Shown here: positions 1 through 64,000 of the stretch, in pieces | Layout of the letters: the number at the start of each line of letters is the position of its first letter | Position numbering within the stretch: the first letter of the stretch is position 1 | The notes under the pieces: model-generated | What the model was told of the DNA's origin: nothing | Databases searched by the model: none | What the model saw: the letters and a program-made list of their open reading frames with translations, nothing else | DNA from: Minisyncoccia bacterium | GTDB taxonomy: Bacteria > Patescibacteriota > Minisyncoccia > Phycocordibacterales > CAIZLB01 | Assembly: GCA_041752275.1 (NCBI GenBank) | Contig: JBGSHK010000015.1 | Coordinates: 64,641 to 128,640, forward strand | Length of the DNA stretch: 64,000 nt | Direction of reading: 5' to 3' | Made by a program: the position numbers and the translations under genes

Positions 1-249
1 TATAATCATATTTTCAGCACAAATAGGACCGTGATCATGTTCTATCTTATCTACAATATCCCTAGATAGTATTAATGGTCTTTTTTTACCATCATAAGAT
101 ACCCGATCTGGAACAGATCCTATGATTTCTAAGTAACTTTCTTTATCTAAAAGCTTTTTTAATCTTTTATAGTATTTCTTTTCTTTATTATTTAAACTTT
201 TAAGTTGTTTTGATATAAATAAGGATTTTTTTATTTTTATGATTTTCAT
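1..249 (-). CDS. hypothetical protein, N-terminal part (start codon at 249; C-terminus lies beyond window start)
   Basis: Minus-strand ORF runs from ATG at 247-249 to the window edge without a stop; it is lysine-rich with no recognisable motif. Confidence 0.3.
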   Translation of the reverse strand, partial: MKIIKIKKSLFISKQLKSLNNKEKKYYKRLKKLLDKESYLEIIGSVPDRVSYDGKKRPLILSRDIVDKIEHDHGPICAENMII

Positions 250-517
250 AACAATATTTTATATAAAACAGGATAAAATTTTGATAAAGAAAAAATAAAG
301 AAATGGTAAATATTTAATAAATAAATGATTGATAAAAATAATCATATATTATATGTGTTGTTTTAAAAATATAATAAACATAGTCACAAATATAAGTGTT
401 TTACGCTGTCGTTTAAGGTATATTCAGGTATAAAAAGATTGACTTTTATACTCAAATATGGTAATATATAAACATAAGCTCGGTAATGTAACCGAACTAA
501 TCAAACAAAACCAAATC

Positions 518-769
518 ATGAAAACGATCAAAATTCTAAGTCTCGGTCTTCTTGCCATTTTAACCTTAAATTCCTGTGGGACCATTGATATACCGGTTTA
601 TCACAGCGTTGGCGTTGAATATAACCGTCCATATTATCAACAAAATCGATATAATCAAAATAACGGAAACTATTGTGGTGGTCAGTACGACCACAGAGAA
701 GTTGTCCAGATCGGCGACCCTCGAAGGAGAGCCTATGGAAACGGACTGCAAACTTATGCCGGGTGGTGA
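518..769 (+). CDS. small lipoprotein (signal peptide + lipobox)
   Basis: Internal Met of ORF 458-769 gives MKTIKILSLGLLAILTLNSCG, a signal peptide with an LNSC lipobox; the mature part is Tyr/Asn/Gln-rich; local GC is above the window average. Confidence 0.4.
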   Translation: MKTIKILSLGLLAILTLNSCGTIDIPVYHSVGVEYNRPYYQQNRYNQNNGNYCGGQYDHREVVQIGDPRRRAYGNGLQTYAGW

Positions 770-869
770 TAACCAAGGATTTATTACAATCCTTAATTTA
801 CCCGCTCAAAAGACCGATCCCGCACACAGCAGGACCGGTCTCTTTTTTTTACTTCTAAAGTGAAAACAA

Positions 870-905
870 AAATAAGTCCTTATTTCTTGAAGGACTTATT
901 TTTGT
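870..905. terminator. bidirectional rho-independent terminator between convergent genes
   Basis: Hairpin aagtcct-tatttcttga-aggactt with an A-run before and a T-run after, sitting between the lipoprotein (+) and ftsX (-). Confidence 0.5.
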
Positions 906-997
906 TTGAGCTTTATATTTTTTATGCTTTTTTAGCTTCTCAATCTGAGTAAAATAAAATTCATCCTTTCTTTGGATGATATTTTATTTTACGAAGA

Positions 998-1924
998 TTA
1001 CACCTTCAAATATTTCTTAATAGCCAAGAATGATGATATAGAGCCTAAGACAGAACCTAAAACAATAAGCATAAGTGTTATACTAAAAATATTTTGAGTA
1101 AAGAAACTAAACAAGTTTACACCTGTACCTAACTTTTCTGTCCAGTTACCTGCATAATGCGTTATTGGTAGCAATATAAGAGCGGTAACAATTGCACCTA
1201 CCAAACCATACAATATACCCACAGTGACAAAAGGTGCACGTATATATGTCTCACTAGCTCCAACTAAACGCATAACAGAAACTTCTTCACGGAATATATA
1301 GATAGCAAGTCTAACCGTATTGAAAGTTATAAGTATAGAAACTATAGCGAAGAATATTACAATAAGTAGACCTAATCTGTTTGAAGCATTAATAATTCTG
1401 TTTAAAGAGGCTATAGCTTGTTGATTTTTTTCGGTATAGTTTATTTTATCTATAATATTGTTTTCACCCAAAGCACTTTCTTTATCTTTTAAAAATGTAA
1501 CTATGGTGTCGTACTTGTTTGGATCTGCAGCCTTTACATTTATACTTGCAGGCAATGGGTTATCACCTATCTCAGTTAAAGCTTGTATTGTAGCTTCGTT
1601 ATCTTTATGTCTCTCTTTAAAGTTTTGATATGCTTGATCTTGAGATATGTATTTTACATCTGCTATATCGGGGTTTTTCTTAACATCGTTTGCAAAAGCG
1701 AGTATTGCATCCTCTGTAGCTCCTTTTGTAAAATATATATCTACATCTACTTTGTTTTTTATAGTTTCAAGTGTTGATGATAAAACTACACCTGAAAACA
1801 AAACCATAGTTATAACCGTCAAAGTAACTGTAAGTATAAGTACCGATGCAAGAGAAACTGAACCGTTTCTATAAAAACTTATAACTCCTGATTTTATTGT
1901 TCTTTTTAATTTTGTAAGTATCAT
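998..1924 (-). CDS. ftsX: cell division permease FtsX
   Basis: 308 aa with one N-terminal TM, a large extracytoplasmic loop and 3 C-terminal TMs (FtsX topology); lies immediately downstream of ftsE. Confidence 0.8.
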   Translation of the reverse strand: MILTKLKRTIKSGVISFYRNGSVSLASVLILTVTLTVITMVLFSGVVLSSTLETIKNKVDVDIYFTKGATEDAILAFANDVKKNPDIADVKYISQDQAYQNFKERHKDNEATIQALTEIGDNPLPASINVKAADPNKYDTIVTFLKDKESALGENNIIDKINYTEKNQQAIASLNRIINASNRLGLLIVIFFAIVSILITFNTVRLAIYIFREEVSVMRLVGASETYIRAPFVTVGILYGLVGAIVTALILLPITHYAGNWTEKLGTGVNLFSFFTQNIFSITLMLIVLGSVLGSISSFLAIKKYLKV

Positions 1925-1963
1925 TATTTTTTTTATTTTATTTTTCTTATGTTTCTATGTAAA

Positions 1964-2644
1964 TTAGAGAATATATTTTCCCTCATGACTATCTAATGCA
2001 ACTTCCCCATCTTTTATAGTTATCACACGGCGACCCAAGTTATCTATAACTCCAACGTTGTGTGTAGTTAAAAGTATTGTAGTTCCGAGATCATTTACCT
2101 TTTTTAGAAGTTGTATGATCTCATATGTGTTTACAGGATCCAAGTTACCTGTTGGCTCGTCAGCTATAATCATGTCTGGCTGGTTAACTATAGCCCGTGC
2201 TATAGCTACACGTTGCTTCTCTCCACCAGAAAGTTCATCCGGAAAACTGTGCATCTTATGTTTTAAACCAACAAGATCAAGAGCGTGCGGTACATCGTTC
2301 TCTATCTCTTCATCTGCACGACCTGCAGCCTCCATAGCAAAAGCTACGTTTTCATAAGCTGTTTTATCTGGCAAAAGCCTAAAGTCTTGAAACACAGTTC
2401 CAACACGGCGACGATACTGATTTATATAACTTTTCTTTAACTCATGTATGTTAATATCTTCAAAAGTAACAGTACCTTCTGTTGGACCCTCCTCTGCCAA
2501 TATGAGCTTTAACAAAGTTGTTTTACCCGCACCGGAATGTCCGACAATAGATACAAATTCTTTTGGTTTTATATGTATGTTAATATTTTTTACAGCAACA
2601 TCTCCTGTATGATAAAGTTTTGTTACATCATTAAATTTAAGCAT
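1964..2644 (-). CDS. ftsE: cell division ATP-binding protein FtsE (ABC ATPase)
   Basis: Walker [16 protein letters not shown] signature [14 protein letters not shown], Walker B IIADEP and H-loop; 226 aa; forms an operon with ftsX. Confidence 0.85.
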
Positions 2645-2707
2645 GTATTATATTATACAGTAATATTAAAAATTTATCTTGTTATTATTTAATTAAAATA
2701 ATAATTT

Positions 2708-2971
2708 TTATCTTCTAATATTATTTAAATCAAGACCTGATTCACTGATAAGTTTACCCAAATGATCCTTATGACTTTTCATAACATGCATAGTTGCCTC
2801 CATCTGCCCCTTACCTTTTTTAACTTCAGATTGTATCTCATCTCCTATACGTTTAAAAAACTCAGGATCTCTGTTTATAAGAGTCATGATTTTTTCTTGC
2901 TCTGCAGGAGATACTCCTTTAAGTTGTTTTTTTAATAATTGTTTTGTTAGAAATTCTTTAAAAAATGCCAT
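2708..2971 (-). CDS. hypothetical small charged protein
   Basis: 87-aa ORF with no recognisable motif, 4 nt downstream of the putative anti-sigma gene. Confidence 0.35.
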   Translation of the reverse strand: MAFFKEFLTKQLLKKQLKGVSPAEQEKIMTLINRDPEFFKRIGDEIQSEVKKGKGQMEATMHVMKSHKDHLGKLISESGLDLNNIRR

Positions 2972-2975
2972 ACCT

Positions 2976-3857
2976 TTATGGTAACAAAATAACCCTCAAG
3001 TCTGCAACTATACGGTCATATGATTGTAATGATATAACTGCGTTTTCAATATCACCTGCTTTTAAATGATCTTCTGACACAACTATACTCTTTTCAGCCT
3101 CTACTATAATATCTGTAGTTGATGCATTTTTCTCAAAATCTAATATGTCTTTTTTAGCAGCGATTATTCTATCCTCCACCTCTTTCTCTGTGCTAGTTGA
3201 TATGTTGTTTTTTTCTTTTCTTTCTATATCTACCCTCAAATCTATAGCACTAAAAACTTCTGACTCTACACTTGTTGAAACTTTATATAACTCATCAGCC
3301 TTAAGTGCAGACTCTAGATCAAGTGCTATCTTTTTAGCTTCTGTTATCTTGTCTTCACTTATAAGTGCCGCTACCTGATTTCTGATTTCACGTGAACGAG
3401 ATGATAGTTGGCTAGCCAGTATTTGAGTTTTAACATCTTTTTCAGCAACGTCCTCTGATGCCAAGTTTAGTTTTATCTCTTTTATATCAGCTTGATTTTT
3501 AGATAGATTTGATTTTATCTCATTGCTTCTCTTAAGTTGTTCAAGGTTAGACTTAACTTCGTTTATATCAGACAAAGCTATGCGAGATCTATCAGTGAAC
3601 ACACCTGCGGCTTGTGTACCTATAAATACTATAAGTAGAACTGGTATAGAGTATCTTAAGTATTGTGTGAAATATGTTTTATAAGTATAAAATGGAGACT
3701 TAACAGCTTCAACAACAACTTCTTTTGAAACATCTACTCTATCAAAAACAGATTTTAACATGTCTTTTTTTTCAGACACAGACAAAGACATAGATTCATT
3801 TGGTTTAAATGAACTCAATATGTTTTCTATTCTTTTGTCGTTAATAATGTTTTTCAT
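2976..3857 (-). CDS. membrane-anchored coiled-coil protein, putative anti-sigma factor
   Basis: 293 aa with a single TM (YSIPVLLIVFIGTQAAGVF); overlaps the upstream sigma-factor gene by 17 nt, an arrangement typical of ECF sigma/anti-sigma pairs. Confidence 0.3.
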   Translation of the reverse strand: MKNIINDKRIENILSSFKPNESMSLSVSEKKDMLKSVFDRVDVSKEVVVEAVKSPFYTYKTYFTQYLRYSIPVLLIVFIGTQAAGVFTDRSRIALSDINEVKSNLEQLKRSNEIKSNLSKNQADIKEIKLNLASEDVAEKDVKTQILASQLSSRSREIRNQVAALISEDKITEAKKIALDLESALKADELYKVSTSVESEVFSAIDLRVDIERKEKNNISTSTEKEVEDRIIAAKKDILDFEKNASTTDIIVEAEKSIVVSEDHLKAGDIENAVISLQSYDRIVADLRVILLP

Positions 3858-4413
3858 ATCTTTGTTTTAATTTTTCTAATATGCGGTGTATTTTCACTGC
3901 TATTGTGTTTTCTTTCTGCCCTGTTATCTCAGATATGTCTGTTAAACTCAAACCTTCAATAAATCTCATATATACAAGTTCTTGAGCGTCAAGATCTAAA
4001 CTTTTCAAAGACTTCAATACTTCTTTATAGTCTATATCAATACTGGTGTTGTGTGATACATCTTCATCAGATGAATACTCATATCCAGCATCAACAAGTT
4101 CGTCCAAAGACTGACTCTGCTTTTTTCTGTAATGATCGATAATAGTGTTTCTGATTGTTTTAAATAAGAAGGCTTTATGATTGAAATCAATCTCACCTTC
4201 ATTTTCAAGACTGTCAGTTAGATACTTGAAGTATTTGAAGTATACATCTTGTACTATGTCTATCGCTTTATCTTTATCACTTACCCTAAAGTATGTGAAT
4301 CGATATAGTTGATCTATATGCTCGTTGTATATATTTTCAAAGTGACTGTTAAACTCGCTTTTTGAAAGAGATTTTAAGGCTGTATTTGTGTTGAACATAA
4401 TATCTTCTTTCAT
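3841..4413 (-). CDS. RNA polymerase sigma factor, sigma-70/ECF family
   Basis: 190 aa; region-2-like segment (DIVQDVYFKYFKY) and a C-terminal region-4 HTH (LSLTDISEITGQKENTIAVKIHRILEKLKQ). Confidence 0.7.
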   Translation of the reverse strand: MKEDIMFNTNTALKSLSKSEFNSHFENIYNEHIDQLYRFTYFRVSDKDKAIDIVQDVYFKYFKYLTDSLENEGEIDFNHKAFLFKTIRNTIIDHYRKKQSQSLDELVDAGYEYSSDEDVSHNTSIDIDYKEVLKSLKSLDLDAQELVYMRFIEGLSLTDISEITGQKENTIAVKIHRILEKLKQRYEKHY

Positions 4414-4574
4414 AGTATTAAACGTATAGGATAGGCTTATATTACAAGATTATAATAATAATTAACGAGATAAATAAGTTATCAAGGACAAAGAAACTAT
4501 GAGTATAGTTATAAAGACAGTTATAAGTTTTATCGATTCTTTATCTAACATATTGTTTATACCATTATAACACA

Positions 4575-4598
4575 AAAACCACCCGTTGGGGTGGTTTT
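4575..4598. terminator. rho-independent terminator (perfect palindrome aaaaccaccc-gttg-gggtggtttt)
   Basis: GC-rich hairpin flanked by A- and T-runs, 45 nt downstream of the 599-aa minus-strand gene. Confidence 0.6.
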
Positions 4599-4643
4599 TG
4601 TTAAGCTTAGGCTCGGGCTTTATTCTAAAGTAATCGGTTAAGA

Positions 4644-6443
4644 TTATTTGTTGAATACTGCTGAGTTATCACTATCAAATGGTTCAAATCCACCAGGTAG
4701 TGTAAACCATGTAGCACCTGTGGCTGTTGCATATCTTACACTTTGTACAAACGCTTTAAGGTTTGTTGTAGAAGTGATTGAAGTTGATGCAAATGTAGCA
4801 GAAAGTGTTACAGCTTTTGTAGCTCCGTCAGCAAAGTATGTTAGACCAGATTCATTTGGTGTAACGTTTACTGAAGTTGTAGCAACTATAGCGTTTGTTG
4901 AAGCGTTTTTAAGACCAATAACCGCTGTTGTTGAGGCAGTCAATATGTCTGCTCCAGAAGCTGTTAGATTAAGTCTTATATCAGCTGTAGCTGAAACTCC
5001 AACTCCGTTTTGATTACTTGTTACTGAAACTGTAGATGATGTTTTTGTAAACATTGGAACTACAGTAGCAAAGAAGTGAGCAGGACCTGTAACTGTTGTA
5101 GATACAGTTGCTGATGCACCATCTGCTTTTTCAAATATAACTGAAGTTACACTTGTAGTAACTAGAGAACCTTGAACTGTTGTAGCTGGCATATCAGCTT
5201 TAACTGTAAATGTTACATTTTGATCTTCATTAACCATTACATTTGAGTTTTCAATGTCAAATGATACAACACCTGTTCCTGGAGTAACTGTTCTAGAATC
5301 TAGAAGAGTTGAACCTTGGTATAGGTATAGGTTTGAAGGCATAGTTCCTCCTGTTGAAGTAGCAGCTGTTACGTTAACAGTTCTGATTTTTGAAGGACCT
5401 TGTTCTGATTTGATAGCAAATGTTGATGTAAGAACTTTTTCAGCTCCGTTTGTCAAAGGATTTACTCTGTAATTCATTGAATATAAAGTTGTAGCATCTG
5501 ATTTAAGTAACAATGATGAGTTACCAGGTTTTTTGAACACGTGTGTTCTATTACCTACTGCTGTACTATTGTATGTACTTATACCTCTTCCGTCTACAAC
5601 TCTAGCTCCGTTTGTAGCAACGTCTATAGATACAGTTCTTGATGTATCAATTGAGTTTGTATTAAAGTGTACTGTAAATGTTTTTATAGTATCTTTAGCA
5701 ACTCTTGTTGATAGACCTGAGATTTGTACGTAATAGTTGTTTGTACCAGTATATCTTGAGAAAGTTGAAGTGTTAACAGGGATTGTTGCCAATACTGTTG
5801 AACCATCTTTAACAGAGATACTATTTATAAGAGTAGCTGGGTTCTCATTTGTTGAACCGTTTAATACAGCAACATCAAGAGTTAATCTCTCGAATGAGAT
5901 ATCAGCATTTTTAGCTTTAACCTCTACACCGTATACAGCAACATCGTTTGAAACTTGTACGTTTGTATTGTTAACTGGTGATGGAGAAAGTCTGTATTCA
6001 CCAAATCCTTCCATTCCGTTCAACACTGGTGTTGTAGGGTTTGTTGTTACACAAGGAGCTCCAGTTGTACTACTGAACATAGCGCCAGTTGTACATCCAG
6101 GAGTTGTAGAAGGAGTTGTAGGAGTTGTTCCACCGTTATTAACGATAGTACTGTTGTTTACTGAAGTTCTAGTCATAGGACCAAAGTATCCAACTGCTGG
6201 GGCGATGCCTTTAGCAGTTTGATAAGCCATAACTGCAGATTTAGTTACACCTCCGAAGTATCCAGTAGATCCTCCTGAGAATGTAAAGTGACCTGTAGCA
6301 GTTAGGAAATCTTGAAGTGCAGTAACATCTGCTCCTCTTGATCCCATAGTTAAGTTTTGATTAAATTGATAGCTTGATGCTGATGCACTTACAGAAACTG
6401 CAAGAGCAAGAGCAACGATAGCTGTTTTAAATATTGTTTTCAT
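4644..6443 (-). CDS. secreted Thr/Ser-rich surface protein with N-terminal peptidoglycan-binding (PG_binding_1-like) domain
   Basis: Signal peptide MKTIFKTAIVALALAVSVSASA; a PG-binding-like motif (GSRGADVTALQDFLTATGHF...GYFGGVTKSAVMAYQTAKGI) followed by ~500 aa of low-complexity T/S/N/V-rich sequence. Confidence 0.55.
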   Translation of the reverse strand: MKTIFKTAIVALALAVSVSASASSYQFNQNLTMGSRGADVTALQDFLTATGHFTFSGGSTGYFGGVTKSAVMAYQTAKGIAPAVGYFGPMTRTSVNNSTIVNNGGTTPTTPSTTPGCTTGAMFSSTTGAPCVTTNPTTPVLNGMEGFGEYRLSPSPVNNTNVQVSNDVAVYGVEVKAKNADISFERLTLDVAVLNGSTNENPATLINSISVKDGSTVLATIPVNTSTFSRYTGTNNYYVQISGLSTRVAKDTIKTFTVHFNTNSIDTSRTVSIDVATNGARVVDGRGISTYNSTAVGNRTHVFKKPGNSSLLLKSDATTLYSMNYRVNPLTNGAEKVLTSTFAIKSEQGPSKIRTVNVTAATSTGGTMPSNLYLYQGSTLLDSRTVTPGTGVVSFDIENSNVMVNEDQNVTFTVKADMPATTVQGSLVTTSVTSVIFEKADGASATVSTTVTGPAHFFATVVPMFTKTSSTVSVTSNQNGVGVSATADIRLNLTASGADILTASTTAVIGLKNASTNAIVATTSVNVTPNESGLTYFADGATKAVTLSATFASTSITSTTNLKAFVQSVRYATATGATWFTLPGGFEPFDSDNSAVFNK

Positions 6444-6689
6444 AATAAATTTGATTTAAAAGAAATATGCTTTAAGTGTCTGTTATTAATAATAAATGAT
6501 AATTGTCAGACGCATATTCCTCGGGCTAAATCTTTGTGAACCCGTCTTGACTATCTATATAAGATATCCAAAACGGACTACAAAAACCAACCTGTACCTA
6601 TACAAACGTATAGACCCTTTAAATATTACAATTTTAAGCGTAATGGGTCAAAACCTTTATATGTCTCATACAATAGCACATAAAGGACA

Positions 6690-7388
6690 TTATTTCAATG
6701 AGTATTTGCTCCATCGTCTTTCCCCTGTCTTTTTGAGTGTTCCTGATAGAACAAGAGATGTTAACTCTCTTTGTATAGTCTTTGAACTTATACCTTTTAT
6801 AGACTCTATAAACTCATTTATAGTTACCGCCCCGCGAGCCCTTACTATCTCCAATATCTTCTTTCTTCTCGATCCTATGTCCATAGATATGTTGTTTATT
6901 GTCTTTATGTTCTGAGTATTGTTGTTTATAGTTATATTGGACACCTTTTTCTCAACCTTATCTTCAACAATGAACTCTGCAATTTCTTTATTTTCTATAA
7001 CCATAGGCTTATGGACCTCTCCTGCTGTGTTATTTTCTATATTTAAAACCTTATCTATATATACCTCCTTTCTGTCTTCTGTTTTAGTTAGCTCATGCAA
7101 CTGATTATTGATAGCATTTATTAATAGCTCTGCATTCATCTGTGTTATCAAGTCTATATCACGAGAAAGCTTTATAAGTGAATTTAGTTTCAAAAAACTG
7201 TCTTTTTTATCTGTCTTTTCAACACAAATCACAGCAATTCTTCTTAGAGACATCTTTAAAGGTTCATCCGGCGCAAACAAATCCGTAACTAAATAAATCG
7301 CCTTCGAAATAGCTTCGACTTGAACCTGTCTTTTAATAACCAACTCTGTGTGACCGCTTGATTGATTGTTGTTATTTATACTGTCCAT
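6690..7388 (-). CDS. putative transcriptional regulator with C-terminal winged-helix (DeoR-type) HTH
   Basis: The C-terminus RRKKILEIVRARGAVTINEFIESIKGISSKTIQRELTSLVLSGTLKKTGERRW resembles a DeoR-type HTH; the gene is divergent from ftsK. Start chosen at MDSINNNN. Confidence 0.4.
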   Translation of the reverse strand: MDSINNNNQSSGHTELVIKRQVQVEAISKAIYLVTDLFAPDEPLKMSLRRIAVICVEKTDKKDSFLKLNSLIKLSRDIDLITQMNAELLINAINNQLHELTKTEDRKEVYIDKVLNIENNTAGEVHKPMVIENKEIAEFIVEDKVEKKVSNITINNNTQNIKTINNISMDIGSRRKKILEIVRARGAVTINEFIESIKGISSKTIQRELTSLVLSGTLKKTGERRWSKYSLK

Positions 7389-7457
7389 TAAGTTGCAGTA
7401 TATATAAGACAAGTAAAAATGCAAGTGTAAAATCGAAGTCATGATAAAATAGACAAT

Positions 7458-9821
7458 ATGTCTAAAAAGAACACAAGAAAATACACAAAAAGAAATATTA
7501 AAGATAATGTCCCAGAAGAGGCTAAAGGCTTTATCGGTAAAGGTTTTTTAAGTGGTATAAGACAAACGTTTATACCCAACGATTCATATGTAAAGAACAC
7601 AGTACTCTCACTTGTCTTTTTTGTATTATTTTTATTTTTTAGTTTATCAGCTATTGGTTTAGGTGGATCATTTGGCAGATTTACATATAAAAGTTTCTCA
7701 TATTTATTTGGTTATGGATATTATCTACTTCCTTTACTTTTTCTAATACAATCATACTTTTATGCAATACATAAAGAAAGCAACTCTTTTGCCAAAACTA
7801 AAATAATATTTTCTATACTATTAATAATATCTGTACTGGGAATACTAGAATTATCTGTATTAAATGCAGGTGGTGCTTTAGGGGGTATAATATCAATTCC
7901 AATACTAAACCTTTTTGACACTGTCTTAAGTTATATATTTTTAACAGCAGTGGCTTTTGTATCTTTAATTATATTATTTGAATATTCATTTAATATTAAA
8001 AAAACAAATAATGAGAATGATATCGAGGGGGCGGAAGATGTTGACAGTGATAAAGCTGAAGATAAATCTGTAAAAGACAGAAAGATGAAAATAATAGGTG
8101 CCGATATGGATAATGAAAATGTAAAAGACATAAAAAAAGATGTCTTAAAAGACAATAAAAAACCTAGTGAAATAAAGCTAGAAAAAGAAATGTCTGATAT
8201 AAACAACAGTCTTATAAAATCAAACACTATGACTTTAACAGGTAAAGAATACACTCCTCCTCCTTTATCTTTACTTGAAAGAGATAAAGGTAAACCAGAA
8301 GTTGGTGATATAAAAGCCAACGCAAACATTATAAAAAGAACACTTCAAAACTTTGGTGTACAAGTAGAAATGGACGAAATATCTGTCGGACCTTCTATAA
8401 CTAGATATGCCCTTAAGCCAGCTGAAGGAGTGAAGCTTTCAAAAATACTCGGGCTTCAAAACAACTTATCTCTCGCCCTAGCAGCGCACCCTATACGTAT
8501 AGAAGCCCCTATTCCCGGTAAGTCTCTTGTTGGTATAGAAGTACCAAACTCAACAAAAACTATGGTTGGTTTAGGTTCATTACTTTCACAACCTGAGTAT
8601 CAAAACTCACCAGACCCTCTACTCATAGCACTCGGTAAAGGTGTGTCAGGAAAAATGTATTATGAAAACCTTGCAAAGATGCCTCATGCTCTTATTGCTG
8701 GTACAACAGGTTCAGGAAAGTCAGTTATGATACACAATGTTGTTACTTCTTTATTATACAAGAACTCACCTGAAAACTTGAGATTTATTTTCATAGATCC
8801 TAAGCGAGTTGAGTTAACACTATATAACAAAATCCCCCACCTTTTAACACCAGTTATAACTGATCCAAAGAAGGCTATACTTGCACTAAAATGGGCAGGA
8901 AAAGAAATGAGTCGTAGATATGACATATTGGAAAAACACTCAGTTCAAAACATAGATTCATATCATAAAAACATATTAGCACCAGCTGTTGAAGAATTTA
9001 AAAAGTCCGGAAAAACTGATGACAGTAAAAATGATCTTCCTGATGCTATGCCATATATAGTTATCATTATCGATGAGTTGGCAGACATCATGCAAGCATA
9101 TCCTCGTGAACTTGAGTCAGGTATAGTACGCCTTGCGCAAATGTCTCGTGCCGTTGGTATACATCTTATACTTTCAACACAAAGACCGTCAGTGAACGTG
9201 ATAACCGGTCTAATCAAAGCCAACATTCCGACCCGTATAGCTCTTCAAGTTGCCTCTCAAATAGACTCTAGAACCATCTTGGATGCCCGTGGAGCAGAAG
9301 AATTACTAGGATCTGGAGATATGTTGTTCTTAACAGGAAGAATGTCTAGTGCTCAACGTGTTCAATCCCCTAACATCACAGAGGCTGAGACTAAAAAAAT
9401 AGTTAAATATCTAGTAGATAACATGGATTATATACCCGATACTATACAGCTTGGACCCCAAGAACAACAAGAAAACTCTGGCACAAACGCCATTTTTGCA
9501 TCTGCTTTTAACACAGGAGGTATGGAAGATGATGATATGGATGACGATGATGACTTGTATGAAGATGCAAAAGCCGCTGTTATAGAAGCAAAAAAAGCCT
9601 CAACTTCATATCTTCAAAGAAAACTGAGGGTTGGATACTCACGTGCAGCTCGTCTTATGGATATACTTGAAAAAAGAGGTGTTGTTGGACCTGCTGATGG
9701 CGCAAAACCAAGAGAAATACTTTTAGCCGACACAAATACTCAAAATGATCAATCTATAGAAACTGACACCGAAACAGAAAATACTTTAGAAAACCCTAAA
9801 AAAACTGACGGTCAAAGCTAA
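7458..9821 (+). CDS. ftsK: DNA translocase FtsK/SpoIIIE
   Basis: N-terminal TM segments, a long charged linker, a motor domain with Walker A GTTGSGKSV and Walker B IIIDELAD, and a C-terminal gamma winged-helix (YLQRKLRVGYSRAARLMDILEKRGVVGP). Confidence 0.85.
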   Translation: MSKKNTRKYTKRNIKDNVPEEAKGFIGKGFLSGIRQTFIPNDSYVKNTVLSLVFFVLFLFFSLSAIGLGGSFGRFTYKSFSYLFGYGYYLLPLLFLIQSYFYAIHKESNSFAKTKIIFSILLIISVLGILELSVLNAGGALGGIISIPILNLFDTVLSYIFLTAVAFVSLIILFEYSFNIKKTNNENDIEGAEDVDSDKAEDKSVKDRKMKIIGADMDNENVKDIKKDVLKDNKKPSEIKLEKEMSDINNSLIKSNTMTLTGKEYTPPPLSLLERDKGKPEVGDIKANANIIKRTLQNFGVQVEMDEISVGPSITRYALKPAEGVKLSKILGLQNNLSLALAAHPIRIEAPIPGKSLVGIEVPNSTKTMVGLGSLLSQPEYQNSPDPLLIALGKGVSGKMYYENLAKMPHALIAGTTGSGKSVMIHNVVTSLLYKNSPENLRFIFIDPKRVELTLYNKIPHLLTPVITDPKKAILALKWAGKEMSRRYDILEKHSVQNIDSYHKNILAPAVEEFKKSGKTDDSKNDLPDAMPYIVIIIDELADIMQAYPRELESGIVRLAQMSRAVGIHLILSTQRPSVNVITGLIKANIPTRIALQVASQIDSRTILDARGAEELLGSGDMLFLTGRMSSAQRVQSPNITEAETKKIVKYLVDNMDYIPDTIQLGPQEQQENSGTNAIFASAFNTGGMEDDDMDDDDDLYEDAKAAVIEAKKASTSYLQRKLRVGYSRAARLMDILEKRGVVGPADGAKPREILLADTNTQNDQSIETDTETENTLENPKKTDGQS

Positions 9822-9879
9822 AAAGTGGTATAATTAATTTATAAAATCTTTAAAATAATTTTAAATAAAATAATATAAT

Positions 9880-10281
9880 ATGACACTTGGATATACAGAC
9901 GGCAAAACCAAAATAAAAGTATTTTTATTAATATTTGGATTGATAAGTATATCCACACTCACAGTTTTTGAGTTAAGAAAAGTTATAGCGGGACCTAAAC
10001 TTATATTGAACTGTTCTGAAAGTATAGACAAAAAAAATGATTGCGGTTATATACAAAGTGATGAAAACATATACAAAATATCAGGAAAAACTAAAAATGT
10101 ATCTAATATAATTATAGGTGATAGGAAAATATATATAGATACAGAAGGAAATTTTCAGGAAGATATAGTACTCTACCCTGGTACAAATCTATTAACAATA
10201 AAATCAACTGACAGATTTGGTAAAGAAGTCAAGAAAGATATTAGTATATACTATAGTGGTAAGCTAAGTATCTCAAAATAA
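9880..10281 (+). CDS. hypothetical membrane-anchored protein
   Basis: 133 aa with an N-terminal TM (VFLLIFGLISISTLTVF); no recognisable motif. Confidence 0.35.
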   Translation: MTLGYTDGKTKIKVFLLIFGLISISTLTVFELRKVIAGPKLILNCSESIDKKNDCGYIQSDENIYKISGKTKNVSNIIIGDRKIYIDTEGNFQEDIVLYPGTNLLTIKSTDRFGKEVKKDISIYYSGKLSISK

Positions 10282-10315
10282 TTATAAAAGTTAATAAATA
10301 ATACAAAAATACAAT

Positions 10316-11428
10316 ATGGCAAAAATGGTAAAAAAACAAAAATCTGAACCTGAAGAAGATGAAGATTTATTAGAGGGTGAAGAAGATGATACAGTAGACT
10401 CTGACACAGGAGTAAAATCCAAGAAAGGTAAAAAAGGGTCTAAAGATACTGATTCTTCTATACTTGATACTATAGCTGAGATTAAAAGTCGTTTCGGTGA
10501 AGAGTCCATCATGAAGCTTGGTGAAAAACCTCGGTTAAATGTAGATGTTGTTTCAACTGGTTCTATAGGTTTAGACGCTGCGCTCGGTGTAGGTGGTTTA
10601 CCAAAGGGGCGTATTATAGAAATATTTGGACCCGAGTCTTCAGGTAAAACAACACTTGCACTTCATGTGATAGCAGAGTCTCAGAAAAAAGGTGGTGTAT
10701 GTGCATACATAGACGCAGAACATGCTATGGATCCTGACTATGCAGGAAAGCTTGGTGTAAATATAAACAACCTGCTTATATCGCAACCTGATGCTGGAGA
10801 GCAGGCTCTTGAGATAACAGAGAGTCTTGTTCGAAGTGGTAAGATAGATGTTATAGTTATAGACTCTGTGGCAGCTCTAACACCCAAAGACGAGATCGAG
10901 GGAGATATGGGTGCACATCATGTTGGTAAACAAGCAAGACTAATGTCACAGGCACTTAGAAAACTTACAGCTATCACAGCTAAAAGCGGAACTATAGTTA
11001 TCTTTATAAATCAAATACGTATGCAGATAGGTGTTATGTTTGGTAACCCGGAAACTACACCAGGTGGAAAAGCTTTAAAGTTTTATACTTCTGTTAGACT
11101 TGATATCAGACGTATAGCTCAGATCAAAAAAGGAGAAGATATAATGGGAGGACGTGTTCGAGTTAAGGTTGTAAAAAACAAAGTCGCTGCCCCGTTTAAA
11201 CAAACTGAGTTTGACCTAATGTATAACGAAGGTATATCACTTGAAGGTGAAATGATAGCTCTAGGTGAGAAGATGAAACTGATCACAAAAAGTGGATCAT
11301 CATATGCATATGGTGATATAAAACTAGGCCGAGGGTATGATGCAACGAGACAGTTTTTGAAAGAAAAAGAAAACAAGGCAGTTAAGGATAAGATACTTAA
11401 GGAGATAAGGGATCAGTTGAAAGAATAA
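10316..11428 (+). CDS. recA: recombinase RecA (with acidic N-terminal extension)
   Basis: Walker [14 protein letters not shown]1/L2 loop regions and an overall RecA core; about 60 extra acidic N-terminal residues. Confidence 0.9.
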
Positions 11429-11487
11429 AGCTCAAACAAAAAATATGCATTCTCTAAAGAAGAAATGCATATTTTTTGTTTTCATTT
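11428..11487. repeat. conserved ~60-nt bidirectional terminator element, copy 1 (second copy at 59170-59227)
   Basis: aagctcaaacaaaaaatatgcattctctaaagaagaaatgcatattttttgttttca; copy 2 differs by two compensatory base-pair changes in the stem with the loop conserved; it sits between convergent recA and rpsR. Confidence 0.6.
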
Positions 11488-11565
11488 TAAAGGACCCACT
11501 CTAGAGTGCGGTGATTTATCCAGGTTGAGTTAACAACACCCTAGAGCTCGGGCCCCTAAACCTGA

Positions 11566-11606
11566 ATAAAAAAATAAAGCCTCATTTCTTGGAGGCTTTA
11601 TTTTTT
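11566..11606. terminator. bidirectional terminator downstream of rpsR
   Basis: Hairpin aaagcctc-atttctt-ggaggcttt flanked by A- and T-runs. Confidence 0.5.
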
Positions 11607-11615
11607 AAGAAGGTT

Positions 11616-11822
11616 TTATCCCAAGTTGATATACGGCGTTAAAGCCATAAATCTTGATCTTTTGATAGCTAAGCTCAGCTTTCTTTGGTTTTGAGCAGTA
11701 ACACCCGATCTCTTTCTTCCTATAATTCTACCGTATTTATTAACAAATTTGTTTAATAAATCAGTATCTTTATAATCAATATGCTTGATATTGTGATCAG
11801 TAAAATAACATTTTTTTGACAT
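11616..11822 (-). CDS. rpsR: 30S ribosomal protein S18
   Basis: 68 aa with the S18 signature (GRKRSGVTAQNQRKLSLAIKRSRFMALTPY). Confidence 0.85.
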   Translation of the reverse strand: MSKKCYFTDHNIKHIDYKDTDLLNKFVNKYGRIIGRKRSGVTAQNQRKLSLAIKRSRFMALTPYINLG

Positions 11823-11866
11823 GATTTTTGTATATTTTGATTATGATTAATGATAAGTATTAAGTC

Positions 11867-12337
11867 TTAAAAAGGTATATCTTCTGGGTTTATATCTTCA
11901 TCTGGGTATTGAACTTCTCCAGCATCGGGTACTGACTGATCAGCACCATCATTTGTTGAAGTTGTACTGTTACCTGTAAATGGAGCATTCGATGTACCTG
12001 CACCACTCTTTGAACTTGGTCCGAACTGAAAGCTTTCTAAAACAATCTCTGTTCTATAGTTTTTCTTTCCATCTTGCCCATCCCAACTTCTAGTCTGTAT
12101 TCTACCTTCAACATATAGAGGGTTTCCCTTCTTAACGTATTGATGTATCACTTCAGCTTGTTTGCCGAAGGCTACAATGTTGTGATACTCAGGAACATCT
12201 TTTTTAGCACCAGAAGCATCTTTTATAGATCTGTTTGTTGCCAAAGAAAAAGAGTTTACATGTATACCCGATGGTAAAGACTTTAGTTCAGGATCTTTTG
12301 TTAAATTTCCATATAATACTACCTTGTTTATGTACAT
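11867..12337 (-). CDS. ssb: single-stranded DNA-binding protein
   Basis: OB-fold N-terminus MYINKVVLYGNLTKDPELK, a Gly/Asn-rich linker and the C-terminal acidic tail ending DIPF; lies between rpsF and rpsR in the canonical operon order. Start taken at the internal Met. Confidence 0.85.
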   Translation of the reverse strand: MYINKVVLYGNLTKDPELKSLPSGIHVNSFSLATNRSIKDASGAKKDVPEYHNIVAFGKQAEVIHQYVKKGNPLYVEGRIQTRSWDGQDGKKNYRTEIVLESFQFGPSSKSGAGTSNAPFTGNSTTSTNDGADQSVPDAGEVQYPDEDINPEDIPF

Positions 12338-12432
12338 AATTTTTATTTTTTTATTTAGTTTATAATTGTATGTTTTGAAGCTTCGAGTTAACGATGGGCT
12401 GCACATTCATACCAAATAAAGCTATAAGAGAA

Positions 12433-12918
12433 TTATTTCTCTTCAGTTTCTGAACTAGTTTCTGGGACAACGTCGTCAACAACTTCTTCAGTTGCAACTG
12501 CTGCGTCTACCTCCTTTGAGAGAACTTCATCATCGTAGTCAGGTAAAATATCTTTAGCTACAAGTGTGTTTTCTCTTACTGTTTTCACAATAAGATATCT
12601 AAGCGTGTCATCAAGTTCTTTTACAAACTTTTCAAATGTTGCTAGCTTACTTGCTTCTAATTCAAACTTTACCCAGCCAAAAAATGCAGTTTCATACCAT
12701 TTCTTTTGAGCTTTGATGGTCTTTGGAATCTCATAAGCAAGATTAAACATGCGAGGAATTGATTCAGAGATGATTTCTCCTTCTAATTTCTCTATATTTG
12801 ACTTGATTTTTGAAAATTCTATTTGAACATCAGCCTCAGAAAGGGTTGGAAGGAGATGAATTCCTAATTCATATACCTTGAAGCCTTCTTTTGTGCTTTC
12901 TATATTAATTTCAGTCAT
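12433..12918 (-). CDS. rpsF: 30S ribosomal protein S6 (with acidic C-terminal extension)
   Basis: S6-like N-terminal domain (YELGIHLLP...RMFNLAYEI); position upstream of ssb-rpsR; acidic tail. Confidence 0.65.
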   Translation of the reverse strand: MTEINIESTKEGFKVYELGIHLLPTLSEADVQIEFSKIKSNIEKLEGEIISESIPRMFNLAYEIPKTIKAQKKWYETAFFGWVKFELEASKLATFEKFVKELDDTLRYLIVKTVRENTLVAKDILPDYDDEVLSKEVDAAVATEEVVDDVVPETSSETEEK

Positions 12919-12942
12919 AAAGAACACTTTATCATACAATGC

Positions 12943-13818
12943 TTATTTAAGCCAGTATTTCTTAGCATTGTTATAAAAGACATCTATAACCTCGTTTATA
13001 TCTATATCTTTGACCTCAGCTATCTTTTTATATATCTCTCGAACATGGTTTGGGTTGTTTTTTTGACCACGAAAAGACTTAGGTGACACATATGGACTAT
13101 CTGTTTCGGCAAACATGCGCTCTATAGGTACAAATCTTATCAAGTCCTCATACGACTCAACAAAGGTCACAACACCAGTAAAAGATATACTGAAACCCAA
13201 GTCAAGAAACTCTTTAGCTTCATCTATGGTTCCTGCAAAAAAATGTACATTACCTTTATATTCTTTCATAACACCTATAAAATTTTCTTTAAGAATTTCT
13301 AAAGTTTTACTGTAGGAATCCCGAACATGTAACATCAAAGGAAGGTCATATTTTATAGACATTTTTATCTGATTTATAAATATTTCTTTTTGAAAATCTT
13401 TGATTTTTTCCAAATCCGGCTCATTAATGTTATCAGCTGTAATTCTAAAATAATCTAAACCACACTCCCCTATACCACATATATCTTTGTTTACGACATG
13501 TTTTGATTTATCAAAACAGAAGTGCCCTTGTGGTGAACTTTCATCTTTTAACAAATCTTCTATGTCATATATACCTTCTGGATAAAGAGGATGCAGTCCA
13601 GCGGTGGACCACAAAAGTTCTGGATATTTTTGACTCAACTCAATACCATCCCTTGAACTTTTTTCATCAACTCCTACATTTATTCCTATAACATTATTTT
13701 TTTGCATTTCTGCCAAAATCTCAGTTCGATCTTCATCAAAATCAGCAAATTGTAAATGACAATGTAAATCTACAAATGGATTTTTAGTTGTTATTTCTTG
13801 GTTTTCAGAATTTGCCAT
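12943..13818 (-). CDS. tatD: TatD-family metal-dependent hydrolase (DNase)
   Basis: HCH metal-binding motif near the N-terminus (DLHCHLQF), internal His/Glu ligands and a C-terminal ETDSPY motif. Confidence 0.8.
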   Translation of the reverse strand: MANSENQEITTKNPFVDLHCHLQFADFDEDRTEILAEMQKNNVIGINVGVDEKSSRDGIELSQKYPELLWSTAGLHPLYPEGIYDIEDLLKDESSPQGHFCFDKSKHVVNKDICGIGECGLDYFRITADNINEPDLEKIKDFQKEIFINQIKMSIKYDLPLMLHVRDSYSKTLEILKENFIGVMKEYKGNVHFFAGTIDEAKEFLDLGFSISFTGVVTFVESYEDLIRFVPIERMFAETDSPYVSPKSFRGQKNNPNHVREIYKKIAEVKDIDINEVIDVFYNNAKKYWLK

Positions 13819-13838
13819 GGTGATAATGTCTAATTTAA

Positions 13839-15347
13839 TTATTTACTTTCTATCTCTACTTTTGGAAATAAAGGTTTTTCTGGCATTTCTCTGTTTTGTA
13901 TATGTTGAATAATCTTAGAAACTGTTTTAGGTAATATAGGTTGAATGAAATGCACTATAGTGTAGAAATCAATTAACATGTCACCTACTATTTTTCTTGC
14001 CTCATCTGGATTTGTTTTGAAAAGTTTAAATGGTTCTTTTGTTTGTATATCTGCATCAATTTGAGACAATTCTTTCCATAGAGTATTTGAATAATTATTT
14101 ATATCAAAATTTATAAGAGTTTTCTTTAGATTTTCTTGAAGTTTTATATACAAATCTGTCTTATCGATGTTATCAAAGTTTACAGTCACATCATAAGATA
14201 TCATCATTTTTATTAAACGATTTGTAAGGTTTCCAAGTCCATTTGATAAATAACTATTGTAGTTAGATATAATCAAATCTTCTGTTATTTCACCGTCATC
14301 AAAAACCGGGATATTATTTGCAAAATAAAAACGTAAGCCTTCTGCGCCAATCTTAGAAATCATCTCTATAGGACTAATAACATTTCCTATACTTTTACTC
14401 ATCTTGCGCCCTCCTGATTGCATCATACCGTGTACTATCAAGTTCTTAGGTAGTGGTACATCTGCCGCTAAAAGCATAGCTGGCCATATAAAAGCATGGA
14501 ATTTTAATATATCTTTACCTATAACATGCACTGTTTGCGACTTATCATTATTCCAAAATGTGTTATATAGACTTTCGGGATGCTCTTGACCTTCTGACCC
14601 GTAACCAAGTGCTGATATATAGTTAACTAAAGCATCGCCCCAAACATATATACCCTGAGTTTCATCTCCTGGGACTTGTATAACATTTACTTGTCCCTTG
14701 TTTGGTCTGGAAAAACTAAGATCTGCAACGTCTTTGTCTATAATATTTAATATTTCGTTTTTTCTTGACTCTGGAAATATTTTTATAGTGTCATTTGAGA
14801 TAATCTCTTTTACTTTACTTGCGTATTTTGATAGTTTAAAGAAATAATTTTTCTCTTTGATAAAATCCGGAATTACTCCATGATCAGGACACAATCCATC
14901 AACTAAATCTTTTTCTGTTTTAAAACTTTCACAGCCAATACAATAAAACCCTTCATAAAAACCTTCATATATATCCCCTTGTTCTTTAAGTTTATTCCAT
15001 AAAGCCATAACACCTGGATGATGTCTTTTTTTATCTGTTGTTCTTATATAGTCATCATAAGAAATATCTAACTCTGCAAAAAGAGCCTCAACATTTTTTA
15101 CTTGTATATCTAAATAGTCCATCACATCCATGTTTAACTGATCAGCCTTTTCTTGTATTTTTAAACTATTTTCATCAGCACCTGTTAGAAAATAAGTTTT
15201 CATACCAGCCAGTCTGGCCATACGTGCCAAAATATCACACATAGAAGATGTATAAGTGTGACCTATATGTAGATTACCGTTAGGGTAAAAAATAGGTGTT
15301 GTTATATAAAAATTTGTTTTATTTACTGTATCTGATTTATTTTCCAT
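13839..15347 (-). CDS. metG: methionyl-tRNA synthetase (short form lacking C-terminal tRNA-binding domain)
   Basis: HIGH motif (NLHIGHTYT) and KMSKS (GRKMSKSIGN); at 502 aa it has no C-terminal EMAP/Trbp111-like domain. Confidence 0.85.
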   Translation of the reverse strand: MENKSDTVNKTNFYITTPIFYPNGNLHIGHTYTSSMCDILARMARLAGMKTYFLTGADENSLKIQEKADQLNMDVMDYLDIQVKNVEALFAELDISYDDYIRTTDKKRHHPGVMALWNKLKEQGDIYEGFYEGFYCIGCESFKTEKDLVDGLCPDHGVIPDFIKEKNYFFKLSKYASKVKEIISNDTIKIFPESRKNEILNIIDKDVADLSFSRPNKGQVNVIQVPGDETQGIYVWGDALVNYISALGYGSEGQEHPESLYNTFWNNDKSQTVHVIGKDILKFHAFIWPAMLLAADVPLPKNLIVHGMMQSGGRKMSKSIGNVISPIEMISKIGAEGLRFYFANNIPVFDDGEITEDLIISNYNSYLSNGLGNLTNRLIKMMISYDVTVNFDNIDKTDLYIKLQENLKKTLINFDINNYSNTLWKELSQIDADIQTKEPFKLFKTNPDEARKIVGDMLIDFYTIVHFIQPILPKTVSKIIQHIQNREMPEKPLFPKVEIESK

Positions 15348-15368
15348 ATAGACAATATATCATAAAAA

Positions 15369-16439
15369 CTAAAGCGTTTCTTCTTGTTCAATCATACTGT
15401 CTCTGCGTTTTTTATCATCTAAAAATTCAACTATAAGCACAGATATAGGAACTGATAATATAACTCCAACAAAACCTGCCAACTCTATACCGGCTATTAG
15501 AGATATAATAACAAGAAGTGAAGGAACACCTATTATTTTTTTCATAACAGATGGATATATTATATTTGCCTCTATTTGATGTATAAGAGTAAAGACAATA
15601 AGAACTATAAATGCAGTAGTTATGCCCCCACTTACAAAAGTTAATAAAAAAGCTACAGCTGTAGATACAAAAGTTCCGAGTATAGGTATAAGCTCCATGA
15701 ATCCTGCAATAAGTGCTATCAAGAATATGTTTTGTATTTGATCACCTAAAAATATTTTCAAAACTGACAAAGAAACTAATACTATTAAAAAAACTATACC
15801 CATTAATATGAGTTGACCTTGCATCCACAAACCTATCTTTCTCTGTACTCTATTCCAAAGATCTACTATATATTTTTCATATTCTTTTGGGGAAATAAGT
15901 CTTAAAAACTTGGCTATACCTTTTTCCTCCATAGAAAGATATACAGATAAAACTAAAACCAGTACAAAAGAAACTATACTGTTGAAGAATCGGTTGAATG
16001 TATCGAAAATACCTCCAGCAAAGTTTGAGAAGTATGAAGTTATAAGACTGGTTAAGTCTTCCAATGATATGGTTGGTGGTATATCAGGAAAAACACTTTT
16101 AGCAGTTTTGTATAAACTTTTTTGTATAGGATCAAGTAGGTCTGAAGTTTTAATAGTATCAGGAAGAGAGTTTAATGCACTTATAGACTGTTTTAATAGT
16201 GGCGGTACAGCAAAGAAAAAGAATGATAGGAAAACAGCTAATAATAGTAAATAAGAAAATATAGCAGCAAATCCCCTGTTCATGCCCAATTTTTTGAAAA
16301 ATAACACTAAAGGTTCCATAAAAGAAGCAACAACTACAGCTAGTAAAACCGACACAATTAGAGATTGAAGTTTCATAAGGGCTACAAATATCAATATACC
16401 TATTATTACCTTAAAAATATCTTTTGAGGTTATTTTCAT
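15369..16439 (-). CDS. AI-2E family (PerM/UPF0118) transporter
   Basis: Polytopic membrane protein (~8 TM) with an AI-2E-like hydrophobic profile; start trimmed to the internal MKITSKD to avoid overlap with glyQS. Confidence 0.6.
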   Translation of the reverse strand: MKITSKDIFKVIIGILIFVALMKLQSLIVSVLLAVVVASFMEPLVLFFKKLGMNRGFAAIFSYLLLLAVFLSFFFFAVPPLLKQSISALNSLPDTIKTSDLLDPIQKSLYKTAKSVFPDIPPTISLEDLTSLITSYFSNFAGGIFDTFNRFFNSIVSFVLVLVLSVYLSMEEKGIAKFLRLISPKEYEKYIVDLWNRVQRKIGLWMQGQLILMGIVFLIVLVSLSVLKIFLGDQIQNIFLIALIAGFMELIPILGTFVSTAVAFLLTFVSGGITTAFIVLIVFTLIHQIEANIIYPSVMKKIIGVPSLLVIISLIAGIELAGFVGVILSVPISVLIVEFLDDKKRRDSMIEQEETL

Positions 16440-16476
16440 AGTTGTATTGTATGTTTTTTTGTGGGGGGATGCAACT

Positions 16477-17856
16477 TTACCCAAACATCTCCTCCAAATC
16501 CTCAATCTTCACAATCTCCTGCTTTCCACTGTCTCTGTCACGAAGTGTTACAGTACCTTTCTCTAAGGTGTCAAAATCAACTGTTAAACATATAGGTGTT
16601 CCTATCTCATCTTGTCTTCTATATCTCTTTCCTATACTTTGTGTCTCATCATAGACTATCTTTGATTTTGCTACGCCGTTTTTTGTTGCGATATTTTTCA
16701 CCATTTCAAATATTTCTTTGGCTTTGGCAACCAAATCTTCTTTATTTTTAACCAACGGCAATATAGCAACTCTGTATGGTGCTATAGCAGGAGCGAGTTT
16801 TAAAACAATACGCTCTTCGTCAGCCATAGTGTCTGTAGTATATGCGGTAGACAAAATAGCCAATATACTTCTATCCAAACCAAATGATGGTTCAATACAA
16901 TGTGGAATAAATCTCTCTTTAGTCTCCTCATCAAAATATGATAAATCAACTTTTGAACCTTCACTATGTGCTTTCAAATCAAAGTCAGTTCTGTTGGCAA
17001 GACCAAAAAGTTCTTTTCTTCCTATTGGAAAATCATATTCAAAATCTATAGTCCTTGATGAATAGTGCGCTCTATCTTCATCTGCTATCTCTAGTTCATG
17101 TAGTTTGGCTTTATCTAAACCTATGTCTTGTATAAACTCTTTTATTTCTTTTTGAAAATGTGAGAATGCCTCGTCTGCATTTTTTGGATTTGTAAAATAT
17201 TCTATTTCCATTTGCTCAAATTCTCTTACACGAAAAACAAAATCTCTTGGTGCTATCTCATTTCTAAAAGCTTTACCGATCTGCGCCATACCAAATGGTA
17301 ACTTTGGATGAAATGTATCTTGTATGTTTTTAAAGTTTACAAACATACCCTGTGCTGTTTCAGGACGAAGATATACTACGTTGTCATCTGACTCTATAGC
17401 ACCTATATTTGTTTTAAACATCATGTTAAATTGTCTAACTTCTCCGAAATCATTTCCATCAGTTGATTTTATTTTATTTTCTTTAATCATTGTATCCATA
17501 TCACTTAAAGATTTTCCAGATACAGAAAATCCAGCAGCCTCAAGCACATGATCAGCTCTATATCTTTTTTTAGTTTTAAGATCTTCAACTAACGGATCTG
17601 CAAATCCCCCAACATGACCTGAAGCAATCCAAACCTTTGGATTCATAAGTATGGCCGCATCTACTCCATACATATCACTGCGATTATCTACAAATCTCTC
17701 CCACCATATCTTTTTCACCTGATCTTTAACCATAAGACCCAAAGGACCATAATCCCAAGTACCAGAAAGACCTCCATATATATCAGATCCCTGGTATATA
17801 AAACCACGACGTTTACACAGTGAAATAATATCTTCTAGAGTTGTTTCTTTAGCCAT
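16477..17856 (-). CDS. glyQS: glycyl-tRNA synthetase (dimeric class II, GlyQS type)
   Basis: N-terminus MAKETTLEDIISLCKRRGFIYQGSDIYGGLSGTWDYGPLG and class II motifs; 459 aa. Confidence 0.85.
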   Translation of the reverse strand: MAKETTLEDIISLCKRRGFIYQGSDIYGGLSGTWDYGPLGLMVKDQVKKIWWERFVDNRSDMYGVDAAILMNPKVWIASGHVGGFADPLVEDLKTKKRYRADHVLEAAGFSVSGKSLSDMDTMIKENKIKSTDGNDFGEVRQFNMMFKTNIGAIESDDNVVYLRPETAQGMFVNFKNIQDTFHPKLPFGMAQIGKAFRNEIAPRDFVFRVREFEQMEIEYFTNPKNADEAFSHFQKEIKEFIQDIGLDKAKLHELEIADEDRAHYSSRTIDFEYDFPIGRKELFGLANRTDFDLKAHSEGSKVDLSYFDEETKERFIPHCIEPSFGLDRSILAILSTAYTTDTMADEERIVLKLAPAIAPYRVAILPLVKNKEDLVAKAKEIFEMVKNIATKNGVAKSKIVYDETQSIGKRYRRQDEIGTPICLTVDFDTLEKGTVTLRDRDSGKQEIVKIEDLEEMFG

Positions 17857-17885
17857 ATAGTATCGATATTAACACATATTACAAC

Positions 17886-20132
17886 CTATTTCACCCTACT
17901 ATCTATCTCCGCATTTGTACCGGTTGTAATATCTGTGGTCATGGAATTATTTTTTAATAATAATTTATCCCCTGTAAAACTATCTGTTGCTGTTATGAAT
18001 GGTTCAATAATAGTTACCGGGATCTGACCTGTTTGTGTTAAGGTTGGTGTAAAACCTATATCAAAATAAAATTCTTTTATAGACTTATCTATACCAACAC
18101 CTGCCTCTATATCACCTAAACTTATGGATATTTCTCGGGTTGATTTATTATATTTTAAAGAAGATGATGGTATATTTGAACTATAAGAATTTTTCCATAT
18201 AGAATTTGGTGGTAATTTTGCAATAAATACAACATCTTTAATAGTGTTTGCTGTATTTGAAATATTTCCAGTATACCTAAAAACAGTTTCTTTATTTACC
18301 TCAGGAGAATATGCTCCTCCAAAATATGATAGATTTGAAATAAATAAGACTTCAGTTTTTAATCTTAATTGTTTTTTTGTACTTGCAACAATTGATTCAG
18401 GAACTCTATTTTCACCAAGTCTTTGAGCATTCACGTTTACAGTAAGCTCAGAAGTTGCTCTTCTTAATGTTTTTATAAAGTTTTCTTCACTTGAAATAGT
18501 TCCTATACTGAAACTCATCTCTCTGGTTTCTCCCGGTGATATAACCGCCAACCTTGAATTTGTTGATTTATCCCAAAAAATAACATCTCTATTTGAATCA
18601 TAAAATCCATTATCAGTCTTAACACTTCTCCTATCTATTAAAACTCCTCCCAACAAAACCTCAACAATAACATCTGTAACACTGTCAGGTAATGTGTTTG
18701 TTACAGATAAATCAATTCTCAAATCTTGATCATATTGAACTGATTTATTTTCAGAACTATCTCCATCTATTAACAATTTAGTAATAACAAATGGCTTACG
18801 TATAGAAACTTGATTATCTTGAGTTGATAAAACTGTAAGCATTTCTTTAGTTTTAGGATCTTCTATGCCAATAATAAATCTAAAATTTTTGTCTACATTT
18901 ATCTCTCCTAAGAATTTACCCTTAAGACTAATGGTTGTTGAAGATAGAGAATTTATACTTTCAAATGACCAAGTGTTATTATTTGATACAGGTTTTATAT
19001 TTGATTCCAATAACTTATATCCAAAAGGATACTCTATCATCAACTGTATATTTTCTAATATTTCCTCTGTATTTGAATTTATTTCAATATCAAAATTTAA
19101 CTCTTGATTGTTATTGATTTCTTTTATATTTGATATAACAATATTTATAGGACTACCAACTATAAAAACACTTACATTTTTTTCAGTTTGAAAAATTGTA
19201 GACGAATCATTTATATTAAACTCATAAGAATAATTTATATTTTTTTTAATATTTTGCTCACCAAAAAAAACAACAGAGTTTTTCTTTCTTATTGTCTCAC
19301 CTGGTTTTATTGTACCAACAGAAATTCTTTCATTTGTTAAATCTTGATTTTTATTAAATGGAGATCTTGAACCACTTGGATATTGTATTATTAAATCTGA
19401 CAATATTAATTCTGAATTATTATTATTTGTAATATCTATAATAAAATCAGAAACTTCCCCACTTTTAACAGAAACGGGTCCTGTAACTTTTATATCTATT
19501 TTATTTGTAGATATGGTATTTTTTCCATTTAATATGTTTATATATGTATAGAAAAAAGAACCTACAAAAATAATAAATACAAATATAAATATAATAAGAC
19601 TAAAGTTAAAGTTATTTTTTTTCTTTTTTGATAGTTTTATATCATCTTGCATATCTGCGGTTTCACCTATTTTTACAGTTTTTAAATTAGCATGATAATT
19701 TGGCTGAAAATTATTTTTATTTTCAACAGTTTTATTTAATTTAAGATTTGGGTATAAACTATTTATGTTTTTAGCATCAAGCTGTGCCTGTGCTATTTTT
19801 AAAGTCGCAGTTGTTTTATCTAACTTATTTTCAATATCATCAGCTCTTTTATTGCTATAAAAATCAGCATTGTTATTATTTTCAAATCTATTGTTTAAAA
19901 AATCATTTATGGATTCTTTTTCTTCTTCTGGTTTTATTTTAACACTTTTACTATCTTTATCATCTTTACTATCTTTATTTTTTATAATTTCTTTTTCCCA
20001 ATTTTTAGGTATATTTAAATCATGCTTATGTAAAGAGTTTAGTTTAGAAGTATCATCAGTTAAAGATCTTGAATATAGCTTTTGTTTTAACTTATTTATT
20101 TTATTTACATCTTCATCACTTAGATTATTCAT
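17886..20132 (-). CDS. hypothetical large membrane-anchored protein (charged N-terminal region, 1 TM, ~550-aa extracytoplasmic region)
   Basis: 748 aa with a single TM (FSLIIFIFVFIIFVGSFFYTYI); Asn/Ile/Ser-rich, no recognisable catalytic motif. Confidence 0.35.
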   Translation of the reverse strand: MNNLSDEDVNKINKLKQKLYSRSLTDDTSKLNSLHKHDLNIPKNWEKEIIKNKDSKDDKDSKSVKIKPEEEKESINDFLNNRFENNNNADFYSNKRADDIENKLDKTTATLKIAQAQLDAKNINSLYPNLKLNKTVENKNNFQPNYHANLKTVKIGETADMQDDIKLSKKKKNNFNFSLIIFIFVFIIFVGSFFYTYINILNGKNTISTNKIDIKVTGPVSVKSGEVSDFIIDITNNNNSELILSDLIIQYPSGSRSPFNKNQDLTNERISVGTIKPGETIRKKNSVVFFGEQNIKKNINYSYEFNINDSSTIFQTEKNVSVFIVGSPINIVISNIKEINNNQELNFDIEINSNTEEILENIQLMIEYPFGYKLLESNIKPVSNNNTWSFESINSLSSTTISLKGKFLGEINVDKNFRFIIGIEDPKTKEMLTVLSTQDNQVSIRKPFVITKLLIDGDSSENKSVQYDQDLRIDLSVTNTLPDSVTDVIVEVLLGGVLIDRRSVKTDNGFYDSNRDVIFWDKSTNSRLAVISPGETREMSFSIGTISSEENFIKTLRRATSELTVNVNAQRLGENRVPESIVASTKKQLRLKTEVLFISNLSYFGGAYSPEVNKETVFRYTGNISNTANTIKDVVFIAKLPPNSIWKNSYSSNIPSSSLKYNKSTREISISLGDIEAGVGIDKSIKEFYFDIGFTPTLTQTGQIPVTIIEPFITATDSFTGDKLLLKNNSMTTDITTGTNAEIDSRVK

Positions 20133-20171
20133 ATCTATATTATAAACTTATGTATTGATTGACGCAAAGAT

Positions 20172-20753
20172 TTAAAAATTTAACTTTTTATGCAAATTTT
20201 GTATAGTTAGATTTTTATTTTCAAAATATATAGACAAATTTTCAGATTCTTTATTTAATATATTTTCAATATCAACTTTTTCAACAAAACCTTGTAAACC
20301 CCTTATGTAAACAATAAAAAAAATATTAACTATTTCCAAAAAATGTTTCTTGTTTGGTTTGTCACTTTTAACTATATAGATAATAAATTTAGATAAGTGA
20401 ATAATCATATTATATATTTGAGTATTAATATCATCAAAATAATCTCTTTCGTCATTAAAAAACAAACTTTCAGCTATACGTAAAAACTTAACAAGACTCT
20501 TTGAGTTGGCAAATAAAAACTTATGGTTAACATCAGTTAATCTAAAAAATTCTTTTCCGCGAACTATGGCTATTTTGTTAACTGAAAAAGCCTTAATATT
20601 TCCTTTTAGTTTGGATGATTCTTTTCTGAAACTAGTAGCTATGATATTTATAACACCAAATTTATCAGAAAAAGCCTTTATCAAACAGTCATTTTCTTGA
20701 ATGTTTTTTATATCGAATATGATACAGTCTGTTTCATATATGGTGTAGACCAT
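20172..20753 (-). CDS. recO: putative DNA repair protein RecO (short)
   Basis: N-terminal OB-fold pattern resembling RecO (DCIIFDIKNIQENDCLIKAFSDKFGVINIIATSFRKESSKLKGNIKAFSVNKIAIVRGKEFFRL); 193 aa. Confidence 0.4.
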   Translation of the reverse strand: MVYTIYETDCIIFDIKNIQENDCLIKAFSDKFGVINIIATSFRKESSKLKGNIKAFSVNKIAIVRGKEFFRLTDVNHKFLFANSKSLVKFLRIAESLFFNDERDYFDDINTQIYNMIIHLSKFIIYIVKSDKPNKKHFLEIVNIFFIVYIRGLQGFVEKVDIENILNKESENLSIYFENKNLTIQNLHKKLNF

Positions 20754-20758
20754 AAAAT

Positions 20759-23700
20759 TTAAGCTTTATTTACTATAATTTCAAAATCATCTGATTGTGT
20801 TATTTGTATATCATTAGAATTTACAGATTGTTTTATCATATCTATATATACTGAAATATCTTCTTTTATTTTTATTGTTAAATTTATTTTGTCTAAAGGA
20901 ACAAGATTTAATTCTTTTCTCTTTGACTGTATTTCTCTAATTATATCCCTAACTAGACCCTCCACTCTCAGGTCTTCGGTTATGTTTGTATCTAATGCAA
21001 CTTCATCGCCTTCTGTTATGTTTTTGACATTTAATTCATCTTTTATAATATCCGTATAAATATTTTCAATAATTTCTTTTGATACAGATACGGACTCTAA
21101 AGGCTGTCTTACTTTTATACCCGCTTTATTTCGCAAAGCTAAACCTTGCTCTATTATTTGGCGAGTTTTTGACATTTTCTCAAGTACTGAAACATCTTGT
21201 ATATCTTTAAAATCTGGCCAGTTTTCTAGGTGAACAGATTCTTTTATATCTTTTACTTTGGCAAAATCTTTTATAAAAAGATATATCTCCTCAGCCATAA
21301 AGGGTGTAAACGGAGCTATAACTTTAGATAAATTTAATAAAATAATCAAAAGATTTTTAGTAACTATCGAAGCGTCTCCTTCTTCGTCTTTAAAACGATC
21401 ACGACAACGGCGAAGATACCAAGTCGAAAGCTCTTCAACAAAATCCAATATAGGTTTTGCAGCTCTGTCTGTTTGATAAATATCCAAGTTCTCTGTCGCG
21501 TCTTTTATAAGAGTATTGAGTTTTATATCTATCCACGCATCCAACTCATTTTTATTTGAAAAATCGTTTTCAAGATTTATATCAAGATTTTTAACGCCAT
21601 ACATTTCTAAAAATGAAATAGTATTTGAAATCTTATTGAAAAACTTATTATTTATCTCGTTCAACATCTTTTGTGAAAATGCATATTCCTCGGCTCGAGT
21701 CACGGGAGATGAGAGTAAGAAATATCGAAGTGAGTCGGCCCCAAACTCCTCTACTACAGGCACAAGCTCGGCATAGTTACCTAAACTCTTAGACATCTTT
21801 TTACCGTCCTCAGCCAAAACCATACCACTTACTATTACATTTTTAAACGGAGCCTTATCAAATAAAGCCGCTGACATAAATAACATATAGTAAAACCAGC
21901 CACGAGTTTGATCCAAACTCTCAGCTACAAAGTCTACTGTAAGGTTTTGCTTAAAATCTTTTTGCTCTGACTCGTTAAAATCAAATGGATAATGAACAGA
22001 TGAAAAAGGCATTGACCCAGCATCATACCAAACATCAAGTACTTCAGATAATCTTGTATATGTTTCCCCATTTTCCACAAAAACAACTTCATCTATATGT
22101 GGTCTGTGAAAATCAAGCTCGTACTCAGTGTTGTGTGGTATGAATGCAAAATCTATCTTTGCATACTCAGAAGGTTTTGTTTTTTTATAAACTTTTTTTT
22201 CTTTTATTATATCTTCAAGATTATTACCGTCGGCAATATGATGAGTATTGTATACACAACCTTCATGGGTAACTATTAATATATTTTTATCTTTATTTTC
22301 TTTATCTGTTTCATATAAGAACTCGGCAACTCGTTTTTTTACATCGAGAAGACTTTCACCTTTTGGAAATGATTTACTAAACTTTTCTGATATATTTATT
22401 GCATATGTGTTATATATATCATCACCTTGACCATCCAAATCACCATATTGTTGTTCTATGAGCCTCGCATCTATTTTTATCTCTATATCTTTTCCTAATT
22501 TATCTTTTACAACTTGTTTTACTATAGCTGCAGTTTCTCTTGTTCGAACTATTGGAGAAGAATAAATCACATCTGGTATATTATTTTCTGCTATCATTTT
22601 CTCTACTGAAATACGAACATCTTCTTTTCCTTTATCGGTAAGATGATGTCGACTTGAAAACTCTAGTCCTGAACTCATAACAGATTCTATAAGATGAGTT
22701 GCCTCACCGTGTCTCATCGCTGTGTATGTATTTCTTCTTGTTTTACTTTTTATTTCATCAACTGAACCAAGACAGATATATTTATTTACAGACTCTTCAT
22801 TTGAAGACTTCCAAACTGGAAGTGGTGTTCCCCAATAGCGACTACGTGACACTGCCCAGTCACGGTTATTTTCCAACCATGAATGAAGTCTCTTATGTCC
22901 AATCTCATCTGGATACCAGTTTATACTGTTGTTTATTTCTATCATTCTATCCTTAACGGCTGTGGTTTTTATAAACCAAGATGATGTAGCATAGTTTAAC
23001 AAAGGTGTTTTACATCTCCAACAATGAGGATAACTATGAGTGTACTTTTCTTTTGCAAATAAGTACCCGTTGTGAGCAAGATATTTTATAACTTCAATAT
23101 CAGCTTTAGAGTGATCGTCTGACGGTTTTACTTGGCCAGAAAAATCTTTAACTTCAACCGCAAAGTCACCGTGAGTTGTTACATGTTTTATAACCGGCAA
23201 ACCCTCTCTTTGAGCCAGCTTCATATCATCGTCACCAAAGGCTGGAGCTATGTGTACTACACCCGTTCCGTCTGTATCAGTTACAAAATCACCGCTGTAT
23301 ATTTTCCAAGTTTTATCTGTTTTTAAATCTTGGTAATAATCAAATACAGGTTGATATGATAAACCAAGAAGCTCTTCACCTTTTATTTCTTTTATAACAG
23401 AAAATTGTTCACCTTCTTTTTTTAACGTGTCGATTTTTTCAAGAGATGATTTTAAAATAATTATTTTCTTTGAACCTGTGTCTACTTGTAAGTAACTAAA
23501 ATCTTTGTTTATTGCTAATGCCACATTTCCAGGTAGTGTCCAAGGTGTAGTTGTCCAAGCTATGATTGATGAATCTTTATATTCTCCATCAAGAATGTTG
23601 AAATATACATATTCTGAAAGATCGGCAATATCTTTATACCCCTCTGTCACCTCATAGTTTGATAACACTGTCTCACAATGCGGACACCATGGCATAATTT

Positions 23701-24208
23701 TATAGCCCTCATACACCAAACCTTTTTTGTGCAATTCTTTGAAAGCCCACAGATTTGATTCCATGAAAGATGCATCTAGTGTTCTGTAATCATTTTCCAT
23801 ATCTACCCAACGACCCAACTTTGGAATAATCTTTTTCCAGTCATCGCGAAATTTGAAAACTGAAGCTCTGGCTGTTTCGTTGAATTTTCCAACACCAAAT
23901 TCTTCAATATCTTTTTTATCTTTAAAACCTAGAGTTTTTTCTGCCAAACTTTCTATCGGTAGACCATGAGTATCCCAACCCCAAGAACGAGGTACGTTAT
24001 AGCCTCTCATGGTTTTGTAACGAGGATACATATCTTTTATGGCCGAAGGTAAGGCATTTCCAAAGTGAGGAAGACCTGTAGCATATGGAGGTCCGTCATA
24101 ATAACGAAAAACTGCTTGATCCTTATTTTTATCAAGACTTTTTTGAAAAATGTTGTTATCCTGCCAAAATTTTAGTATTGCTGATTCACGCTCATTTGGG
24201 GTTTTCAT
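20759..24208 (-). CDS. ileS: isoleucyl-tRNA synthetase with an inserted histidine-phosphatase (PGAM-family) domain
   Basis: IleRS signature GPPYATGLPHFGNAL (a HIGH-motif variant, HFGN), WGWDTHGLPIE, a CP1 editing region, DVWYDAGSMP and KMSKS (GKKMSKSLGN). Residues ~490-665 form a complete histidine phosphatase fold (RHGEATH ... SSPIVRTRETA ... IVTHEG) inserted between the WGTPLP and DVWYDAG core motifs. Confidence 0.8.
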   Translation of the reverse strand: MKTPNERESAILKFWQDNNIFQKSLDKNKDQAVFRYYDGPPYATGLPHFGNALPSAIKDMYPRYKTMRGYNVPRSWGWDTHGLPIESLAEKTLGFKDKKDIEEFGVGKFNETARASVFKFRDDWKKIIPKLGRWVDMENDYRTLDASFMESNLWAFKELHKKGLVYEGYKIMPWCPHCETVLSNYEVTEGYKDIADLSEYVYFNILDGEYKDSSIIAWTTTPWTLPGNVALAINKDFSYLQVDTGSKKIIILKSSLEKIDTLKKEGEQFSVIKEIKGEELLGLSYQPVFDYYQDLKTDKTWKIYSGDFVTDTDGTGVVHIAPAFGDDDMKLAQREGLPVIKHVTTHGDFAVEVKDFSGQVKPSDDHSKADIEVIKYLAHNGYLFAKEKYTHSYPHCWRCKTPLLNYATSSWFIKTTAVKDRMIEINNSINWYPDEIGHKRLHSWLENNRDWAVSRSRYWGTPLPVWKSSNEESVNKYICLGSVDEIKSKTRRNTYTAMRHGEATHLIESVMSSGLEFSSRHHLTDKGKEDVRISVEKMIAENNIPDVIYSSPIVRTRETAAIVKQVVKDKLGKDIEIKIDARLIEQQYGDLDGQGDDIYNTYAINISEKFSKSFPKGESLLDVKKRVAEFLYETDKENKDKNILIVTHEGCVYNTHHIADGNNLEDIIKEKKVYKKTKPSEYAKIDFAFIPHNTEYELDFHRPHIDEVVFVENGETYTRLSEVLDVWYDAGSMPFSSVHYPFDFNESEQKDFKQNLTVDFVAESLDQTRGWFYYMLFMSAALFDKAPFKNVIVSGMVLAEDGKKMSKSLGNYAELVPVVEEFGADSLRYFLLSSPVTRAEEYAFSQKMLNEINNKFFNKISNTISFLEMYGVKNLDINLENDFSNKNELDAWIDIKLNTLIKDATENLDIYQTDRAAKPILDFVEELSTWYLRRCRDRFKDEEGDASIVTKNLLIILLNLSKVIAPFTPFMAEEIYLFIKDFAKVKDIKESVHLENWPDFKDIQDVSVLEKMSKTRQIIEQGLALRNKAGIKVRQPLESVSVSKEIIENIYTDIIKDELNVKNITEGDEVALDTNITEDLRVEGLVRDIIREIQSKRKELNLVPLDKINLTIKIKEDISVYIDMIKQSVNSNDIQITQSDDFEIIVNKA

Positions 24209-24318
24209 GTATTGGATTATACATTATTTTGGGGATTTTGGGAGGGTTTATATGGTTATATAAAATACAAAATCCCAGCTTTTTATGGCTGAGATTTTTA
24301 TAAGATTTTGAAAATATA

Positions 24319-25065
24319 TTACTCTTGTTGACCTTTTTTCATATAACCTGTAAATGCTTGCATAACCTCAAGTGGTATAGCATATACAACAGTATTTGAA
24401 GCATCTGAAGACATGTCGTTTATAGACTGCAAAGTTCTTAAGTGAAGTGCCCCTGGTACAGCAGATAATGTTCTTGCAGCCTGAGCCATGTTTTCTGATG
24501 CTGCAACCTCTCCTTCTGAGGTTATAATCACGGCTCTTTTCTCTCTTTCTGCTTCAGCTTGTTTAGCAATAGTTCTTTCCATATTCTCAGGTAGTTTTAC
24601 ATCCTTAAGCTCTACAGAAGAAACCTTTAGTCCCCATGAAGCTGATACAGCTTCAACAAGCACCTCTATACGATCTGCTATTTGATCACGACTTGATAAA
24701 AGTTCATCAAGTGTTGCACCACCTACAACATTTCTCATACTTGTTTGAGCATATTGCATCATTGCATATCTAAAGTTCTCTATCTCTAAAATAGCTTTTT
24801 CTGCATCTACTACTTTATAGTAGATCACTGCGTTTACGTTCACTGGTACATTATCTTTTGTGATAGCGTTTTGATCAGGAACATCCACAGCTTTAGTTCT
24901 AAGATCAACTTTTTGATAAGATTGGATGATAGGAAAAACTATTCTCCATCCAGGATTCATTGTTTTATGAAATTTTCCGAACATGAATTTTAATCCTTTT
25001 TCGTATTGGTTAACTTGACGAATTGAGATTAAAAGTAAAATTATTATTGGTATGATTATTTGCAT
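24319..25065 (-). CDS. SPFH/band-7 (stomatin/prohibitin-like) membrane protein
   Basis: N-terminal TM followed by an SPFH domain pattern and a coiled-coil C-terminus (ERTIAKQAEAEREKRAVI). Confidence 0.75.
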   Translation of the reverse strand: MQIIIPIIILLLISIRQVNQYEKGLKFMFGKFHKTMNPGWRIVFPIIQSYQKVDLRTKAVDVPDQNAITKDNVPVNVNAVIYYKVVDAEKAILEIENFRYAMMQYAQTSMRNVVGGATLDELLSSRDQIADRIEVLVEAVSASWGLKVSSVELKDVKLPENMERTIAKQAEAEREKRAVIITSEGEVAASENMAQAARTLSAVPGALHLRTLQSINDMSSDASNTVVYAIPLEVMQAFTGYMKKGQQE

Positions 25066-25082
25066 ATAGGTATTATATCACT

Positions 25083-26549
25083 TTAATTCTTCTTTCTCAT
25101 CAAAGGAAATGCCTGACATTCTCTCAAAGTCTTACCTTCCAAGAAACTAAATAATCTCTCAGACGTTCCGAAACCAAAAGCTGGTGGCATACCATACTCC
25201 ATAGCTTCAACAAAATCCATATCAGCCATCTGTGCCTCATCATCACCTGCATCCCTTAAAGCTTGCTGTGACATAAATCTTTCTCTTTGATCTATAGGGT
25301 CGTTAAGTTCTGAAAATCCTTTTCCTACCTCACTTCCTGCCAATATAACTTGGAATCTTTCCACAACCCTATTATCTTCAACTGACTTCTTTGCTAAAGG
25401 TTCAAGATAAACCGGTATACCAACAAGAAATCCTGGACCAGCTAAAGTCTTTCTTACTTTCTTCCATAACAAATCTATTCCCCTCTCAACTGACAAAGTT
25501 TTTTTATCATATTCAACCTCATTATTTTTTAATTCATTTTCAACTTCATCAACATTTGTATTGTGAACATCTATATTATATTTTTCTTGTATAATCTTTG
25601 AGAAATCATATATCTCCCAGTTATCCTTCAGGTCAAAAGTTAGCCCTTTGTTTTCAAAAGTTGTTTTTCCATATACCTCCTCTGCAATCTTTATGTATAA
25701 TTCTTTAGTCATTTCCATACCTTTTGTAAAGTCAGAGTATGCCTCATAAAACTCTACTTGAGTATAGTCCTGTGCATGCTCTGGAGACATTCCCTCATTG
25801 CGAAATATTCGTCCTATTTCAAAAGTTTTTGGAAGTCCTGCTATCAATAATCTCTTTTGCCATAGTTCACCTGCTGATATTCTCAAGAAGACCTCCATAT
25901 CCAATGCATTATGATGAGTTACAAAAGGTCGAGCATCTGCACCACCTGTAGTATTCTCTAATACAGGGGTTTCTACTTCTATATAATCCTGCTTCAATAA
26001 AAAAGTTCGAATAGTATTCCAAAAAATACTTCTTCTCTTCATCATGTCGCGGTTATCTTTATTTAAAATAAAATCCAAATATCGCTTTCTATATCTCTCA
26101 TCTTCATCTTCTATACCATAAAATGAATCTGGTATAGGTCTTAAACTTTTTGTTAAAAGTCTCCATGTTTTTACAGACAAAGCATTTGTCTCTCTTTTTG
26201 TAACATAAGCTTTTCCTGTAAACTCTATAAAGTCGCCTGTGTCTATAAGTTCAAAAAAACTGTTAATTGTTTCCTCACCCATATTTTCAAGAGATAAAAA
26301 ACATTGTACTTTTTCAGATGTACCATCGATAATATCTACAAAACCAAGTTTACCTTGTCCACGTACTGAGATAATACGACCACCTACTATTATTTCTTTT
26401 TGAGAATCTAAAAGGTCTTTGAAAGAGTCAGTAAACTCTGCATTTGTAGTGTCTATATTTGATTTAACAGGAAAAGCTTCTATTCCCTTGTCTTTTAATA
26501 GTTTTACTTTTTCAGCGCGTGCATCGCGGATGTCGTCTATTGATGTCAT
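25083..26549 (-). CDS. lysS: lysyl-tRNA synthetase (class II)
   Basis: N-terminal OB anticodon-binding domain plus class II motifs 2 (FRNEGMSPEHAQDYTQVEFYEAY) and 3; 488 aa. Confidence 0.85.
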   Translation of the reverse strand: MTSIDDIRDARAEKVKLLKDKGIEAFPVKSNIDTTNAEFTDSFKDLLDSQKEIIVGGRIISVRGQGKLGFVDIIDGTSEKVQCFLSLENMGEETINSFFELIDTGDFIEFTGKAYVTKRETNALSVKTWRLLTKSLRPIPDSFYGIEDEDERYRKRYLDFILNKDNRDMMKRRSIFWNTIRTFLLKQDYIEVETPVLENTTGGADARPFVTHHNALDMEVFLRISAGELWQKRLLIAGLPKTFEIGRIFRNEGMSPEHAQDYTQVEFYEAYSDFTKGMEMTKELYIKIAEEVYGKTTFENKGLTFDLKDNWEIYDFSKIIQEKYNIDVHNTNVDEVENELKNNEVEYDKKTLSVERGIDLLWKKVRKTLAGPGFLVGIPVYLEPLAKKSVEDNRVVERFQVILAGSEVGKGFSELNDPIDQRERFMSQQALRDAGDDEAQMADMDFVEAMEYGMPPAFGFGTSERLFSFLEGKTLRECQAFPLMRKKN

Positions 26550-26591
26550 AGGTGCAGTTTAGCATGTTTTAGGAAATGAAAAAACTCTATT

Positions 26592-28340
26592 CTACATCTT
26601 CTCAACCACCCGTATCCCCAGCACCATCAAACCATGAGTCAATACATCCCTAGTCTTAACACACAAATCCAACAACTCACCATGAACTTTATCATCCTCA
26701 ATGATTTTATTTTTATTATAAAAACTATTAAACCTTGATGCGAGGTCAATCAAATACTGAGCAATATATTGTGGCGCCATTTCATCAATAGCTTTGTAAC
26801 ATATATGATTGTATCTCCAAAGAGTTCTATTAAGATTTTGTGCCTCATTGGACATTTCTTTTTTCACATTAGAAAATTCTAAGCCTTCAGTTTTTTTAAC
26901 TATAGAATTTATACGAACAACAGCATATTGTATATATGGACCAGAATCCCCTTCAAGCGATAAAGATTTCTCTTTATCGAAAACTATATCTTTTCTAAAG
27001 TTTTGTTTAAGTATAGAAAATTTAATACCAGCCACAGCAACATCACGAGATATATTTTTCTTTTCATCTTCTGTTAAGTCACGGTCTTTCATTTTCTCAT
27101 ATGAAGCAGCCATCATATCTTCAACAAGCTCATCTCCAGCAATAATCTTTCCTGTTCTAGAACTCATCTTTTCACCGACCAACTTCATCATTCCATGACT
27201 TACATGTTCCATCAAAGATCCTATCTCTGGCATCAGCATAGTTATAACTTTCTTAGTCACTTTAAAAATATCATTTTGCTCGTTTGCAGTAACAATAATA
27301 CTCTCATCAAAATTCCACAAATCATATTTCATTTTAGCTAAACCTATTTCTTTCGCCTCATATGTCGGTATACCTTTAGCGTTTACAAAGACACGTGTAT
27401 GTAAACCATAATCTTCACCTTTAAATATGATTGCATCATTTTCACCCTTTGCAAATATATTTGATTCTGAATTTAAATTATTTATGACTATATCTTTTCC
27501 CAAAGGAGCCGTAATACTTTCAAAGAAATAATAATCAAATTTTGTCCCTAATATTTCATATAATTCTTCAAATTTCTGTAACGACCATTCTCGTCCTTGA
27601 TCATATAAAAGATTTACCTCTTCATCAGATCTGTCATAAATCTTCTGATTCATAATTTCTATCTCTGATATAACTTTTTTATATTCTTCACTTTCCTCCC
27701 CGTTTTCTTTTGCTTCAGCTAACTTTTTATTGCCCAACACATAGGCCTGTCCTAGAAACTTTACTTTATCTGTTATAGATATAGTCTCACTATCTGGCCA
27801 AGGTGTTTCCATAAAACGAAGTCCCCACATAGTTACAGCAAGATGACGCCCTGTATCTCCTTGATATGAATATCTTTTTACTTCAGCACCAGCAAGCTCA
27901 CCTATACGAGAAACCGCCTCGCCTATAGTGTTAGCCATAAGATGGCCAATATGAAACTCTTTCATTGGATTTGGATCAGTATATTCGTATGCGATCTTTT
28001 TTCCTGTAAAATCTTTATGATAAATATTTTTATTTTTATCAACCTTAAAGTCATCTGTTAAATAAAAGTTTACATATGCGTCAGCTGCTTCAACTTTTTT
28101 GAAAATAGTTTTATCAAGTTGTTGATGTAAATATTCAGTAAGATTTATAGCTACAATTATTGGATTTTGATTAAATACTTTTGATGTGACTAAAGCAAAG
28201 TTAGTATATAGATCCCCCCTATCGATATCTTTGTTTATATCAACCACAAATTTAATTTTTTCCATATCTTCGTCTGAAATATTGTTTATTTTCAAGAAAG
28301 AAATACAGGTGTTTTTTATGAGTTCTGCGATTTGTAACAT
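26592..28340 (-). CDS. argS: arginyl-tRNA synthetase
   Basis: HIGH motif (PMKEFHIGHLMAN), a C-terminal DALR anticodon-binding domain and the typical ArgRS C-terminal ending (GLMVLGIRVVEKM). Confidence 0.85.
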   Translation of the reverse strand: MLQIAELIKNTCISFLKINNISDEDMEKIKFVVDINKDIDRGDLYTNFALVTSKVFNQNPIIVAINLTEYLHQQLDKTIFKKVEAADAYVNFYLTDDFKVDKNKNIYHKDFTGKKIAYEYTDPNPMKEFHIGHLMANTIGEAVSRIGELAGAEVKRYSYQGDTGRHLAVTMWGLRFMETPWPDSETISITDKVKFLGQAYVLGNKKLAEAKENGEESEEYKKVISEIEIMNQKIYDRSDEEVNLLYDQGREWSLQKFEELYEILGTKFDYYFFESITAPLGKDIVINNLNSESNIFAKGENDAIIFKGEDYGLHTRVFVNAKGIPTYEAKEIGLAKMKYDLWNFDESIIVTANEQNDIFKVTKKVITMLMPEIGSLMEHVSHGMMKLVGEKMSSRTGKIIAGDELVEDMMAASYEKMKDRDLTEDEKKNISRDVAVAGIKFSILKQNFRKDIVFDKEKSLSLEGDSGPYIQYAVVRINSIVKKTEGLEFSNVKKEMSNEAQNLNRTLWRYNHICYKAIDEMAPQYIAQYLIDLASRFNSFYNKNKIIEDDKVHGELLDLCVKTRDVLTHGLMVLGIRVVEKM

Positions 28341-28423
28341 ATAGTTTTAATATAGCAGAATATAGGCAGTAAAAAAAGCCGACCTTTAGAAGAGGTAGGC
28401 TTTGGAATGAAAGGAGGTTTTGT

Positions 28424-28945
28424 TTACACTTGACTTTGCATCAACTCGATAATCTGCTTCGAAATTGCATCAACATCGGGAGTCTCGAAAGTAAACCATT
28501 GTTCGTTGGAGTTTGCCTTAACAGTTTGTTGCAAAAGTGACAATGCCATTCTTCTTCCATTGTTTCCTGGCATAAATCGGATATGTATATGAACAATATT
28601 GACTGAACTTAATGCTATGTTCTTGATGTAACTATATGCATCTGTTGCCATATTATCCTCTCTGGTCTGATCGAGAGACTCAATTAAGATAAAGAATTCA
28701 GACAATAACCCGTTACTAATGTTAATAGGGTTGGTGGAAACCTTAATCCAATTTACAGCTTCTAAAAAAGCAAAGTGACCTTGGCCGTAATGTAAAAAAT
28801 GATTCGACTGAAGCTTTTGATAGGCAAAAGAAACAGGATTCGCCTGTAAAACATCCAAGTCTATAAGTTCACGATAAACCTTATCCCTCAAAACAGGATC
28901 CGGACACGAAATATCAAACAGTGTATTTTTTGTTGTAGTACTCAC
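28424..28945 (-). CDS. hypothetical protein with a degenerate Fic/Doc-like motif
   Basis: 173 aa; contains HIRFMPGNNGRRMALSLL, loosely resembling the Fic HxFx(D/E)GNGRxxR motif; local GC is higher than in neighbouring genes. Confidence 0.3.
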   Translation of the reverse strand: MSTTTKNTLFDISCPDPVLRDKVYRELIDLDVLQANPVSFAYQKLQSNHFLHYGQGHFAFLEAVNWIKVSTNPINISNGLLSEFFILIESLDQTREDNMATDAYSYIKNIALSSVNIVHIHIRFMPGNNGRRMALSLLQQTVKANSNEQWFTFETPDVDAISKQIIELMQSQV

Positions 28946-28980
28946 ACAAACAAAATACCACGTATATAAAATAAATCAAC

Positions 28981-29655
28981 CTACTCATTCACCTCCTTCC
29001 ACACCATCTCATGTATAGCATCAATACTCAAAAGTTCACCTTCTGGTGCACAGTCAATAACTATCCAATTATATTTCTTAGCTACATAAAGAAAAGCATT
29101 CGATGCTTTCATCAAGTGTTCCATATCAGCTTCATGAATATCTTTTTTCTTACCTTTTAGATAATCTTTATCCACACGTTCTGCCATAAGTTTTTGGCTG
29201 ATCTCAGGATGCACATAAAGAAAAACTATTTTATCAGGTCTTGGAATATTTAAAATCTTAAACTCGAGATTATCTAGCCATTCTAGATAAGTATCTCTTT
29301 CTACTAAATCATCAATCTTTCCAGCCTGATGTCCCATATTTGAAGAAGTAAATCTGTCACAAATAACATTCATTCCTTGATTAAAACATTTTCTAATATC
29401 AAAAGATCCATCATATCTATCTGTTGCATAAAAAACTGATCCCGCATACGGGCCAGCTTCTTCAGCGGTTCCATATTCGCCATGTAAATATTTTTCAACC
29501 ATTGCACAAGCAGGATTTCCATACCTAGGGAAAGAAAACATTTCAGTCGGTTGACCTTCAGCTATAAACCTTTCTTTTAAAAGTTTTGTTTGTGTCGCCT
29601 TACCTGAACAATCAGTTCCTTCTATTGCTATAAATATTGGTTTTCTTTGTGTCAT
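28981..29655 (-). CDS. tmk: thymidylate kinase family protein
   Basis: P-loop IAIEGTDCSGKATQ, DRF/DRY-like motif (ICDRFTSSNMGHQAG) and a lid region; 224 aa. Confidence 0.6.
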   Translation of the reverse strand: MTQRKPIFIAIEGTDCSGKATQTKLLKERFIAEGQPTEMFSFPRYGNPACAMVEKYLHGEYGTAEEAGPYAGSVFYATDRYDGSFDIRKCFNQGMNVICDRFTSSNMGHQAGKIDDLVERDTYLEWLDNLEFKILNIPRPDKIVFLYVHPEISQKLMAERVDKDYLKGKKKDIHEADMEHLMKASNAFLYVAKKYNWIVIDCAPEGELLSIDAIHEMVWKEVNE

Positions 29656-29675
29656 ATGTTTTTTATTTTTATTTA

Positions 29676-30101
29676 TTACTTACTACCACTACTACCAAAA
29701 GCCCCCTCCCCTCGTGCTGAATCCGACAACTCATCACATTCAACAACTTCAGCATGCAATACCGGCATGATAAGTATCTGTATTATTTTATCTCCCGACT
29801 TAAATTCATAATCTTTGTCAGACAAATTCATCATACCAACATGTATCTCACCTCTGTATCCAGCATCTATGATCCCTCCATAACTTTTAAGCCCATGCTT
29901 ATGTGACAATCCACTTTTATCAAAAAGTATACCTACATAACCGTCAGGTATTTCTATAGCTATACCTATTGGTATCGATTTTCTTTCTCCTTGTTTAAAA
30001 ATCAAATCTTCTGGAATATACAAATCCAAACCTGCATCCCCTGCATAGGCATAACTTGGTATTTTTGCATTGGGATGAAGTTTTTTAAATTTTAATTGCA
30101 T
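29676..30101 (-). CDS. dut: dUTP diphosphatase (dUTPase)
   Basis: dUTPase motifs AGDAGLDLY and GIIDAGYRGEI; 141 aa. Confidence 0.8.
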   Translation of the reverse strand: MQLKFKKLHPNAKIPSYAYAGDAGLDLYIPEDLIFKQGERKSIPIGIAIEIPDGYVGILFDKSGLSHKHGLKSYGGIIDAGYRGEIHVGMMNLSDKDYEFKSGDKIIQILIMPVLHAEVVECDELSDSARGEGAFGSSGSK

Positions 30102-30112
30102 ATATTTATGTA

Positions 30113-30628
30113 TTAATATTTTGTAATATTTTTATCAAGTATTTCAAGTTTTACTTTTGTTTCTTTAAAAATTCTTTTACTTTGAGCTGATGCTTGATAA
30201 TCTTGTTTTGCAACAACTCGTATAATACCAGCGTTAATAATAAGTTTTGCACATGTATAACATGGTGTCATCGTACAGTACAAAGTTGCACCTTGAAGTG
30301 ACACGCCAACACGTGATGCTTGTATCAACGCATTTTGCTCTGCGTGTATAGTTCTTATGCAGTGCATAGTTTCAGTTCCATCGTCATGGGTTACTTTATG
30401 CATCTCATGTCCAACCTCATCACAATGTTTTGCACCCTGAGGCGAACCTACATAACCTGTAGTTAGTATACGTTTGTCTTTTGTTATGACACATCCTGAT
30501 CTACCTCTGTTGCAAGTTGCTCTATGCCCTATAGTTTCAACCAGCTCCATAAAATATTGGTCCCAGGATGGTCTAGTTTTTTGTTCTGGTTTTTTACCTG
30601 TTTTTACGGTTGCGGTTTTTTTATCCAT
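30113..30628 (-). CDS. dCMP deaminase (cytidine/deoxycytidylate deaminase family)
   Basis: Zinc-binding HAEQNA and PCYTCA motifs; 171 aa. Confidence 0.8.
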   Translation of the reverse strand: MDKKTATVKTGKKPEQKTRPSWDQYFMELVETIGHRATCNRGRSGCVITKDKRILTTGYVGSPQGAKHCDEVGHEMHKVTHDDGTETMHCIRTIHAEQNALIQASRVGVSLQGATLYCTMTPCYTCAKLIINAGIIRVVAKQDYQASAQSKRIFKETKVKLEILDKNITKY

Positions 30629-30736
30629 TAGATAAATTATAGCATTTTGACTTTTTTGAGGTATGCTTGACTTTTGTATACAAATTATGTTATAATATAT
30701 AAGCTAAAGTAAGCAAACTACCGATACTACCGAACC

Positions 30737-31312
30737 ATGAAAAACATTATTACATTCGTTTCTTTCCTCTTTTTCACCATTACCGGTGTGAAGGCATCGG
30801 CTACTTTGACCTTCATTGGAGAAGGATGGTTTACTCAAAACCAAAGAAACTTTATTTCAACTGAAAACGGATATCAGTACTCTGCGACTGATTGGTACTC
30901 CCAAAACACACCAAGGAATACAGCGGTTATTGAATTCAACATCAACAACTATCAAAATTTCTGGAACGTTCAATTTGGTGCACCGACAGGACAAGTTTTA
31001 ACACTTGGAACCTATTATAATGCTACAAAATATACTCCCGGCCATACTCAACCATTCATGAATCTTTATGGCGGAGGTAGAGCATGGTCAGAAATAAATG
31101 GATGGTTTAACATCCTGGAAATTGAATGGGGTACTAATAATGTTGTTACCAAACTCGCAGTCGATTTTGGAATATTTCAAAACCCCATCTCTTGGGCCGA
31201 AGGATCAGTTCGTATGAACTCCAATATACCGATCCCATCCATCCCAGAACCCGGAGCTCCAATCATGTCAGCCATCAGCCTAACTCTCCTCTCATGGAGA
31301 CGTGGCCGTTAA
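30737..31312 (+). CDS. secreted protein with PEP-CTERM-like C-terminal sorting signal
   Basis: Signal peptide (MKNIITFVSFLFFTITGVKASA); the C-terminus ...IPSIPEPGAPIMSAISLTLLSWRRGR is a PEP motif plus a hydrophobic helix plus a basic tail; GC (~42%) is higher than the surroundings. Confidence 0.5.
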   Translation: MKNIITFVSFLFFTITGVKASATLTFIGEGWFTQNQRNFISTENGYQYSATDWYSQNTPRNTAVIEFNINNYQNFWNVQFGAPTGQVLTLGTYYNATKYTPGHTQPFMNLYGGGRAWSEINGWFNILEIEWGTNNVVTKLAVDFGIFQNPISWAEGSVRMNSNIPIPSIPEPGAPIMSAISLTLLSWRRGR

Positions 31313-31376
31313 CAAACAACAATTCTCTCGTACATACCCCCGTGGTGTGTACGAGAATTTTTTTATTTATATATTT

Positions 31377-32153
31377 TTAATACAAAATAACAAGTATCAA
31401 AATAGCCAACACTATCCTATACCAACCAAAAAAACTCAAAGATATGCGTGTTAAATATTTTCTCAAAATAAACAAAGTTATAAATCCAGAAATAAAAGCT
31501 AAAACAAAACCAAGTATCAACTCATTATAATTATAAAGTGTCTGAAAAATATCCCTAGACTTATATGCATCATATAAAACAGCTGCACCTAAAGTCGGCA
31601 ATGCTAATATAAATGTATACTCAATAATGACTGACTTTTTAATACCCCTAAAAACACCAGCTATGATAGTAGCCCCTGAACGAGATACACCTGGAATAAT
31701 AGCTACTGCCTGTGCAAGACCTACAATAAAAGCATCTTTCATACTTAGTGTATCTTTTTGTTTCTGTATATTTACTTCTTTCTTTAAAAATACTTTTTCT
31801 ATATAGATAAATATAACGCCACCTAGTATAAGCATAGAAGCCATCAAAAGAATATTGCCTTCTAAAAGTTGTTTAAACATTTTATAAAAAATAAAACCAA
31901 CAACCGCTGAGGGAATAAAACTAACAACTATGTTTGTAAAAAGTTTTTTATCTGTAAATATTTTTTTAGCGAAAAGTGATGCTCCGGCAAGTAAAGCACC
32001 GAGCTGTATAAATAGTAAATAAAACTTTACATAAGAATCAGTCAAATCAATAGAGCTAAGTTTTGAAAAAATAATGAGATGGGCAGTGGACGATATGGGT
32101 AGAAACTCTGTGAGTCCTTCTAGTATAGATATGAGTAGTAGATTTGTATTCAT
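31377..32153 (-). CDS. uppP: undecaprenyl-diphosphatase (UppP/BacA)
   Basis: EGLTEFLPISSTAHL motif and a polytopic membrane profile; start trimmed to the internal MNTNLLLIS. Confidence 0.8.
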   Translation of the reverse strand: MNTNLLLISILEGLTEFLPISSTAHLIIFSKLSSIDLTDSYVKFYLLFIQLGALLAGASLFAKKIFTDKKLFTNIVVSFIPSAVVGFIFYKMFKQLLEGNILLMASMLILGGVIFIYIEKVFLKKEVNIQKQKDTLSMKDAFIVGLAQAVAIIPGVSRSGATIIAGVFRGIKKSVIIEYTFILALPTLGAAVLYDAYKSRDIFQTLYNYNELILGFVLAFISGFITLFILRKYLTRISLSFFGWYRIVLAILILVILY

Positions 32154-32223
32154 AAAATATATGATATCACAAAAACAAAAAACACCACTTTCATGATGTC
32201 TTTTATTTTCCAACTCTCTTAAC

Positions 32224-32649
32224 TTAGTCTATAACCTCAACCCCAAGTGATGCACATGTTCCTTCGATCATCTTTATAGCTCCGGCAAGGTCGAATGCAT
32301 TCATATCAACCATCTTTCTTTCTGCAATCTCTTTAACTTGAGCTTTTGTGATCTTACCTGCCTTCTTTGAGTTTGGTGTACCTGAACCTTTTTCTAGACC
32401 GATAGCCTTTTTAACCATCTCAGCTGCTGGAGGTGTTTTCATGATAAAGTCAAAACTTCTATCATCATATACACTTATAACAACAGGAATAGTGTTTCCT
32501 GCCATAGCTTGTGTTGCATCGTTAAATCTCTTTACGAAATCTCCGATGTTAACACCAGCAGGTCCAAGAGCTGTACCAATAGGTGGTGCAGGTGTTGCTT
32601 TTGCTGCTGCAATCTGTAGTTTTATTATTTTTGTTACTTTTTTTGCCAT
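32224..32649 (-). CDS. rplK: 50S ribosomal protein L11
   Basis: [35 protein letters not shown] matches L11; 141 aa. Confidence 0.9.
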
Positions 32650-32696
32650 ATTTTTTAGTTTATTTTTGCGAATCTATTTGTACGATTGATAATAGC

Positions 32697-33239
32697 TTAT
32701 TTTTTCTTTACTTGCAAGAAGTCTAGTTCTACCGGTATTTCTCTGTCAAACATAGAAACAAGTACTATAAGCTTACCTTTTTCTTGATCTATCTTAGATA
32801 CCTTGCCATCTGAGTCTTTAAAAGGACCATCAACTATAGAAACATATTCATCCAAACGAACATCTAGATTGTGTATAAGGTTATCTCCTTTCATGTTTGT
32901 AAATATAGCCGCCAACTCAGTATCTGTTACAGGAACCGGGATGTTGCCTGAACCAACAAAACCTGTAACACGTGGTGTGTTACGAACGTTAAACCATGTT
33001 TCGTCATTAACAATCATTTCAACCAAAACATAACCGGGATAAATCTTTTCATCTTCCTCTATTCTTTTACCTGACTTGATTTTTATAACTTTTTTTGTTG
33101 GTATAAGTACATTAAATATTTTATCTTCAAGCCCTAAAGACTCTATACGCTGCTTAAGATTTCTTACAACAGCATTTTCATAACCAGAATATGTTTGTAT
33201 TGCATACCAATTTCTTTCTTTTTCTATTTGTTTTGCCAT
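32697..33239 (-). CDS. nusG: transcription termination/antitermination factor NusG
   Basis: NGN domain (NWYAIQTYSGYENAV) and a C-terminal KOW motif (GPFKDSDGKVSKIDQEKGKLIVLVSMF). Confidence 0.85.
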   Translation of the reverse strand: MAKQIEKERNWYAIQTYSGYENAVVRNLKQRIESLGLEDKIFNVLIPTKKVIKIKSGKRIEEDEKIYPGYVLVEMIVNDETWFNVRNTPRVTGFVGSGNIPVPVTDTELAAIFTNMKGDNLIHNLDVRLDEYVSIVDGPFKDSDGKVSKIDQEKGKLIVLVSMFDREIPVELDFLQVKKK

Positions 33240-33264
33240 ATATTTTAATTAAATTTTAAAATTA

Positions 33265-33441
33265 TTAAAGAATTATTGATAATAATCTGGCAAAAAATGC
33301 ATCTAATGCTCCTAAATATATAGCTAGTAAAAAAGAAAGTGTAGTTACTACAACTGTGTAGCCTATAACTTGTTTTTTTGTTGGCCATTTTATTTTTTTT
33401 GTTTCAAAACTTACTTCTTTTATATAAGATATGATGGACAT
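33265..33441 (-). CDS. secE: preprotein translocase subunit SecE
   Basis: 58-aa ORF below the ORF-track cutoff (MSIISYIKEVSFETKKIKWPTKKQVIGYTVVVTTLSFLLAIYLGALDAFFARLLSIIL); KWPT motif plus a single TM; lies immediately upstream of nusG in the conserved order. Confidence 0.7.
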   Translation of the reverse strand: MSIISYIKEVSFETKKIKWPTKKQVIGYTVVVTTLSFLLAIYLGALDAFFARLLSIIL

Positions 33442-33535
33442 GTTTTTATTATATTATTTATTTATTATTTATCAAACTATTTTTCAATTTTAAAACGCTC
33501 TTTGGGAGCGCTTTAAAGATAAATATTATATTAGA

Positions 33536-34432
33536 CTATTTGATTGAATATGTCAATGTAACATTTGACACAATCTTCTCCTGACCTGGAGTTAACTCAG
33601 GTGCCCGAGGTGCAGACTCTGCTTTAACACTTCTTGTATTCATAGTGTCATAACCGGCACCGCTATACATAGGATATATAGATGAAGCATTATCTGAGAA
33701 ACTAGCTAACTCATCTAAACCAACACCTAAATCTTTAGCTAACTTCTTTGCATCCTCTTTAGCATTTTTTATAGCTTGCTCTCTTATGTTTTTTTGAACA
33801 GACTCTATATCATATACTGTAAAATTAAATCCATCGGCTTTTATATTTTGTGCAGATAATTCACTTATAATCTTTGTTCTTTGATCATTATTTGCATTTT
33901 TTTCTATATCACGAACTTTTACTGACATTGTTTGAGTTAATATTTGCCCTACTATTTTAGAGTTAGAAACTTCACATGGTGCTATTGTTTTTTGAATACC
34001 ACCCTCCATCATTGCGGGATACGCACAAGGTTGTGATACGTTTTCATATTTATCACTTACATAATAACTTTCTAGTTTTATATTTTCTTTCTCTATGCCG
34101 TTAGCAACAAGTGTTGCTATAGCTTTTTCTGCTTTAGCCTTAGCAAGAGATGTTACAGTAGATATATCTTTACCTTCCTCCATAATAGTTATGTTAAAAG
34201 TTAAAGTATCCGGTATAACATACTCCTCTGCTTTTCCGTTTACGCTTATATAGTTTATGTTGTTAGTATTTTCAAAAGAAACAGCTTGTTTATATGTTAA
34301 TACTGTTTTTGCTATAAGAAACAATGCAATAAAGACCAAGATCAATGTTGCAAGATTTTTTCTTAAATTATTTGATTGTACAAATTCTATTATGTTATTT
34401 TGATCTATTATATTATTTTGTGTATTCTTCAT
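33536..34432 (-). CDS. SIMPL/DUF541-like secreted protein
   Basis: N-terminal TM or signal; the central region resembles the SIMPL domain (GKAEEYVIPDTLTFNITIMEEGKDIS...KAKAEKAIATLVANGIEKENIKLESYYV). Confidence 0.35.
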   Translation of the reverse strand: MKNTQNNIIDQNNIIEFVQSNNLRKNLATLILVFIALFLIAKTVLTYKQAVSFENTNNINYISVNGKAEEYVIPDTLTFNITIMEEGKDISTVTSLAKAKAEKAIATLVANGIEKENIKLESYYVSDKYENVSQPCAYPAMMEGGIQKTIAPCEVSNSKIVGQILTQTMSVKVRDIEKNANNDQRTKIISELSAQNIKADGFNFTVYDIESVQKNIREQAIKNAKEDAKKLAKDLGVGLDELASFSDNASSIYPMYSGAGYDTMNTRSVKAESAPRAPELTPGQEKIVSNVTLTYSIK

Positions 34433-34496
34433 GATTTTATTATATCACCGATTCTAGTAAGTTTTCAATCAAACCAAACACGGCGGATTTTATTAA

Positions 34497-35063
34497 TTAT
34501 TTAAAAAATTTAAAATCGACGTATTTAGTTATTCTATAATATATTTTAACTGATAAAAAAGCAGAAAAGGCACCTAACAATATGCCGAAAAATATATCTT
34601 TATATGTATGGACTTGTAACACCAATCTTGTAAAACTAACCAGTAATGCTATAGATACAAACAATGTAGAATGTAGATAATTTAAAAACCAGTGATTGTG
34701 ATCTTTAAAATATTTGAATAATATAAAGATAACCGAAAAACAAAACGCAAAAATCATAGCAGTATGTCCTGAAGGAAAACTATATCCCGTTTCCCAAACA
34801 AGCATGTTTTCTGGTCTAAGTATCCTAAATATTGATTTTGAGACTGCGGATAAAATACCTCCCAGAAGTACAGCTGATGACATTATCACAACCCCTTTAA
34901 TATTGTTTGGGCAGTTAACGCTTAATATTTCTCTGTACTTAATGCCTTTTATATTTAAATATAGAAATGAAACTGCAAGCATGAATACACAAAACATCAC
35001 TAAAACTTCAGGAGAAAATGTGTTCGTAATATATATTGATAATTTTATGAGATAGTCTGGCAT
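34497..35063 (-). CDS. PAP2-family (type 2 phosphatidic acid phosphatase-like) membrane phosphatase
   Basis: PAP2 motifs KxxxxxxRP (KSIFRILRPEN), PSGH (SFPSGHTA) and SRxxxxxHxxxD (TRLVLQVHTYKD). Confidence 0.7.
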   Translation of the reverse strand: MPDYLIKLSIYITNTFSPEVLVMFCVFMLAVSFLYLNIKGIKYREILSVNCPNNIKGVVIMSSAVLLGGILSAVSKSIFRILRPENMLVWETGYSFPSGHTAMIFAFCFSVIFILFKYFKDHNHWFLNYLHSTLFVSIALLVSFTRLVLQVHTYKDIFFGILLGAFSAFLSVKIYYRITKYVDFKFFK

Positions 35064-35067
35064 GATT

Positions 35068-35649
35068 TTATTCAGTCATTTCTTTTTCGTTTTTAATAAT
35101 ATTTCCACTATGGCTTATAACTCCTTGCTTGATCAAAAAATCTGAAAGTTTGTTTGCCAAGTTTTTATCTATAAGAGGAATAAGATTTGTTTTTTCATCT
35201 TCAAAATTATCAAGTCTTGATGTTGTTATATCAAGTTTAGATAAACCAAATAATCTATAGTGATAAGGTCTATCTATATCTACGTTTTGTATATGTCTAT
35301 ATGGTATAACTTTTTCTTTTACCATAAATATTCCTCTTCTTATATGAAAAGAATGTTCCCCTAATAAAAACTTATGTTGTATATGCATTTCAAAAGCTGA
35401 GACAAAAATAAGAATAATAATACTCAAAAGAAGTGAAATAAACCAAAGGTTTAACATACCTACAGTAACAATGGTATTGAAACCGGACCACCATGTGTAG
35501 AAACTATCTGTGTTTATAAGATATATAATAGAAGAAAACAAAATAATCCATAAAAAGGGTTTAAGTCCATTTTTTAACATTAAAAAAAAGAAAACCTGTT
35601 TACCAAAAGTATACTTTTTATTTAAAACTAATTCTTCTTGTTTTTTCAT
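35068..35649 (-). CDS. membrane protein with bacterial PH (bPH_2/DUF304, YdbS-like) domain
   Basis: Two TMs followed by a bPH_2-like segment (HIRRGIFMVKEKVIPYRHIQNVDIDRPYHYRLFGLSKLDITTS); the first 16 codons of the tracked ORF are a read-through of the adjacent tRNA and were trimmed. Confidence 0.5.
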   Translation of the reverse strand: MKKQEELVLNKKYTFGKQVFFFLMLKNGLKPFLWIILFSSIIYLINTDSFYTWWSGFNTIVTVGMLNLWFISLLLSIIILIFVSAFEMHIQHKFLLGEHSFHIRRGIFMVKEKVIPYRHIQNVDIDRPYHYRLFGLSKLDITTSRLDNFEDEKTNLIPLIDKNLANKLSDFLIKQGVISHSGNIIKNEKEMTE

Positions 35650-35650
35650 T

Positions 35651-35733
35651 TGCGCTGGGGGAGATTTGAACTCCCACACCCTTGCGGGCGCTACCACTAA
35701 AAGGTAGTAAGTCTACCTTTTCATTACCTGCGC
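35651..35733 (-). tRNA. type-II (long variable arm) Leu-like tRNA with anticodon UUA (would read UAA/UAG); possible suppressor or pseudo-tRNA
   Basis: Minus strand: acceptor GCGCAGG/CCAGCGC (one A-A mismatch), discriminator A73, Leu-like D-loop AAAAGGTAGA, anticodon stem CTACC/GGTAG with loop TTTTAGT (U33, anticodon 34-36 = TTA), long variable arm CGCCC-GCAA-GGGTG, canonical T-arm GGGAG-TTCAAAT-CTCCC. Confidence 0.45.
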
Positions 35734-35800
35734 ATAGTATAAGGTTACTATAGTTGTATTTGTATATCAAATAGGAATATGATATATTATTTTTACATAA

Positions 35801-35873
35801 GCGCGATTAGCTCAGTTGGTAGAGCAACTCATTTACACTGAGAAGGTCGGGGGTTCAAGTCCCTCATCGCGCA
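35801..35873 (+). tRNA. tRNA-Val (anticodon UAC)
   Basis: Acceptor GCGCGAT/ATCGCGC, D-arm GCTC-AGTTGGTA-GAGC, anticodon loop TTTACAC, T-arm GGGGG-TTCAAGT-CCCTC, discriminator A. Confidence 0.8.
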
Positions 35874-35880
35874 CAAACAG

Positions 35881-35909
35881 AAAAAAGCCCACTAGGGCTT
35901 TTTTATTTT
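35881..35909 (+). terminator. rho-independent terminator after tRNA-Val (a second hairpin at 35918-35942)
   Basis: aaaaaagccc-acta-gggctttttt, followed by gcgcc-cgac-ggcgc-tttt. Confidence 0.55.
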
Positions 35910-35944
35910 GAAGCGATAAAAAGCGCCCGACGGCGCTTTTGTGT

Positions 35945-36030
35945 GGGACTTGAAAAGCTTTCCCTTATTTTTGAGAATCTTGATTCGAAAAAATGGGAAA
36001 GGTATACTGACCGTGTAACGGTCAAGTCCC
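35945..36030 (+). repeat. structured repeat element, copy A (T-arm-mimicking closing helix specific for tRNA-Val)
   Basis: gggacttga...tcaagtccc closing helix; the 3' strand equals the T-loop/T-stem of tRNA-Val 75 nt upstream. Conserved core CGAAAAGC-stem-TTTTGAG-...-CGAAAAA-stem-GGTATACTGA-hairpin(TGTAA loop). Confidence 0.6.
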
Positions 36031-36099
36031 CAATAAAGTACAAAAAAACAGAGCTCCTGAGAGCTCCATTTTTCTAAGTTAAAATATTTTCTCTAATAT

Positions 36100-36780
36100 C
36101 TATTGCAAACGTACACATTTTGCACGAGCAGCATAATCTATAGCATCTTTACCTGTGGCTTGTATTACATAATCTAAATCTGTGCCAGCATTTTTTAAAA
36201 AAGTATATACATTTGCAGGATCATCATAGGCAACTGTACTGGACCAATATGTAGCTGTACCATCAGTAAAATTAAAACCTAAAGTATTTCCAGGGTTACC
36301 TGAAATATATCCACTTAACAATTCTGATATAGTTGGAAGTCTCCAATCTGTATCACCACCTTCAGATAGACCATTACAAAAAGTTGTAGCTTCAAACCAA
36401 TCAACTACTTCATCTACATGTTGCCCTGACGCCCATTCCAAACTTGTTGTTGTTGATAAAGTTCCATTAACTCCAAATATACTTGTTCCTGTAGCAATGT
36501 TTGTCGATATAATATCAGGATTTTCAGCACTTAATAAATTGTATATTTCAGTGAGTGTTCTAAATGAAGCTACGGCAGATCCTGGTGTTGTAAAAGGTGA
36601 AGAAGTTGCATTTGGTGTAGCTGAAAAATTTACTAACTTATTATAAATATCATTTAATGAATATTGAGTATCGTCACCAATGGTTCCTGATGGTGTAAGT
36701 GATCCAATAGCATTTGCAATTTGTGATCCAATAGATACTGTTAGTACTAGTATTAAGATTGTGATTAAAGTTTTTTTCAT
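36100..36780 (-). CDS. secreted protein with C-terminal DUF1566 (Lcl C-terminal-like) domain
   Basis: Signal peptide; the C-terminal region contains a DWRLPTISELLSGY-type motif characteristic of DUF1566. Confidence 0.45.
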   Translation of the reverse strand: MKKTLITILILVLTVSIGSQIANAIGSLTPSGTIGDDTQYSLNDIYNKLVNFSATPNATSSPFTTPGSAVASFRTLTEIYNLLSAENPDIISTNIATGTSIFGVNGTLSTTTSLEWASGQHVDEVVDWFEATTFCNGLSEGGDTDWRLPTISELLSGYISGNPGNTLGFNFTDGTATYWSSTVAYDDPANVYTFLKNAGTDLDYVIQATGKDAIDYAARAKCVRLQ

Positions 36781-36797
36781 TTTTTATTTTTTAAGTA

Positions 36798-37571
36798 TTA
36801 ATTTTTAAGTAATAATTTTTCAACAAAACCTTTGGTAATTGGTCCATACATACCAACGGAAGGTTTTATGTTATTTTCAATCTGAAATTTTATTAAAGCT
36901 TTTTTTGTTAAAGATCCAAATTTATTAGTTTCAAAACCAGGTGATCCTGGACCGGTTTTTGATAATATAAAACCTTGTGAATTTAGAAACTGTTGTAACC
37001 ATTTAACATCTTCACCTTTCATATTTAAACATAAAGTTCTTTTAATGTTTGGTATTTTTATTTTACTAGATTTTAAATGAATATCTAAAGTTGTTGAACT
37101 ACTTCTTAAAAGTACATCTGGTATAACTGTAGGAGTAGACCCTCCTGACCAACTTGATCCAGCGGGTAAAATAGGGGGTGCGGGAGGTGGTGGTGTAGTT
37201 GATGGCCAAGTTGTTGTTACATTTGTACCATTTTCAAATGATAACCATCCAGTGTTGTCATTGTAGGCATAACCTTTAAAAGAAAAACTTTGTATTGAAA
37301 CATTTGAAAAATCAAACCAGCCCACTGATTCACTCCAGGCATAACCCCCTAATACACCATTTGTATTTGTAACGCCATCTAAAACTAACCATCCGGTGTT
37401 GTCGTTGTAGGCATAACCTGTAACCGCAGTGTCTGCTACAGTGACATTTGAAAAATCAAACCATCCTACTGATTCACTCCATGCATAACCTGTAGTGTTA
37501 GCAGCGAAAACTGGAGCTGTTATTAACATAAATAAAATAAGAAAACACTTCTTCATAATTTGATTATACAT
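36798..37571 (-). CDS. secreted cell-wall-associated protein: two tandem ~45-aa repeats, Pro-rich linker, C-terminal peptidoglycan-binding domain
   Basis: Signal peptide; a duplicated GYAWSESVGWFDFSNV...GYAYNDNTGWL unit; TTPPPPAPPILP linker; C-terminal PG_binding_1-like segment (GEDVKWLQQFLNSQGF...LIKFQIENNIKPSVGMYGPIT). Confidence 0.5.
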   Translation of the reverse strand: MYNQIMKKCFLILFMLITAPVFAANTTGYAWSESVGWFDFSNVTVADTAVTGYAYNDNTGWLVLDGVTNTNGVLGGYAWSESVGWFDFSNVSIQSFSFKGYAYNDNTGWLSFENGTNVTTTWPSTTPPPPAPPILPAGSSWSGGSTPTVIPDVLLRSSSTTLDIHLKSSKIKIPNIKRTLCLNMKGEDVKWLQQFLNSQGFILSKTGPGSPGFETNKFGSLTKKALIKFQIENNIKPSVGMYGPITKGFVEKLLLKN

Positions 37572-37632
37572 TATATAAAAAATAAAATATAGTTAAAAGA
37601 CTCAAGTAATGATCTAAAACATGAATTTATAC

Positions 37633-38628
37633 TTATTTTAATAGTATTTCGATCCACTCTCCTGAATATTTTTTTAAAAGGTCATATATTTTTACTTTAT
37701 CAGTCTCATTTAACACACTCACCTTAGAACCAACATTTGCAAAAGGAATAATCTTATAATCCACCTTATCTTTATAAACCTCAGCTGAAACCCCTATGCC
37801 ATGCGTCGTGTTAAAAGAAAAATATTGATCAAAAATAAAATTTCCTAAAGAATAAAATATATATTTATCTTTATAAACCTCAGCTGATTGTATAACATGT
37901 GGATGATGACCTATAACAACATCAACTCCTGCATCTATCCAGGCATGAGCTAACTTAACCTGTTTTTTGTTTGGTGTTAGAGCATACTCTGTTCCCCAGT
38001 GTGGGTATATAACAAGATAGTCTACATTGGGTCTCATTTCTTTTATTTTATCTGCTATAAGTTCATCATTTGCATATCCGAACTCATGCCAACCTATAAT
38101 ACCTACACATATACCATTTACACATGTAGATGTTGCCGTGTATGCTGGATTGTTTTTTGGACTTCCGAAATACATCACATCATTTTCTGATAAAATATTT
38201 CTTGTTTGATTTAAACCAGCCTGACCAAAGTTGTCCGTGTGATTATTTGCCAGAGAAACTATATCTATACCAACATTTTTAAGAGCAGGTGCAACTTTCT
38301 GATCAAAAGTAAACTGGAATCCTGATATAGCTTTTCCGGAAGGTAAAACTAGTTTAGATTTGAACGAAGTTATAGGACCTTCTAGGTTAGCGATAGTTAA
38401 ATCATGATTTTGTATAGTTGTAGTGGCTGTGCCAAAAATATTTTCATAACCAATACCATCACCTTTAACTCTTACACCTCTGTCAAACATCATGTCACCT
38501 AGAAACAATACAGAAACTGATTCTTCTTTTTGTATCAAGTTTACAGGAACACCTTTTTCTATATTTGCATCAGAAAAGCCTAAGAATGAAAAGATGGATA
38601 ATATACTTAAAAACATTTGATTCAACAT
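37633..38628 (-). CDS. CapA/PgsA-family metallophosphoesterase (poly-gamma-glutamate capsule synthesis protein-like)
   Basis: Signal peptide; PGA_cap-like motifs (LFLGDMMFDRG, ANNHTDNFG, GHHPHVIQ, GNFIFDQ). Confidence 0.7.
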   Translation of the reverse strand: MLNQMFLSILSIFSFLGFSDANIEKGVPVNLIQKEESVSVLFLGDMMFDRGVRVKGDGIGYENIFGTATTTIQNHDLTIANLEGPITSFKSKLVLPSGKAISGFQFTFDQKVAPALKNVGIDIVSLANNHTDNFGQAGLNQTRNILSENDVMYFGSPKNNPAYTATSTCVNGICVGIIGWHEFGYANDELIADKIKEMRPNVDYLVIYPHWGTEYALTPNKKQVKLAHAWIDAGVDVVIGHHPHVIQSAEVYKDKYIFYSLGNFIFDQYFSFNTTHGIGVSAEVYKDKVDYKIIPFANVGSKVSVLNETDKVKIYDLLKKYSGEWIEILLK

Positions 38629-38651
38629 ATCTTAAGTATAGACTTATCGAG

Positions 38652-39383
38652 CTATTTAACAACCACAGCCTGATCTGTGACACCTGGAACTTTGTTTATG
38701 TTTTCCATAAGTTTTTGTGTTGTCCAATACTCTGCATATTTACCTTTTTGAGAATCATTAAGATAAAATCCTTGTGGATTTTCTATACCGCCCTTAAAAC
38801 CAATAATCAAACGAACATGCTCACCTCTAAAAGCTTTAACATCTACACCCTCTTTTGTTTTCCATGTGTATGGAATTTCTGTATAAGAACTGTATCCCCA
38901 AACAATAACAGGGTTTCCGTTGTCTATTGATTTTGCCAAGAAACTAGGTGTTATGGCTGTACTTGTAGCATACTCGACATCTCGTCCATAACTTTTTATA
39001 GCATTTACAACAGGCATTCCATACACTCCATAACCGCCATTGGGTTTTCCTGCAACATCTACATAACCAACAAATTGTTTTTGAGGATCATCCCATATAT
39101 TGTTGATCCAATCTTTATATGTCGGATTATAGCCAAATCTGCCAAGTAATTGAACATCATTTGTTAAATTAATACCCTTAAAGGCTAAAGCCATACGAAG
39201 TGTAGAGGCTTCACAGCTATTAACATATTGTTGTTTATAGGCAGGAACTTTTAGTTTTATGTCTTTGTAAATTTTTGTATTCACAGTATCTGCAAAAACA
39301 CTTGTTATTCCAGTTATAGAAATAAGTAATAATAAGAATAGTAAGACTTTACTTTTATATAACATATTAGAATATTGTAACAT
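38652..39383 (-). CDS. secreted papain-like C39-like peptidase domain protein
   Basis: Signal peptide; a putative catalytic Cys in VNSCEASTLRMALAFKG and downstream His/Asp candidates, resembling the C39_2/YvpB-like family. Confidence 0.45.
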   Translation of the reverse strand: MLQYSNMLYKSKVLLFLLLLISITGITSVFADTVNTKIYKDIKLKVPAYKQQYVNSCEASTLRMALAFKGINLTNDVQLLGRFGYNPTYKDWINNIWDDPQKQFVGYVDVAGKPNGGYGVYGMPVVNAIKSYGRDVEYATSTAITPSFLAKSIDNGNPVIVWGYSSYTEIPYTWKTKEGVDVKAFRGEHVRLIIGFKGGIENPQGFYLNDSQKGKYAEYWTTQKLMENINKVPGVTDQAVVVK

Positions 39384-39404
39384 TTTTATTTAAAAGTTAA
39401 AAAA

Positions 39405-39746
39405 TTATCTTATTCTTTCTTCAATTTTATCAACTCGCAAAACTAGATTTTGAAACTCATATGGGTTTATCATGTTTTTATCTATGATATCAAACTTTTT
39501 ATCGACTTTGTCAAAACGACTTTCTATTTGTTGAAATCTTTTATCTACTGTATCAAAACGCTTACTTACATCTTTTTCAAGAACATCGGTTCTTTTGGTA
39601 ATACGATTAAAACCATCAACCATATCAGATCTTAACTCATTTATCTGACTCTGCATATTTGTAAAACCATTATTAACCATAATAGCTAGTTCACATATGG
39701 TCATGTCTTCATCTATTCTTTTTTCTTTGTTAATTTTTTTATTCAT
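39405..39746 (-). CDS. hypothetical coiled-coil protein
   Basis: 113-aa highly charged ORF with repeated KRFDxV/DKxF segments; no recognisable motif. Confidence 0.3.
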   Translation of the reverse strand: MNKKINKEKRIDEDMTICELAIMVNNGFTNMQSQINELRSDMVDGFNRITKRTDVLEKDVSKRFDTVDKRFQQIESRFDKVDKKFDIIDKNMINPYEFQNLVLRVDKIEERIR

Positions 39747-40110
39747 TGTATGTAATTATATTCTCGAAAAATATAAAATCAAATTTCTTTAGAACTGTGA
39801 TATAGGTTTAAACTAAGTCAATGAAATTCGGAATTATGATTATAATTTACAATAAAAAATATGTTTTAAGAGGATAAAATTTGTAACTTAAAAACAGAGC
39901 TTTTCTTTATCTCACTCAAGTTTTAGTTCAGAAAATATGAATGAAGTAGAAAAAGGCTTGACGGAAGACCTTTAAGTCTGAGTCAGAAGAAAATCCCCAG
40001 CTCCTAGAGATGGGGATTATTCTGACCTTTTTCGTATGAATGAATATTTTTGTGCGACTTATATTCCTTATGAGCGTTAGCGAATTAGGAATATAGAAGT
40101 GCCCTTGTGG

Positions 40111-40182
40111 TGCTCTCGGTTGGAATCGAACCAACATTAACGGCTTAGAAGTCCGCAGTTCTATCCATTGAACTACAAGAGC
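40111..40182 (-). tRNA. tRNA-Arg (anticodon UCU)
   Basis: Minus strand: acceptor GCTCTTG/CGAGAGC, D-arm GTTC-AATGGATA-GAAC, anticodon loop containing CTTCTAA (anticodon TCT), T-arm GTTGG-TTCGATT-CCAAC, discriminator A. Confidence 0.75.
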
Positions 40183-40200
40183 AATGGTTAATTTATAACA

Positions 40201-40584
40201 TTACTCGGTCGAAGTTGCAACTGTGGTAGATGCAGTAGTTGTAGCTATTAAAGGCGTCGGTGTTGTCGATTTTATCAGTCTATTATACTCCACCTCCCTA
40301 GTCTCAAAAATTGATATTTTTTTATTTAAATTATTTATATTATTTAAAAAACTCTTATTATTAATTGTATTTCCTAATTCATTTGTAGAGACAGAATTTT
40401 CAACTGAGTCTCTTATTTCTTTTTCTATTGTTGATATTTCTCTCTTAATATATAAAAAACTATAAAAACCATAGGCAAAAACAAAAATCATAAACAAAAA
40501 AAATGTAAACAAAAAGTAATTCCAATCCCTCAATGAATTTATTGTTGTTTTATTTTTAAATTTTGTTTTTAATTTTAATTTCAT
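40201..40584 (-). CDS. hypothetical single-TM protein (possible pilus assembly component downstream of the PilMNO-like genes)
   Basis: 127 aa; an N-terminal TM, then coiled-coil and a Thr/Ala-rich tail; translationally coupled to the upstream gene (4-nt overlap). Confidence 0.3.
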   Translation of the reverse strand: MKLKLKTKFKNKTTINSLRDWNYFLFTFFLFMIFVFAYGFYSFLYIKREISTIEKEIRDSVENSVSTNELGNTINNKSFLNNINNLNKKISIFETREVEYNRLIKSTTPTPLIATTTASTTVATSTE

Positions 40585-41150
40585 CTTTTTTGATATATTA
40601 TCAATGTTATATTAGCATTATTTGCTATATTTGAGTCTGAATATTTAATATCTATTTTTTCTATATACGAGATTAAAGGTAAATTATTTAATATATTTAT
40701 AAAGTTATTTATATCTTTTTCTGATCCTGAAATATTTATATTTATAACTAAATCTATAGCATTGTATTTTAACAGCTCTGTATTTTCTCTAGAAATAACA
40801 GAAACGATAGCTGATTCACCTGTTTTTGATAAACCTGTTTTTTCTGCATATTCTTCAAGTTTATTTATAAGTCCTAAAACCTCTTTTCTGTCACTAGATA
40901 AAATATATTTATTTATAACAGATAATTCTGTTGAATCTTTTGATATAATTTTATCATATTTTTGATAAATTTTTTCTTCATTTTCAAGCTGAGATAATTT
41001 TTTGTAGTCCTCTATGACACTATTTTTATACTTTCTTATTTTATCATTTAAATAATATATTAAAAATATGAAGAATATAAGAATTAATATCAAAAATATT
41101 AAATTTACCATCTTATTATTTATATTTAATTTTAGATTTATCTTATTCAT
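40581..41150 (-). CDS. PilO-like type IV pilus assembly protein
   Basis: 189 aa with an N-terminal TM plus coiled-coil and a C-terminal PilO-like domain; overlapping gene junctions with its neighbours. Confidence 0.35.
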   Translation of the reverse strand: MNKINLKLNINNKMVNLIFLILILIFFIFLIYYLNDKIRKYKNSVIEDYKKLSQLENEEKIYQKYDKIISKDSTELSVINKYILSSDRKEVLGLINKLEEYAEKTGLSKTGESAIVSVISRENTELLKYNAIDLVININISGSEKDINNFINILNNLPLISYIEKIDIKYSDSNIANNANITLIIYQKR

Positions 41151-41667
41151 AATTTAATGTTTGTGAAAAAGTAAAATTTTTATTTTGATTAAAAACAGAA
41201 TAAGGTAAATCAGCACCTTTGTACTTACTTGTATTTAAAGTATCTACTAAAATACTTGCTGTGTTTTTATTATTAACATCAGCAACAACTGTAACTTTTT
41301 TATCTAGAGAGTTTACATTTATACTTATAATTTTAACGTTTGGAACACTTCTATATATATTTTTTATTTCTTGAAATATTTCTATGGTATTTTTTTTAAC
41401 ATCTATATTAAAAATTGAAATATTATTTATACTAGAAACGTCAACTTCATCAACCTTGGTTCTATATTGATTTATAGTATTTTCTATTGGGATTATTTTA
41501 TCTGTAACTATTTTTTTATCCATGTGCATAATTAAATAAGCTGGAAAAAGAGAAATTGATAATATAATTGATAAAATTATAAAACCAATAGAAAACACTA
41601 TAAATAAATTATTATAATATTCATCAAGTATTTTTTCTTTTTGTTTTTTATTTATTAAAAAAAGCAT
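41143..41667 (-). CDS. PilN-like type IV pilus assembly protein
   Basis: 174 aa with a single N-terminal TM (LFIVFSIGFIILSIILSISLF) followed by a periplasmic domain; lies immediately downstream of the PilM-like gene. Confidence 0.4.
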   Translation of the reverse strand: MLFLINKKQKEKILDEYYNNLFIVFSIGFIILSIILSISLFPAYLIMHMDKKIVTDKIIPIENTINQYRTKVDEVDVSSINNISIFNIDVKKNTIEIFQEIKNIYRSVPNVKIISINVNSLDKKVTVVADVNNKNTASILVDTLNTSKYKGADLPYSVFNQNKNFTFSQTLNYE

Positions 41668-41671
41668 ATTT

Positions 41672-42682
41672 TTATTTTAATCTAGGTAATGCAAGTCCTA
41701 TAGACGTTGCATATTGATAAGAATCTGTTTTATTAATAAGTGGAATTTCCTCATTTAAATCAAGTACATTAACCCATACATTTGGTTTTTCTATTGGCAT
41801 AGCCAACTTGTTTGTCATCATATTTATAAATTCTGAATCTATTATATTTGAGTGTGTAGAATTTATTATTAAAGATTTTATATTATTAAATTTATATGAG
41901 TTATTTTTTTCTATATATGAAAACCAAAAAAATATTATTTTATATATGTCTTTTATAACTTCTTCTAATATCTCAATTCTTTCAAGGTTTAAATCTTGGT
42001 CAAAAATAGTCTTATTGATTGTTGATGTGTATAAAACTATGCCAAAAGAAACTATGGAAACTGAAATGTTTTTTCTTTCAATAGAAACGATACAGTAGGA
42101 ATTTTTATCATCTTTATGTATTAATGATTTACTCAGAGCTTGGTTTTGTATTAAAATAGATACTATTTTTAAATTTGCTTTCTGAAAAGTTTCTATGTAA
42201 TCATCTATAATTTTTTTAGAAACAACTGTAATAGAGATAAGTTTTTTTTTATTTTCTAAATTTAAAATTTCGACAAAATCAAATATTATTTCATCAACTT
42301 TAAATGGAACATTTTCTTCTATTTTAAATTCTATTTGACTATTTATAGCAGAAATATCACCATCATCGACTTCCTGAGTATATATATAAGCTAATTCTTC
42401 AGGTAAAGAAACTTCAACATATTTATATTTATATTCTTTTTTGATTTTTTTTAAAATTTCTAAAATTTCTAAAATTTCTAAATTTGTTGATAATAAATCT
42501 TCTTTACTTCTTATGTTTTTTATTTCTTCTACTCCATATGTATCTAAAATAAGTTTATTATTTATTTTTTTAAAATTTATATGTCTAATATGAGCTGAAC
42601 ATACATCAATACCTGCGTGATCAAATCTGATCATTTTTGGTACAGGTATATGTTTTTTTATTTTTTCTAAAAAAATATTCAT
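41672..42682 (-). CDS. PilM-like (actin-like ATPase fold) type IV pilus assembly protein
   Basis: 336 aa, with length and N-terminal pattern (RFDHAGIDVCSAHIRHI) consistent with PilM/FtsA-like proteins; heads a four-gene overlapping cluster. Confidence 0.4.
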   Translation of the reverse strand: MNIFLEKIKKHIPVPKMIRFDHAGIDVCSAHIRHINFKKINNKLILDTYGVEEIKNIRSKEDLLSTNLEILEILEILKKIKKEYKYKYVEVSLPEELAYIYTQEVDDGDISAINSQIEFKIEENVPFKVDEIIFDFVEILNLENKKKLISITVVSKKIIDDYIETFQKANLKIVSILIQNQALSKSLIHKDDKNSYCIVSIERKNISVSIVSFGIVLYTSTINKTIFDQDLNLERIEILEEVIKDIYKIIFFWFSYIEKNNSYKFNNIKSLIINSTHSNIIDSEFINMMTNKLAMPIEKPNVWVNVLDLNEEIPLINKTDSYQYATSIGLALPRLK

Positions 42683-42693
42683 GATTTATTATA

Positions 42694-43017
42694 TTATGAT
42701 AATAAAGTTCCAACAGGTAAATCTCTGTTTGGTTGTATAAGTGCCAGTCCCTGCCCATCCTTACCTGCCAATATCATAGCCTGACTTTCAATACCTAAAA
42801 TGGCACGCGGTTCAAGATTTGTAACAAAAACTTTTTGACTACCTATAAAAGTTTCAAGGTCAACGTGCCCCGCTATACCAGAAACAACTGTTCTGATTTT
42901 ATCTTCAGCAAAATCAACTTCCAACTTCAATAATTTATCAGACCCTTCAACAGGTATTGCTGAAATAATTTTACCTATCTTCATTTCAACTTTTTTGAAT
43001 TCGTCAAATGTAATCAT
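42694..43017 (-). CDS. stand-alone tRNA-binding protein (Trbp111/CsaA, EMAP-like OB fold)
   Basis: 107 aa (KVEMKIGKIISAIPVEGSDKLLKLEVDFAEDKIRTVVSGIAGHV...VFVTNLEPRAILG...MIL) matching the MetRS C-terminal/Trbp111 domain. Confidence 0.75.
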   Translation of the reverse strand: MITFDEFKKVEMKIGKIISAIPVEGSDKLLKLEVDFAEDKIRTVVSGIAGHVDLETFIGSQKVFVTNLEPRAILGIESQAMILAGKDGQGLALIQPNRDLPVGTLLS

Positions 43018-43030
43018 GCTTATGATTATA

Positions 43031-43480
43031 CTATACTTTAGACTTTGAATCGAGAAAATTTTGTAAAATCACAGCTGCAACTTTAGAGTCATCGTTTTTT
43101 GAGGATTCTCGAACAGATTTTGCATTTTTAGAAAAACTTTTTGATGTTTGTTTTTTTTGAAAATGATGACGGGTTTCTGAACTTATGAGTGATGTTGTCA
43201 TACGCTCATCTATGCGATGTATGTTGTATTTTTTATCTTTATTTAAAATCTTAATAAATGCAGTTATATGCTTTTCAACAGTATTATCTTTTTTATCATA
43301 ATCAAATGATTTTCCAACAACAATATCCTTAATCTCTTCTTGATCACATAAGCGCTGTATGTACTCTATGTGCTTTTCATCGTTTATAACGATATCACGC
43401 GGAAATGCCATAGATGCCCTATCATCACTGATAGCTATACCTATCTTTTTTTGACCATAGTCTACCCCTAGATATTTCAT
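43031..43480 (-). CDS. ruvX: Holliday junction resolvase-like protein RuvX/YqgF (pre-16S rRNA nuclease)
   Basis: N-terminal MKYLGVDYGQKKIGIAISD (RNase H-like YqgF motif); has a C-terminal extension. Confidence 0.7.
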   Translation of the reverse strand: MKYLGVDYGQKKIGIAISDDRASMAFPRDIVINDEKHIEYIQRLCDQEEIKDIVVGKSFDYDKKDNTVEKHITAFIKILNKDKKYNIHRIDERMTTSLISSETRHHFQKKQTSKSFSKNAKSVRESSKNDDSKVAAVILQNFLDSKSKV

Positions 43481-43526
43481 ATATAATCTGATAATATCAT
43501 AAAGGTATATCGACGTATACACTTAT

Positions 43527-43613
43527 GGAGGAGTGGCAGAGAGGTCGATTGCACCTGTCTTGAAAACAGGAGGGCTCTAACGGGTCCCGTGAGTTCGAAT
43601 CTCACCTCCTCCG
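43527..43613 (+). tRNA. tRNA-Ser (anticodon UGA)
   Basis: Acceptor GGAGGAG/CTCCTCC, anticodon stem CCTGT/ACAGG with loop CTTGAAA, long variable arm, T-arm GTGAG-TTCGAAT-CTCAC, discriminator G. Confidence 0.8.
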
Positions 43614-45071
43614 CACGGTAAGACTATCAGCTTGATTTAACATCAAATTGAATGGAGAACGCAAGGTAAAACCTAGCGTTTTTTCATTTAATACACAGTT
43701 CTGAAGTAAGAAACCAAGAAATTGGCGCTTTTCTTCAACTTCGGAACTAATAAATATCTCTTTTGCTCGTTTTGCTATATTTAATGTTGTATTTGCTGTG
43801 ATATAGAAGTGTTCGTCCGCATCAGAGTGGTCCTTCATTTGGTCCAACACATCAGCTTGTTTCTCTTTGTACTCTTTCAAAAAGCTGTCATACATTTCAT
43901 CCGTAATACGACCGTCGAGCTTATCTTCATACATCTTCTTTATCCTTGCTTCATATTTATCGTGTTCAGTCTTGAGTGAGTTTATGCTTTGTCGGTAAAA
44001 TCTATTTTCATTTTCACCAATCTCCTTCAACGCTTCGGTAATTTCACCAATCTTTTTATCTGAAAGCTTGAAATCGAGCGCTTTGTAAACCTGCTCCAAA
44101 AGCATATCTTCAGTTACAGAGACCCTTTTACAGTCTTTGTACCCTGAACAACTGTAGTAGGTATATTTTTCTTTTTTAAGTTGCCCACCAATTACACCTC
44201 CACATTTAGCACATACAATAAGACCCCTAAAGATAAAAGGTTTTGAAGCATACTTTGTGGGAACTTTATTATGTCTTTCCATTACCTCTTGGCATTTATC
44301 AAACAGTTCCTTTGAAATAATTGGTTTATAAGCATGTCTGTACCGTAAATCATGAGTTCTTGAGTAGGCATAACCATAGTAAAAACTATCATTCAATATC
44401 TTGAATATCATAGCTTGATTTACCCTTTCATTGACCCTGCTTCTAAAACCTATTTTATACATTCTATCAGCGAGGGTTTTTACAGACACATCACCTTTCG
44501 CATATTCCTCAAAGATACGAACTATGAAATGAGCCTTGTCATCAGGCACCACATCAATCCTACGCATCCTTAATGGATTATCATTATACAAACTCTTGTA
44601 GCCAATGGCTGGCATTCCCGTAATTTCACCATCCTCTCTCATTTTGTCGTGTTTTCGTTTAAGGTTATCACTCAATTGCAACACATAACTTTTAGCAAAC
44701 ATAACGCCCATATCCCAACGCAATATATCAGCACTGTTTGACTTCTTATTTATAACAAGATTTTCTCTATAAAAATGCAACTCAACTTTATCTTCCCTTC
44801 GTAACTCGTCAAAGATAACACTCTCGCGAAAACTTCTTTGTAATCGGTCTACAGTATCCACAACAACAGCTATGGTTTCTTTTGACTTTTTTATTATTTC
44901 AATAATTTCTTGAAACTTTATTCTATACCCTTTCGTTGAACTTTCTTTCAGTTTAAATGTTTTCCACTCTTCCAAACCCTTACCTTTAACATAATCAAGG
45001 ATACGGGACAGCTGTGCATCATTACTATCTTGGTTTTTGTCACTTTCTCTGGCTAAAATAATTGCTTTCAT
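43602..45071 (-). CDS. large serine recombinase (phage-integrase-type resolvase/recombinase with zinc ribbon)
   Basis: N-terminal resolvase domain with a catalytic Ser (AIILARESDKNQDS), a central recombinase domain and a C-terminal Cys-rich zinc ribbon (CAKCGGVIGG...YYSCSGYKDC); the stop codon overlaps the tRNA-Ser 3' end by 12 nt. Confidence 0.85.
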   Translation of the reverse strand: MKAIILARESDKNQDSNDAQLSRILDYVKGKGLEEWKTFKLKESSTKGYRIKFQEIIEIIKKSKETIAVVVDTVDRLQRSFRESVIFDELRREDKVELHFYRENLVINKKSNSADILRWDMGVMFAKSYVLQLSDNLKRKHDKMREDGEITGMPAIGYKSLYNDNPLRMRRIDVVPDDKAHFIVRIFEEYAKGDVSVKTLADRMYKIGFRSRVNERVNQAMIFKILNDSFYYGYAYSRTHDLRYRHAYKPIISKELFDKCQEVMERHNKVPTKYASKPFIFRGLIVCAKCGGVIGGQLKKEKYTYYSCSGYKDCKRVSVTEDMLLEQVYKALDFKLSDKKIGEITEALKEIGENENRFYRQSINSLKTEHDKYEARIKKMYEDKLDGRITDEMYDSFLKEYKEKQADVLDQMKDHSDADEHFYITANTTLNIAKRAKEIFISSEVEEKRQFLGFLLQNCVLNEKTLGFTLRSPFNLMLNQADSLTVRRR

Positions 45072-45535
45072 TTGAATAGTGATATTATTGAAATAATAAT
45101 TGCAATTAAAGATAAAATCAGCGTTACAGGATTTTCTGTTGCTTTGTTTTTAAAATACTCCCAACCACTTTTTCCTTTAGTTGTTAATACAATACTTTCG
45201 GTTAACTCTTCAGTTACATCATAACTAAAGCTTGAGCCATTTTTTGTTTCTATTACTGGAAATGTTTTTTGAGTGCCAATAACTATTAAACCATCTAATT
45301 CCATTCTTTTTAATTCAAACATTATTTCATTTTTCCAACTCAACTCAAAAATACCATCAGGAGAATATACGGGGTATTTATCATCATATTTTTTTATGAT
45401 AAACCCATAATCAGGAAAAACTAAAGGGTCTTCAGATATAGATTGGTATTCTTCAGGGATTTCAAAGAGATATTCACTCCTAGATATTTTACTACCTTCT
45501 AACTCTTTTAATAATTTTATAAGTCTATTCCTCAT
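45068..45535 (-). CDS. hypothetical protein with C-terminal TM, translationally coupled to the recombinase
   Basis: 155 aa; 4-nt overlap with the recombinase start; C-terminal hydrophobic helix. Confidence 0.35.
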   Translation of the reverse strand: MRNRLIKLLKELEGSKISRSEYLFEIPEEYQSISEDPLVFPDYGFIIKKYDDKYPVYSPDGIFELSWKNEIMFELKRMELDGLIVIGTQKTFPVIETKNGSSFSYDVTEELTESIVLTTKGKSGWEYFKNKATENPVTLILSLIAIIISIISLFK

Positions 45536-45543
45536 ATAGCAGT

Positions 45544-45723
45544 TTATTTTGTAGTACTTAATTTATTCAAAAAGGCTTCAAAGTCCGTCTTCTCTATACG
45601 AAACTCTTTGCCTATTTTATATGCTTTTAATTTCTTTGCATCAATGTAACGATAAATAGTCATTATATTGAAGCCTAGCTTTTCTGCTAAATCTTTAGCT
45701 GTGTAGAAGTCTTTTTCTTTCAT
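45544..45723 (-). CDS. excisionase-family/MerR-like HTH DNA-binding protein (putative Xis)
   Basis: 59-aa ORF below the ORF-track cutoff (MKEKDFYTAKDLAEKLGFNIMTIYRYIDAKKLKAYKIGKEFRIEKTDFEAFLNKLSTTK); matches the excisionase-type HTH pattern. Confidence 0.5.
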   Translation of the reverse strand: MKEKDFYTAKDLAEKLGFNIMTIYRYIDAKKLKAYKIGKEFRIEKTDFEAFLNKLSTTK

Positions 45724-45750
45724 AATTTATTTTTATATTATTGTTATTAA

Positions 45751-46905
45751 TTATACTTTACTATTCTTTACATTGCAATCTTCAATGTCGGACAACCTGA
45801 AAGGTTTAAAATCATCAATAGCATCCTTTATTTGTCTTACCCAGTCGTGGTATGTTTTACCAGAAATCTCGTCTAGGAGCTTCAAATCATCAGCTATACG
45901 ATACCAAGTCCTAGATGTTGCGTATCTCTCAACCACAGCCCTAATATCCCTTATTCCCTCCTTACTTAAGACCCTTAGTCCTACTAGATACAGTGCATCT
46001 TTAGGTTTTGTATCAGGTCTGTTTTTAAAGATTGCTTCTAGTGTCTTTTTGGGATTACTTTCAACATCAAATAAGAATAGATTTTTCCCTGTTATTAACT
46101 CATCCCAATAATTTATCAATATCTTCTGACAAACATCCTTCTTGAATATATCAGCAAAAGTTGGATTTTCTTTCAACCCTAAACCCTTAAGAATTGCATT
46201 CATTTTTACCTTTTTTGTAAGTCTAGCTTCAATACGCAACACTTCTTTTTTATCTTTTTTTGTCAAAGTTTCAAAGAGTGATAGTTGAAGTGGATTTTGA
46301 TCCTTATCAATAGCTCGCTTATTACCTTTCTTTAGATCCTGAACTTTATCATACACAACAAGAGAATGAGAGTTTGTATAGAACTGAAGTGAGTGACCGT
46401 TATTCCTAAAACTATCTTTATTAAGATCCATTTTCTGACTTACATCAATCTTATGTAATTCGTTAATAACAAAACCAGAAGTATATCCTTTTGTAAACTC
46501 TATGTTCTTTGAGGGGTGAAAGACCGACACTTTTGCATTTCTTAAATCTTCTAATTTAACGTATACAAACATTTCAGTCATTGCTTCTTGTAGATTTACA
46601 ATTACCCTTTCAAAATCTTTTTCTTGGACCTCGTCAACATTGTTTCCATAAGCCATTTTTGCTACAGAAAACTCTATTTTGAGCGGTATTTCATTACCGT
46701 TTTTTGTCGGTCTTTTCATCAGTGTAATTCTTGGTTTGTAAAAACCTTCTTTCTTATCTGTGGCGGTAGGATTATTTACACATTTAATGAGATAATTTCC
46801 TGACATTTTAAGAATATTCGCATTAGGAGTAAAAGCTTCGGGTCGAAGTCTATAGTAGCCTCTCGGTATCGTTAATATTACTGTGTCTAGCATATACATT
46901 TTCAT
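45751..46905 (-). CDS. putative replication initiation protein (Rep_trans-like)
   Basis: 384 aa; the segment HSLQFYTNSHSLVVYDKVQDL resembles the Rep_trans active-site RxYDK region; the mobile-element context fits. Confidence 0.35.
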   Translation of the reverse strand: MKMYMLDTVILTIPRGYYRLRPEAFTPNANILKMSGNYLIKCVNNPTATDKKEGFYKPRITLMKRPTKNGNEIPLKIEFSVAKMAYGNNVDEVQEKDFERVIVNLQEAMTEMFVYVKLEDLRNAKVSVFHPSKNIEFTKGYTSGFVINELHKIDVSQKMDLNKDSFRNNGHSLQFYTNSHSLVVYDKVQDLKKGNKRAIDKDQNPLQLSLFETLTKKDKKEVLRIEARLTKKVKMNAILKGLGLKENPTFADIFKKDVCQKILINYWDELITGKNLFLFDVESNPKKTLEAIFKNRPDTKPKDALYLVGLRVLSKEGIRDIRAVVERYATSRTWYRIADDLKLLDEISGKTYHDWVRQIKDAIDDFKPFRLSDIEDCNVKNSKV

Positions 46906-47182
46906 TACTTATTTTATTTTTATAAATCAAAACCTCTTCTGCTTTTGTTATAATTGCCTGTTCAATATCCAAAGCAATCTTTCTGTTTATCGGATGAAAA
47001 ACATTGAAGTTTTTACCGTTCAGGTTTTTGGTCGGATAAGTTACTCGATATCCACTTCCATCTAATTTTGTATGAATACCGATTGAGCCAAGATACAGAC
47101 TATTCTCAATAACTAAACTTGCTATAGCTACAAGTCCATTATTTGGCTTTATTGGTATTATTTGTATTTCTGTTATTTTCAT
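46850..47182 (-). CDS. SpoVG-family protein
   Basis: MKITEIQIIPIKPNNGLVAIASLVIENSLYLGSIGIH...FHPINRKIALDIEQAII aligns with SpoVG (AIAS...HPIN) conserved blocks. Confidence 0.55.
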   Translation of the reverse strand: MKITEIQIIPIKPNNGLVAIASLVIENSLYLGSIGIHTKLDGSGYRVTYPTKNLNGKNFNVFHPINRKIALDIEQAIITKAEEVLIYKNKISNENVYARHSNINDTERLL

Positions 47183-47384
47183 ATAGATGTGGATTTACTC
47201 TTTTATCAACCTTCAACAACAATGCGAAAAAACCAAGTAGGTTGTTTCGGTCTATTTCGTTGAGTTCTTTCAACGACCAGTCCTTCTTTATTTCTTTTTT
47301 GTTATTGTTTTCGGACATAAAAAAACCTGTAAGGGTGTCTTACAGATTAATTTAATTGATGTTTACAAAAGTTTGTAAACTTTT

Positions 47385-48959
47385 CTAGGGTTTCAAATAC
47401 TTCTTATTTATGGATATTGATTTAGTAGTAATATCCAGAAAATCCTTGATTTTTGTATCTTGAGCTATGATACTGTTAACCTTTTTACCTGCCTGATAAA
47501 CCTTATTTTCAGAGACCTTTTCGCCAAACTTATAACCCCAATCATCAATTACCTCGTCATTTGCCCATATCTTATTTTCATCCTTGAACAAGGTCCTCAT
47601 CAGCTTATGAGGGTCGCTTTCTTCCTTTTTTGATATAAGTATTTCTTCATTGTTAAATGAAAGTTTACGTGTATTTTCATCAAACGAAAGCGATGACGGG
47701 TTCTTGATTTCTTTTTTTTCCTTACCTTGTTTCAGTCTAATCGTAAACAGAAAACCTCTATCGTATAAATCAAACATCTGTTTTGGACCGTATGAAAAAT
47801 CTTCGATTTCAAGATAGCCATCTTTTTCGAGAGATAACATTGTATGGACAAATAAAAACAAATTAATAGTGTCGTTTTTATTATTTCTGCTTATTTTAAA
47901 AGTATCATTTGTATCATTTCCAATGTATTCTGGTTCAAAATATGGATGACCTATTTCCAAATCATCTCTTTGATACTCTTCATATTTTTCTTGAATATGC
48001 TTTATCAAAATATCCCTTTGTTTTTTAAAACCAAAAAATTGAGTGTGCAATTGCAAAGATAAACCTTCAGAAAAGAAAGTTCCTGTTAAGCCCTTTTTAC
48101 TTAAACCGTGCAAATTATCATTAATGAAAGCTGTAAGATACTCATCTAGATACTTTTCTATTTTATCTGTTTTCTTTATAAATAAACCAAAATTAGTATA
48201 TTCAAAAATCAGTCTTGATAATTTTTGTTGACTATCTTCATGAAGAAAGTTTTCTGCTGTAAAACCACCTTTCTTTAGCTTTTCTCTATTATGTTTATAA
48301 AACATTAATAAAAACTTTTCTATATCTTCTGTATTCCATTTACCGCCGTCATATTCAGGTACTAATTTGTGGACCAACTCAATAAAATCTTCATCAGCTT
48401 GTTTGTCTAGTATTGCATCTCTATATTCTTTTACTGGCTGATGCTCAAGTTCAGAAAACTTACTATTATCAAAATCATCATCTTTTAACATGTTTTCAAG
48501 AAAAGCTCTTTGCTCATTACTCAAGCTACCGTATTTTTCAACATCGTTTCTATTCTCTTCGGTATCTTCAAGATATTCCTTCATTAATCTCCCTGAATAT
48601 TCAGATAAAAAACCTCCCTCAAGCAGACTGTAGTCAGCATCGCCATACACCAAGAAACTTTCTTCGTCGAGTTCTTTTCCTGTATTTAATAGGTAGTTAA
48701 GAATTGTAGGAGACCCTGTTTTGTCATGTATCCTTTGAGTCGATTGCTTAATGGCTTTATTTATATCATCTTCAATTGTTGCAATATCACTAGGATTTTT
48801 TGGTTCAGAGACAAAAACATGCTTACCATCAAGAGTAAAAACATTACTCCATAGTGTTGAAATATGCTTCTTTTTTAGTATCCAATAAAGAATGAAAAGT
48901 TCCTTTTCATTTAGGTAGTTTTTATCTTTGTTTTCTAAATCGATTGTCCAACTGTTCAT
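47385..48959 (-). CDS. hypothetical 524-aa cargo protein of the integrated element
   Basis: Long soluble, acidic protein with no recognisable catalytic motif; the largest gene inside the island. Confidence 0.35.
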   Translation of the reverse strand: MNSWTIDLENKDKNYLNEKELFILYWILKKKHISTLWSNVFTLDGKHVFVSEPKNPSDIATIEDDINKAIKQSTQRIHDKTGSPTILNYLLNTGKELDEESFLVYGDADYSLLEGGFLSEYSGRLMKEYLEDTEENRNDVEKYGSLSNEQRAFLENMLKDDDFDNSKFSELEHQPVKEYRDAILDKQADEDFIELVHKLVPEYDGGKWNTEDIEKFLLMFYKHNREKLKKGGFTAENFLHEDSQQKLSRLIFEYTNFGLFIKKTDKIEKYLDEYLTAFINDNLHGLSKKGLTGTFFSEGLSLQLHTQFFGFKKQRDILIKHIQEKYEEYQRDDLEIGHPYFEPEYIGNDTNDTFKISRNNKNDTINLFLFVHTMLSLEKDGYLEIEDFSYGPKQMFDLYDRGFLFTIRLKQGKEKKEIKNPSSLSFDENTRKLSFNNEEILISKKEESDPHKLMRTLFKDENKIWANDEVIDDWGYKFGEKVSENKVYQAGKKVNSIIAQDTKIKDFLDITTKSISINKKYLKP

Positions 48960-49030
48960 ACGCTTTACTTTACTTTACATTCCAATATAATTCAACGATA
49001 TATAGAAAAAGTTTTAGATTGTTCAATCAA

Positions 49031-49390
49031 TTATTTAACAGTTTTCTTTTTGAAGATTTGGCGTGTCATCAACCCTAATATAACAATACTGAAAAAAACA
49101 CTAATCTGAACATAGTAATTGGTCAGAGTCGCATAACTAGATAAATAAAACACTGCGACAAAAATACAATAATGCCACCATTTTGGCTTAATACTGTTTG
49201 GATTATTCTTACCTTTAGAGTAAAGCAACGCCATTCCCAACATAAGTATGACCATTACAACAATGACACCTAATCCTAATATCTTTTGCGTAGTGACATC
49301 CAACGAGTTACCTTCTAACATTGTTGCCAACGTCGCAATCCATCTGTAGTTTAGAACTATTAATAATATTAGGTAATTTCCCAATGGCAT
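49031..49390 (-). CDS. hypothetical membrane protein (3-4 TM)
   Basis: Hydrophobic profile only. Confidence 0.3.
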   Translation of the reverse strand: MPLGNYLILLIVLNYRWIATLATMLEGNSLDVTTQKILGLGVIVVMVILMLGMALLYSKGKNNPNSIKPKWWHYCIFVAVFYLSSYATLTNYYVQISVFFSIVILGLMTRQIFKKKTVK

Positions 49391-49506
49391 ATCTGTATAA
49401 TATCACCATATTTAATGATTTGCATCAAAATGCACTTTGGTTTACTTTTACTTTGGTATGTATTAAGTTATAATACCATTATTACTTTTAATCATAAAAA
49501 AATATT

Positions 49507-49965
49507 ATGGACACAATCCAAACGCCTAATCAGGCAACACCAATCATTAAAAAAAAATCTATATGGTCAACATTGATATGGATTGGTTACTTTATATCCA
49601 TGCTAGCGACACTTTCTAATTTTTTCCTTTTTCTAACATTAAGAATAACGGATGGTAAGGACATTATAACCTCATCAGATGGTACAAGTATTAGCTTGAA
49701 TGCGTCATTAATAGCCACTGCCATTACTTTAATAATTTATTCAATTTTAACTGTATATTGTATAAAAAGAAAAAAGTCTACCTTAAAACTGTTGCCTGTG
49801 CTTGAGGTTATTTTATATTTTGTAGGTATTGCAAGTGCCATAATAATTTTTCAACTAAATGACTTATCAATGGCATATCTTCTTGGACCGATAATAAGTG
49901 GTTTAATAAGACCAGCAATAGCGATATTTGTTATGTATAAAAACAAAGCTGATTACATTTCGTAA
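49507..49965 (+). CDS. hypothetical membrane protein (4 TM)
   Basis: Hydrophobic profile only. Confidence 0.3.
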   Translation: MDTIQTPNQATPIIKKKSIWSTLIWIGYFISMLATLSNFFLFLTLRITDGKDIITSSDGTSISLNASLIATAITLIIYSILTVYCIKRKKSTLKLLPVLEVILYFVGIASAIIIFQLNDLSMAYLLGPIISGLIRPAIAIFVMYKNKADYIS

Positions 49966-50159
49966 AACTGGCATTATTTTTAAAGCCTATAACAGTATTA
50001 GAACTGTATACGTACCTAAACAGTCGCATATAGTTTTTTTATTCCCAGAAATCCCAATTCTTGCTTAACGGCCGTCCAATTCACAGTTCTGAACGCATCT
50101 ACCCACTCCCGCTATGAGAAAATGAATACATACTTGTTATGTATTCATTTTTGATTATA

Positions 50160-50203
50160 GGAGGAGAGGAGGCCGACAGTTTTGCTTCCGTGTGAGATTC
50201 GAA
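50160..50203 (+). pseudogene. degenerate tRNA-Ser fragment (acceptor/D-region fused to the T-arm 5' half) at the right end of the island
   Basis: ggaggagaggaggccgacag...ccgtgtgagattcgaa versus tRNA-Ser GGAGGAGTGGCAGAGAGGTCGA...CCCGTGAGTTCGAA; the anticodon arm is missing. Confidence 0.45.
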
Positions 50204-50277
50204 AAGCTTTTCTATGTTTTGAGCGCTGTGGTGCGAAAAACGAGAAAAGGTATACTGAAGCTGTAAGCTTCGAATCT
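50195..50277 (+). repeat. structured repeat element, copy B (closing helix agattcgaa/ttcgaatct mimicking the tRNA-Ser T-loop)
   Basis: Same conserved core as copy A (cgaaaagcttttc...ttttgag...cgaaaaa...gagaaaaggtatactga-gaagc-tgtaa-gcttc); inserted in the T-loop position of the degenerate tRNA-Ser fragment. Confidence 0.6.
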
Positions 50278-50296
50278 ATCGTGCTATAATAACCCC

Positions 50297-50713
50297 ATGA
50301 ACTGGACCATATACGCCCTACTCTCTGCTGTATTTGCTGCACTTGTAGCAATATTTGGAAAGCTAGGTTTAAAAAATATTGATTCAACTTTAGCTACAAC
50401 TATACGTTCGATAGTTATGGCAATCTTTCTAATAATCACAGCATTCTCTTTAGGTAAGTTTAATTTTTTAAATACTATAGACAATAAAGCTTTGATATTT
50501 ATCATACTCTCAGGTGTGTCAGGTGCAATATCTTGGTTGTTTTATTTTTTAGCTATCAAACTCGGTCCTGTTAGTGCGGTAGCAGCCATAGATAGAACAA
50601 GTATAGTTTTTGTTTTTGTACTATCTGTGTTGTTTTTGAGTGAATCATTAACAGTATTAAAAAGTATAGGCGCACTTGCCATAGTAATCGGTGCTATATT
50701 AATGGCATTATAA
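50297..50713 (+). CDS. small EamA-like (DMT superfamily) membrane transporter
   Basis: 138 aa with 4 TMs and an EamA-like pattern (ALLSAVFAALVAIFGKLGL ... ISWLFYFLAIKLGP). Confidence 0.5.
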   Translation: MNWTIYALLSAVFAALVAIFGKLGLKNIDSTLATTIRSIVMAIFLIITAFSLGKFNFLNTIDNKALIFIILSGVSGAISWLFYFLAIKLGPVSAVAAIDRTSIVFVFVLSVLFLSESLTVLKSIGALAIVIGAILMAL

Positions 50714-50768
50714 TCTTTGTCTATAAAAAATAACCGTAAAAATCCTCAATCGTGATATACTCATAATC

Positions 50769-52097
50769 ATGAATGAAACTCAAAAAGTAAGAAAACAAAT
50801 AATATCTATAGCATTGCCTGTGTCTATAGGTTTTTTATTTAACACATTATTCAACGTTGTTGATACATATTGGGCAGGAAAAATATCATCTGAAGCCTTA
50901 GCTTCTTTATCTATAACATTTCCTGTTTTTTTTATAATCCTTGCCTTTGGTAATGGTTTGTCTATTGCAACCACAGCACTCATGAGTAACGCCTATGGAG
51001 AAAAAGACGATAAAAAAGCTTTATCATATTATTTTCATTCTATATTCATAGGAGCCATAATAGGTTTTTTTATTAGTTTTTTTGCAGAAAATATAGCTAA
51101 AACTATTTTTAGTTTATCAAAAATACCAGCCGAATTACAATCTATAGCTTTGCTATATATTATGCCAATACTTTCCTTTTCAATATTTTTTATATATCCT
51201 TTTTTACTTAATAGTATTTTAAATGCACAAGGTAACACAAAACCTCTTAGAAATTCTCTTGTGTTTGGTTTTTTTATAAACTGTATTTTAAATCCATGGT
51301 TTATGTATGGGGGATTTGGTTTACCGTCTATGGGTATTGTAGGTATAGCTTATGCAACTATAGTTGTGCAAATACTATCAAGTATTTATATATTTTATGA
51401 AATAAATAAAAGAAATTTATTTAATAATTTTTTTAAAATAAAATCATATTTTTCTATACAAAAATTAAGTGAAATTATAATACAATCCATACCTTCTGTT
51501 TTAAATTTTTCTTTAATAATAGTTGGCTCAATTGTATTATTTTATTTTATATCTTCTTTTGATTCATCAGTTTTTAGTGGATATTCTATAGCCTTACGTT
51601 TAGAACAAATAGCTCTTTTACCGGCTATAGGGTTAAACATTGCGGTGCTTTCTCTTATAGGTAAATACAATGGTGCAAAAGATCATAAATCAATGAGGCT
51701 GGTTATAAACGAATCTTTAAAAATAGGTTTATATATAATGTCTTTTGGTACTGTGTGTATATTAATTTTTGGAGGTTATATTAGTGGTTTATTTTCAACA
51801 GATCAAAAAGTCATAGATGAGGCTGTAAAATATTTAACACCTGCAGCTATAGGTCTTTTTGCATATGCTGTTATTTTTATAACAAATTCTTTTTTTCAAG
51901 GTATAAAAAAACCAAACATAACACTTATTGTAAGTGTTGTAAGACAAATAGTTTTACCATTTATAATATTCTATATTTTAGAAAAATATACAGAATTAAA
52001 TGTATATATGATATGGTATACGATTTTATTTATTACAGTTTTTTCAGCGATAATTTCTTATATTTATATGATGAGATTTATAAAAATGAGAGAATAA
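50769..52097 (+). CDS. MATE-family efflux transporter
   Basis: 442 aa with 12 predicted TMs and an N-terminal MATE pattern (ALPVSIGFLFNTLFNVVDTYWAGKIS). Confidence 0.75.
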   Translation: MNETQKVRKQIISIALPVSIGFLFNTLFNVVDTYWAGKISSEALASLSITFPVFFIILAFGNGLSIATTALMSNAYGEKDDKKALSYYFHSIFIGAIIGFFISFFAENIAKTIFSLSKIPAELQSIALLYIMPILSFSIFFIYPFLLNSILNAQGNTKPLRNSLVFGFFINCILNPWFMYGGFGLPSMGIVGIAYATIVVQILSSIYIFYEINKRNLFNNFFKIKSYFSIQKLSEIIIQSIPSVLNFSLIIVGSIVLFYFISSFDSSVFSGYSIALRLEQIALLPAIGLNIAVLSLIGKYNGAKDHKSMRLVINESLKIGLYIMSFGTVCILIFGGYISGLFSTDQKVIDEAVKYLTPAAIGLFAYAVIFITNSFFQGIKKPNITLIVSVVRQIVLPFIIFYILEKYTELNVYMIWYTILFITVFSAIISYIYMMRFIKMRE

Positions 52098-52133
52098 AAG
52101 TTTTAATTTATTTATAATAATACTAGAACTTTA

Positions 52134-53378
52134 TTATCCTCTACCTGCCAAATAACCTGTCGTCCAGCATATCTGTAAACTATAACCACCGGACGGTCTA
52201 TCTATATTCAAAAGATCTCCAACAATATAAAGATTCTTCACTATCTTTGATTGCATATTTTTAAAATCAATTTCTTTCAAATCAACACCTCCGTCAGAGA
52301 CTATTGCATCATTTTCATCAAGTAAGCCATTTATATTTATTTTCAAACCTTTTATATTTTCTATAAGACTTATTCTCATATCTTTGGTGACTTGAGTACC
52401 TGTTATATTTCCATCTATCTTAAGATTATCCAAAACTATATTAACAAGATTTTTATTCAAAATATCAGATAGAATATTTACAACTTTCTTTTTTGCATTG
52501 TTTTGAAATAGATCAGTAAGGTATTTATTCAAGGCTCCATGATCATATTTATTTAATAAATCAATACTTATATAGACTTTTTGTTTTTGAACAAGATAAT
52601 CACTTATCTCTTTACTCATATTTAAAATAGTTGGACCAGATACACCAAAATGAGTGAAAAGTATTTTACCTTTTTTTGAACTCATTTTTTTATCATCAGC
52701 AAAAAGATTTATCTTAACACTTTGTAAAGCAAGGCCTTGTACTTGTTTTATCCACTTATCATGTGAACGAAGCGGTACAAGAGAAGGTTTAGGTGTGTGT
52801 ACAGTATGACCCATATTCTTAAGCCATACATATGCATCACCTGTAGACCCTGTTTCAGGGTGTGAGGTTCCACCTGTTGCCAATATATATTTTTTGGCGA
52901 CGTATACGACTTTTTCAGTTTGCACTCCTGTTATTTTTCCATTAGAAAATACAATATTTTTAACTGGGGCATTGCTCAGTATTTCTAGGTTTTTATTTTT
53001 TTTTATATCATTGAGTAAAACATTATATACACTGCGAGCAGAGTCAGATACAGGAAATACGCGACCATACTCTTCAACCTTTGTCGGCATATCTCGAGTA
53101 TTAAAATATTTTAAAGAATCTTCAACTCCATATTGTGTAAATGCGGAGTATAGAAACTGTTCAGCTTTTTTATAGTTTTTTAAAAGCACTCTCAAGTCAA
53201 ATTCTGCATTTGTGACATTGCACCTTCCTCCACCTGTAATCAAAAGTTTTTTACCAAGGTTGTTATTTTTCTCTATAAGTAAAACTCTTTTACTACGATC
53301 TATAGAGGCAGCGGCCATCATACCTGAGGCACCTCCACCAATTATTATTATGTCGTATGTTTTCTCTATATTATTCAT
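52134..53378 (-). CDS. HI0933-like (BaiN/aminoacetone-oxidase family) FAD-dependent oxidoreductase
   Basis: N-terminal Rossmann GxGxxG (YDIIIIGGGASGMMAA) and the HI0933-family hallmark GGGRCNVTN. Confidence 0.75.
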   Translation of the reverse strand: MNNIEKTYDIIIIGGGASGMMAAASIDRSKRVLLIEKNNNLGKKLLITGGGRCNVTNAEFDLRVLLKNYKKAEQFLYSAFTQYGVEDSLKYFNTRDMPTKVEEYGRVFPVSDSARSVYNVLLNDIKKNKNLEILSNAPVKNIVFSNGKITGVQTEKVVYVAKKYILATGGTSHPETGSTGDAYVWLKNMGHTVHTPKPSLVPLRSHDKWIKQVQGLALQSVKINLFADDKKMSSKKGKILFTHFGVSGPTILNMSKEISDYLVQKQKVYISIDLLNKYDHGALNKYLTDLFQNNAKKKVVNILSDILNKNLVNIVLDNLKIDGNITGTQVTKDMRISLIENIKGLKININGLLDENDAIVSDGGVDLKEIDFKNMQSKIVKNLYIVGDLLNIDRPSGGYSLQICWTTGYLAGRG

Positions 53379-54927
53379 GATGTGTATTCTTCATCCAGAA
53401 GAATCCAAATATACCTATTATTAAGATAAAAATCAATAACCCTATATTTAATAAGACTTTATTTTTTTCACCAAAAGGTATTATTTGTTTTTGAGGAATA
53501 TATTCAGGATTTTTTAAAAGATTATTATATTGAATTATCTTTGGTGTCACAGCTTCAAAATAGTTTATTGTATTTCTTATATCGTATATAGGAGCAGATT
53601 CTGTATTATTTCCTACTACTATTTTCAAATCATCAGCAACTCCATCATCATACTTAAAAAGTAACCCAGTATTTTGTATTTTTACTTTGGCTGTTTTAGT
53701 TATATCTAAGGGTTTATTATTATTATTTTGTAAAATAACTTTAAACTTTTTATATGTAGATGGAGATATTTTTATTTTAAGACTTTCACCTTTATACACC
53801 GGAGAATCTATTCTATAAATATTTCCACTTGAAAGAGTTACCCAGTTGGAATCATCCTGTGCTCCTTGTATAACAATATTTCTATTAAAATTTTTTTCAT
53901 CACTATCGACATTTAAAGCCAATTCTTCTACATCTATATCTCCTTTATACACTAATTCTGTTCTGCCATCTAATTCAATTCTATCTAAAAGATTTACATC
54001 TTTATATATTGATAAGTTATCAAAAGCAAAGTTGCCAGATAAATAATCTTTTACTTTATAGCCAATATTTTTATTTTCACTTTGTAAGTATTTTATCTCA
54101 GCAGCTATTACACTAAGTTGATTATTAACTTTTATATTTTTGTCAAAATCAGTATCATTTATAAGTTCTATTTTTATATAACGAGACGAGACACCAGTAA
54201 GGTTTATATTCATATTTTCAATCATAAAACTGGTTTCATCAGTGTAGTTGTATAAAACGTTTTTTTGCTCAAACTCTCTCCAAGACGTGCTGTTTGATGT
54301 TAAAAAACTATCTGATATATATACTTTTACTTTTTTTCTAAAATTTTTGGAATTTGAATCTTTTGATAAAAAAAGGTTGTTATATAAAAGCCCTTCTTTA
54401 TTTGTGTCTATAACTAGTATTCTTTTTCCATCTCGAGTTATACTATTTTCCAAAATCTTAACTGCTGAACTTGTGTCATTTATTTGTTGATTTTGTTGAT
54501 TTGATTTAATAAGTATATAAGGAATTTCATTTTTATCTTTATCCATCAAACGTATATCAGATAAATCATATTTTTTAGACATGGTTATAACATCATTATT
54601 TATAGGTAAAACATATAAATTTTGATAATCTTGACCGTTTCCACCAACATCAATCTGAGACATAGTTATATCCCCTATAGTAGTCCAGTTTTTTAGCTCG
54701 ATATTTTTTGCATCTATTGTATAGGAAAATGAAGTTAATGCTAAAAATAATATTATAGTTTTTGTTATGTCTATTTTTTTATTTTTAGAAATATCTAAAT
54801 GAGATTGATTTATCGGTGTTGCTAAGGGAATATTATTTGATAATTTATTTTCTAAATTGCTAATGCGTGAGTTTAAGTTTGCTAAATATAAAACAATACC
54901 TATTACTACAATTATTATTGTAAACAT
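53371..54927 (-). CDS. hypothetical protein, N- and C-terminal hydrophobic anchors with a large Asn/Ile-rich extracytoplasmic region
   Basis: 518 aa; a TM/signal at the N-terminus and a C-terminal TM (LLIFILIIGIFGFFW); no recognisable motif. Confidence 0.3.
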   Translation of the reverse strand: MFTIIIVVIGIVLYLANLNSRISNLENKLSNNIPLATPINQSHLDISKNKKIDITKTIILFLALTSFSYTIDAKNIELKNWTTIGDITMSQIDVGGNGQDYQNLYVLPINNDVITMSKKYDLSDIRLMDKDKNEIPYILIKSNQQNQQINDTSSAVKILENSITRDGKRILVIDTNKEGLLYNNLFLSKDSNSKNFRKKVKVYISDSFLTSNSTSWREFEQKNVLYNYTDETSFMIENMNINLTGVSSRYIKIELINDTDFDKNIKVNNQLSVIAAEIKYLQSENKNIGYKVKDYLSGNFAFDNLSIYKDVNLLDRIELDGRTELVYKGDIDVEELALNVDSDEKNFNRNIVIQGAQDDSNWVTLSSGNIYRIDSPVYKGESLKIKISPSTYKKFKVILQNNNNKPLDITKTAKVKIQNTGLLFKYDDGVADDLKIVVGNNTESAPIYDIRNTINYFEAVTPKIIQYNNLLKNPEYIPQKQIIPFGEKNKVLLNIGLLIFILIIGIFGFFWMKNTHHE

Positions 54928-54941
54928 AGTATAATAGTATC

Positions 54942-55424
54942 ATGAGTAAACTACCAATGGTATGGGAAGAATACAGTCACTTATATGTTCCAAAAGATAA
55001 AGATTGGAAATGGTCAGTGGCTATTATTTCTATAACAATAGCTCTTATATCTTTTATGTTTTCTAATATAACTTTTGGTTTTTTGATAATTATATCAACA
55101 ATAGTTTTGATGCTGAACTCATTTCATGAACCTGGACTTGTTCGATTTGAAATAAATACTAAAGGAATAAGAGTAAATCAGGAATTTTGGTCATTTACAG
55201 ATATAAAATCTTTTTGGATAGAAGATAACAGAGAACACCATATACATTCCAGAATACTTTTTTCACATGATGGTCTTTTTAATTCTTTATTAATACTTTA
55301 TCTACCAATAGAGATCACAAATAATCAAATGCATGATATTCATCAAGAATTGGTGAAAATATTGCCGGAGCAAAGACTTCGTGAATCTTTTTTTCAAACA
55401 ACTCTAGAGTATCTTGGTTTTTAA
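54942..55424 (+). CDS. hypothetical membrane protein
   Basis: 160 aa with two central TMs; no recognisable motif. Confidence 0.3.
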   Translation: MSKLPMVWEEYSHLYVPKDKDWKWSVAIISITIALISFMFSNITFGFLIIISTIVLMLNSFHEPGLVRFEINTKGIRVNQEFWSFTDIKSFWIEDNREHHIHSRILFSHDGLFNSLLILYLPIEITNNQMHDIHQELVKILPEQRLRESFFQTTLEYLGF

Positions 55425-55450
55425 GGTGTTTTGAGGTATATTGTGTAAAT

Positions 55451-55522
55451 GCTCCCGTCGTTTAATGGATAGGACATGACTTTGCGGAAGTCAAGATCTA
55501 GGTTCGATTCCTAGCAGGAGCA
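55451..55522 (+). tRNA. tRNA-Arg (anticodon GCG, unusual G34), with 3-bp D-stem
   Basis: Acceptor GCTCCCG/CAGGAGC (one mismatch), anticodon stem TGACT/AGTCA with loop TTGCGGA, T-arm CTAGG-TTCGATT-CCTAG, discriminator A. Confidence 0.55.
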
Positions 55523-55566
55523 CAAATTATTACTACATGTGTAAGTTAAAAAATCCGGAGGATTTT

Positions 55567-55667
55567 TAGGAATCGAAAGGGTTATCCTATATTTTCGAGC
55601 AGCTTTGCTGTAAGAAAATAGGAAACCCGTACTGAACTCGTAGAGTTCGATTCCTAGCAGGAACACA
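55567..55667 (+). repeat. structured repeat element, copy C, fused to a partial tRNA-Arg 3'-end copy
   Basis: Closing helix taggaatcgaa/ttcgattccta, then cctagcaggaacaca (T-stem 3' + acceptor 3' + ACA of tRNA-Arg, 1 mismatch); conserved core with covarying stems (gggtta-cct/aggaaaccc, gaactc-gta-gagttc). Confidence 0.6.
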
Positions 55668-55671
55668 AGAG

Positions 55672-55697
55672 AAAAATCACCCTTTGTGGTGATTTTT
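55672..55697 (+). terminator. rho-independent terminator (aaaaatcacc-ctttg-tggtgattttt)
   Basis: Perfect hairpin with a T-run, sitting between repeat copies C and D. Confidence 0.55.
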
Positions 55698-55737
55698 CGA
55701 TTTGTGGTTCTGAGCAAGCAAACTGCTTTGCTTGCGT

Positions 55738-55840
55738 CTAGGAATCGAAAAGTTTTGTGATGTTTTTGAGAATTTGCAAAATTCGAAAAAACCACAAAGG
55801 TGTACTGGTCCTGTAAGGACCGATTCCTAGCAGGAGCACA
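55738..55840 (+). repeat. structured repeat element, copy D, fused to a partial tRNA-Arg 3'-end copy
   Basis: Closing helix ctaggaatcg/cgattcctag, then caggagcaca identical to the tRNA-Arg 3' end; core cgaaaagttttgtg...tttttgag...cgaaaaaa-cacaaaggtgtactgg-tcc-tgtaa-gga. Confidence 0.6.
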
Positions 55841-55845
55841 GTAAG

Positions 55846-55869
55846 AAAAACACCCGAAAGGGTGATTTT
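55846..55869 (+). terminator. rho-independent terminator (aaaaacaccc-gaaa-gggtgatttt)
   Basis: Perfect hairpin with a T-run directly after copy D, upstream of pyrD. Confidence 0.55.
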
Positions 55870-55904
55870 CTGTGCGAGTGGAGTGAGCCGAGTATCTCAA
55901 AATA

Positions 55905-57044
55905 TTGTATAATCAAAATATGTACGAAATATTCACCAGAACCCGAAATAAAACAATCTCGATAATATATAAATATCTATTAAAACCCATCTTCTTTCGC
56001 TTCGACCCTGAAGATGTGCACGATCACATGATTAAAACAGGTGAATTTTTCGGTAGATTTTCATTAACAAGAAAACTATTATCTCTTACTTTCAACTATA
56101 AAAATCCTATACTAAGTCAAAACATATTAGGCTTAAACTTCGTAAACCCCATCGGCCTCTCAGCTGGTTTTGATAAAAACGCAGAGCTAACACAACTTTT
56201 ACCATCTATTGGTTTTGGCTTCATTGAAGTTGGATCTATCACAGGTGAACCATGTCCCGGTAACCCAAAGCCAAGATTATGGAGACTCCCCCTTTCAAAA
56301 AGTCTTATAGTGTACTATGGACTTAAAAATGATGGTGCTGAAATTATTTCCAAAAGACTTAAAAATAAAAAAACATCTATACCTCTTGGTATAAATATAG
56401 CAATGACAAATTGCCAAAAAAACATAGACATAAATAACGCAATACAAGATTATAAAAAAGCTTTCGAGTTGATGGAAGAATCAGCTAACTACATAACTAT
56501 AAACATATCTTGCCCCAACACTCTTAGTGATCAGCCTTTTACAGACAATAAAAACCTAGATAATCTTTTAACGGTATTAGATAAAGTTGAAACAACAAAA
56601 CCAATTTTTGTAAAACTATCACCTGATCTAAAACATGAAGAGATAGACAATATATTAGAAACACTTAAAAATCACAGAGTGCATGGTATCATTTGCAGTA
56701 ATCTAACCAAAAATAGAAATAACAATAAAATAATAGAAAAAAACATATCCCTCAAAGGAGGCTTGAGTGGCAAAGTTGTTCAGGATTTGTCAGATAACCT
56801 ACTGTCTTACATTTATAAAAAAGAAGGAAAAAGGTTTTTACTTATAGGTACAGGAGGAATATTTACAGCAGAAGATGTATATAAAAAGATAAAAAATGGG
56901 GCATCTCTTGTGCAACTTATAACAGGAATGATATATCAAGGACCACAACTTATAAGTACATTAAATCAGGAGTTAGCTGTATTATTACAAAACGATGGTT
57001 ATAAAAATATAAGTGAAGCAATCGGCACAAATGTGCTAAAATAA
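55905..57044 (+). CDS. pyrD: dihydroorotate dehydrogenase (quinone), class 2
   Basis: N-terminal membrane-association region and class-2 motifs (GLNFVNPIGLSAGFDKN, IEVGSITGEPCPGNPKPRLWRL). Confidence 0.85.
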   Translation: MYNQNMYEIFTRTRNKTISIIYKYLLKPIFFRFDPEDVHDHMIKTGEFFGRFSLTRKLLSLTFNYKNPILSQNILGLNFVNPIGLSAGFDKNAELTQLLPSIGFGFIEVGSITGEPCPGNPKPRLWRLPLSKSLIVYYGLKNDGAEIISKRLKNKKTSIPLGINIAMTNCQKNIDINNAIQDYKKAFELMEESANYITINISCPNTLSDQPFTDNKNLDNLLTVLDKVETTKPIFVKLSPDLKHEEIDNILETLKNHRVHGIICSNLTKNRNNNKIIEKNISLKGGLSGKVVQDLSDNLLSYIYKKEGKRFLLIGTGGIFTAEDVYKKIKNGASLVQLITGMIYQGPQLISTLNQELAVLLQNDGYKNISEAIGTNVLK

Positions 57045-57049
57045 AAAAC

Positions 57050-57679
57050 ATGCAAGGAAAACTCATACTCATAAGACATCAGGAATCAGAATGGAATAAG
57101 CTAGGTCGCTGGACCGGACACAGAGATATACACCTTACACCACTTGGTTTTGAAAGGTCGAACAAATTTGGATTATATATAAAAGATTTAGATTTAAAAA
57201 TAAACAAAGCCTTTGCATCTATGCAAGTTAGAAGTATTGAAACTTTATCATGCATACTGAACACCTGTGAACTATATGATATACCAACAAAACATGCTGC
57301 CGAACTAGACGAAAGAGATTATGGGGATTATACAGGTAACAACAAATGGGAAATGGAAAAACAACTTGGTGAAGAAGATTTTTTAAAAATACGAAGATCA
57401 TGGGAATACACTCCGCCAAATGGCGAGTCTTTAAAAAAGGTATATGAGAGAGTTGTGCCCTATTTTACAGCAGAGATTTTACCCTTACTAAACAAAGGTG
57501 AAAATGTTTTAATAGTAGGTCACGGAAACTCACTTAGATCTCTTATAAAACACATTGAAGATATCTCAGATGAGGAAATAACAAATATAGAGTTTGATTT
57601 TAGTGAAGTTATTATCTTTGACTTAGATCAAACAGGTAAATGTGTAAACAAAAAAATTGAAGAAGTTTCTTTTGTTTAA
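57050..57679 (+). CDS. phosphoglycerate mutase-family histidine phosphatase (RHG motif reads RHQ)
   Basis: LILIRHQESEWNKLGRWTGHRDIHLTPLG and VGHGNSLRSL match the dPGM family; the conserved Gly of RHG is Gln here. Confidence 0.6.
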   Translation: MQGKLILIRHQESEWNKLGRWTGHRDIHLTPLGFERSNKFGLYIKDLDLKINKAFASMQVRSIETLSCILNTCELYDIPTKHAAELDERDYGDYTGNNKWEMEKQLGEEDFLKIRRSWEYTPPNGESLKKVYERVVPYFTAEILPLLNKGENVLIVGHGNSLRSLIKHIEDISDEEITNIEFDFSEVIIFDLDQTGKCVNKKIEEVSFV

Positions 57680-57700
57680 TTAATGAAATCAGTTAATAAT

Positions 57701-58207
57701 TTACAAGTTTCTGATAAAATTATTTTTTTGAGCAGAATATTTGATTGAATAGTATAAAGCAATTATACCTATTACAATTCCTGATATATATATCAGATCA
57801 GCAATATAGGGAGTATATTTTAATAGTTTTAAAGTAGATAATAAATAATTCCAGTCATGTATTACACTTTCACCTCCTAAAAGAGGTAATTGCATAAGCA
57901 TCGCATCTCTAGCGTAAACAGATATATTTATCATATTTTGCCCAACCCAAAATAATAAAATTGATGCCGAATGATATTCTTCTTGTTGCAGAAAATATAA
58001 ACAACATATAACAGGAATCAGAATCTGAAACAATGAGCCTCCAGTAATACTTATAAATTGTCCAAATAAGAAAGTAATAGTGTGGCCAGCTTCATGAAAA
58101 ATAAGGTTTATATTATCAATAAAATGCCATTTATTTGAAGTAAATGCATAATAAAAAAAATAACTTGCAACCATAGCAGTTAAAAAATAAGATGTATTGA
58201 ATTTCAT
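57701..58207 (-). CDS. hypothetical polytopic membrane protein with HEXXH motif
   Basis: 168 aa with ~5 TMs; HEAGH within IFHEAGHTITFLF suggests an intramembrane metalloprotease-like site. Confidence 0.3.
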   Translation of the reverse strand: MKFNTSYFLTAMVASYFFYYAFTSNKWHFIDNINLIFHEAGHTITFLFGQFISITGGSLFQILIPVICCLYFLQQEEYHSASILLFWVGQNMINISVYARDAMLMQLPLLGGESVIHDWNYLLSTLKLLKYTPYIADLIYISGIVIGIIALYYSIKYSAQKNNFIRNL

Positions 58208-58501
58208 ATATAATATAGTATACAGTATTTAAAATATCTTAATCAACAATGAAACATATTTCAAATTATTTTTTGTATACAATATGATATAATCAAAATA
58301 TGCTTACATTATTTAACTCTATAGCAATATTGACACTAATATTTTTATTAGGATACTGGATTGGAATATTCCTACTTTCCTATCACCTTATACGTTTTGG
58401 TATAGGAACATACCCTCGACGTATTGCTTTTATTATGATATTAGGGTCAGTTTTTTTGACAATATTAAGTATAATACTACTTGTAGCAATAAGATAAAAA
58501 T

Positions 58502-59098
58502 ATGAATACAATAAAAGAAACAGTTGATATGGCAAATATAGAAATAAAAACACAAAGTAGAAATCTGTTTGATTTTTTATCCCATTCTCATATGGGTTTT
58601 GAAGGTCAAAAACATGGTGAAGAAATACTTGTATTTACAAGACGTCATTGGTTTGTGCTTTTAAGTACAGGATTTATTGGTTTTGTTGCAAGTATTTTAC
58701 CTCTTGTTTTTGTAGTTTTAGGTGCAAAAATACTTATACAATACAATTTATCTACTATATTTACTTTAACATGGGTTATATATCTTATGCTTATATGGTT
58801 TTGGGTATTTTATAAACTAACAATGTATGCATTAGACAGTTGGATAGTCACAGACGAAAGAGTTCTCGACATATCTCAAATAGCACTTTTTCGAAGAAAA
58901 GTTTCAGAACTACATCTTACATCGATCGAGGATACTTCAGTACATACTGATGGTTTCATACAATCATATTTAAACTTTGGGGATGTAGAAATACAGACAG
59001 CAGGTGCTACTCAAAGATTCTTATTTGATGATGTTCCAAAACCTTTGGAGATCAAAGACACTATCATGACCGCTGCGGGTAAGTTTGTTGATAAATAA
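58502..59098 (+). CDS. membrane protein with bacterial PH (bPH_2/DUF304) domain
   Basis: Two TMs plus a C-terminal bPH-like segment; a paralogous architecture to the gene at 35068-35649. Confidence 0.45.
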   Translation: MNTIKETVDMANIEIKTQSRNLFDFLSHSHMGFEGQKHGEEILVFTRRHWFVLLSTGFIGFVASILPLVFVVLGAKILIQYNLSTIFTLTWVIYLMLIWFWVFYKLTMYALDSWIVTDERVLDISQIALFRRKVSELHLTSIEDTSVHTDGFIQSYLNFGDVEIQTAGATQRFLFDDVPKPLEIKDTIMTAAGKFVDK

Positions 59099-59169
59099 AA
59101 ACCCTCTCAAAAAAATACGCATCCTCTGAAGACAAAGCTCAATAAAAAAATAAGTCCTCCAGGAAATGG

Positions 59170-59227
59170 AAAGCTCAAACAAAAAACATACATTCTCTAA
59201 AGAAGAAATGTATGTTTTTTGTTTTCA
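59170..59227. repeat. conserved ~60-nt bidirectional terminator element, copy 2 (copy 1 at 11428-11487)
   Basis: aaagctcaaacaaaaaacatacattctctaaagaagaaatgtatgttttttgttttca; sits between a convergent gene pair (bPH_2 gene + / rpsT -). Confidence 0.6.
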
Positions 59228-59240
59228 CTTTAAGAAAAGA

Positions 59241-59510
59241 CTATTTCAAAGTTGCTTTCTTCACCATAGCGTTCAATCTTGATTTCTTTCTTGATGCTGT
59301 GTTTGCTTTGATAGTATTACCTTTTGCTGCTTTATCAAGTGCTGAAAAAGCTTTAGGTAAAAGAGCGTTCGCCTCAAGAGTTTTACCTTCTTTTACAAGT
59401 TTTTTAACAGACTTAACTGCATCTTCAACTTTTTTCTTACGTCTCAAGTTAAAAACTTTCTTTTTTTCACTACCTCTTAGGGCTTTTTTGGCTGATTGTG
59501 TTATTGGCAT
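59241..59510 (-). CDS. rpsT: 30S ribosomal protein S20
   Basis: MPITQSAKKALRGSEKKKVFNLRRKKKVEDAVK... matches the S20 pattern; 89 aa. Confidence 0.85.
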   Translation of the reverse strand: MPITQSAKKALRGSEKKKVFNLRRKKKVEDAVKSVKKLVKEGKTLEANALLPKAFSALDKAAKGNTIKANTASRKKSRLNAMVKKATLK

Positions 59511-59532
59511 ATTATTTTGTATAGTATATTAA

Positions 59533-61674
59533 TTATTTTCTCGCGTCAACTATTAGTTTTTCTACGTTTGGTGGCACAGCTTCGTATTTAGCGAATTCCA
59601 TAGTGTTTGATCCACGTCCTTCTGTCATAGATCTTAGCTGTGTAGTGTAACCAAACATCTCTGAAAGTGGTACAAGAGCTTTGATAGCTTTGTTCAAACC
59701 ACGGTCTTCCATACCTTCGATCTGACCTCTCTTTGAAGAAAGTGATCCTGTAACGTCACCCATGAACTTTTCAGGAACAACAACTTCTACACGCATGATA
59801 GGTTCCATGATAACTGGACGAGCTCTCTTTGCACCTTCTTGGAACGCTTGTGACGCAGCAATCTTGTAGGCGATCTCGGATGAGTCAACATCATGAGATG
59901 ATCCGAAAGTAAGTTCACATGACACACCTGTAAGTGGGAATCCTGCAACAATACCACGGTCCATAGCTTCTTTTACACCCTTTTGTACAGCAGGGATAAA
60001 TTCGTTTGGAATAATACCTCCTTTGATAGAATCGATAAATTCGTACCCTGGTTCACGGTGAACATTCTTAGGAACTTTAGCTCCAGCTTCCGCTTCAACA
60101 AGTGGTTTAAGAGTGATACGTACGTGACCGAATTGTCCTTTACCTCCTGATTGTTTAGCGTATTTGTATTCTGCCTCTGCTTCACCTGTAATAGTTTCTC
60201 TGTAAGCTACTTGAGGTTGACCTACGTTTGCCTCAACGTTGAACTCTCTTTTCATACGATCAATCATAATCTCAAGATGTAGCTCACCCATACCTGCAAT
60301 AAGAGTTTGCCCTGTCTCTGGGTTTGAAGTAACACGGAAAGTTGGATCTTCATTTCCAAGTTTACGAAGTGCAATACCCATCTTCTCTTGATCTGCTTTT
60401 GTTTTTGGCTCGATAGAAAGTGAAACAACAGGCTCAGCAAATACGATCGGTTCTAGAATAATAGGCTTATCAATATCACAGAATGTATGTGAAGTAAGAG
60501 CTTCTTTCAAACCTACGGCCGCAGCAATCTCACCAGCATATACTTTTGTAATCTCTTCTCTTTTATTTGCTTGAAGTCTAACAATACGTCCAAGTCTTTC
60601 TTTGTTTCCAGTTGTTGAGTTATATATGTATGATCCAGCTTCAATAGTACCTGAATACACACGGAAGAAAGTAAGTTGTCCTACGAATGGGTCAGTTTGC
60701 AACTTGAAAGCTAGAGCTGAGAAAGGGGCTTCGTCTGACGCCTCTCTTTCCATCTCCTCACCTGTCTCTGGGTCTGTTCCTTTTACTGGTGGAATATCGA
60801 GTGGTGAAGGTAAAAACTCTACAACGGCATCAAGGATAAGTTGTACACCTTTGTTTTTCAAAGCAGTACCTGTAAATACTGGGAATAGTTTGTTTGCTAA
60901 TGTTCCTTTTCTGATAGCAAATTTTAATTGTTCGATTGTAAACTCACCACCTTCTAGATATGTGTTCATCATGTCATCATCTTGTGATGCAGCTGCCTCA
61001 ACTAGAGTTGCACGATGTTTTGTAGCTTCTTCTAGATACTCTGCAGGAATCTCAGACTCAATAACCTTACTACCCATCTCACCTTCGAATGTGTAAGCTT
61101 TCATTTTCAAAAGATCAATAACACCTTTCATATTCTCTTCTTCTCCCATTGGGATTTGCATACGAACAGCAAATTTTGTAAGTCTATCTGTGATTGATTT
61201 GAATGATCTTTCAAATGATCCACCAGTTCTATCTAGTTTGTTAATAAAACAAATACGAGGCACGTTGTATTTATCAGCCTGTCTCCAAACAGTTTCTGAT
61301 TGTGGCTCTACTCCGGCTACACCGTCAAACACAGTAACGGCACCATCAAGAACTTTTAGAGATCTTTCCACTTCCACAGTAAAGTCTACGTGACCTGGTG
61401 TGTCGATAATATTAAATCTATGCATTTGTGATTTATCAGTTCCCATGTAAGTAGGATTCCAAAAACAAGTGATAGCAGCGGCAGTAATAGTAATACCTCT
61501 TTCTTTCTCTTGCTCCATCCAGTCAGTTACAGCTTCACCTTCGTGAACCTCACCGATCTTGTGTGACATACCTGTGTAATATAAGATACGTTCTGATGTT
61601 GTTGTTTTACCTGCATCGATGTGAGCGATGATACCGAAGTTTCTTGTTTTTTCTAATGAATAATCACGTGCCAT
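59533..61674 (-). CDS. fusA: elongation factor G
   Basis: G-domain motifs [17 protein letters not shown] and NKLD; 713 aa; EF-G domains II-V. Confidence 0.9.
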
Positions 61675-62066
61675 AAATTTTATGTGTTGTTTATATTTGT
61701 TTAATTTTTATATGTCCAGGCATAACGCCTGGGAAAAAGGTTGAGAATCGCGAGTTTGTTATGTTTACGCGAAAATCAAAACTTGTCCATGAACTATAGC
61801 ATGGATTGATGGGGATTTCTAGGGGGTTTTGGTGTCTTTTAGGTATGAAAAAGAACGCCTAGAATCATTGTGGTGTAAATTTCATATGATTTTAATAATG
61901 TGATATAGTTTAATTGTTCAACCGTAATTGTGCCTTTTAAGGGCTTATTTACCTTTTCACCGTCATTGTAGGTAGAAACGGGTAGCTAAGTTCTGTAATG
62001 GAGGTGTTTAGGCACACTGTTACGGTTGAACCCTTAGCTACCCTTTTTTAATTTAAATACAAATAT

Positions 62067-62972
62067 ATGAAAAAAATAATAATTCTAGGTCTCGTATTAA
62101 CATTTATAGCTCCTCAAATTGTTTTGGCGGCTTGGTGGAATCCGTTTACATGGAATATATTTAATAGAAAGAACCAGAAAACTTTAATGTTAGAAAACCA
62201 AGTTAAAGAACTTGAAAACGGACTGAATAATTTAGATAAACCTCAACAGGATTTTTCCACCACAACAAATGAATCTTCTACAAAAACAGAACCCTCAAGA
62301 CCACCCGTGGTTACAAAAATCACAAATAAAACTCCATCAAATCAAATAGTAAATAAAAATACATCTGTTGTGGCACCTGTACAACAATCTATATCCACAG
62401 ACGACCTTTTTAATGCAATCAATATTAAAATTAACAAACTCTTTGATATTAGAGATGGTGTAAAGTTATTAGGAGAAATGAAAGACATTAACAAATCAGA
62501 CATAAACTTAGTTTATAGTAAACAAACAGAAATAACAGGTACCATCTCAAATGGTTCACAAGACAGAGATAATTACAAGAAAGTCATATCTCAATCTTCA
62601 CAATCTGACCATAATAGAAATATAAACCTTTTAAATACACTGATATCTGACCTTGATAAAAAGATAGTGCAGTATACATCTGATTCAGCAAACCTAAAGA
62701 CTAATATACTAAGAAACATTGAAGCAGACAAAATTTCAGCAGTATCGGCTGAAATTGAACTATCTAAGGACAAGCTAGCAAGATTAAAGACTATAAATCT
62801 TGAGATAGCTAATTTAAACGCAAAAAGAGTTAAAGATATAGCATCAATTTCTGGAGTAGCTGGTCAAACAGAATCTCAATATAACATTAGTCTGAATACA
62901 ATAGAAAGACAATATACAAATGAATATAACAGACTTATGGCAGAATTTCAGCAAATTAAATATAGTAATTAA
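62067..62972 (+). CDS. hypothetical secreted coiled-coil protein
   Basis: Signal peptide MKKIIILGLVLTFIAPQIVLA; Asn/Gln/Ser-rich; no recognisable motif. Confidence 0.35.
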   Translation: MKKIIILGLVLTFIAPQIVLAAWWNPFTWNIFNRKNQKTLMLENQVKELENGLNNLDKPQQDFSTTTNESSTKTEPSRPPVVTKITNKTPSNQIVNKNTSVVAPVQQSISTDDLFNAINIKINKLFDIRDGVKLLGEMKDINKSDINLVYSKQTEITGTISNGSQDRDNYKKVISQSSQSDHNRNINLLNTLISDLDKKIVQYTSDSANLKTNILRNIEADKISAVSAEIELSKDKLARLKTINLEIANLNAKRVKDIASISGVAGQTESQYNISLNTIERQYTNEYNRLMAEFQQIKYSN

Positions 62973-62995
62973 AAATATTAACAAACAGATAAAAT

Positions 62996-63370
62996 ATGAA
63001 TTGTAAAAAATGCCAAAAAGAATTACAAGAGGATGATAAGTTTTGTAGTAATTGTGGTTACAAAATAGATAAAGATGATGACATTACTCTCGATTTAGAA
63101 GGAGACGAAGAAGAAAACACAGATGAAATAATTCTAGATTTAGATGATTGTATCGACATCGATCTTAGTGAACTTGATGAAGATAATTATAAAGGAAACA
63201 ATGATGTAACTGATACAGTAGAGCAAAAGAAGAGTTCAGCAAAATCAGAATTTATGAAGTTTATTTTAGGATTATTAGTTTTCATTGGAATAATATGGCT
63301 TATAATAGCATTAGGTCCTTTATGGATTATTGCTATAATATTATTATTAATATTATTAGTAAAAAGATAA
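62996..63370 (+). CDS. hypothetical protein with N-terminal zinc ribbon, acidic linker and C-terminal TM
   Basis: CKKCQKEL...CSNCGYKI gives four Cys; an acidic D/E-rich middle; C-terminal hydrophobic helices. Confidence 0.4.
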   Translation: MNCKKCQKELQEDDKFCSNCGYKIDKDDDITLDLEGDEEENTDEIILDLDDCIDIDLSELDEDNYKGNNDVTDTVEQKKSSAKSEFMKFILGLLVFIGIIWLIIALGPLWIIAIILLLILLVKR

Positions 63371-63487
63371 ACTTAATTTAAAAGGTATATTAAATGAAAT
63401 AATTTCCACTAAACTTTATACACAAAACCAACATTCCCTAAACTTTATAAAGTTTGGAATATTTAAACCCTAAATATAAAGTTATGA

Positions 63488-64000
63488 TTACTCACTAAGA
63501 TTCTTTCTACCCTTAAAATTCCTCTTCGACACCAGCAACTTCCCCGTCTTCTCCTCAATATCTTTTCGTGTCCGTCCAGCAACCTCCCCACCTATTTTAG
63601 CATCATGTTTAAGTGCCACAATACCTTGAGAATCTTTAGTTGTCGAAAGCTCAGTCGTTGTAGCTTCACCAAGCATAGTTAAAATAAGCTCGATGTCACC
63701 CATATGATCACGGAGATTGTCCCCTGCTTTTTTATCAAGGCTTTTATGATCCATATATTCTTTAGAAGTTTTATCAAATGTTGCTTTATATATCTCGTCG
63801 GTCAGTATTGCATAATCAGAACCTTTTGCTCCGCGGTTTTTCCATTCATCAGTTAACGTGTTTCTAACTGCTATACCTCGCATACGTTTATCTATCCAAG
63901 ACTTGTCATAACCTTTCTTCTCATACAACTCTTTAGCTCGAGTCACAGCAAGTTCAGGGTTTGCTATTTCTTCCAATCTTTCTTTACCTATACGAGCTAA
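63488..64000 (-). CDS. RhuM/DinD-family (virulence protein RhuM / DNA-damage-inducible protein D-like) protein, C-terminal part; N-terminus lies beyond window end
   Basis: VTRAKELYEKKGYDKSWIDKRMRGIAVRNTLTDEWKNRGAKGSDYAILTDEIYKATF matches the RhuM/DinD conserved region; the reading frame stays open to the window edge (the tracked start is a TTG). Confidence 0.45.
   Translation of the reverse strand, partial: LARIGKERLEEIANPELAVTRAKELYEKKGYDKSWIDKRMRGIAVRNTLTDEWKNRGAKGSDYAILTDEIYKATFDKTSKEYMDHKSLDKKAGDNLRDHMGDIELILTMLGEATTTELSTTKDSQGIVALKHDAKIGGEVAGRTRKDIEEKTGKLLVSKRNFKGRKNLSE

Follow-up and report, generated by a model that had tools for sequence, protein, structure and literature searches.

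A complete histidine phosphatase domain nested in the isoleucyl-tRNA synthetase of Patescibacteria, and its recurrent pairing with this enzyme

Introduction

Aminoacyl-tRNA synthetases belong to the most thoroughly studied enzymes, and to our knowledge those of bacteria only rarely carry extra catalytic domains. In isoleucyl-tRNA synthetase (IleRS), one precedent for a nested catalytic domain is the class Ia CP1 editing domain, which is universal and hydrolyses mis-acylated tRNA. Another precedent for an extra catalytic domain is the family NF040702 (isoleucine-tRNA ligase, N-acetyltransferase domain-containing; ileS_w_GNAT). The IleRS described here carries a histidine phosphatase, an insert that is lineage-specific, in contrast to CP1, and that differs in fold and chemistry from the domain inserted in NF040702. 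The protein is not a member of the latter family, as its score of 315 bits falls far below the cut-off (1999) and it had no acetyltransferase match.

In fold and domain order the enzyme resembles the type-2 (mupirocin-resistant-type) IleRSs, such as those of Priestia megaterium (IleRS2, PDB code: 8C8V) and Thermus thermophilus (1ILE), with target-normalised Foldseek TM-scores of 0.81-0.92 against solved type-2 structures. The common order is Rossmann/HUP, CP core, CP1 editing, CP2, CP3, anticodon-binding, and C-terminal DUF5915 domains. The CP3 subdomain, which spans residues 459-526 in ScIleRS and 473-534 in CaIleRS, varies in topology between IleRSs. The difference lies in its length, about 270 residues here versus 61-75 in type-2 IleRS, which is due to the entire enzyme domain that it encloses.

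The described phosphatases that come nearest to this domain, Geobacillus PhoE (1H2E/1EBB), Hydrogenobacter PspA (4IJ5), mycobacterial GpgP (6S2Q), and CobC (6E4B/6NRU), are only 18-24% identical to it and are free-standing, whereas the present phosphatase sits inside another enzyme. Branch-1 histidine phosphatases covalently joined to an enzyme of RNA or nucleotide metabolism are represented by the actinobacterial RNase H/acid phosphatase (NF005567, Rv2228c type) and the MutT1 Nudix-histidine-phosphatase (3FJY, 9CXX), and fusions of both types appear among the matches. However, these are end-to-end fusions, while in IleRS the phosphatase lies within a loop of its partner, several alternative loops are used, and an aminoacyl-tRNA synthetase serves as partner. 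We know of no pathway that joins a histidine phosphatase to isoleucine charging. A literature search combining IleRS with histidine phosphatase, PGAM domain, CPR, or GNAT insertion found no description of such a protein, and the link between the two activities appears to be undescribed so far. The architecture had seemed unfamiliar in an earlier note on this DNA; it is indeed absent from the literature searched, but it is clade-wide in public sequence data.

The host synthetase

The window, i.e. the whole stretch of 64,000 nucleotides that was analysed, contains ileS as a single unbroken open reading frame at positions 20759-24208 of the minus strand, to which all coordinates within the gene refer. 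It encodes 1149 amino acids followed by a stop codon. The product passed the curated IleRS model TIGR00392 with 845.7 bits (cut-off 621.4) and matched the Pfam families tRNA-synt_1, Anticodon_1, and DUF5915, the last two being the C-terminal organisation of a type-2 (eukaryote-like) IleRS. The top Foldseek matches were P. megaterium IleRS2 (8c8v) and yeast IleRS (8wnd), with 1ile among the best.

At the HIGH motif, xIGN occurs naturally in TrpRS. In the present protein the signature reads HFGN (residues 48-51, 24056-24067), so that the substitution of Asn for the second His that had been pointed out earlier is real. Among 118 homologues, however, 86 have H at the fourth position, 26 have N, and 6 have S, while H48 and G50 are invariant, and HFGN is on this alignment a subclade variant of HIGH. 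The G/AXHH variants known from IleRS2 (PMC10485003) do not include one with Asn at this position.

The Thr-rich motif of the CP1 editing domain, TTTPWTLPGN, lies at residues 219-228 (23525-23554) within WTTTPWTLPGN (218-228), and a second CP1 motif, GTGVVHIAPAFG, of the GTGxVHxAPxxG type, is found at residues 314-325; both are mostly invariant. Residues W218 to P226 and N228 do not vary in the 118 homologues, which indicates that the editing domain is intact. The KMSKS signature loop (residues 804-808, 21785-21799) has invariant K804 and K807. The CP2-CP3 linker WAVSRSRYWG (residues 451-460, 22829-22858) corresponds to yeast 453-ARDWNVSRNRYWG-465, which lines the pocket for the tRNA CCA end and reveromycin. 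With HIGH-like and KMSKS motifs, CP1 editing, anticodon-binding, and C-terminal domains, the IleRS part is, as predicted from its sequence, fully equipped.

The nested phosphatase domain

A branch-1 histidine phosphatase occupies residues 489-694 approximately (22127-22744). It takes the place of a short 'SGxxVx' loop between a CP3 helix and the DLH(K/R)xxVD element, as seen by alignment with insert-less relatives; the same alignment, together with homology to CP3 of ScIleRS and CaIleRS, places the CP3 subdomain including the insert at residues 460-726 or thereabouts (22031-22831). From RYWG (457) to DVWYDAG (727) the span is 270 residues here and 249-264 in the GTDB genomes L001-L008, versus 61-75 in about 45 ordinary type-2 IleRSs from diverse bacteria in which both flanking motifs were located. 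The earlier note had put a complete phosphatase at 22214-22741, inside the catalytic core. The completeness holds and the interval lies within the domain, but the folded insert is longer and its site is the variable CP3 subdomain, not the Rossmann core.

When the whole protein was searched, Pfam His_Phos_1 (PF00300) matched residues 498-653 with E=9.7e-23 and 81.3 bits (gathering score 21.7), and the segment singled out earlier gave E=4.1e-24 and 85.8 bits on its own. The motifs proposed for it were all found: RHGE at 499-502, SSPIVR with R555, and IVTHEG with H648, to which LIEQQYG with E585 can be added. The predicted phospho-acceptor nucleophile is H500, in the RHG motif together with R499 and G501 (22706-22714); R555 (22544-22546) is the second phosphate-binding Arg of the SSPxxR motif, E585 (22454-22456) the predicted general acid, and H648 (22265-22267) the second catalytic His. 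None of these six residues varies in any of the 118 proteins compared, and the claim that the catalytic residues are intact is borne out. The insert contains the complete alpha/beta histidine-phosphatase fold, and in the AlphaFold models, which are confident, it is predicted to fold as an independent domain, which answers the earlier request for a structure prediction.

Directly after the last phosphatase strand there is a junction motif, IPHN (residues 690-693, 22130-22141). Among the 118 proteins P691 is conserved in 118, H692 in 110, N693 in 107, N493 in 116, and F687 in 115. N493 and IPHN are conserved only in the CP3-nested copies and probably form a docking element.

The same architecture, with PF00300 in every case, was found in the best 120 homologues, which are 46-100% identical and come from many independent assemblies; this answers the call for a survey of orthologues. 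Compared with the query, the insert is on average 44% identical and the synthetase core 63%. Although the insert ranges from about 36 to 65% identity among the 118 proteins, its catalytic residues are nonetheless invariant. In a wider set of about 410 domain instances, RH is kept in nearly all, almost every other copy has E or D at the position of E585, and RHGREH or a conservative variant is present in nearly all, including every complete array copy. As read from these alignments, the catalytic set R499, H500, R555, E585, and H648 is evidently under strict purifying selection, with the remainder of the domain drifting faster than the synthetase.

The closest matches by sequence and fold are PhoE, PspA, GpgP, a riboflavin-pathway HFP, and CobC, with SixA, PGAM5, and Sts ranking lower. 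None of the cut-offs of the curated phosphatase equivalogs was reached: the insert scored 61.5-64 bits against CobC (TIGR03162, cut-off 162.9), 47-52 against PspA (NF045917, cut-off 350), and 28 against SixA (TIGR00249, cut-off 74.5), and the free-standing form described below also fell under every curated cut-off. Membership in the CobC, PspA, SixA, or GpmB families was rejected on these grounds. Within the histidine-phosphatase superfamily, substrate class is not fixed by similarity of fold. The insert was also rejected as the phosphoglycerate mutase of the organism, as it scored 27-34 bits against TIGR01258 (cut-off 81.7) and the window has a separate dPGM gene. The latter, at 57050-57679 on the plus strand, is the stand-alone gene noted before for its RHQ; it does read RHQ and is an ordinary short dPGM (TIGR01258, 171.8 bits).

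Recurrence of the pairing

The nested architecture is clade-wide in public data. Among the matches listed, the GTDB genomes L001-L009 carry the nested insert while about 70 other type-2 IleRSs do not, in a scan that used the full IleRS alignment as query and offers a taxonomic sample and no census.

The phosphatase subfamily is linked to IleRS repeatedly: it occurs in CP3 and in two other loops, it forms tandem arrays with 2-4 intact copies, and it exists as a free upstream gene. In other lineages it is nested after DVWxDSG or after KMSKS. The first of these loops, site B, is short in the present protein (residues 740-757, 21938-21991); elsewhere it holds His_Phos_1 (P0144, P0223, P0198/P0275, P0171) or GNAT (P0200, which combines it with a phosphatase). 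Site C, before Anticodon_1, is likewise short here (residues 872-885, 21554-21595) and holds His_Phos_1 in P0144, P0223, and P0261. By BLAST against all others, copies at sites B and C are 30-50% identical to CP3-nested and free forms alike. Insertion types differ between close IleRS relatives in a crude neighbour-joining tree (BLOSUM distances, midpoint root), which was used only to show such differences. The fusion partner was IleRS in every fusion found.

In Staskawiczbacteria-like lineages a free phosphatase gene of 190 amino acids lies directly upstream of an insert-less ileS, in the order argS, His_Phos_1, ileS with a gap of 2-5 nt (L011, L083, L084/L085, L089/L090). The free protein scored 172 bits on the HMM of the insert, within the range of the nested copies. 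In L081/L082 the free gene is within 2.1 kb of ileS with a toxin-antitoxin cassette in between; as L011, L083, L084, and L089 lack this cassette, it was apparently inserted secondarily. The free gene is equally near argS and ileS, and in streamlined CPR genomes gene order may persist without a functional link. In Peribacteraceae the free homologue is located away from ileS, and gene linkage is therefore lineage-specific. The nested domains are slightly acidic (pI 6.4), whereas the free forms are strongly basic (net charge +10).

Automated pipelines label the free 190-residue phosphatases 'isoleucyl-tRNA synthetase', a misnaming that the nesting of the phosphatase in IleRS explains.

Discussion

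The protein is probably a clade-wide bifunctional enzyme, a type-2 IleRS in which a surface loop of CP3 holds a complete PhoE/PspA/GpgP-like phosphatase that is predicted to be active. The insert would act as a phosphomonoesterase, with E585 supplying the acid and His500 being phosphorylated as the intermediate. Its closest matches by sequence and fold, and the slight acidity of the nested domains, favour some small phosphorylated molecule as the most likely substrate, in preference to a protein or the tRNA body. Phosphatase activity would be required whenever the cell produces IleRS, and wherever it does so, and selection would for this reason repeatedly have favoured physical or transcriptional coupling of the two.

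Other readings of the locus can be weighed against this one. The DNA is metagenome-type sequence, the insert is slightly AT-richer than its flanks (GC 0.29-0.33 versus 0.34-0.38), and the C-terminal junction happens to read 'HN', features that might be expected of an assembly chimera or of a mobile element or intein interrupting ileS. Nevertheless, assemblies from NCBI, JGI, ENA, and Logan contain over 118 proteins with the same in-frame architecture, as do nine GTDB genomes among the matches listed, and the junctions are precise loop replacements with no sharp compositional break. With so many independent assemblies and a clean in-frame replacement, mis-assembly, against which the earlier note had advised a check, is ruled out. 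The protein has no Hint, LAGLIDADG, or transposase Pfam match, 'HN' is followed by E, D, or K and not by C, S, or T, and the N-junction lacks a conserved Cys or Ser nucleophile, so that an intein or mobile element was rejected; explanations of this whole group are thus extremely improbable. It is also very unlikely that the domain is a catalytically irrelevant passenger, i.e. a tolerated or structural expansion of CP3, serving for example stability or partner binding, that descended from a phosphatase. The variable topology of CP3 between IleRSs and the faster evolution of the insert than of the core would suit such a passenger, but the five catalytic residues are invariant in 118 proteins and are kept in about 400 further copies, free-standing genes included. 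Preservation of the nucleophile, both Arg, the acid, and the second His disfavours a purely structural role.

Two further possibilities, which grant that the phosphatase is active, concern what it acts upon. A phosphatase directed at the tRNA end or at aminoacylation, by which IleRS would 'heal and charge' its own tRNA, is unlikely. It draws on the insertion in CP3 directly following the CP2-3 linker lining the CCA pocket, on the conserved junction (N493 and IPHN), which suggests a fixed, non-floppy orientation, on IleRS being the partner in all fusions, and on the basic free forms, whose charge fits docking on RNA or on an acidic synthetase. On the other hand, sites B and C belong to different loops, and a single geometry towards the CCA end is therefore not required. 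The nested domains are acidic, which makes them a poor fit to a nucleic-acid-binding module, and their nearest structures are metabolite phosphatases. No member of the fold is known to us to act on RNA 3' ends, and there is no obvious reason for repairing tRNA-Ile alone. Alternatively, the phosphatase may protect the synthetase, either by reversing an inhibitory phosphorylation of IleRS as the target of a toxin kinase or by destroying a phosphorylated IleRS inhibitor, with the GNATs as parallel 'guard' domains. That the domain was gained independently more than once, that close relatives differ, and that its copies expanded to 2-4 diverging ones does resemble an arms race; a GNAT occupies site B of P0200, and ileS_w_GNAT is a family curated by NCBI; a toxin-antitoxin cassette separates the free phosphatase from ileS in L081/L082; and the superfamily includes the protein phosphatases SixA, PGAM5, and Sts. 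These protein phosphatases are, however, the more distant structural matches, the cassette looks secondary, the idea as a whole is an inference, and neither a kinase toxin nor a phosphorylated inhibitor directed against IleRS is known to us. Self-protection therefore seems quite improbable. A broader proposal can be made only tentatively, and it is rather doubtful: the phosphatase would be mechanistically integrated with aminoacylation instead of merely co-located, the IleRS in much of Patescibacteria would be a 'repair/guard-and-charge' enzyme, and insertions, arrays, and GNATs would reflect an arms race on IleRS. Such an integrated role might consist in clearing a blocking phosphate or pyrophosphate from tRNA-Ile at its CCA end, in removing a phosphorylated inhibitor, or in reversing an inhibitory phosphorylation of IleRS.

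On the preferred reading, that of a bifunctional enzyme, a second and apparently active enzyme is nested in IleRS over a large part of Patescibacteria. The pairing has arisen in several ways, with at least three insertion loops, tandem arrays, and adjacent genes, a pattern that by Rosetta-stone logic typically marks two functionally linked activities. CP3 and the two other loops are permissive sites of domain insertion in IleRS and are useful as such for enzyme engineering. For the biology of these organisms, the identity of the substrate could reveal a new step in the upkeep of tRNA or aminoacylation, the self-defence of an antibiotic target, or a metabolic shortcut of minimal genomes.

The synthetase and its nested phosphatase

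In the window, ileS is a single uninterrupted frame on the minus strand (20759..24208; 1149 aa), and its product passes the NCBI curated IleRS equivalog TIGR00392 (845.7 bits; cut-off, 621.4). Pfam assigns two stretches of the protein to tRNA-synt_1, residues 498-653 to His_Phos_1 (PF00300; E=9.7e-23, 81.3 bits vs 21.7), residues 890-1039 to Anticodon_1, and residues 1070-1139 to DUF5915, which type-2 IleRS typically carry at the C-terminus. The synthetase part is intact, with KMSKS and the editing-domain motifs present, and its fold matches are IleRS2 and yeast IleRS. The earlier note had read a histidine phosphatase inside the synthetase; the segment that it named gives E=4.1e-24 with the His_Phos_1 HMM when searched alone, and the motifs RHGE, SSPIVR, IVTHEG, and HFGN all lie where it placed them. 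Since the TIGR00392 score, the Pfam scores, and the motifs all agree, the observation is confirmed far beyond chance. The insert is present, but the folded unit is somewhat longer than the 22214-22741 proposed, covering residues ~489-694 (window 22127-22744).

The HFGN motif, noted before as a departure from HIGH, stands at residues 48-51 (window 24056-24067, minus strand). Among 118 homologues, the last residue of the motif is Asn in 26, His in 86, and Ser in 6, and neither the first His nor the Gly varies; judged from these sequences, HFGN is a subclade variant of HIGH. The G/AXHH variants of IleRS2 have been linked to mupirocin hyper-resistance (PMC10485003), and HFGN is not one of them.

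PF00300 and the IleRS domains occur together in all of the best 120 database homologues (46-100% identity to the query), which come from assemblies of NCBI, JGI, ENA, and Logan (contigs of 0.3-1 Mb in some cases) and which, where named, belong to Parcubacteria, Paceibacteria, Zambryskibacteria, or 'Patescibacteria group'. The orthologue survey suggested earlier gave the same architecture in a sample of GTDB species genomes, where eight loci (L001-L008) from Paceibacteria/Minisyncoccia, Yanofskybacteria, Spechtbacterales, and others carry the CP3 insert. Base composition shows no sharp break along ileS, and no intein or transposase signature was found in the window IleRS by Pfam or at the junction residues. 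An assembly artefact was rejected, given the recurrence of the architecture among the best 120 homologues from several assembly sources and the lack of a sharp compositional break. IleRS with a nested phosphatase is a real, widespread, bifunctional architecture.

Insertion site in CP3

In yeast and Candida IleRS structures, CP3 is a subdomain following the CP2-3 linker '453-ARDWNVSRNRYWG-465', which lines the tRNA-CCA/reveromycin pocket, and CP3 topology is known to vary among IleRSs (PMC7955072, PMC7191050). The window IleRS keeps this linker (WAVSRSRYWG, 451-460) and both CP3 halves. In alignment with insert-less relatives, the phosphatase takes the place of a short loop only, between a CP3 helix and the DLH(K/R)xxVD element, with the junctions ...ICLGSVDEIKSK / TRRN...IPHNTEYE / LDFHRPHIDE.... 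The span from RYWG to DVWxDSG is 270 residues, whereas it is 61-75 in about 45 type-2 IleRS of very diverse bacteria.

The phosphatase domain

Residues R499, H500, G501, R555, E585, and H648 are invariant across 118 full-length homologues, as are S551 and G527, whereas mean identity to the query is 44% for the insert and 63% for the synthetase core (36% and 54% in the most distant third of homologues). In almost all of about 410 domain instances, the pattern is RHG-R-E-H or differs from it conservatively (RHA, E to D). Since strict conservation is confined to the catalytic set, as in active enzyme domains, the phosphatase is likely active. AlphaFold2 modelled the insert as an independently folded domain, both within the whole protein (mean pLDDT 89.8, pTM 0.80; insert ~94-97) and alone (pLDDT 94.0, pTM 0.91). 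The domain is thus complete and independently folded, and its catalytic residues are under purifying selection.

The closest structural matches are mycobacterial glucosyl-3-phosphoglycerate phosphatase (GpgP) and Hydrogenobacter phosphoserine phosphatase (PspA), both scoring 21.6, then PhoE (21.0), a riboflavin-pathway histidine-family phosphatase (20.1), and CobC (19.4), with the protein phosphatases SixA (16.0), PGAM5 (14.8), and Sts (13.9) following. The insert profile matches PhoE at 6e-25 and the insert falls below every curated cut-off tried (dPGM, CobC, PspA, SixA); therefore, it appears to be a PhoE-like phosphomonoesterase and not a mutase. The stand-alone gene at 57050-57679 (+), which does carry RHQ in place of RHG as first reported, encodes a short dPGM of 209 aa (TIGR01258, 171.8 bits vs 81.7). 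A role of the nested domain as the cell's phosphoglycerate mutase was rejected, since this dPGM is encoded separately.

Other insertion sites and tandem copies

The insert alone was searched exhaustively against 1.84 billion representative proteins, giving 2095 matches at E<=1e-3, of which 176 reach E<=1e-10. The best 150 of the 2095 comprise free proteins of ~190 aa along with fragments and proteins as long as an IleRS. By Pfam or signature motifs, the large proteins classified among them are all IleRS, leaving out the 1148-aa P0165, which fits no motif pattern. When all copies were mapped with a local HMM and aligned with the core of the query, they fell into at least three sites of insertion: site A in CP3 (152 domains), site B in the loop after DVWxDSG (~740-757 of the query; proteins P0144, P0223, P0198/P0275, P0171), and site C after KMSKS and before Anticodon_1 (~872-885; P0144, P0223, P0261). 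CP3 is normal and short in P0144, P0223, and P0275, so their copies do not stem from an insertion that remained in CP3.

Tandem copies also occur. A Peribacteria genome (L009) has two phosphatases inside a CP3 span of 449, P0185 has three complete copies and a fourth cut by the contig end, and catalytic residues are intact in every complete tandem copy. On a rough neighbour-joining tree of insert-stripped cores, insertion types vary between close relatives of the Peregrini/Peribacteria group (none, AA, AC, B), BC-type proteins branch separately, and the large site-A clade adjoins the insert-less Moranii/Staskawicz group.

Two database proteins show further arrangements. In P0171 (1087 aa, JGI/ENA), the first copy lies slightly further along CP3 than in the main clade, between query ~710 and 719, site B has the second, and a possible third begins after KMSKS but is cut by the contig end. 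P0200 (1066 aa, a C-terminally truncated IleRS from a JGI metagenome) has three predicted foreign domains. Its CP1 editing domain is interrupted, at a point between query residues 290 and 299, by a REP-associated tyrosine transposase-like domain (Y1_Tnp, 340-461; NF047646, 81.3 bits, cut-off 80), CP3 contains a phosphatase, and site B a GNAT acetyltransferase.

A free phosphatase gene beside ileS

In Ca. Staskawiczbacteria (L011), of the insert-less group, the IleRS is of the ordinary kind (947 aa; Cys-knuckle CP3). Immediately upstream on the same strand, a free His_Phos_1 gene (202 aa) stops 5 nt short of the ileS start; its product scores 172 bits on the profile of the nested domain, within the 119-227 of genuine nested copies. 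The order argS, phosphatase, ileS, x, recO recurs with 4-nt gaps in L083 and L084/L085 and a 1-nt gap in L089/L090, the context of P0153, which also came up independently in the exhaustive protein search. The phosphatase-ileS gap is about 1-5 nt in related genomes; in another Ca. Staskawiczbacteria genome (GCA_026395215.1; L081/L082, 5678-7686), the two are separated by a pair of genes resembling an RHH antitoxin and the toxin YafQ (a weak match for the latter) and by two small ORFs. In Peribacteraceae, a free homologue (P0276) is not linked to ileS. The free form is a sizeable family of at least 120 clusters (56-100% identity). Two of its JGI members, P0333 and P0379 (195-197 aa, PF00300 only), are labelled 'isoleucyl-tRNA synthetase', an annotation probably carried over from fused proteins.

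The ileS-recO neighbourhood of these linked loci is also found in the window. Downstream of recO, the window encodes a 748-aa protein (17886-20132, minus strand) for which one hydrophobic segment is predicted and which has no Pfam match; related loci have a gene at the same place with weak CLIPPER/DUF7619 matches.

With a mean pI of 6.4 and a net charge of -3.5 (n=191), the nested domains are mildly acidic; the free domains are strongly basic (mean pI 9.0, net +10, n=171). The basic free form may reflect a need to dock on an acidic partner, e.g. IleRS, or on RNA, with lysine-rich composition as a possible confounder.

Possible function and novelty

Through different loops, duplication, and gene adjacency, one phosphatase subfamily is repeatedly associated with IleRS. 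The domain would act as a phosphomonoesterase via phospho-His500, and its activity would be functionally tied to the synthetase; a purely structural passenger role would hardly explain why the catalytic set is invariant. A small phosphorylated molecule is favoured as substrate, because the structures closest to the domain are those of metabolite phosphatases, the varied insertion loops argue against one precise geometry to the tRNA end, and the nested domains are not basic. Alternatively, the phosphatase may dephosphorylate the 3' end of tRNA-Ile, remove a phosphorylated inhibitor, or reverse an inhibitory phosphorylation of IleRS. Such roles would be consistent with an insert adjoining the linker of the CCA pocket and with the conservation of N493 and IPHN at the junctions; the expanded copy numbers, the GNAT found at site B of one protein, and the basic free form would fit as well.

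Type-2 IleRS and branch-1 histidine phosphatases, the families to which the two parts belong, are both well known. The CP1 editing domain and the NCBI 'ileS_w_GNAT' family are precedents for catalytic domains nested in class Ia synthetases; histidine phosphatase fusions to RNase H or Nudix enzymes are known, but these are end-to-end, whereas that of the window is nested. A full-text literature search found no description of an aminoacyl-tRNA synthetase that hosts a nested phosphatase, at any of several loops and with a counterpart split into two genes, and two recent IleRS-wide surveys do not mention one; sequences with this architecture are already public with automatic Pfam matches. A functional link between the phosphatase and IleRS is strongly indicated.

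Follow-up and report, generated by a model that had tools for sequence, protein, structure and literature searches.

A Probable Positional Ortholog of tRNA-Leu(GAG) with Anticodon UUA, Possibly Kept as a Processing Signal ahead of bPH_2 in a Patescibacteria Chromosome

We analyzed a tRNA-shaped element with the anticodon UUA on the minus strand of the window, the whole stretch of 64,000 nucleotides studied here, and find that it has almost certainly stopped decoding. The best reading, to which we give a probability of about one in two, is that the element would be a decoding-dead relic of tRNA-Leu(GAG) that is kept as an excision signal for RNase P and RNase Z. A "tRNA-Sup(TTA)" annotation in Patescibacteria is not evidence of suppression or recoding, and here synteny points to a remodeled tRNA-Leu(GAG).

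Identity and ancestry of the element

ARAGORN called a tRNA-Stop with anticodon tta at 35650..35734(-), and an end-to-end Infernal alignment of the Rfam model RF00005 to 35651..35733(-) scored 40.3 bits (E=3.3e-7; gathering score, 29). The whole-window Rfam gathering scan missed the element because of its speed filters. A sequence-only reading had proposed a Leu-type class II tRNA gene with anticodon UUA, and the ARAGORN call on the same strand, the Rfam alignment, and the sequence itself bore this out. The element, its parts, and the neighboring tRNA gene lie at the following positions.

35651..35733, minus strand: tRNA-derived element, with little doubt the ortholog of tRNA-Leu(GAG), now with UUA; 83 nt, G1..A73, without an encoded CCA
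35698..35700, minus strand: anticodon U34 U35 A36 (G A G in the canonical orthologs; U U C in the related genome L008)
35651..35695, minus strand: conserved 3' module, made up of the 3' strand of the anticodon stem, the variable arm, the T arm, the 3' acceptor strand, and A73
35801..35874, plus strand: tRNA-Val(UAC), divergent neighbor and synteny anchor (ARAGORN and Rfam tRNA calls)

The element has the makeup of a bacterial class II tRNA-Leu, with a long variable arm (CGCCCGCAAGGGUGU), the discriminator A73 at 35651, a 7-bp acceptor stem, and a 5-bp T stem (7/5 architecture), and its T arm, GGGAG-UUCAAAU-CUCCC, is unchanged from that of the canonical orthologs. A leucine anticodon (NAG or YAA) is absent, and the anticodon stem CUACC/GGUAG instead carries UUA in a 7-nt loop, UUUUAGU, with U33 present. 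The canonical T arm, long variable arm, and A73 described earlier were all confirmed in the sequence, as were the A-A mismatch in the acceptor stem (A5.A68, with A68 at 35656) and the weak D-stem, which is down to A10-U25, U11.U24, and G12-C23. The same description had compared the loop with that of tRNA-Leu(UAA) and had argued for more than a single-base change. The multibase change stands, but the reference does not, as the relevant ancestor is tRNA-Leu(GAG), with the loop UUGAGGU.

The slot that holds the element runs from the divergent tRNA-Val(UAC) through a tRNA to bPH_2-PAP2-…-SIMPL-SecE-NusG-L11, and in seven related Patescibacteria (L002, L133, L134, L011, L003, L132, and L006) it is occupied by tRNA-Leu(GAG). 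A protein-seeded metagenome scan added only one of these loci, L132. In the alignment, the window copy differs from the syntenic tRNA-Leu(GAG) genes at only 10 positions, and on sequence and gene order we are highly confident that it is their positional ortholog. A decaying paralog had been proposed before; decay was the better of the two readings then offered, but the gene appears to be an ortholog in place and not a paralog. In L008, the closest relative of the window genome (bPH_2, 95% identical), the anticodon is UUC (Glu), and in both genomes all three anticodon bases differ from those of the GAG ancestor. The tRNA slot was cleanly deleted in L004/L005 and, independently, in L009/L010, and these two deletions show that it is dispensable. 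CUY codons make up 30% of Leu codons; if the element is not needed for reading them, a tRNA-Leu(UAG) or another GAG copy would be expected in the genome. Over a very short distance, a redundant tRNA heading an operon has met three fates (intact, cleanly deleted, and hollowed out), and with all three side by side, a connection of mRNA maturation to tRNA processing in CPR bacteria can be tested directly.

The NusG, SecE, and L11 genes in this context are those of a bacterial chromosome. A phage origin was rejected because a megablast search of positions 30000-42000 against phage genomes gave no match. Nearby, we found neither repeated fragments of tRNAs nor any relevant repeats, and on these grounds we rejected a link of the element to an integration site; the connection to "tRNA-targeting repeats" suggested earlier lapses, since no such repeats were found nearby.

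Erosion, constraint, and the junction with bPH_2

The changes that set the element apart from its orthologs fall mostly in the anticodon and in one other region.

35709..35725, minus strand: eroded D-arm, with A9, A10, and U11 (35725-35723) and U24 and U25 (35710-35709) derived

The conserved core of G9, G10, and a paired 3-bp D-stem has not been kept. G9 is present in 123/123 canonical tRNA-Leu(GAG) genes and G10 in 120/123, and the derived bases A9, A10, and U24 occur in 0/123, 1/123, and 1/123 of them, respectively. The changes common to both genomes show, as judged from the alignment, that an ancestor shared by the window genome and L008 had already lost G9, G10, C11, G24, and C25, along with all three bases of the original anticodon. 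The window genome has a further D-arm change of its own, C16>A at 35718, and L008 has additionally lost A14. Every change in the D-stem replaces G or C by A or T. Rfam scores were 49 to 51 bits for the canonical orthologs, 40.3 for the window, and 36.0 for L008. The body of the element combines intact acceptor, T, and variable arms with an eroded D-arm and a score 9 to 11 bits below that of its orthologs, and its minimum-energy structure, by a fallible prediction, is not a cloverleaf.

This anticodon arm carries GAG in 127 of 129 instances across phyla, counting the species-representative matches listed and the loci from this study, and GAG was found in all of the species-representative matches listed. 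No variant with a base other than G at position 34 of this arm was found in the metagenome or viral contig scans. On these results, we rejected the idea that the anticodon is widely hypervariable on this tRNA body.

We compared the window with L008, a single sequence pair, using four-fold degenerate sites, an imperfect neutral yardstick in a 31% GC genome, at which the two diverge by 13.9%. The tRNA differs at 4/83 positions (P=0.007), positions 39-83 differ at 1/45 (P=0.0098 versus four-fold sites), and positions 8-38 differ at 3/31, near the neutral expectation. Change reached 8/8 positions in the D-stem and anticodon, all of them altered in both genomes, versus 3/75 positions elsewhere (Fisher P=4e-9), the eight shared substitutions are clustered (P=2.5e-5), and only 2 of 46 G/C sites outside the eight positions changed. 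The 3' module matches the canonical orthologs in the alignment with the sole exception of C68>A, which gives the A5.A68 mismatch. By these measures, the element is not drifting freely; its 3' half (positions 39-83) appears to evolve far more slowly than four-fold sites, and decay is limited to the D-arm and anticodon.

The 3' end of the element lies against a protein-coding gene, and the surrounding features are as follows.

35647..35650, minus strand: junction, with one spacer base (A, 35650) between A73 and ATG (35649-35647)
35068..35649, minus strand: bPH_2 (YdbS-like) membrane-protein gene (Pfam PF03703, E=6.1e-11; homologs and N-termini)
34497..35063, minus strand: PAP2 phosphatase gene (Pfam PF01569; conserved gene order)
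35734..35800, no strand assigned: spacer from tRNA-Val to the tRNA element, 67 nt, with a highly conserved block (…TTGATATACAAATACAACTATAGTAACCTTATACTAT)
35881..35904, no strand assigned: symmetric terminator-like hairpin closing tRNA-Val and the upstream minus-strand operon

The A73-N-ATG junction is kept in eight lineages. In the 20 nt upstream of bPH_2 there is no Shine-Dalgarno motif, and the tRNA element lies right against the start codon of the gene; PAP2 starts 4 nt past the bPH_2 stop codon, and the two genes are probably in one transcript. PAP2, PG-binding, and PGA_cap are envelope-related neighbor genes. A Shine-Dalgarno-like motif was found in only 1 of 62 genes, many genes have TGnTATAAT 6 to 7 nt ahead of the start codon, and these motifs suggest that the genome depends on leaderless, 5'-terminal start codons. 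The terminator-like hairpin implies that the tRNA element needs its own promoter. A simple scan of the 67-nt spacer gave no match to a sigma-70 consensus promoter; since the conserved block persists even where the tRNA has been deleted, we infer that the spacer is presumably the promoter region. In the deletion lineages, the ATG follows directly behind this block, and in L006 a TATAAT of its own lies 7 nt ahead of the ATG.

We propose that the element heads the bPH_2-PAP2 transcript, with the discriminator one base before the bPH_2 ATG, and that RNase P and RNase Z would still excise the tRNA-shaped module and thereby expose the bPH_2 AUG. Given the near lack of Shine-Dalgarno sites and the leaderless-type starts, excision would be needed to expose this AUG, and that need would keep selection on positions 39-83 and leave the D-arm and anticodon to drift. 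RNase Z cuts at the discriminator or one nucleotide past it; in plant mitochondria, degenerate tRNA-like structures called t-elements mark the ends of mRNAs (PMC1920247). We found no bacterial precedent for tRNA-generated leaderless mRNAs in the literature searched, and the idea that tRNA excision could yield a leaderless mRNA in bacteria is our own. RNase P and RNase Z require only the acceptor/T-arm minihelix, and excision thus leaves the unchanged anticodon stem and variable arm unexplained. The loss of the tRNA in two lineages without visible harm also speaks against indispensability. Retention of the element as a processing signal, taken on its own, falls a little short of an even chance.

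The rival that survives best, although we consider it unlikely, is that a redundant tRNA-Leu(GAG) was inactivated and is simply awaiting deletion, with its remaining conservation a matter of too little elapsed time. Such decay is consistent with the outright gene loss in two related lineages, the eroded core nucleotides and lowered Rfam scores, the different anticodons of two close genomes, and the G/C-to-A/T direction of every D-stem change, as AT-biased mutation predicts. However, change is far from uniform along the element, the G/C sites outside the eight positions have hardly moved, and the divergence from L008, for this one pair, is below that of four-fold sites. Moreover, without processing, the bPH_2 AUG would lie buried behind a structured leader of 83 nt in a genome without Shine-Dalgarno sites to rely on. 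With its 3' half still constrained, "plain pseudogene" is too simple a description of the element.

The predicted fold, stop codons, and remaining alternatives

The fold predicted for the element includes the following hairpin.

35699..35721, minus strand: predicted alternative 9-bp hairpin of tRNA positions 13-21/27-35 (RNAfold minimum-energy and centroid structures)

In this hairpin, the D-loop AAAAGGUAG pairs with CUACCUUUU, which would displace the D and anticodon arms and bury U34 and U35, leaving A36 unpaired. Thermodynamic folding, which is unreliable for tRNAs and predicted a register-shifted anticodon stem for the canonical ortholog itself, gave the hairpin an ensemble probability of 0.997 in the window versus 0.03 to 0.04 in the canonical orthologs. 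Both derived sequences, those of the window and L008, were predicted to form it at a probability of >0.99, and the cloverleaf was predicted to be 3.8 to 4.8 kcal/mol less favorable. U34, U35, and the window-specific C16A were each predicted to strengthen the hairpin; the A14G change of L008 slightly weakens it, and it does not depend on the D-stem changes. For the proposed excision, the predicted hairpin would remove the D-loop/T-loop elbow and could lower RNase P efficiency.

A weak or regulated ochre suppressor, in which a Leu-charged RNA occasionally reads UAA (and UAG) and gives low-level read-through, is improbable. The element does have a UAA-complementary anticodon, whose 7-nt loop contains U33 and sits on a 5-bp stem, and A73, the long variable arm, and the canonical T loop are intact; constraint on the 3' half would also suit a working tRNA. 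According to two published sources, the Leu, Ser, and Ala synthetases do not read the anticodon (PMC11028032; PMC11415595); because LeuRS ignores it, the RNA would be charged with leucine. Natural tRNAs with UUA anticodons are known among the allo-tRNAs (PMC5389517). Against this, the suppressor anticodon is not conserved in close relatives (UUC in L008 and GAG in all others), which argues against a conserved suppressor role, and the L008 RNA, if charged, would place Leu at GAA and GAG codons, which are abundant in the window (64 per 1,000 codons). No second instance appeared among the genome matches listed or in the metagenome and viral scans. The invariant G9 and G10 are lost, the D-stem contains a U.U mismatch, and the anticodon is buried in the predicted fold. 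By the extended-anticodon rules, a G37 U38 loop context is unfavorable for an anticodon ending in A36, and G37 U38 is what stands beside A36 in the element.

Stop codon usage in the window gave no sign of suppression. Genes end with TAA, as the sequence-only reading had stated, in 51 of 66 long ORFs (77%, versus 48% in relatives with the normal tRNA). In the window, we found no genes that are interrupted or split by TAA or that need read-through, and there was no signal of a shift to TGA or of back-up stops beyond the effect of AT-richness, so that suppressor adaptation was rejected. Recoding of UAA to sense was rejected because coding density is 90% under code 11 with TAA as the main stop. 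We also rejected programmed read-through, as only one same-frame pair has a single TAA between its members (12433-13818, minus strand), and it consists of TatD and ribosomal protein S6, both complete. Nothing was found in support of the active or regulated suppressor raised earlier, given the UUC of L008, the TAA share, and the predicted misfolding, and we think it quite likely that the element is not an efficient suppressor.

Slimmer still is the chance that the element was repurposed as a nondecoding RNA whose remodeled D/anticodon hairpin is itself selected; this would be a regulatory pseudo-tRNA, an amino acid donor off the ribosome, or a stabilizing 5' structure. The tight clustering of the eight shared substitutions, the predicted strengthening of the hairpin by U34, U35, and C16A, and the predicted formation of the hairpin in both derived sequences fit this idea, as do the envelope-related neighbors and the existence of a documented nontranslational pseudo-tRNA (PMC3399842). 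However, A14G and the dispensable D-stem changes run counter to selection for the hairpin, two sequences are too few for covariation, no partner or target is evident, and U-rich drift opposite an A-rich D-loop could yield the same pattern as a by-product.

A still-chargeable Leu tRNA with a freely evolving anticodon, which would be a strain-variable, low-activity mistranslator or read-through tRNA in a CPR bacterium, is very unlikely. If it were true, one strain would insert Leu at UAA stops and the other would insert it at Glu codons, and the weakened D-arm and competing hairpin would form a built-in attenuator that keeps the activity tolerable. A sequencing or assembly artifact, or a wrongly called anticodon, is already refuted: an independent Logan contig (L001, SRR28170465) carries the same gene with 100% identity over 2,491 nt, which rules out assembly error, L008 has the same derived D-arm and U34 U35 in a different sample, and ARAGORN and Infernal concur on fold and loop.

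Comparison with known systems

Classical Escherichia coli ochre suppressors differ from their parent Tyr, Lys, or Gln tRNAs by one anticodon base and keep an intact body. Like them, the element has a UUA that complements UAA in a host with the standard code and TAA as a common stop; unlike them, it has three changed anticodon bases, has lost invariant core bases, and has a sister with UUC. The allo-tRNAs have 8/4 or 9/3 acceptor/T stems, some of them with UUA, and are mostly of Ser or Ala identity and often located beside toxin-antitoxin genes (PMC5389517). The element resembles them as a natural bacterial class II-like tRNA whose anticodon is mismatched to its charging identity, but it differs in its Leu ancestry, its housekeeping operon context, and its 7/5 architecture, on which membership in this group was rejected.

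Two other systems also keep a tRNA gene outside translation. The Bacillus cereus pseudo-tRNA "tRNA-Other" is, like the element, a chromosomal tRNA-like gene kept without a translational role; it flanks a genomic island and affects cell wall and antibiotic phenotypes (PMC3399842), and no such phenotype or island is evident for the element. The ancestral tRNA-Leu(CAG) of Saccharomycopsis is similarly a redundant Leu tRNA gene that persists without serving translation, but it is eukaryotic, is tied to codon reassignment, and has an unchanged anticodon (PMC11342251).

The processing reading that we prefer places the element beside plant-mitochondrial t-elements (PMC1920247) and tRNA punctuation. 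The element shares with them a preserved T arm and a noncanonical cloverleaf, with RNase P and RNase Z as the proposed enzymes, and its 3' end, one nucleotide from the bPH_2 ATG, may coincide with an mRNA end; its T arm is unchanged while its D and anticodon regions are degenerate, as in t-elements. It differs from t-elements in its location in a free-living-type Patescibacteria chromosome, in being a recent and traceable derivative of tRNA-Leu(GAG), and in a 3' end that would create a leaderless AUG. If the processing reading is true, the element would be the bacterial equivalent of t-elements and organellar tRNA punctuation: a decoding-dead tRNA gene that is retained because a leaderless mRNA gains its 5'-terminal AUG when the tRNA is excised, in a lineage seemingly without Shine-Dalgarno initiation.

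Identity and synteny of the tRNA-like gene

The element is a class II tRNA-like RNA of 83 nt, encoded at 35651-35733 on the minus strand. ARAGORN reported it at 35650..35734 on the minus strand as tRNA-Stop with anticodon tta, agreeing with the UUA of the sequence-only reading, and in a local scan the Rfam tRNA model aligned to it end to end (40.3 bits, E=3.3e-7; gathering score 29). The whole-window Rfam gathering scan did not list it among the tRNAs. All the features that reading had described were confirmed in the sequence. The anticodon stem has 5 bp (CUACC/GGUAG) and its loop is UUUUAGU, with U34, U35 and A36 at 35700-35698; the variable arm is long, the T arm reads GGGAG-UUCAAAU-CUCCC, the discriminator is A73, the acceptor stem has an A5.A68 mismatch, and the D-stem is weak. 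We regard the sequence as real, because a Logan contig from a separate data set (L001, SRR28170465) is identical over 2491 nt (100%) and carries the same tRNA-like gene. The acceptor pair 5-68 (35729/35656) is non-Watson-Crick across the clade, even in apparently functional tRNA-Leu(GAG): A.C in five relatives, C.A in L132 and A.A in the window. Only the distant L006 has a true pair here, A-U.

We collected the loci of relatives (L numbers) as contigs encoding graded homologues of bPH_2, the YdbS-like membrane-protein gene directly 3' of the element. The gene order tRNA-Arg(UCU), peptidase, PGA_cap, tRNA-Val(UAC, opposite strand), tRNA, bPH_2, PAP2, SIMPL, SecE, NusG, L11 is kept, and the tRNA in the slot is tRNA-Leu(GAG) in seven relatives.

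Relatives with tRNA-Leu(GAG) in the slot, and their bPH_2 identity
L002, 85%
L133, 80%
L134, 79%
L011, 75%
L003, 74%
L132, 66%
L006, 53%

The window RNA aligns to these genes without a gap, with differences confined to ten positions. From the conserved slot and this gapless near-identity, we identify the element as orthologous to tRNA-Leu(GAG); it is neither a paralogue nor derived from tRNA-Leu(UAA). The latter had served as the earlier reference but is not the ancestor, since the syntenic relatives carry tRNA-Leu(GAG); the earlier "decaying paralog" was right about an eroded leucine tRNA and wrong about paralogy. The closest relative, L008 (bPH_2 95%), shares the derived D-arm, and its loop UUUUCGU gives anticodon UUC, which ARAGORN labels 'tRNA-Glu'. 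The diacylglycerol-kinase and FolD genes found between PAP2 and SIMPL in L002 (4398-7035), L003 (6613-9243) and L011 (953-3674) are both missing from the window (33536-35063) and L008.

The slot has no tRNA in two lineages, L004/L005 (67%) and L009/L010 (79% bPH_2 identity), and in both the bPH_2 ATG directly follows a conserved spacer block. By sequence comparison these losses are independent clean deletions, because the junctions differ. The junctions read TATTATGGGCATGAAA in L009/L010 (L009 1461-1535, L010 1-100) and TACTATGGCTATAGTA in L004/L005 (L004 5935-6011). The tRNA has GCGCA at its 5' and 3' ends as direct repeats, between which the L009 junction may have arisen by slipped deletion.

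Core erosion and apparent residual constraint

We scanned one genome per species for the anticodon arm, allowing any anticodon, and combined the matches (at least 120) with the loci of this analysis. GAG was present in 127 of the 129 instances (the matches listed plus our own loci); the exceptions were the window (=L001) and L008. No non-G34 variant of the arm was matched in metagenome contigs or in viral contigs. The derived D-stem 3' strand GACUU was likewise found solely in the window and L008. Among 123 canonical genes, the A9 of the window never occurs (G in 123/123), and A10 and U24 occur once each (position 10 is G in 120/123). In L008, A14 (A in 121/123) is replaced as well. The tRNA core is built from, among others, the U8-A14 pair and the triples of G9 and G10, and leucyl-tRNA synthetase (LeuRS) identity in E. 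coli lies in A73 and the tertiary core. Infernal scores were 49.0 to 51.3 bits for the orthologues, 40.3 for the window, and 36.0 for L008.

The minimum-energy structure predicted for the canonical orthologues is a cloverleaf. In the fold predicted for the window and L008, the D-loop is paired to the 5' strand of the anticodon stem and to the U-rich loop, at an ensemble probability of 0.997 to 0.998 versus 0.03 to 0.04 for canonical sequences; these predictions leave out tertiary contacts and modifications. In the window, A13-G21 would pair with C27-U35 (9 bp), burying anticodon U34 and U35 and elbow G18/G19. Relative to this fold, a proper anticodon stem costs 3.8 to 4.8 kcal/mol, and about 10 kcal/mol with the D-stem enforced too. 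The hairpin is favoured by U34, by U35 and by C16A, a change specific to the window, whereas A14G in L008 opposes it; because of this conflict we regard the hairpin as a predicted misfolding, which does not prove selection for a new structure.

The element is probably not quite a dead gene. Eight positions are altered in both the window and L008 (9, 10, 11, 24, 25, 34, 35 and 36), in three contiguous runs (P=2.5e-5 versus random placement). The remaining 75 positions hold 3 changes (Fisher P=4e-9 for the contrast), and only 2/46 G/C sites outside the eight changed despite the AT-biased genome. The window-L008 comparison spans only the time after this remodelling. Four-fold degenerate sites, an imperfect neutral yardstick, differ at 13.9% (n=209, three shared genes), and against them the element differs at 4/83 positions (P=0.007, from this single sequence pair). 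Positions 8-38 differ at 3/31 (neutral expectation, 4.3) and positions 39-83, comprising the 3' anticodon-stem strand, variable arm, T arm and 3' acceptor strand, at 1/45 (P=0.0098). Because 39-83 lag while 8-38 come close to the neutral rate, the 3' half looks constrained and the D-arm and anticodon appear to be drifting; the earlier idea of a decaying tRNA thus describes the latter and misses the former.

The bPH_2 junction and a putative processing role

A single base separates A73 (35651) from the bPH_2 ATG (35649). This A73-N-ATG junction is present in all eight tRNA-bearing lineages of 66 to 100% bPH_2 identity, and N-terminal conservation allows no other bPH_2 start codon. The element encodes no CCA and therefore requires endonucleolytic 3' maturation. 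RNase Z cleaves at the discriminator or one nucleotide beyond (PMC1920247), and such a cut would leave N-AUG or AUG as the 5' end of the bPH_2 mRNA.

In a whole-window survey, GGAG, GAGG or AGGA was present at -20..-4 of only 1/62 genes, and an extended -10 box (TGnTATAAT) ends 6 to 7 nt before the start codon of many.

Examples of start codons in the Shine-Dalgarno/-10 survey
25065, minus strand
34432, minus strand
30628, minus strand
24208, minus strand
43017, minus strand
50297, plus strand
54942, plus strand

The near absence of Shine-Dalgarno motifs and the closeness of -10 boxes to starts suggest that in this genome mRNAs are leaderless as a rule. L006 has a 22-nt spacer after the tRNA, and its TATAAT lies 7 nt upstream of the ATG; in the deletion lineages the ATG lies 11 nt downstream of a conserved TATAGT. 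The two clean deletions show, as far as sequence can, that the element is dispensable once a promoter is fused to the ATG.

Two strong terminator-like hairpins lie upstream of the element.

35881-35904, symmetric hairpin (AAAAAAGCCCTAGTGGGCTTTTTT) that could serve as terminator for tRNA-Val(+) and also for the minus-strand operon converging on it
36041-36076, second hairpin

Because the hairpin at 35881-35904 separates the element's unit from the upstream operon, transcription of the element would start in the conserved 67-nt spacer, and the element would head a bPH_2-PAP2 transcript. Left unexcised, the 83-nt structured leader would conceal the bPH_2 AUG. The acceptor/T-arm module is the part on which recognition by RNase P and RNase Z depends, and selection would then keep it even after the loss of decoding. 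We infer such a processing signal from sequence and find the idea attractive; it does not account for the anticodon stem and variable arm, which have likewise stayed the same.

Suppression, the genetic code and known systems

Most evidence is against the ochre suppressor that had been raised as a candidate: the sister gene has UUC and TAA makes up 77% of stops in the window (48% in relatives with a normal tRNA); any activity would probably be weak. We looked for two marks of a suppressor, an anticodon shared by relatives and traces of read-through in the genome, and found neither. The G37 U38 loop context comes from the GAG parent and, by extended-anticodon rules, suits an anticodon with A36 poorly. 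According to PMC11028032 and PMC11415595, LeuRS does not read the anticodon, so a charged UUC tRNA of the L008 type would insert Leu at GAA/GAG, which make up 64 per 1000 codons in the window. A function tolerating both UUA and UUC is unlikely to be decoding.

The window is bacterial chromosome of ~31% GC, lowest at 40000-42000 (22.8%). The element's neighbours are housekeeping genes (bPH_2/YdbS, PAP2, SIMPL, NusG and others), the bPH_2 protein homologues come from Patescibacteria/Parcubacteria MAGs, and no phage match was found around the element. Nearby, 72/144-nt internal repeats at 37221-37490 encode a repeated GYAWSESVGWFDFSN-type motif within ORF 36798-37571(-), whose secreted-looking product ends in a peptidoglycan-binding domain; a 69-aa ORF at 39928-40137(-), probably spurious, overlaps the 3' part of tRNA-Arg(UCU) 40108-40182(-) by ~30 nt. 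UAA reassignment was rejected, as 90% of the window is coding under the standard code and TAA is the dominant stop: the 66 long ORFs end in TAA (51), TAG (11) and TGA (4), bearing out the earlier remark on TAA-terminated genes, with no enrichment of TGA. The single same-frame ORF pair split by one TAA is TatD and ribosomal protein S6, both complete genes. Back-up stops in the window and related loci track AT content, not tRNA state. TAG stops are much rarer in the window (11/66) than in related loci with the canonical tRNA (27/61); the numbers are small, and the difference may be due to GC content.

An allo-tRNA was rejected because the element has 7/5 architecture and allo-tRNAs 8/4 or 9/3 (PMC5389517). 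In our literature search we met no published UAA-reading tRNA from Patescibacteria; the sole suppressor that it returned was a UGA-Gly tRNA, from lineages with code 25 and from their phage. For annotation the lesson is solid: the 'tRNA-Sup' call here is a hollowed-out tRNA-Leu. As a retained tRNA that would not translate, it resembles tRNA-Other of B. cereus (PMC3399842) and tRNA-Leu(CAG) of Saccharomycopsis (PMC11342251). Mitochondrial tRNA punctuation would parallel the proposed processing. Under the processing model, the element would be alike in function to the t-elements of plant mitochondria, which mark the ends of mRNAs and are degenerate tRNA-like structures whose T arm is preserved (PMC1920247).

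Follow-up and report, generated by a model that had tools for sequence, protein, structure and literature searches.

CTX-phi and other IMEX elements integrate into chromosomes as folded single-stranded DNA by means of the host XerCD, and the att sites of tyrosine integrases in tRNA genes have a T-loop sublocation. REPIN/RAYT and MITE-type repeats are short, protein-less hairpin repeats, presumed to be mobilised in trans by a single enzyme. Guides carried by the element itself are found in the IS110 bridge RNA, in the EBS/IBS pairing of group II introns and in type V-K CRISPR transposons, whose homing crRNAs target tRNA genes. RNAs that resemble tRNAs include the tRNA-like domain of tmRNA, viral 3' tRNA-like structures, mascRNA and YrlA. 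Viral tRNA-like structures (TLS) are the subject of PMC7749636, and genomic islands that target tRNA genes, including the tycheposons, are treated in 10.1101/2020.12.28.424599. Integron attC sites and cassette arrays (PMC5027507, PMC3053210, PMC4792948) are likewise among the described systems closest to the one reported here. The locus examined below, copy A, is best explained as an old, partly decayed member of a large family of small, protein-less elements at tRNA 3' ends of Patescibacteria, a family that has no Rfam match and is apparently undescribed, no description of it having been found by full-text search of the literature.

The window analysed here is a stretch of 64 kb from a Minisyncoccia bacterium, and a preliminary description of it had placed copy A (unit A in Table 1) 72 nt after a tRNA-Val gene and two terminator hairpins, with a closing helix that reproduces the T-arm of that tRNA. 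The distance is correct and the match is real: the 9-mer TCAAGTCCC at 36022-36030 is identical to positions 35855-35863 in tRNA-Val, the opposite strand GGGACTTGA is, as had been stated, its exact complement, and the 9-mer occurs three times in the window (the tRNA, the reverse complement and the direct copy) against 0.21 expected, a count reached in 0 of 100 shuffles. The stretch gives a three-way junction fold (-33.4 kcal/mol, z = -5.0) in which the 3' strand of P1 directly continues that of P3, the first two bases of the GAAAAG motif lie inside P1, and P2 has a mid-helix tandem G.A/A.G pair (TGAG...CGAA) and a variable apical hairpin. Of the two terminators, the one nearer the tRNA is indeed terminator-like, and is orthologous to a hairpin in the relative L129 and to hp2 of the relative L128; the other, which is followed by a TTTT run, appears instead to be a conserved, covarying helix of the element, P0. 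Immediately 5' of P0 lies the remnant AAGCGAT of the strand complementary to the tRNA acceptor (A5*), which is present in all units of this tRNA-Val locus, in the window and in relatives, and also in L009. P0 and this remnant belong to the element, which therefore starts near 35905 and not at 35945 as had been proposed. No acceptor 3' strand follows copy A, in agreement with the preliminary description; CAATAAAG comes next after TCAAGTCCC, and the A5* remnant has no pairing partner in its own tail. The orthologous tails (unit 2 of L128, and L129) likewise stop after CAAGTCC, and the complete 20-nt TCAAGTCCCTCATCGCGCAC is present in unit 1 of L128 at tRNA-Val. The lack of an acceptor copy in copy A is a product of decay. 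The acceptor-complementary strand, P0, the decay of the acceptor copy and a pattern suggestive of repeated insertion at the tRNA 3' end had escaped the first reading of this DNA.

Table 1. Features of the tRNA-Val, tRNA-Ser and tRNA-Arg loci in the 64-kb window
Feature	Position	Strand	Sequence or remark	Score or source
tRNA-Val(TAC)	35801-35874	+		ARAGORN; Rfam RF00005, 70.4 bits
tRNA-Val T-stem 5' strand	35849-35853	+		
tRNA-Val T-loop	35854-35860	+		
tRNA-Val T-stem 3' strand	35861-35865	+		
tRNA-Val acceptor 3' strand	35866-35872	+		
tRNA-Val discriminator	35873	+	A	
Terminator-like hairpin hp	35881-35904	+	AAAAAAGCCC ACTA GGGCTTTTTT; between tRNA-Val and unit A	read from sequence
Unit A, whole	35904-36053	+		covariance model R1: 134.7 bits, E = 3.9e-32
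Unit A, A5* remnant	35911-35917	+	AAGCGAT; complement of acceptor 3' strand ATCGC(GC)	
Unit A, P0	35919-35940	+	AAAAGCGCC CGAC GGCGCTTTT	covariance-model alignment
Unit A, P1 5' strand	35945-35953	+	GGGACTTGA; exact complement of TCAAGTCCC in tRNA-Val T-loop/T-stem	
Unit A, J1/2	35954-35957	+	3' part of GAAAAG motif at 35952-35957	
Unit A, P2	35958-36001	+	base CTTTCCC/GGGAAAG	
Unit A, J2/3	36002-36009	+	GTATACTG	
Unit A, P3	36010-36022	+	ACCGT GTA ACGGT; GUA triloop	
Unit A, P1 3' strand	36022-36030	+	TCAAGTCCC; copy of tRNA-Val T-loop and T-stem 3' strand	
tRNA-Ser(TGA)	43527-43614	+	cognate of unit B	
Unit B	50153-50301	+	tRNA-Ser-matched	107.4 bits
Unit B, A5*	50160-50166	+	GGAGGAG	
Unit B, P1 5' strand	50192-50201	+	GTGAGATTCG	
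Unit B, tail	50269-50277	+	TTCGAATCT, decayed beyond	
tRNA-Arg(GCG)	55451-55523	+	cognate of units C1 and C2	
Unit C1	55545-55678	+		60.4 bits
Unit C1, hairpin in P0's place	55546-55566	+	terminator-like	
Unit C1, P1 5' strand	55566-55574	+	TAGGAATCG	
Unit C1, tail	55646-55666	+	TTCGATTCCTAG-CAGGAAC-AC	
Unit C2	55699-55851	+		138.6 bits
Unit C2, A5*	55706-55712	+	GGTTCTG	
Unit C2, P0	55714-55735	+		
Unit C2, P1 5' strand	55738-55747	+	CTAGGAATCG	
Unit C2, tail	55821-55839	+	CGATTCCTAG-CAGGAGC-AC	
Terminator hpA'	55840-55875	+		
5'-part remnant of older third unit	55876-55896	+	GAGTGGAGTGAGCCGAGTATC; 3' of hpA'	

The covariance-model search that had been suggested returned exactly four copies in the window (Table 1). 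The same architecture had been claimed for the Ser and Arg loci, and units matched to both tRNAs are present, but the copy assigned to tRNA-Ser does not adjoin its gene: an inserted serine-recombinase island of about 6.5 kb, with a displaced tRNA 3' remnant at 50102-50112, now parts the two. The tRNA-Arg locus holds two tandem copies, each ending in the tRNA-Arg acceptor 3' strand. A relative of unit C1 occupies the distal position in L124, hpA' matches the hairpin directly 3' of tRNA-Arg in L123 and L124, and the remnant behind hpA' resembles the A5*-P0 start of the single unit of L123 (GACTGAGCAAGCCGACGAATC).

Beyond these four, the searches yielded more than 250 copies. Nearly all come from Patescibacteria genomes or metagenomes, they stand behind tRNAs of at least 18 isotypes, and the fold is common to units from Saccharibacteria and Paceibacteria. 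A complete unit is about 130-230 nt long, typically about 150 nt. Behind the tRNA and its terminator hairpin come, in order, A5* (the complement of the acceptor 3' strand, preceded by GTG), P0, the 5' strand of P1 (the complement of the T-loop and T-stem 3' strand), a junction, P2, a second junction, P3 with its GUA loop, and a copied tRNA gene end that runs from the T-loop to a few nucleotides beyond the discriminator. P0 covaries family-wide, with 82-98% of cells paired, and in more than 100 units its slot, with A5* on one side and P1 on the other, is fixed and its sequence conserved (AGCAAACTGCTTTGCT type), a real terminator taking its position in C1 and L119. Pairing reaches 97% at the base of P2, where compensatory changes occur, and 98.8% in P3, all five pairs of which covary. 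J1/2 retains GAA(A)R in divergent copies, the tandem G.A motif is present in all core types, and J2/3 varies (ACC, GAC) while the P3 loop is constantly GUA; a pseudoknot between this triloop and UAC of J2/3 was rejected for the latter reason and as sterically impossible with a 3-nt loop. The cis acceptor helix formed by A5* with the tail is poorly kept (53-70% paired), and since the integrity of A5* is statistically independent of that of the acceptor copy in the tail (21/20/16/15), this helix is not maintained. The folded strand has the same sense as the tRNA, and G.U exceeds A.C on the + strand (208 vs 149 overall, 32 vs 10 in P0), a modest excess compatible with both RNA and single-stranded DNA. 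A -10-like TAWWWT is often found at the end of the terminator's right arm, just ahead of A5*.

A tRNA-specific adaptation of every copy, as had been suspected from the window, is well supported outside it. Among 111 pattern-selected GTDB copies, which involve many isotypes, the tail equals 14-23 nt of the 3' end of a tRNA located 35-95 nt upstream. For 39 of 138 tRNAs, a 10-mer of the 3' end is found again without mismatch in the 400 nt downstream, and for 30 of 138 the T-loop plus T-stem 3' strand reappears downstream as its reverse complement; upstream, both counts are 0/138. In an independent metagenome sample anchored on P0 alone, 49 of 81 units have a P1 5' strand that complements their own tRNA at 8 or more of 9 positions, compared with 2.6% for tRNAs of other isotypes, and 48 of 81 have an A5* that does so at 6 or more of 7, compared with 3.4%. 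The T-arm likeness is reproduced at other tRNA-Val loci, in that L128, L129, L061, L085, L064 and L009 all carry the element with the tRNA-Val T-arm. Core types have no tie to tRNA identity: like cores stand behind different tRNAs across genomes, several types occur per genome (L034, L043), and cores 96-99% identical carry unrelated arms. The direct repeats that flank the inserts reach 2-12 nt beyond the discriminator (12 nt in L033), with gene/tail flanks such as GCATT/GCATT and TCAGA/TCAGA; as they include gene flank, the tail was copied from DNA and not from mature tRNA. An origin from mature tRNA was likewise rejected on the CCA, for which gene and tail disagree in 1 of 46 cases in each direction, tails following the gene flank. 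Cargo islands separate tRNA and unit in L005, L021, L056 and L110, and cargo in this position encodes DUF4037, DUF5680, NUDIX and membrane proteins.

Units have been gained and lost at orthologous loci. At the tRNA-Val locus the window and L129 each have a single unit, L128 has two and L130 fused remnants, the tRNA-Val gene itself being 100% identical throughout; the tRNA-Arg locus has one unit in L123, two in L124 and two plus a remnant in the window, the orthologous tRNA genes compared for copy number again being 100% identical. Such polymorphism at orthologous sites, here at both the Val and the Arg locus, marks mobile elements in general, and a direct repeat flanking a restored tRNA marks those that target tRNAs. 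The terminator that lies directly 3' of the tRNA in L123, L124 and L129 lies 3' of the proximal unit tail or tails in the window (Arg) and in L128 (Val), which indicates that insertion took place at the tRNA end. In L128 the tail of proximal unit 1 is intact (20 nt) and the distal orthologue of unit A is decayed. Comparison of these loci thus shows the newest units proximal to the tRNA, the old tRNA end and its terminator displaced distally, and the older distal tails decayed. Neither an excised form nor a strictly empty site beside an intact tRNA was seen among the loci compared, for which the closest relatives have only 74-87% protein identity. Between the window and L129, unit A is conserved while the downstream spacer is unalignable, so that some constraint must act in place.

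The units encode no protein and belong to no known family. No ORF lies inside any unit examined, and no recombinase, transposase or reverse transcriptase linked to units was found near them; Pfam detected no tyrosine recombinase among 38 window ORFs and 8 cargo ORFs, the cargo between tRNA and unit contains no recombinase, and the sole recombinase of the window is the serine recombinase of the separate tRNA-Ser island. None of the 125 P0-anchored metagenome hits is a long, enzyme-bearing version. A 706-nt case (L164, L248), considered as an autonomous copy, proved to consist of a core cut short and of a 10-mer that occurs by chance in a DUF5680-like ORF. At the gathering threshold, Rfam 15, whose scope includes tRNA, tmRNA, self-cleaving ribozymes, group I/II introns, T-box, RAGATH and HEARO motifs, returned only the four tRNAs in the window and only tRNAs at four further loci; at E <= 10, C1, C2 and a large variant gave chance-level matches only (best 21 bits against a threshold of 70). 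Neither ARAGORN nor RF00005 calls the unit as a tRNA gene, and it departs from the cloverleaf in that the P0 loop has 4 nt and the T-loop sequence is paired inside P1. A phage attP or prophage feature was rejected, as the tRNA is the only part of the locus with a BLAST match among 50,697 phage records, and a scan of 2.9 million viral contigs yielded one true copy, on a CPR-like fragment.

On the basis of this analysis, we tentatively favour, with somewhat less than an even chance of its being right, a non-autonomous element directed at the 3' ends of tRNAs, one that would rebuild the target duplex through the fold of a single strand and be mobilised in trans in an attC-like manner. A5* and the P1 5' strand (with that of P3) would pair with the copied tRNA end, so that one folded strand would form a pseudo-duplex that covers the target from about tRNA position 52 to 74 and from which P2 would branch opposite T55|C56 and P0 opposite 65|66. 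The fold would serve as recombination site or guide for a trans-acting enzyme encoded elsewhere in the genome, which would insert the element at the T-loop/3' end of the tRNA that it matches, much as integron integrases act on folded single-stranded attC and XerCD on folded CTX-phage DNA. After insertion the acceptor arms may become dispensable and decay, and the cores may be kept intact by exchange among many paralogous copies, by selection, or by both. Covarying stems, and G.T pairs more frequent than A.C on the + strand, bear on recombination of folded single-stranded DNA. Counting against an element are the negative results on a linked enzyme, an excised form and a strictly empty site; the in-place constraint between the window and L129; the position of P0, exactly where the tRNA body leaves the acceptor/T-stem stack, a placement expected of RNA-level mimicry but unnecessary for recombination of DNA; the tandem G.A, the GUA triloop and the modest G.U excess, which suit RNA as well as single-stranded DNA; and the fact that the mechanism gives no account of how internal strands are rematched to a new tRNA.

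An attC site is likewise a structured, imperfectly palindromic recombination module (about 60-150 nt) that does not encode its own enzyme, with extra-helical features confined to one arm and an exchange site within the closing helix; its fold, not its sequence, is recognised, so that stems covary, and its arrays, of units empty or with cargo, grow beside a fixed docking site, so that the newest unit is proximal. Here, however, the docking site is a tRNA gene T-loop/3' end rather than attI, no IntI is seen, and R''/R' boxes (RYYYAAC/GTTRRRY) are absent by inspection; the closing strands are tRNA-derived, tRNA-specific target copies (GGGACTTGA ... TCAAGTCCC in A, CTAGGAATCG ... CGATTCCTAG in C2), and the predicted fold is a three-way junction with the side hairpin P0, whereas attC is a simple bulged hairpin. 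CTX-phi and IMEX elements are also recombinase-less, and in them two inverted segments of one strand rebuild the chromosomal target duplex around an irregular centre, as is proposed for the units, but the present target is unrelated to dif, the element is about 150 nt long without replication genes, and dozens of different targets, the tRNA genes, exist per genome. With islands that target tRNAs the units share direct repeats from the T-loop to just beyond the tRNA 3' end, a restored tRNA, decay of the displaced 3' end and successive insertions stacked at one tRNA. Those islands, in contrast, are kilobases long, encode or once encoded an integrase, which units of 130-230 nt without an ORF do not, and lack an internal reverse complement of the target and a conserved covarying fold. 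REPIN and MITE-type repeats are similar in being numerous, intergenic and located after genes; REPINs differ in having fixed sequences without target-matched arms, any tie to tRNA genes or a three-way junction. As in systems with a guide in the element, short strands complementary to the insertion site are present, a change of which would retarget the element, but the units were not found associated with genes for a recombinase, a reverse transcriptase or Cas/Tns, no recombinase gene of the kind encoded beside an IS110-type bridge RNA adjoins the units examined, the guide strands pair in cis to the target copy, and the architecture is unrelated. That A5* and the P1 5' strand are true guides of a programmable, nucleic-acid-guided integration, in which a cassette of about 150 nt would select any tRNA gene end by base pairing and be moved by a host enzyme, or else, which would be equally new, that each tRNA has a sequence-matched 'shadow' RNA acting on it, seems unlikely to us.

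The units might instead be cellular small-RNA genes, each a mimic of the top half (the acceptor/T-stem minihelix) of the neighbouring tRNA, with P0 as stand-in for the tRNA body and a three-way-junction effector domain replacing the T-loop. Such an RNA would have a part in tRNA metabolism, for example as decoy or regulator of an enzyme or toxin that reads the acceptor/T-arm, or by contributing to the processing or stability of the tRNA transcript, and new copies would arise via duplication. We regard this serious rival as rather unlikely, while recognising what speaks for it: the tRNA-like frame (7-bp A5*·A3, P0 at the equivalent of the 7/49 junction, T-stem identity), the strong covariation of P0, P2 and P3, the tandem G.A motif in all core types, the -10-like TAWWWT often found just 5' of A5*, the invariable placement of units downstream of the tRNA and co-oriented with it, the four consecutive tRNAs of L034 that each have their own unit, the conservation of orthologous units beside unconserved spacers, and the persistence of the elements in highly streamlined genomes. 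It fits less well that the cis acceptor helix is 53-70% paired, with A5* lost independently of the acceptor copy in the tail; that many tRNAs, among them tRNA-Arg(TCT) in the window, have no unit; that copy number varies among close relatives, with tandem or multiple units of differing core type at one tRNA and core types not bound to tRNA identity; that the tails match the gene flank as well, a stretch for which a functional mimic has no use; and that the tRNA terminator serves as P0 in some units, so that transcription would require read-through. Known tRNA-like RNAs resemble the units in having an acceptor/T-stem minihelix and a reduced body, and the units may be substrates of RNase P, RNase Z and the CCA-adding enzyme; those RNAs, however, mimic one generic tRNA and retain the T-loop, whereas here each copy has the stems of the neighbouring tRNA, a helix and junction replace the T-loop, and the acceptor helix is not maintained.

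A selfish element acting at the RNA level (retro- or viroid-like) would be transcribed from the tRNA promoter by read-through; RNase P and RNase Z would trim it on account of its tRNA-like ends, and a DNA copy would return to tRNA genes. Alternatively, the three-way junction would be a new self-cleaving or self-ligating ribozyme. Its tRNA-like ends, the compact junction with conserved purines, the folded strand in tRNA sense and the CCA in the tail of L016, absent from its tRNA gene, agree with this; yet a CCA confined to the tail occurs in 1 of 46 cases, the opposite also once, and tails normally equal the gene flank. No reverse transcriptase was found nearby, known ribozyme and intron models score nothing even at E <= 10, core diversity is too high for one catalytic fold, and the conserved junction sequence order is unlike the hammerhead, a hammerhead-like core having been rejected because, by inspection, GAAA and CUGA are arranged around the junction in the wrong order. 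We consider this reading improbable. Lastly, the units could be passive scars, att-site duplications of since-deleted phages or islands in tRNA genes together with ordinary terminator hairpins. tRNA 3' ends are real integration hot-spots here, as the tRNA-Ser island with its remnant and the islands of L005, L021, L056 and L110 attest, but scars would have no covarying P0-P1-P2-P3 fold in common between Saccharibacteria and Paceibacteria, nor a reverse complement of the tRNA end inside them, and the element is essentially absent from the viral contigs. The scar reading is very improbable, being already contradicted by the covariation and the inverted tRNA-derived strands.

Patescibacteria make up a large share of bacterial diversity, with tiny, streamlined and poorly understood genomes, and the element shadows a large fraction of their tRNA genes, its arms rewritten for each tRNA. 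If mobile, as we tentatively favour, it would be a new kind of miniature site-specific element, with a target set by internal complementary strands; it would matter to the plasticity of these genomes and might be put to use as a compact module for retargetable integration. Should it be an RNA gene instead, it would define a new class of tRNA mimics in one-to-one relation with tRNAs. On either reading, many of the 'partial tRNA' and hairpin features seen between CPR genes are accounted for by this family, which merits annotation.

The closing helix (P1) of copy A, the structured repeat that follows tRNA-Val, has a 3' strand, TCAAGTCCC, that is identical to tRNA-Val 35855-63 (T-loop and T-stem 3' strand), and the 64-kb window has three copies of this 9-mer, only in tRNA-Val and in both strands of the helix, against 0.21 expected, which confirms the T-arm identity claimed in the preliminary description. 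The copy folds into a three-way junction (-33.4 kcal/mol, z = -5.0) and, as had also been stated, has no acceptor copy on its 3' side. Of the two terminator hairpins previously placed before copy A, only the first looks like the tRNA terminator; the second coincides with the side hairpin (P0) of the element itself, and the 110 nt upstream of pattern-selected copies reveal a unit longer than the one originally seen. The four window copies, detected first as repeats and afterwards by a covariance model, are listed in the table. The same architecture, reported for the Ser and Arg loci, holds at tRNA-Arg(GCG), where C1 and C2 lie in tandem and each terminates in the T-loop, T-stem and acceptor 3' strand of that tRNA; unit B has tRNA-Ser arms, yet is 6.6 kb away from tRNA-Ser. 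Since a recombinase gene abuts tRNA-Ser and a displaced remnant of the tRNA precedes the hairpin in front of unit B, a separate island (43602-50112, ~6.5 kb), with a SpoVG-like protein and several proteins without a Pfam match as cargo, has been inserted into the tRNA-Ser(TGA) 3' end, between the two.

Coordinates of the units and associated features in the window
Feature	Position	Strand	Details
tRNA-Val(TAC)	35801-35874
Unit A	35904-36053	+	covariance model 134.7 bits
Copy A, A5* remnant (complement of the acceptor 3' strand)	35911-17		AAGCGAT
Copy A, P0	35919-40		previously the second terminator
Copy A, P1 5' strand	35945-35953	+	GGGACTTGA
Copy A, P1 3' strand	36022-36030	+	TCAAGTCCC
Large serine recombinase gene	43602-45071	-	abuts/overlaps the tRNA-Ser(TGA) 3' end
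Decayed tRNA-Ser 3'-end copy	50102-12		CCCACTCCCGC; precedes the hairpin in front of unit B
Unit B	50153-50301	+	covariance model 107.4 bits
Unit C1	55545-55678	+	covariance model 60.4 bits
Unit C2	55699-55851	+	covariance model 138.6 bits
Third-unit remnant, tRNA-Arg locus	55876-96		21 nt, GAGTGGAGTGAGCCGAGTATC

Several other features of the window were recorded. GC skew is negative across almost all of it and the minus strand carries most genes, unlike the unit-bearing tRNA genes (Val, Ser, Arg-GCG), which lie on the plus strand. Two 92%-identical copies of a 64-nt repeat, at 11427-11490 and 59170-59233, include the long palindrome AAAAAATATGCATTCTCTAAAGAAGAAATGCATATTTTTT and have the appearance of a bidirectional terminator or of a further small repeat family. 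Repeats of 72-nt/144-nt period at 37221-37490 fall inside an ORF (36798-37571, minus strand) whose product has a peptidoglycan-binding domain; they probably represent recurring modules of the protein. Immediately upstream of the bPH_2 gene, ARAGORN calls an 85-nt "tRNA-Stop" (anticodon TTA, 35650-35734, minus strand) that the Rfam tRNA model rejects; its position is occupied by tRNA-Leu(GAG) in two relatives (L128, L130), and a 95% relative (L127) is called "Glu(TTC)". The change of its anticodon loop from TTGAGGT to TTTTAGT and an A:A mismatch in the acceptor stem mark it as a decaying or re-assigned tRNA-Leu(GAG).

A scan of GTDB, with one genome per species and a pattern from the unpaired core, yielded at least 119 loci; among the matches listed, ~111 are true copies, nearly all from MAGs of Saccharibacteria, Paceibacterota, Parcubacteria and Nomurabacteria. 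The tRNA is followed by a long palindromic terminator hairpin, then (GTG) and the 7-nt A5*, after which comes P0, a 9-bp hairpin with a tetraloop, often GCAAGCAAA-CUGC-UUUGCUUGC. P1-5', which begins 2 nt after P0, corresponds to the T-stem 5' strand and the T-loop complement. The window-type core consists, in order, of GAAAAG, P2 (variable at its tip, with a conserved base and a tandem G.A/A.G pair), GGURUACUG and P3 (5-6 bp, GUA triloop), whose 3' strand is continuous with P1-3'. The unit ends, after the core, in a tail made of the T-loop 3' part, T-stem 3' strand, acceptor 3' strand and discriminator, usually with CA and a few flank bases. In some units (L073, L054, L028) the P3 3' strand itself continues the tRNA copy (AGGTTCGAA...), so that the folded strand would rebuild the tRNA gene from position ~52 to 74 as a pseudo-duplex, the other strand of which is broken by P2 opposite T55|C56 and by P0 opposite 65|66, with the GUA loop capping the end. 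An AU bulge of 1-2 nt is present in many units at the T-loop/T-stem boundary of P1-3'; in seven variant units (L052, L067, L069, L072, L092, L114, L041) the bulge has grown to a 14-nt mini-hairpin, AAGYGUACUCRYGG.

Most pattern-selected units have a same-strand tRNA 35-95 nt upstream and a tail that matches 14-23 nt of its 3' end. Of all 138 tRNAs in the fetched loci, 39 have the exact 10-mer of their 3' end repeated within the next 400 nt downstream and 30 have the reverse complement of the T-loop and T-stem 3' strand downstream; neither recurs upstream (0/138 each). The isotypes concerned number 18. An independent metagenome scan with the P0 sequence as sole anchor gave 125 hits in 120 loci, 81 with a tRNA <200 nt upstream. 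In this sample P1-5' is complementary to the unit's own tRNA at 8/9 positions or better in 49/81 units and A5* at 6/7 or better in 48/81; with tRNAs of other isotypes the figures are 2.6% and 3.4%. One locus (L034) has four consecutive tRNA genes, each with its own unit, with matched arms and different cores. The earlier proposal that each copy is adapted to its tRNA is thus upheld by loci from both GTDB genomes and metagenomes. Gene and tail usually carry the same bases 3' of the discriminator (GCATT/GCATT, TCAGA/TCAGA; 12 nt in L033), and a CCA is confined to the tail in 1/46 cases and to the gene in 1/46, which rules out mature tRNA as the source of the tail and indicates copying from the gene.

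Across 52 units the paired fraction of cells is 79%, compared with 60% after shuffling. The covariation score of 0.51 (0.18 in shuffles) is reached by 0/500 shuffles and falls sharply once partners are slid. Pairing is highest in P3 (98.8%) and the P2 base (97%), followed by P0 (82%; 95-98% in a model-based alignment), P1 (72%) and the acceptor helix (53-70%). The search pattern itself accounts for the invariance of the junction letters; P3 and P0 lie outside it, and ascertainment does not explain their conservation. All that divergent copies retain is GAA(A)R, (G)YACYG and the GUA loop. The P0-anchored units show no association between an intact A5* and an intact acceptor copy in the tail (both intact 21, only A5* intact 20, only the acceptor copy intact 16, neither 15), which indicates that the cis acceptor helix is not under selection; selection clearly acts on P0, P2 and P3.

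Less than half of the cores in that sample are of the window type, which is one of several. Others, such as GAAAGCCGGAGC...GCGAGGCGGGGUCG...GUGACC and GAACAGCGGAAUGAU...GAGCUGGUGCCCAGAC...AGUCGAGGGAG, occupy the same A5*-P0-P1 frame; they too are junctions of three or more helices in which P2 has the tandem G.A and P3 runs into P1-3'. In all, at least three junction cores unrelated to the window type occur in the tRNA frame among the metagenome loci L131-L250 (e.g. L163, L200, L207, L217), and larger variants of ~230 nt exist. Movement and exchange are also indicated by the occurrence of a given core type behind different tRNAs across genomes and by cores 96-99% identical that are combined with unrelated arms and P0 (L015/L016, L060/L119). 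A separate motif, GUACCCGCGACNGUAGGG, recurs in composite units (L012, L018, L023 and unit 3 of L034).

Relatives were reached via the flanking genes (DHODH, 77-87% identity; bPH_2 protein, 74-85%). Behind a tRNA-Arg that is 100% identical, L123 has one unit and L124 two; the window has two and the remnant of a third, the 5' part of an older unit that lies after the terminator 3' of C2 and is orthologous to the single L123 unit. The hairpin AGTAAAAAAACACCCGAAAGGGTG... is directly 3' of tRNA-Arg in both relatives and 3' of the C2 tail in the window, which places the insertion of C1 and C2 between the tRNA-Arg end and the old terminator. An extended -10-like box, TGTATAAT (55896-55904), just upstream of the dihydroorotate dehydrogenase start, is kept in L122, L123 and L124, even though L122 is without tRNA-Arg and units. 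At the tRNA-Val locus, L129 has the copy A orthologue and an extra hairpin, L130 fused remnants, and L128 the orthologue in second position, with a decayed tail, behind a different unit, whose 20-nt tail, TCAAGTCCCTCATCGCGCAC, is perfect. Together, the two loci indicate that insertion recurs at the tRNA end, with the youngest unit proximal and older tails decaying; the missing acceptor copy of copy A is a sign of age. Copy A and its L129 orthologue are ~90% identical in hairpin, A5* and P0 and differ in the P2 base and P3 by 6-7 pair swaps, all compensated, a pattern better matched by replacement from paralogous units than by gradual drift.

The units display insertion behaviour, direct repeats and polymorphism. 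Tentatively, they are best read as non-autonomous elements, mobilised in trans, whose integration sites are tRNA 3' ends. None of the units has an ORF. The DNA that occasionally intervenes between a tRNA and its unit codes for assorted accessory proteins, with no recombinase among them, and the short acceptor-end remnants before the hairpin mark it as separate islands inserted into the tRNA end. We identified no enzyme for the units, the sole recombinase of the window being an unrelated serine recombinase. Searches of phage records and viral contigs ruled out a phage feature. The main rival, under which each tRNA is paired with a tRNA-mimicking small RNA, would account for the position of P0, the conservation of units in place and their persistence in streamlined genomes; it is the less probable of the two, as the acceptor helix is unmaintained, copy number varies, cores are diverse and the identity of gene and tail reaches into the flank. 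A retro- or ribozyme-type element is a good deal less likely, and passive att scars are very improbable.

CTX-phage DNA is a folded recombination substrate. By analogy with it and with integron attC sites, the fold of the putatively mobile unit may act as a recombination site or guide. Integron arrays grow at a docking site, and structure, not sequence, is recognised there (PMC5027507, PMC4792948); the units would share both growth at a docking site and recognition of a fold. No Rfam family matched at any threshold in the window or in the further loci and variants scanned, and we could not place the units in any known RNA or mobile-element class considered. The observation is real, and the copies belong to a family that is widespread in Patescibacteria and restricted to them.
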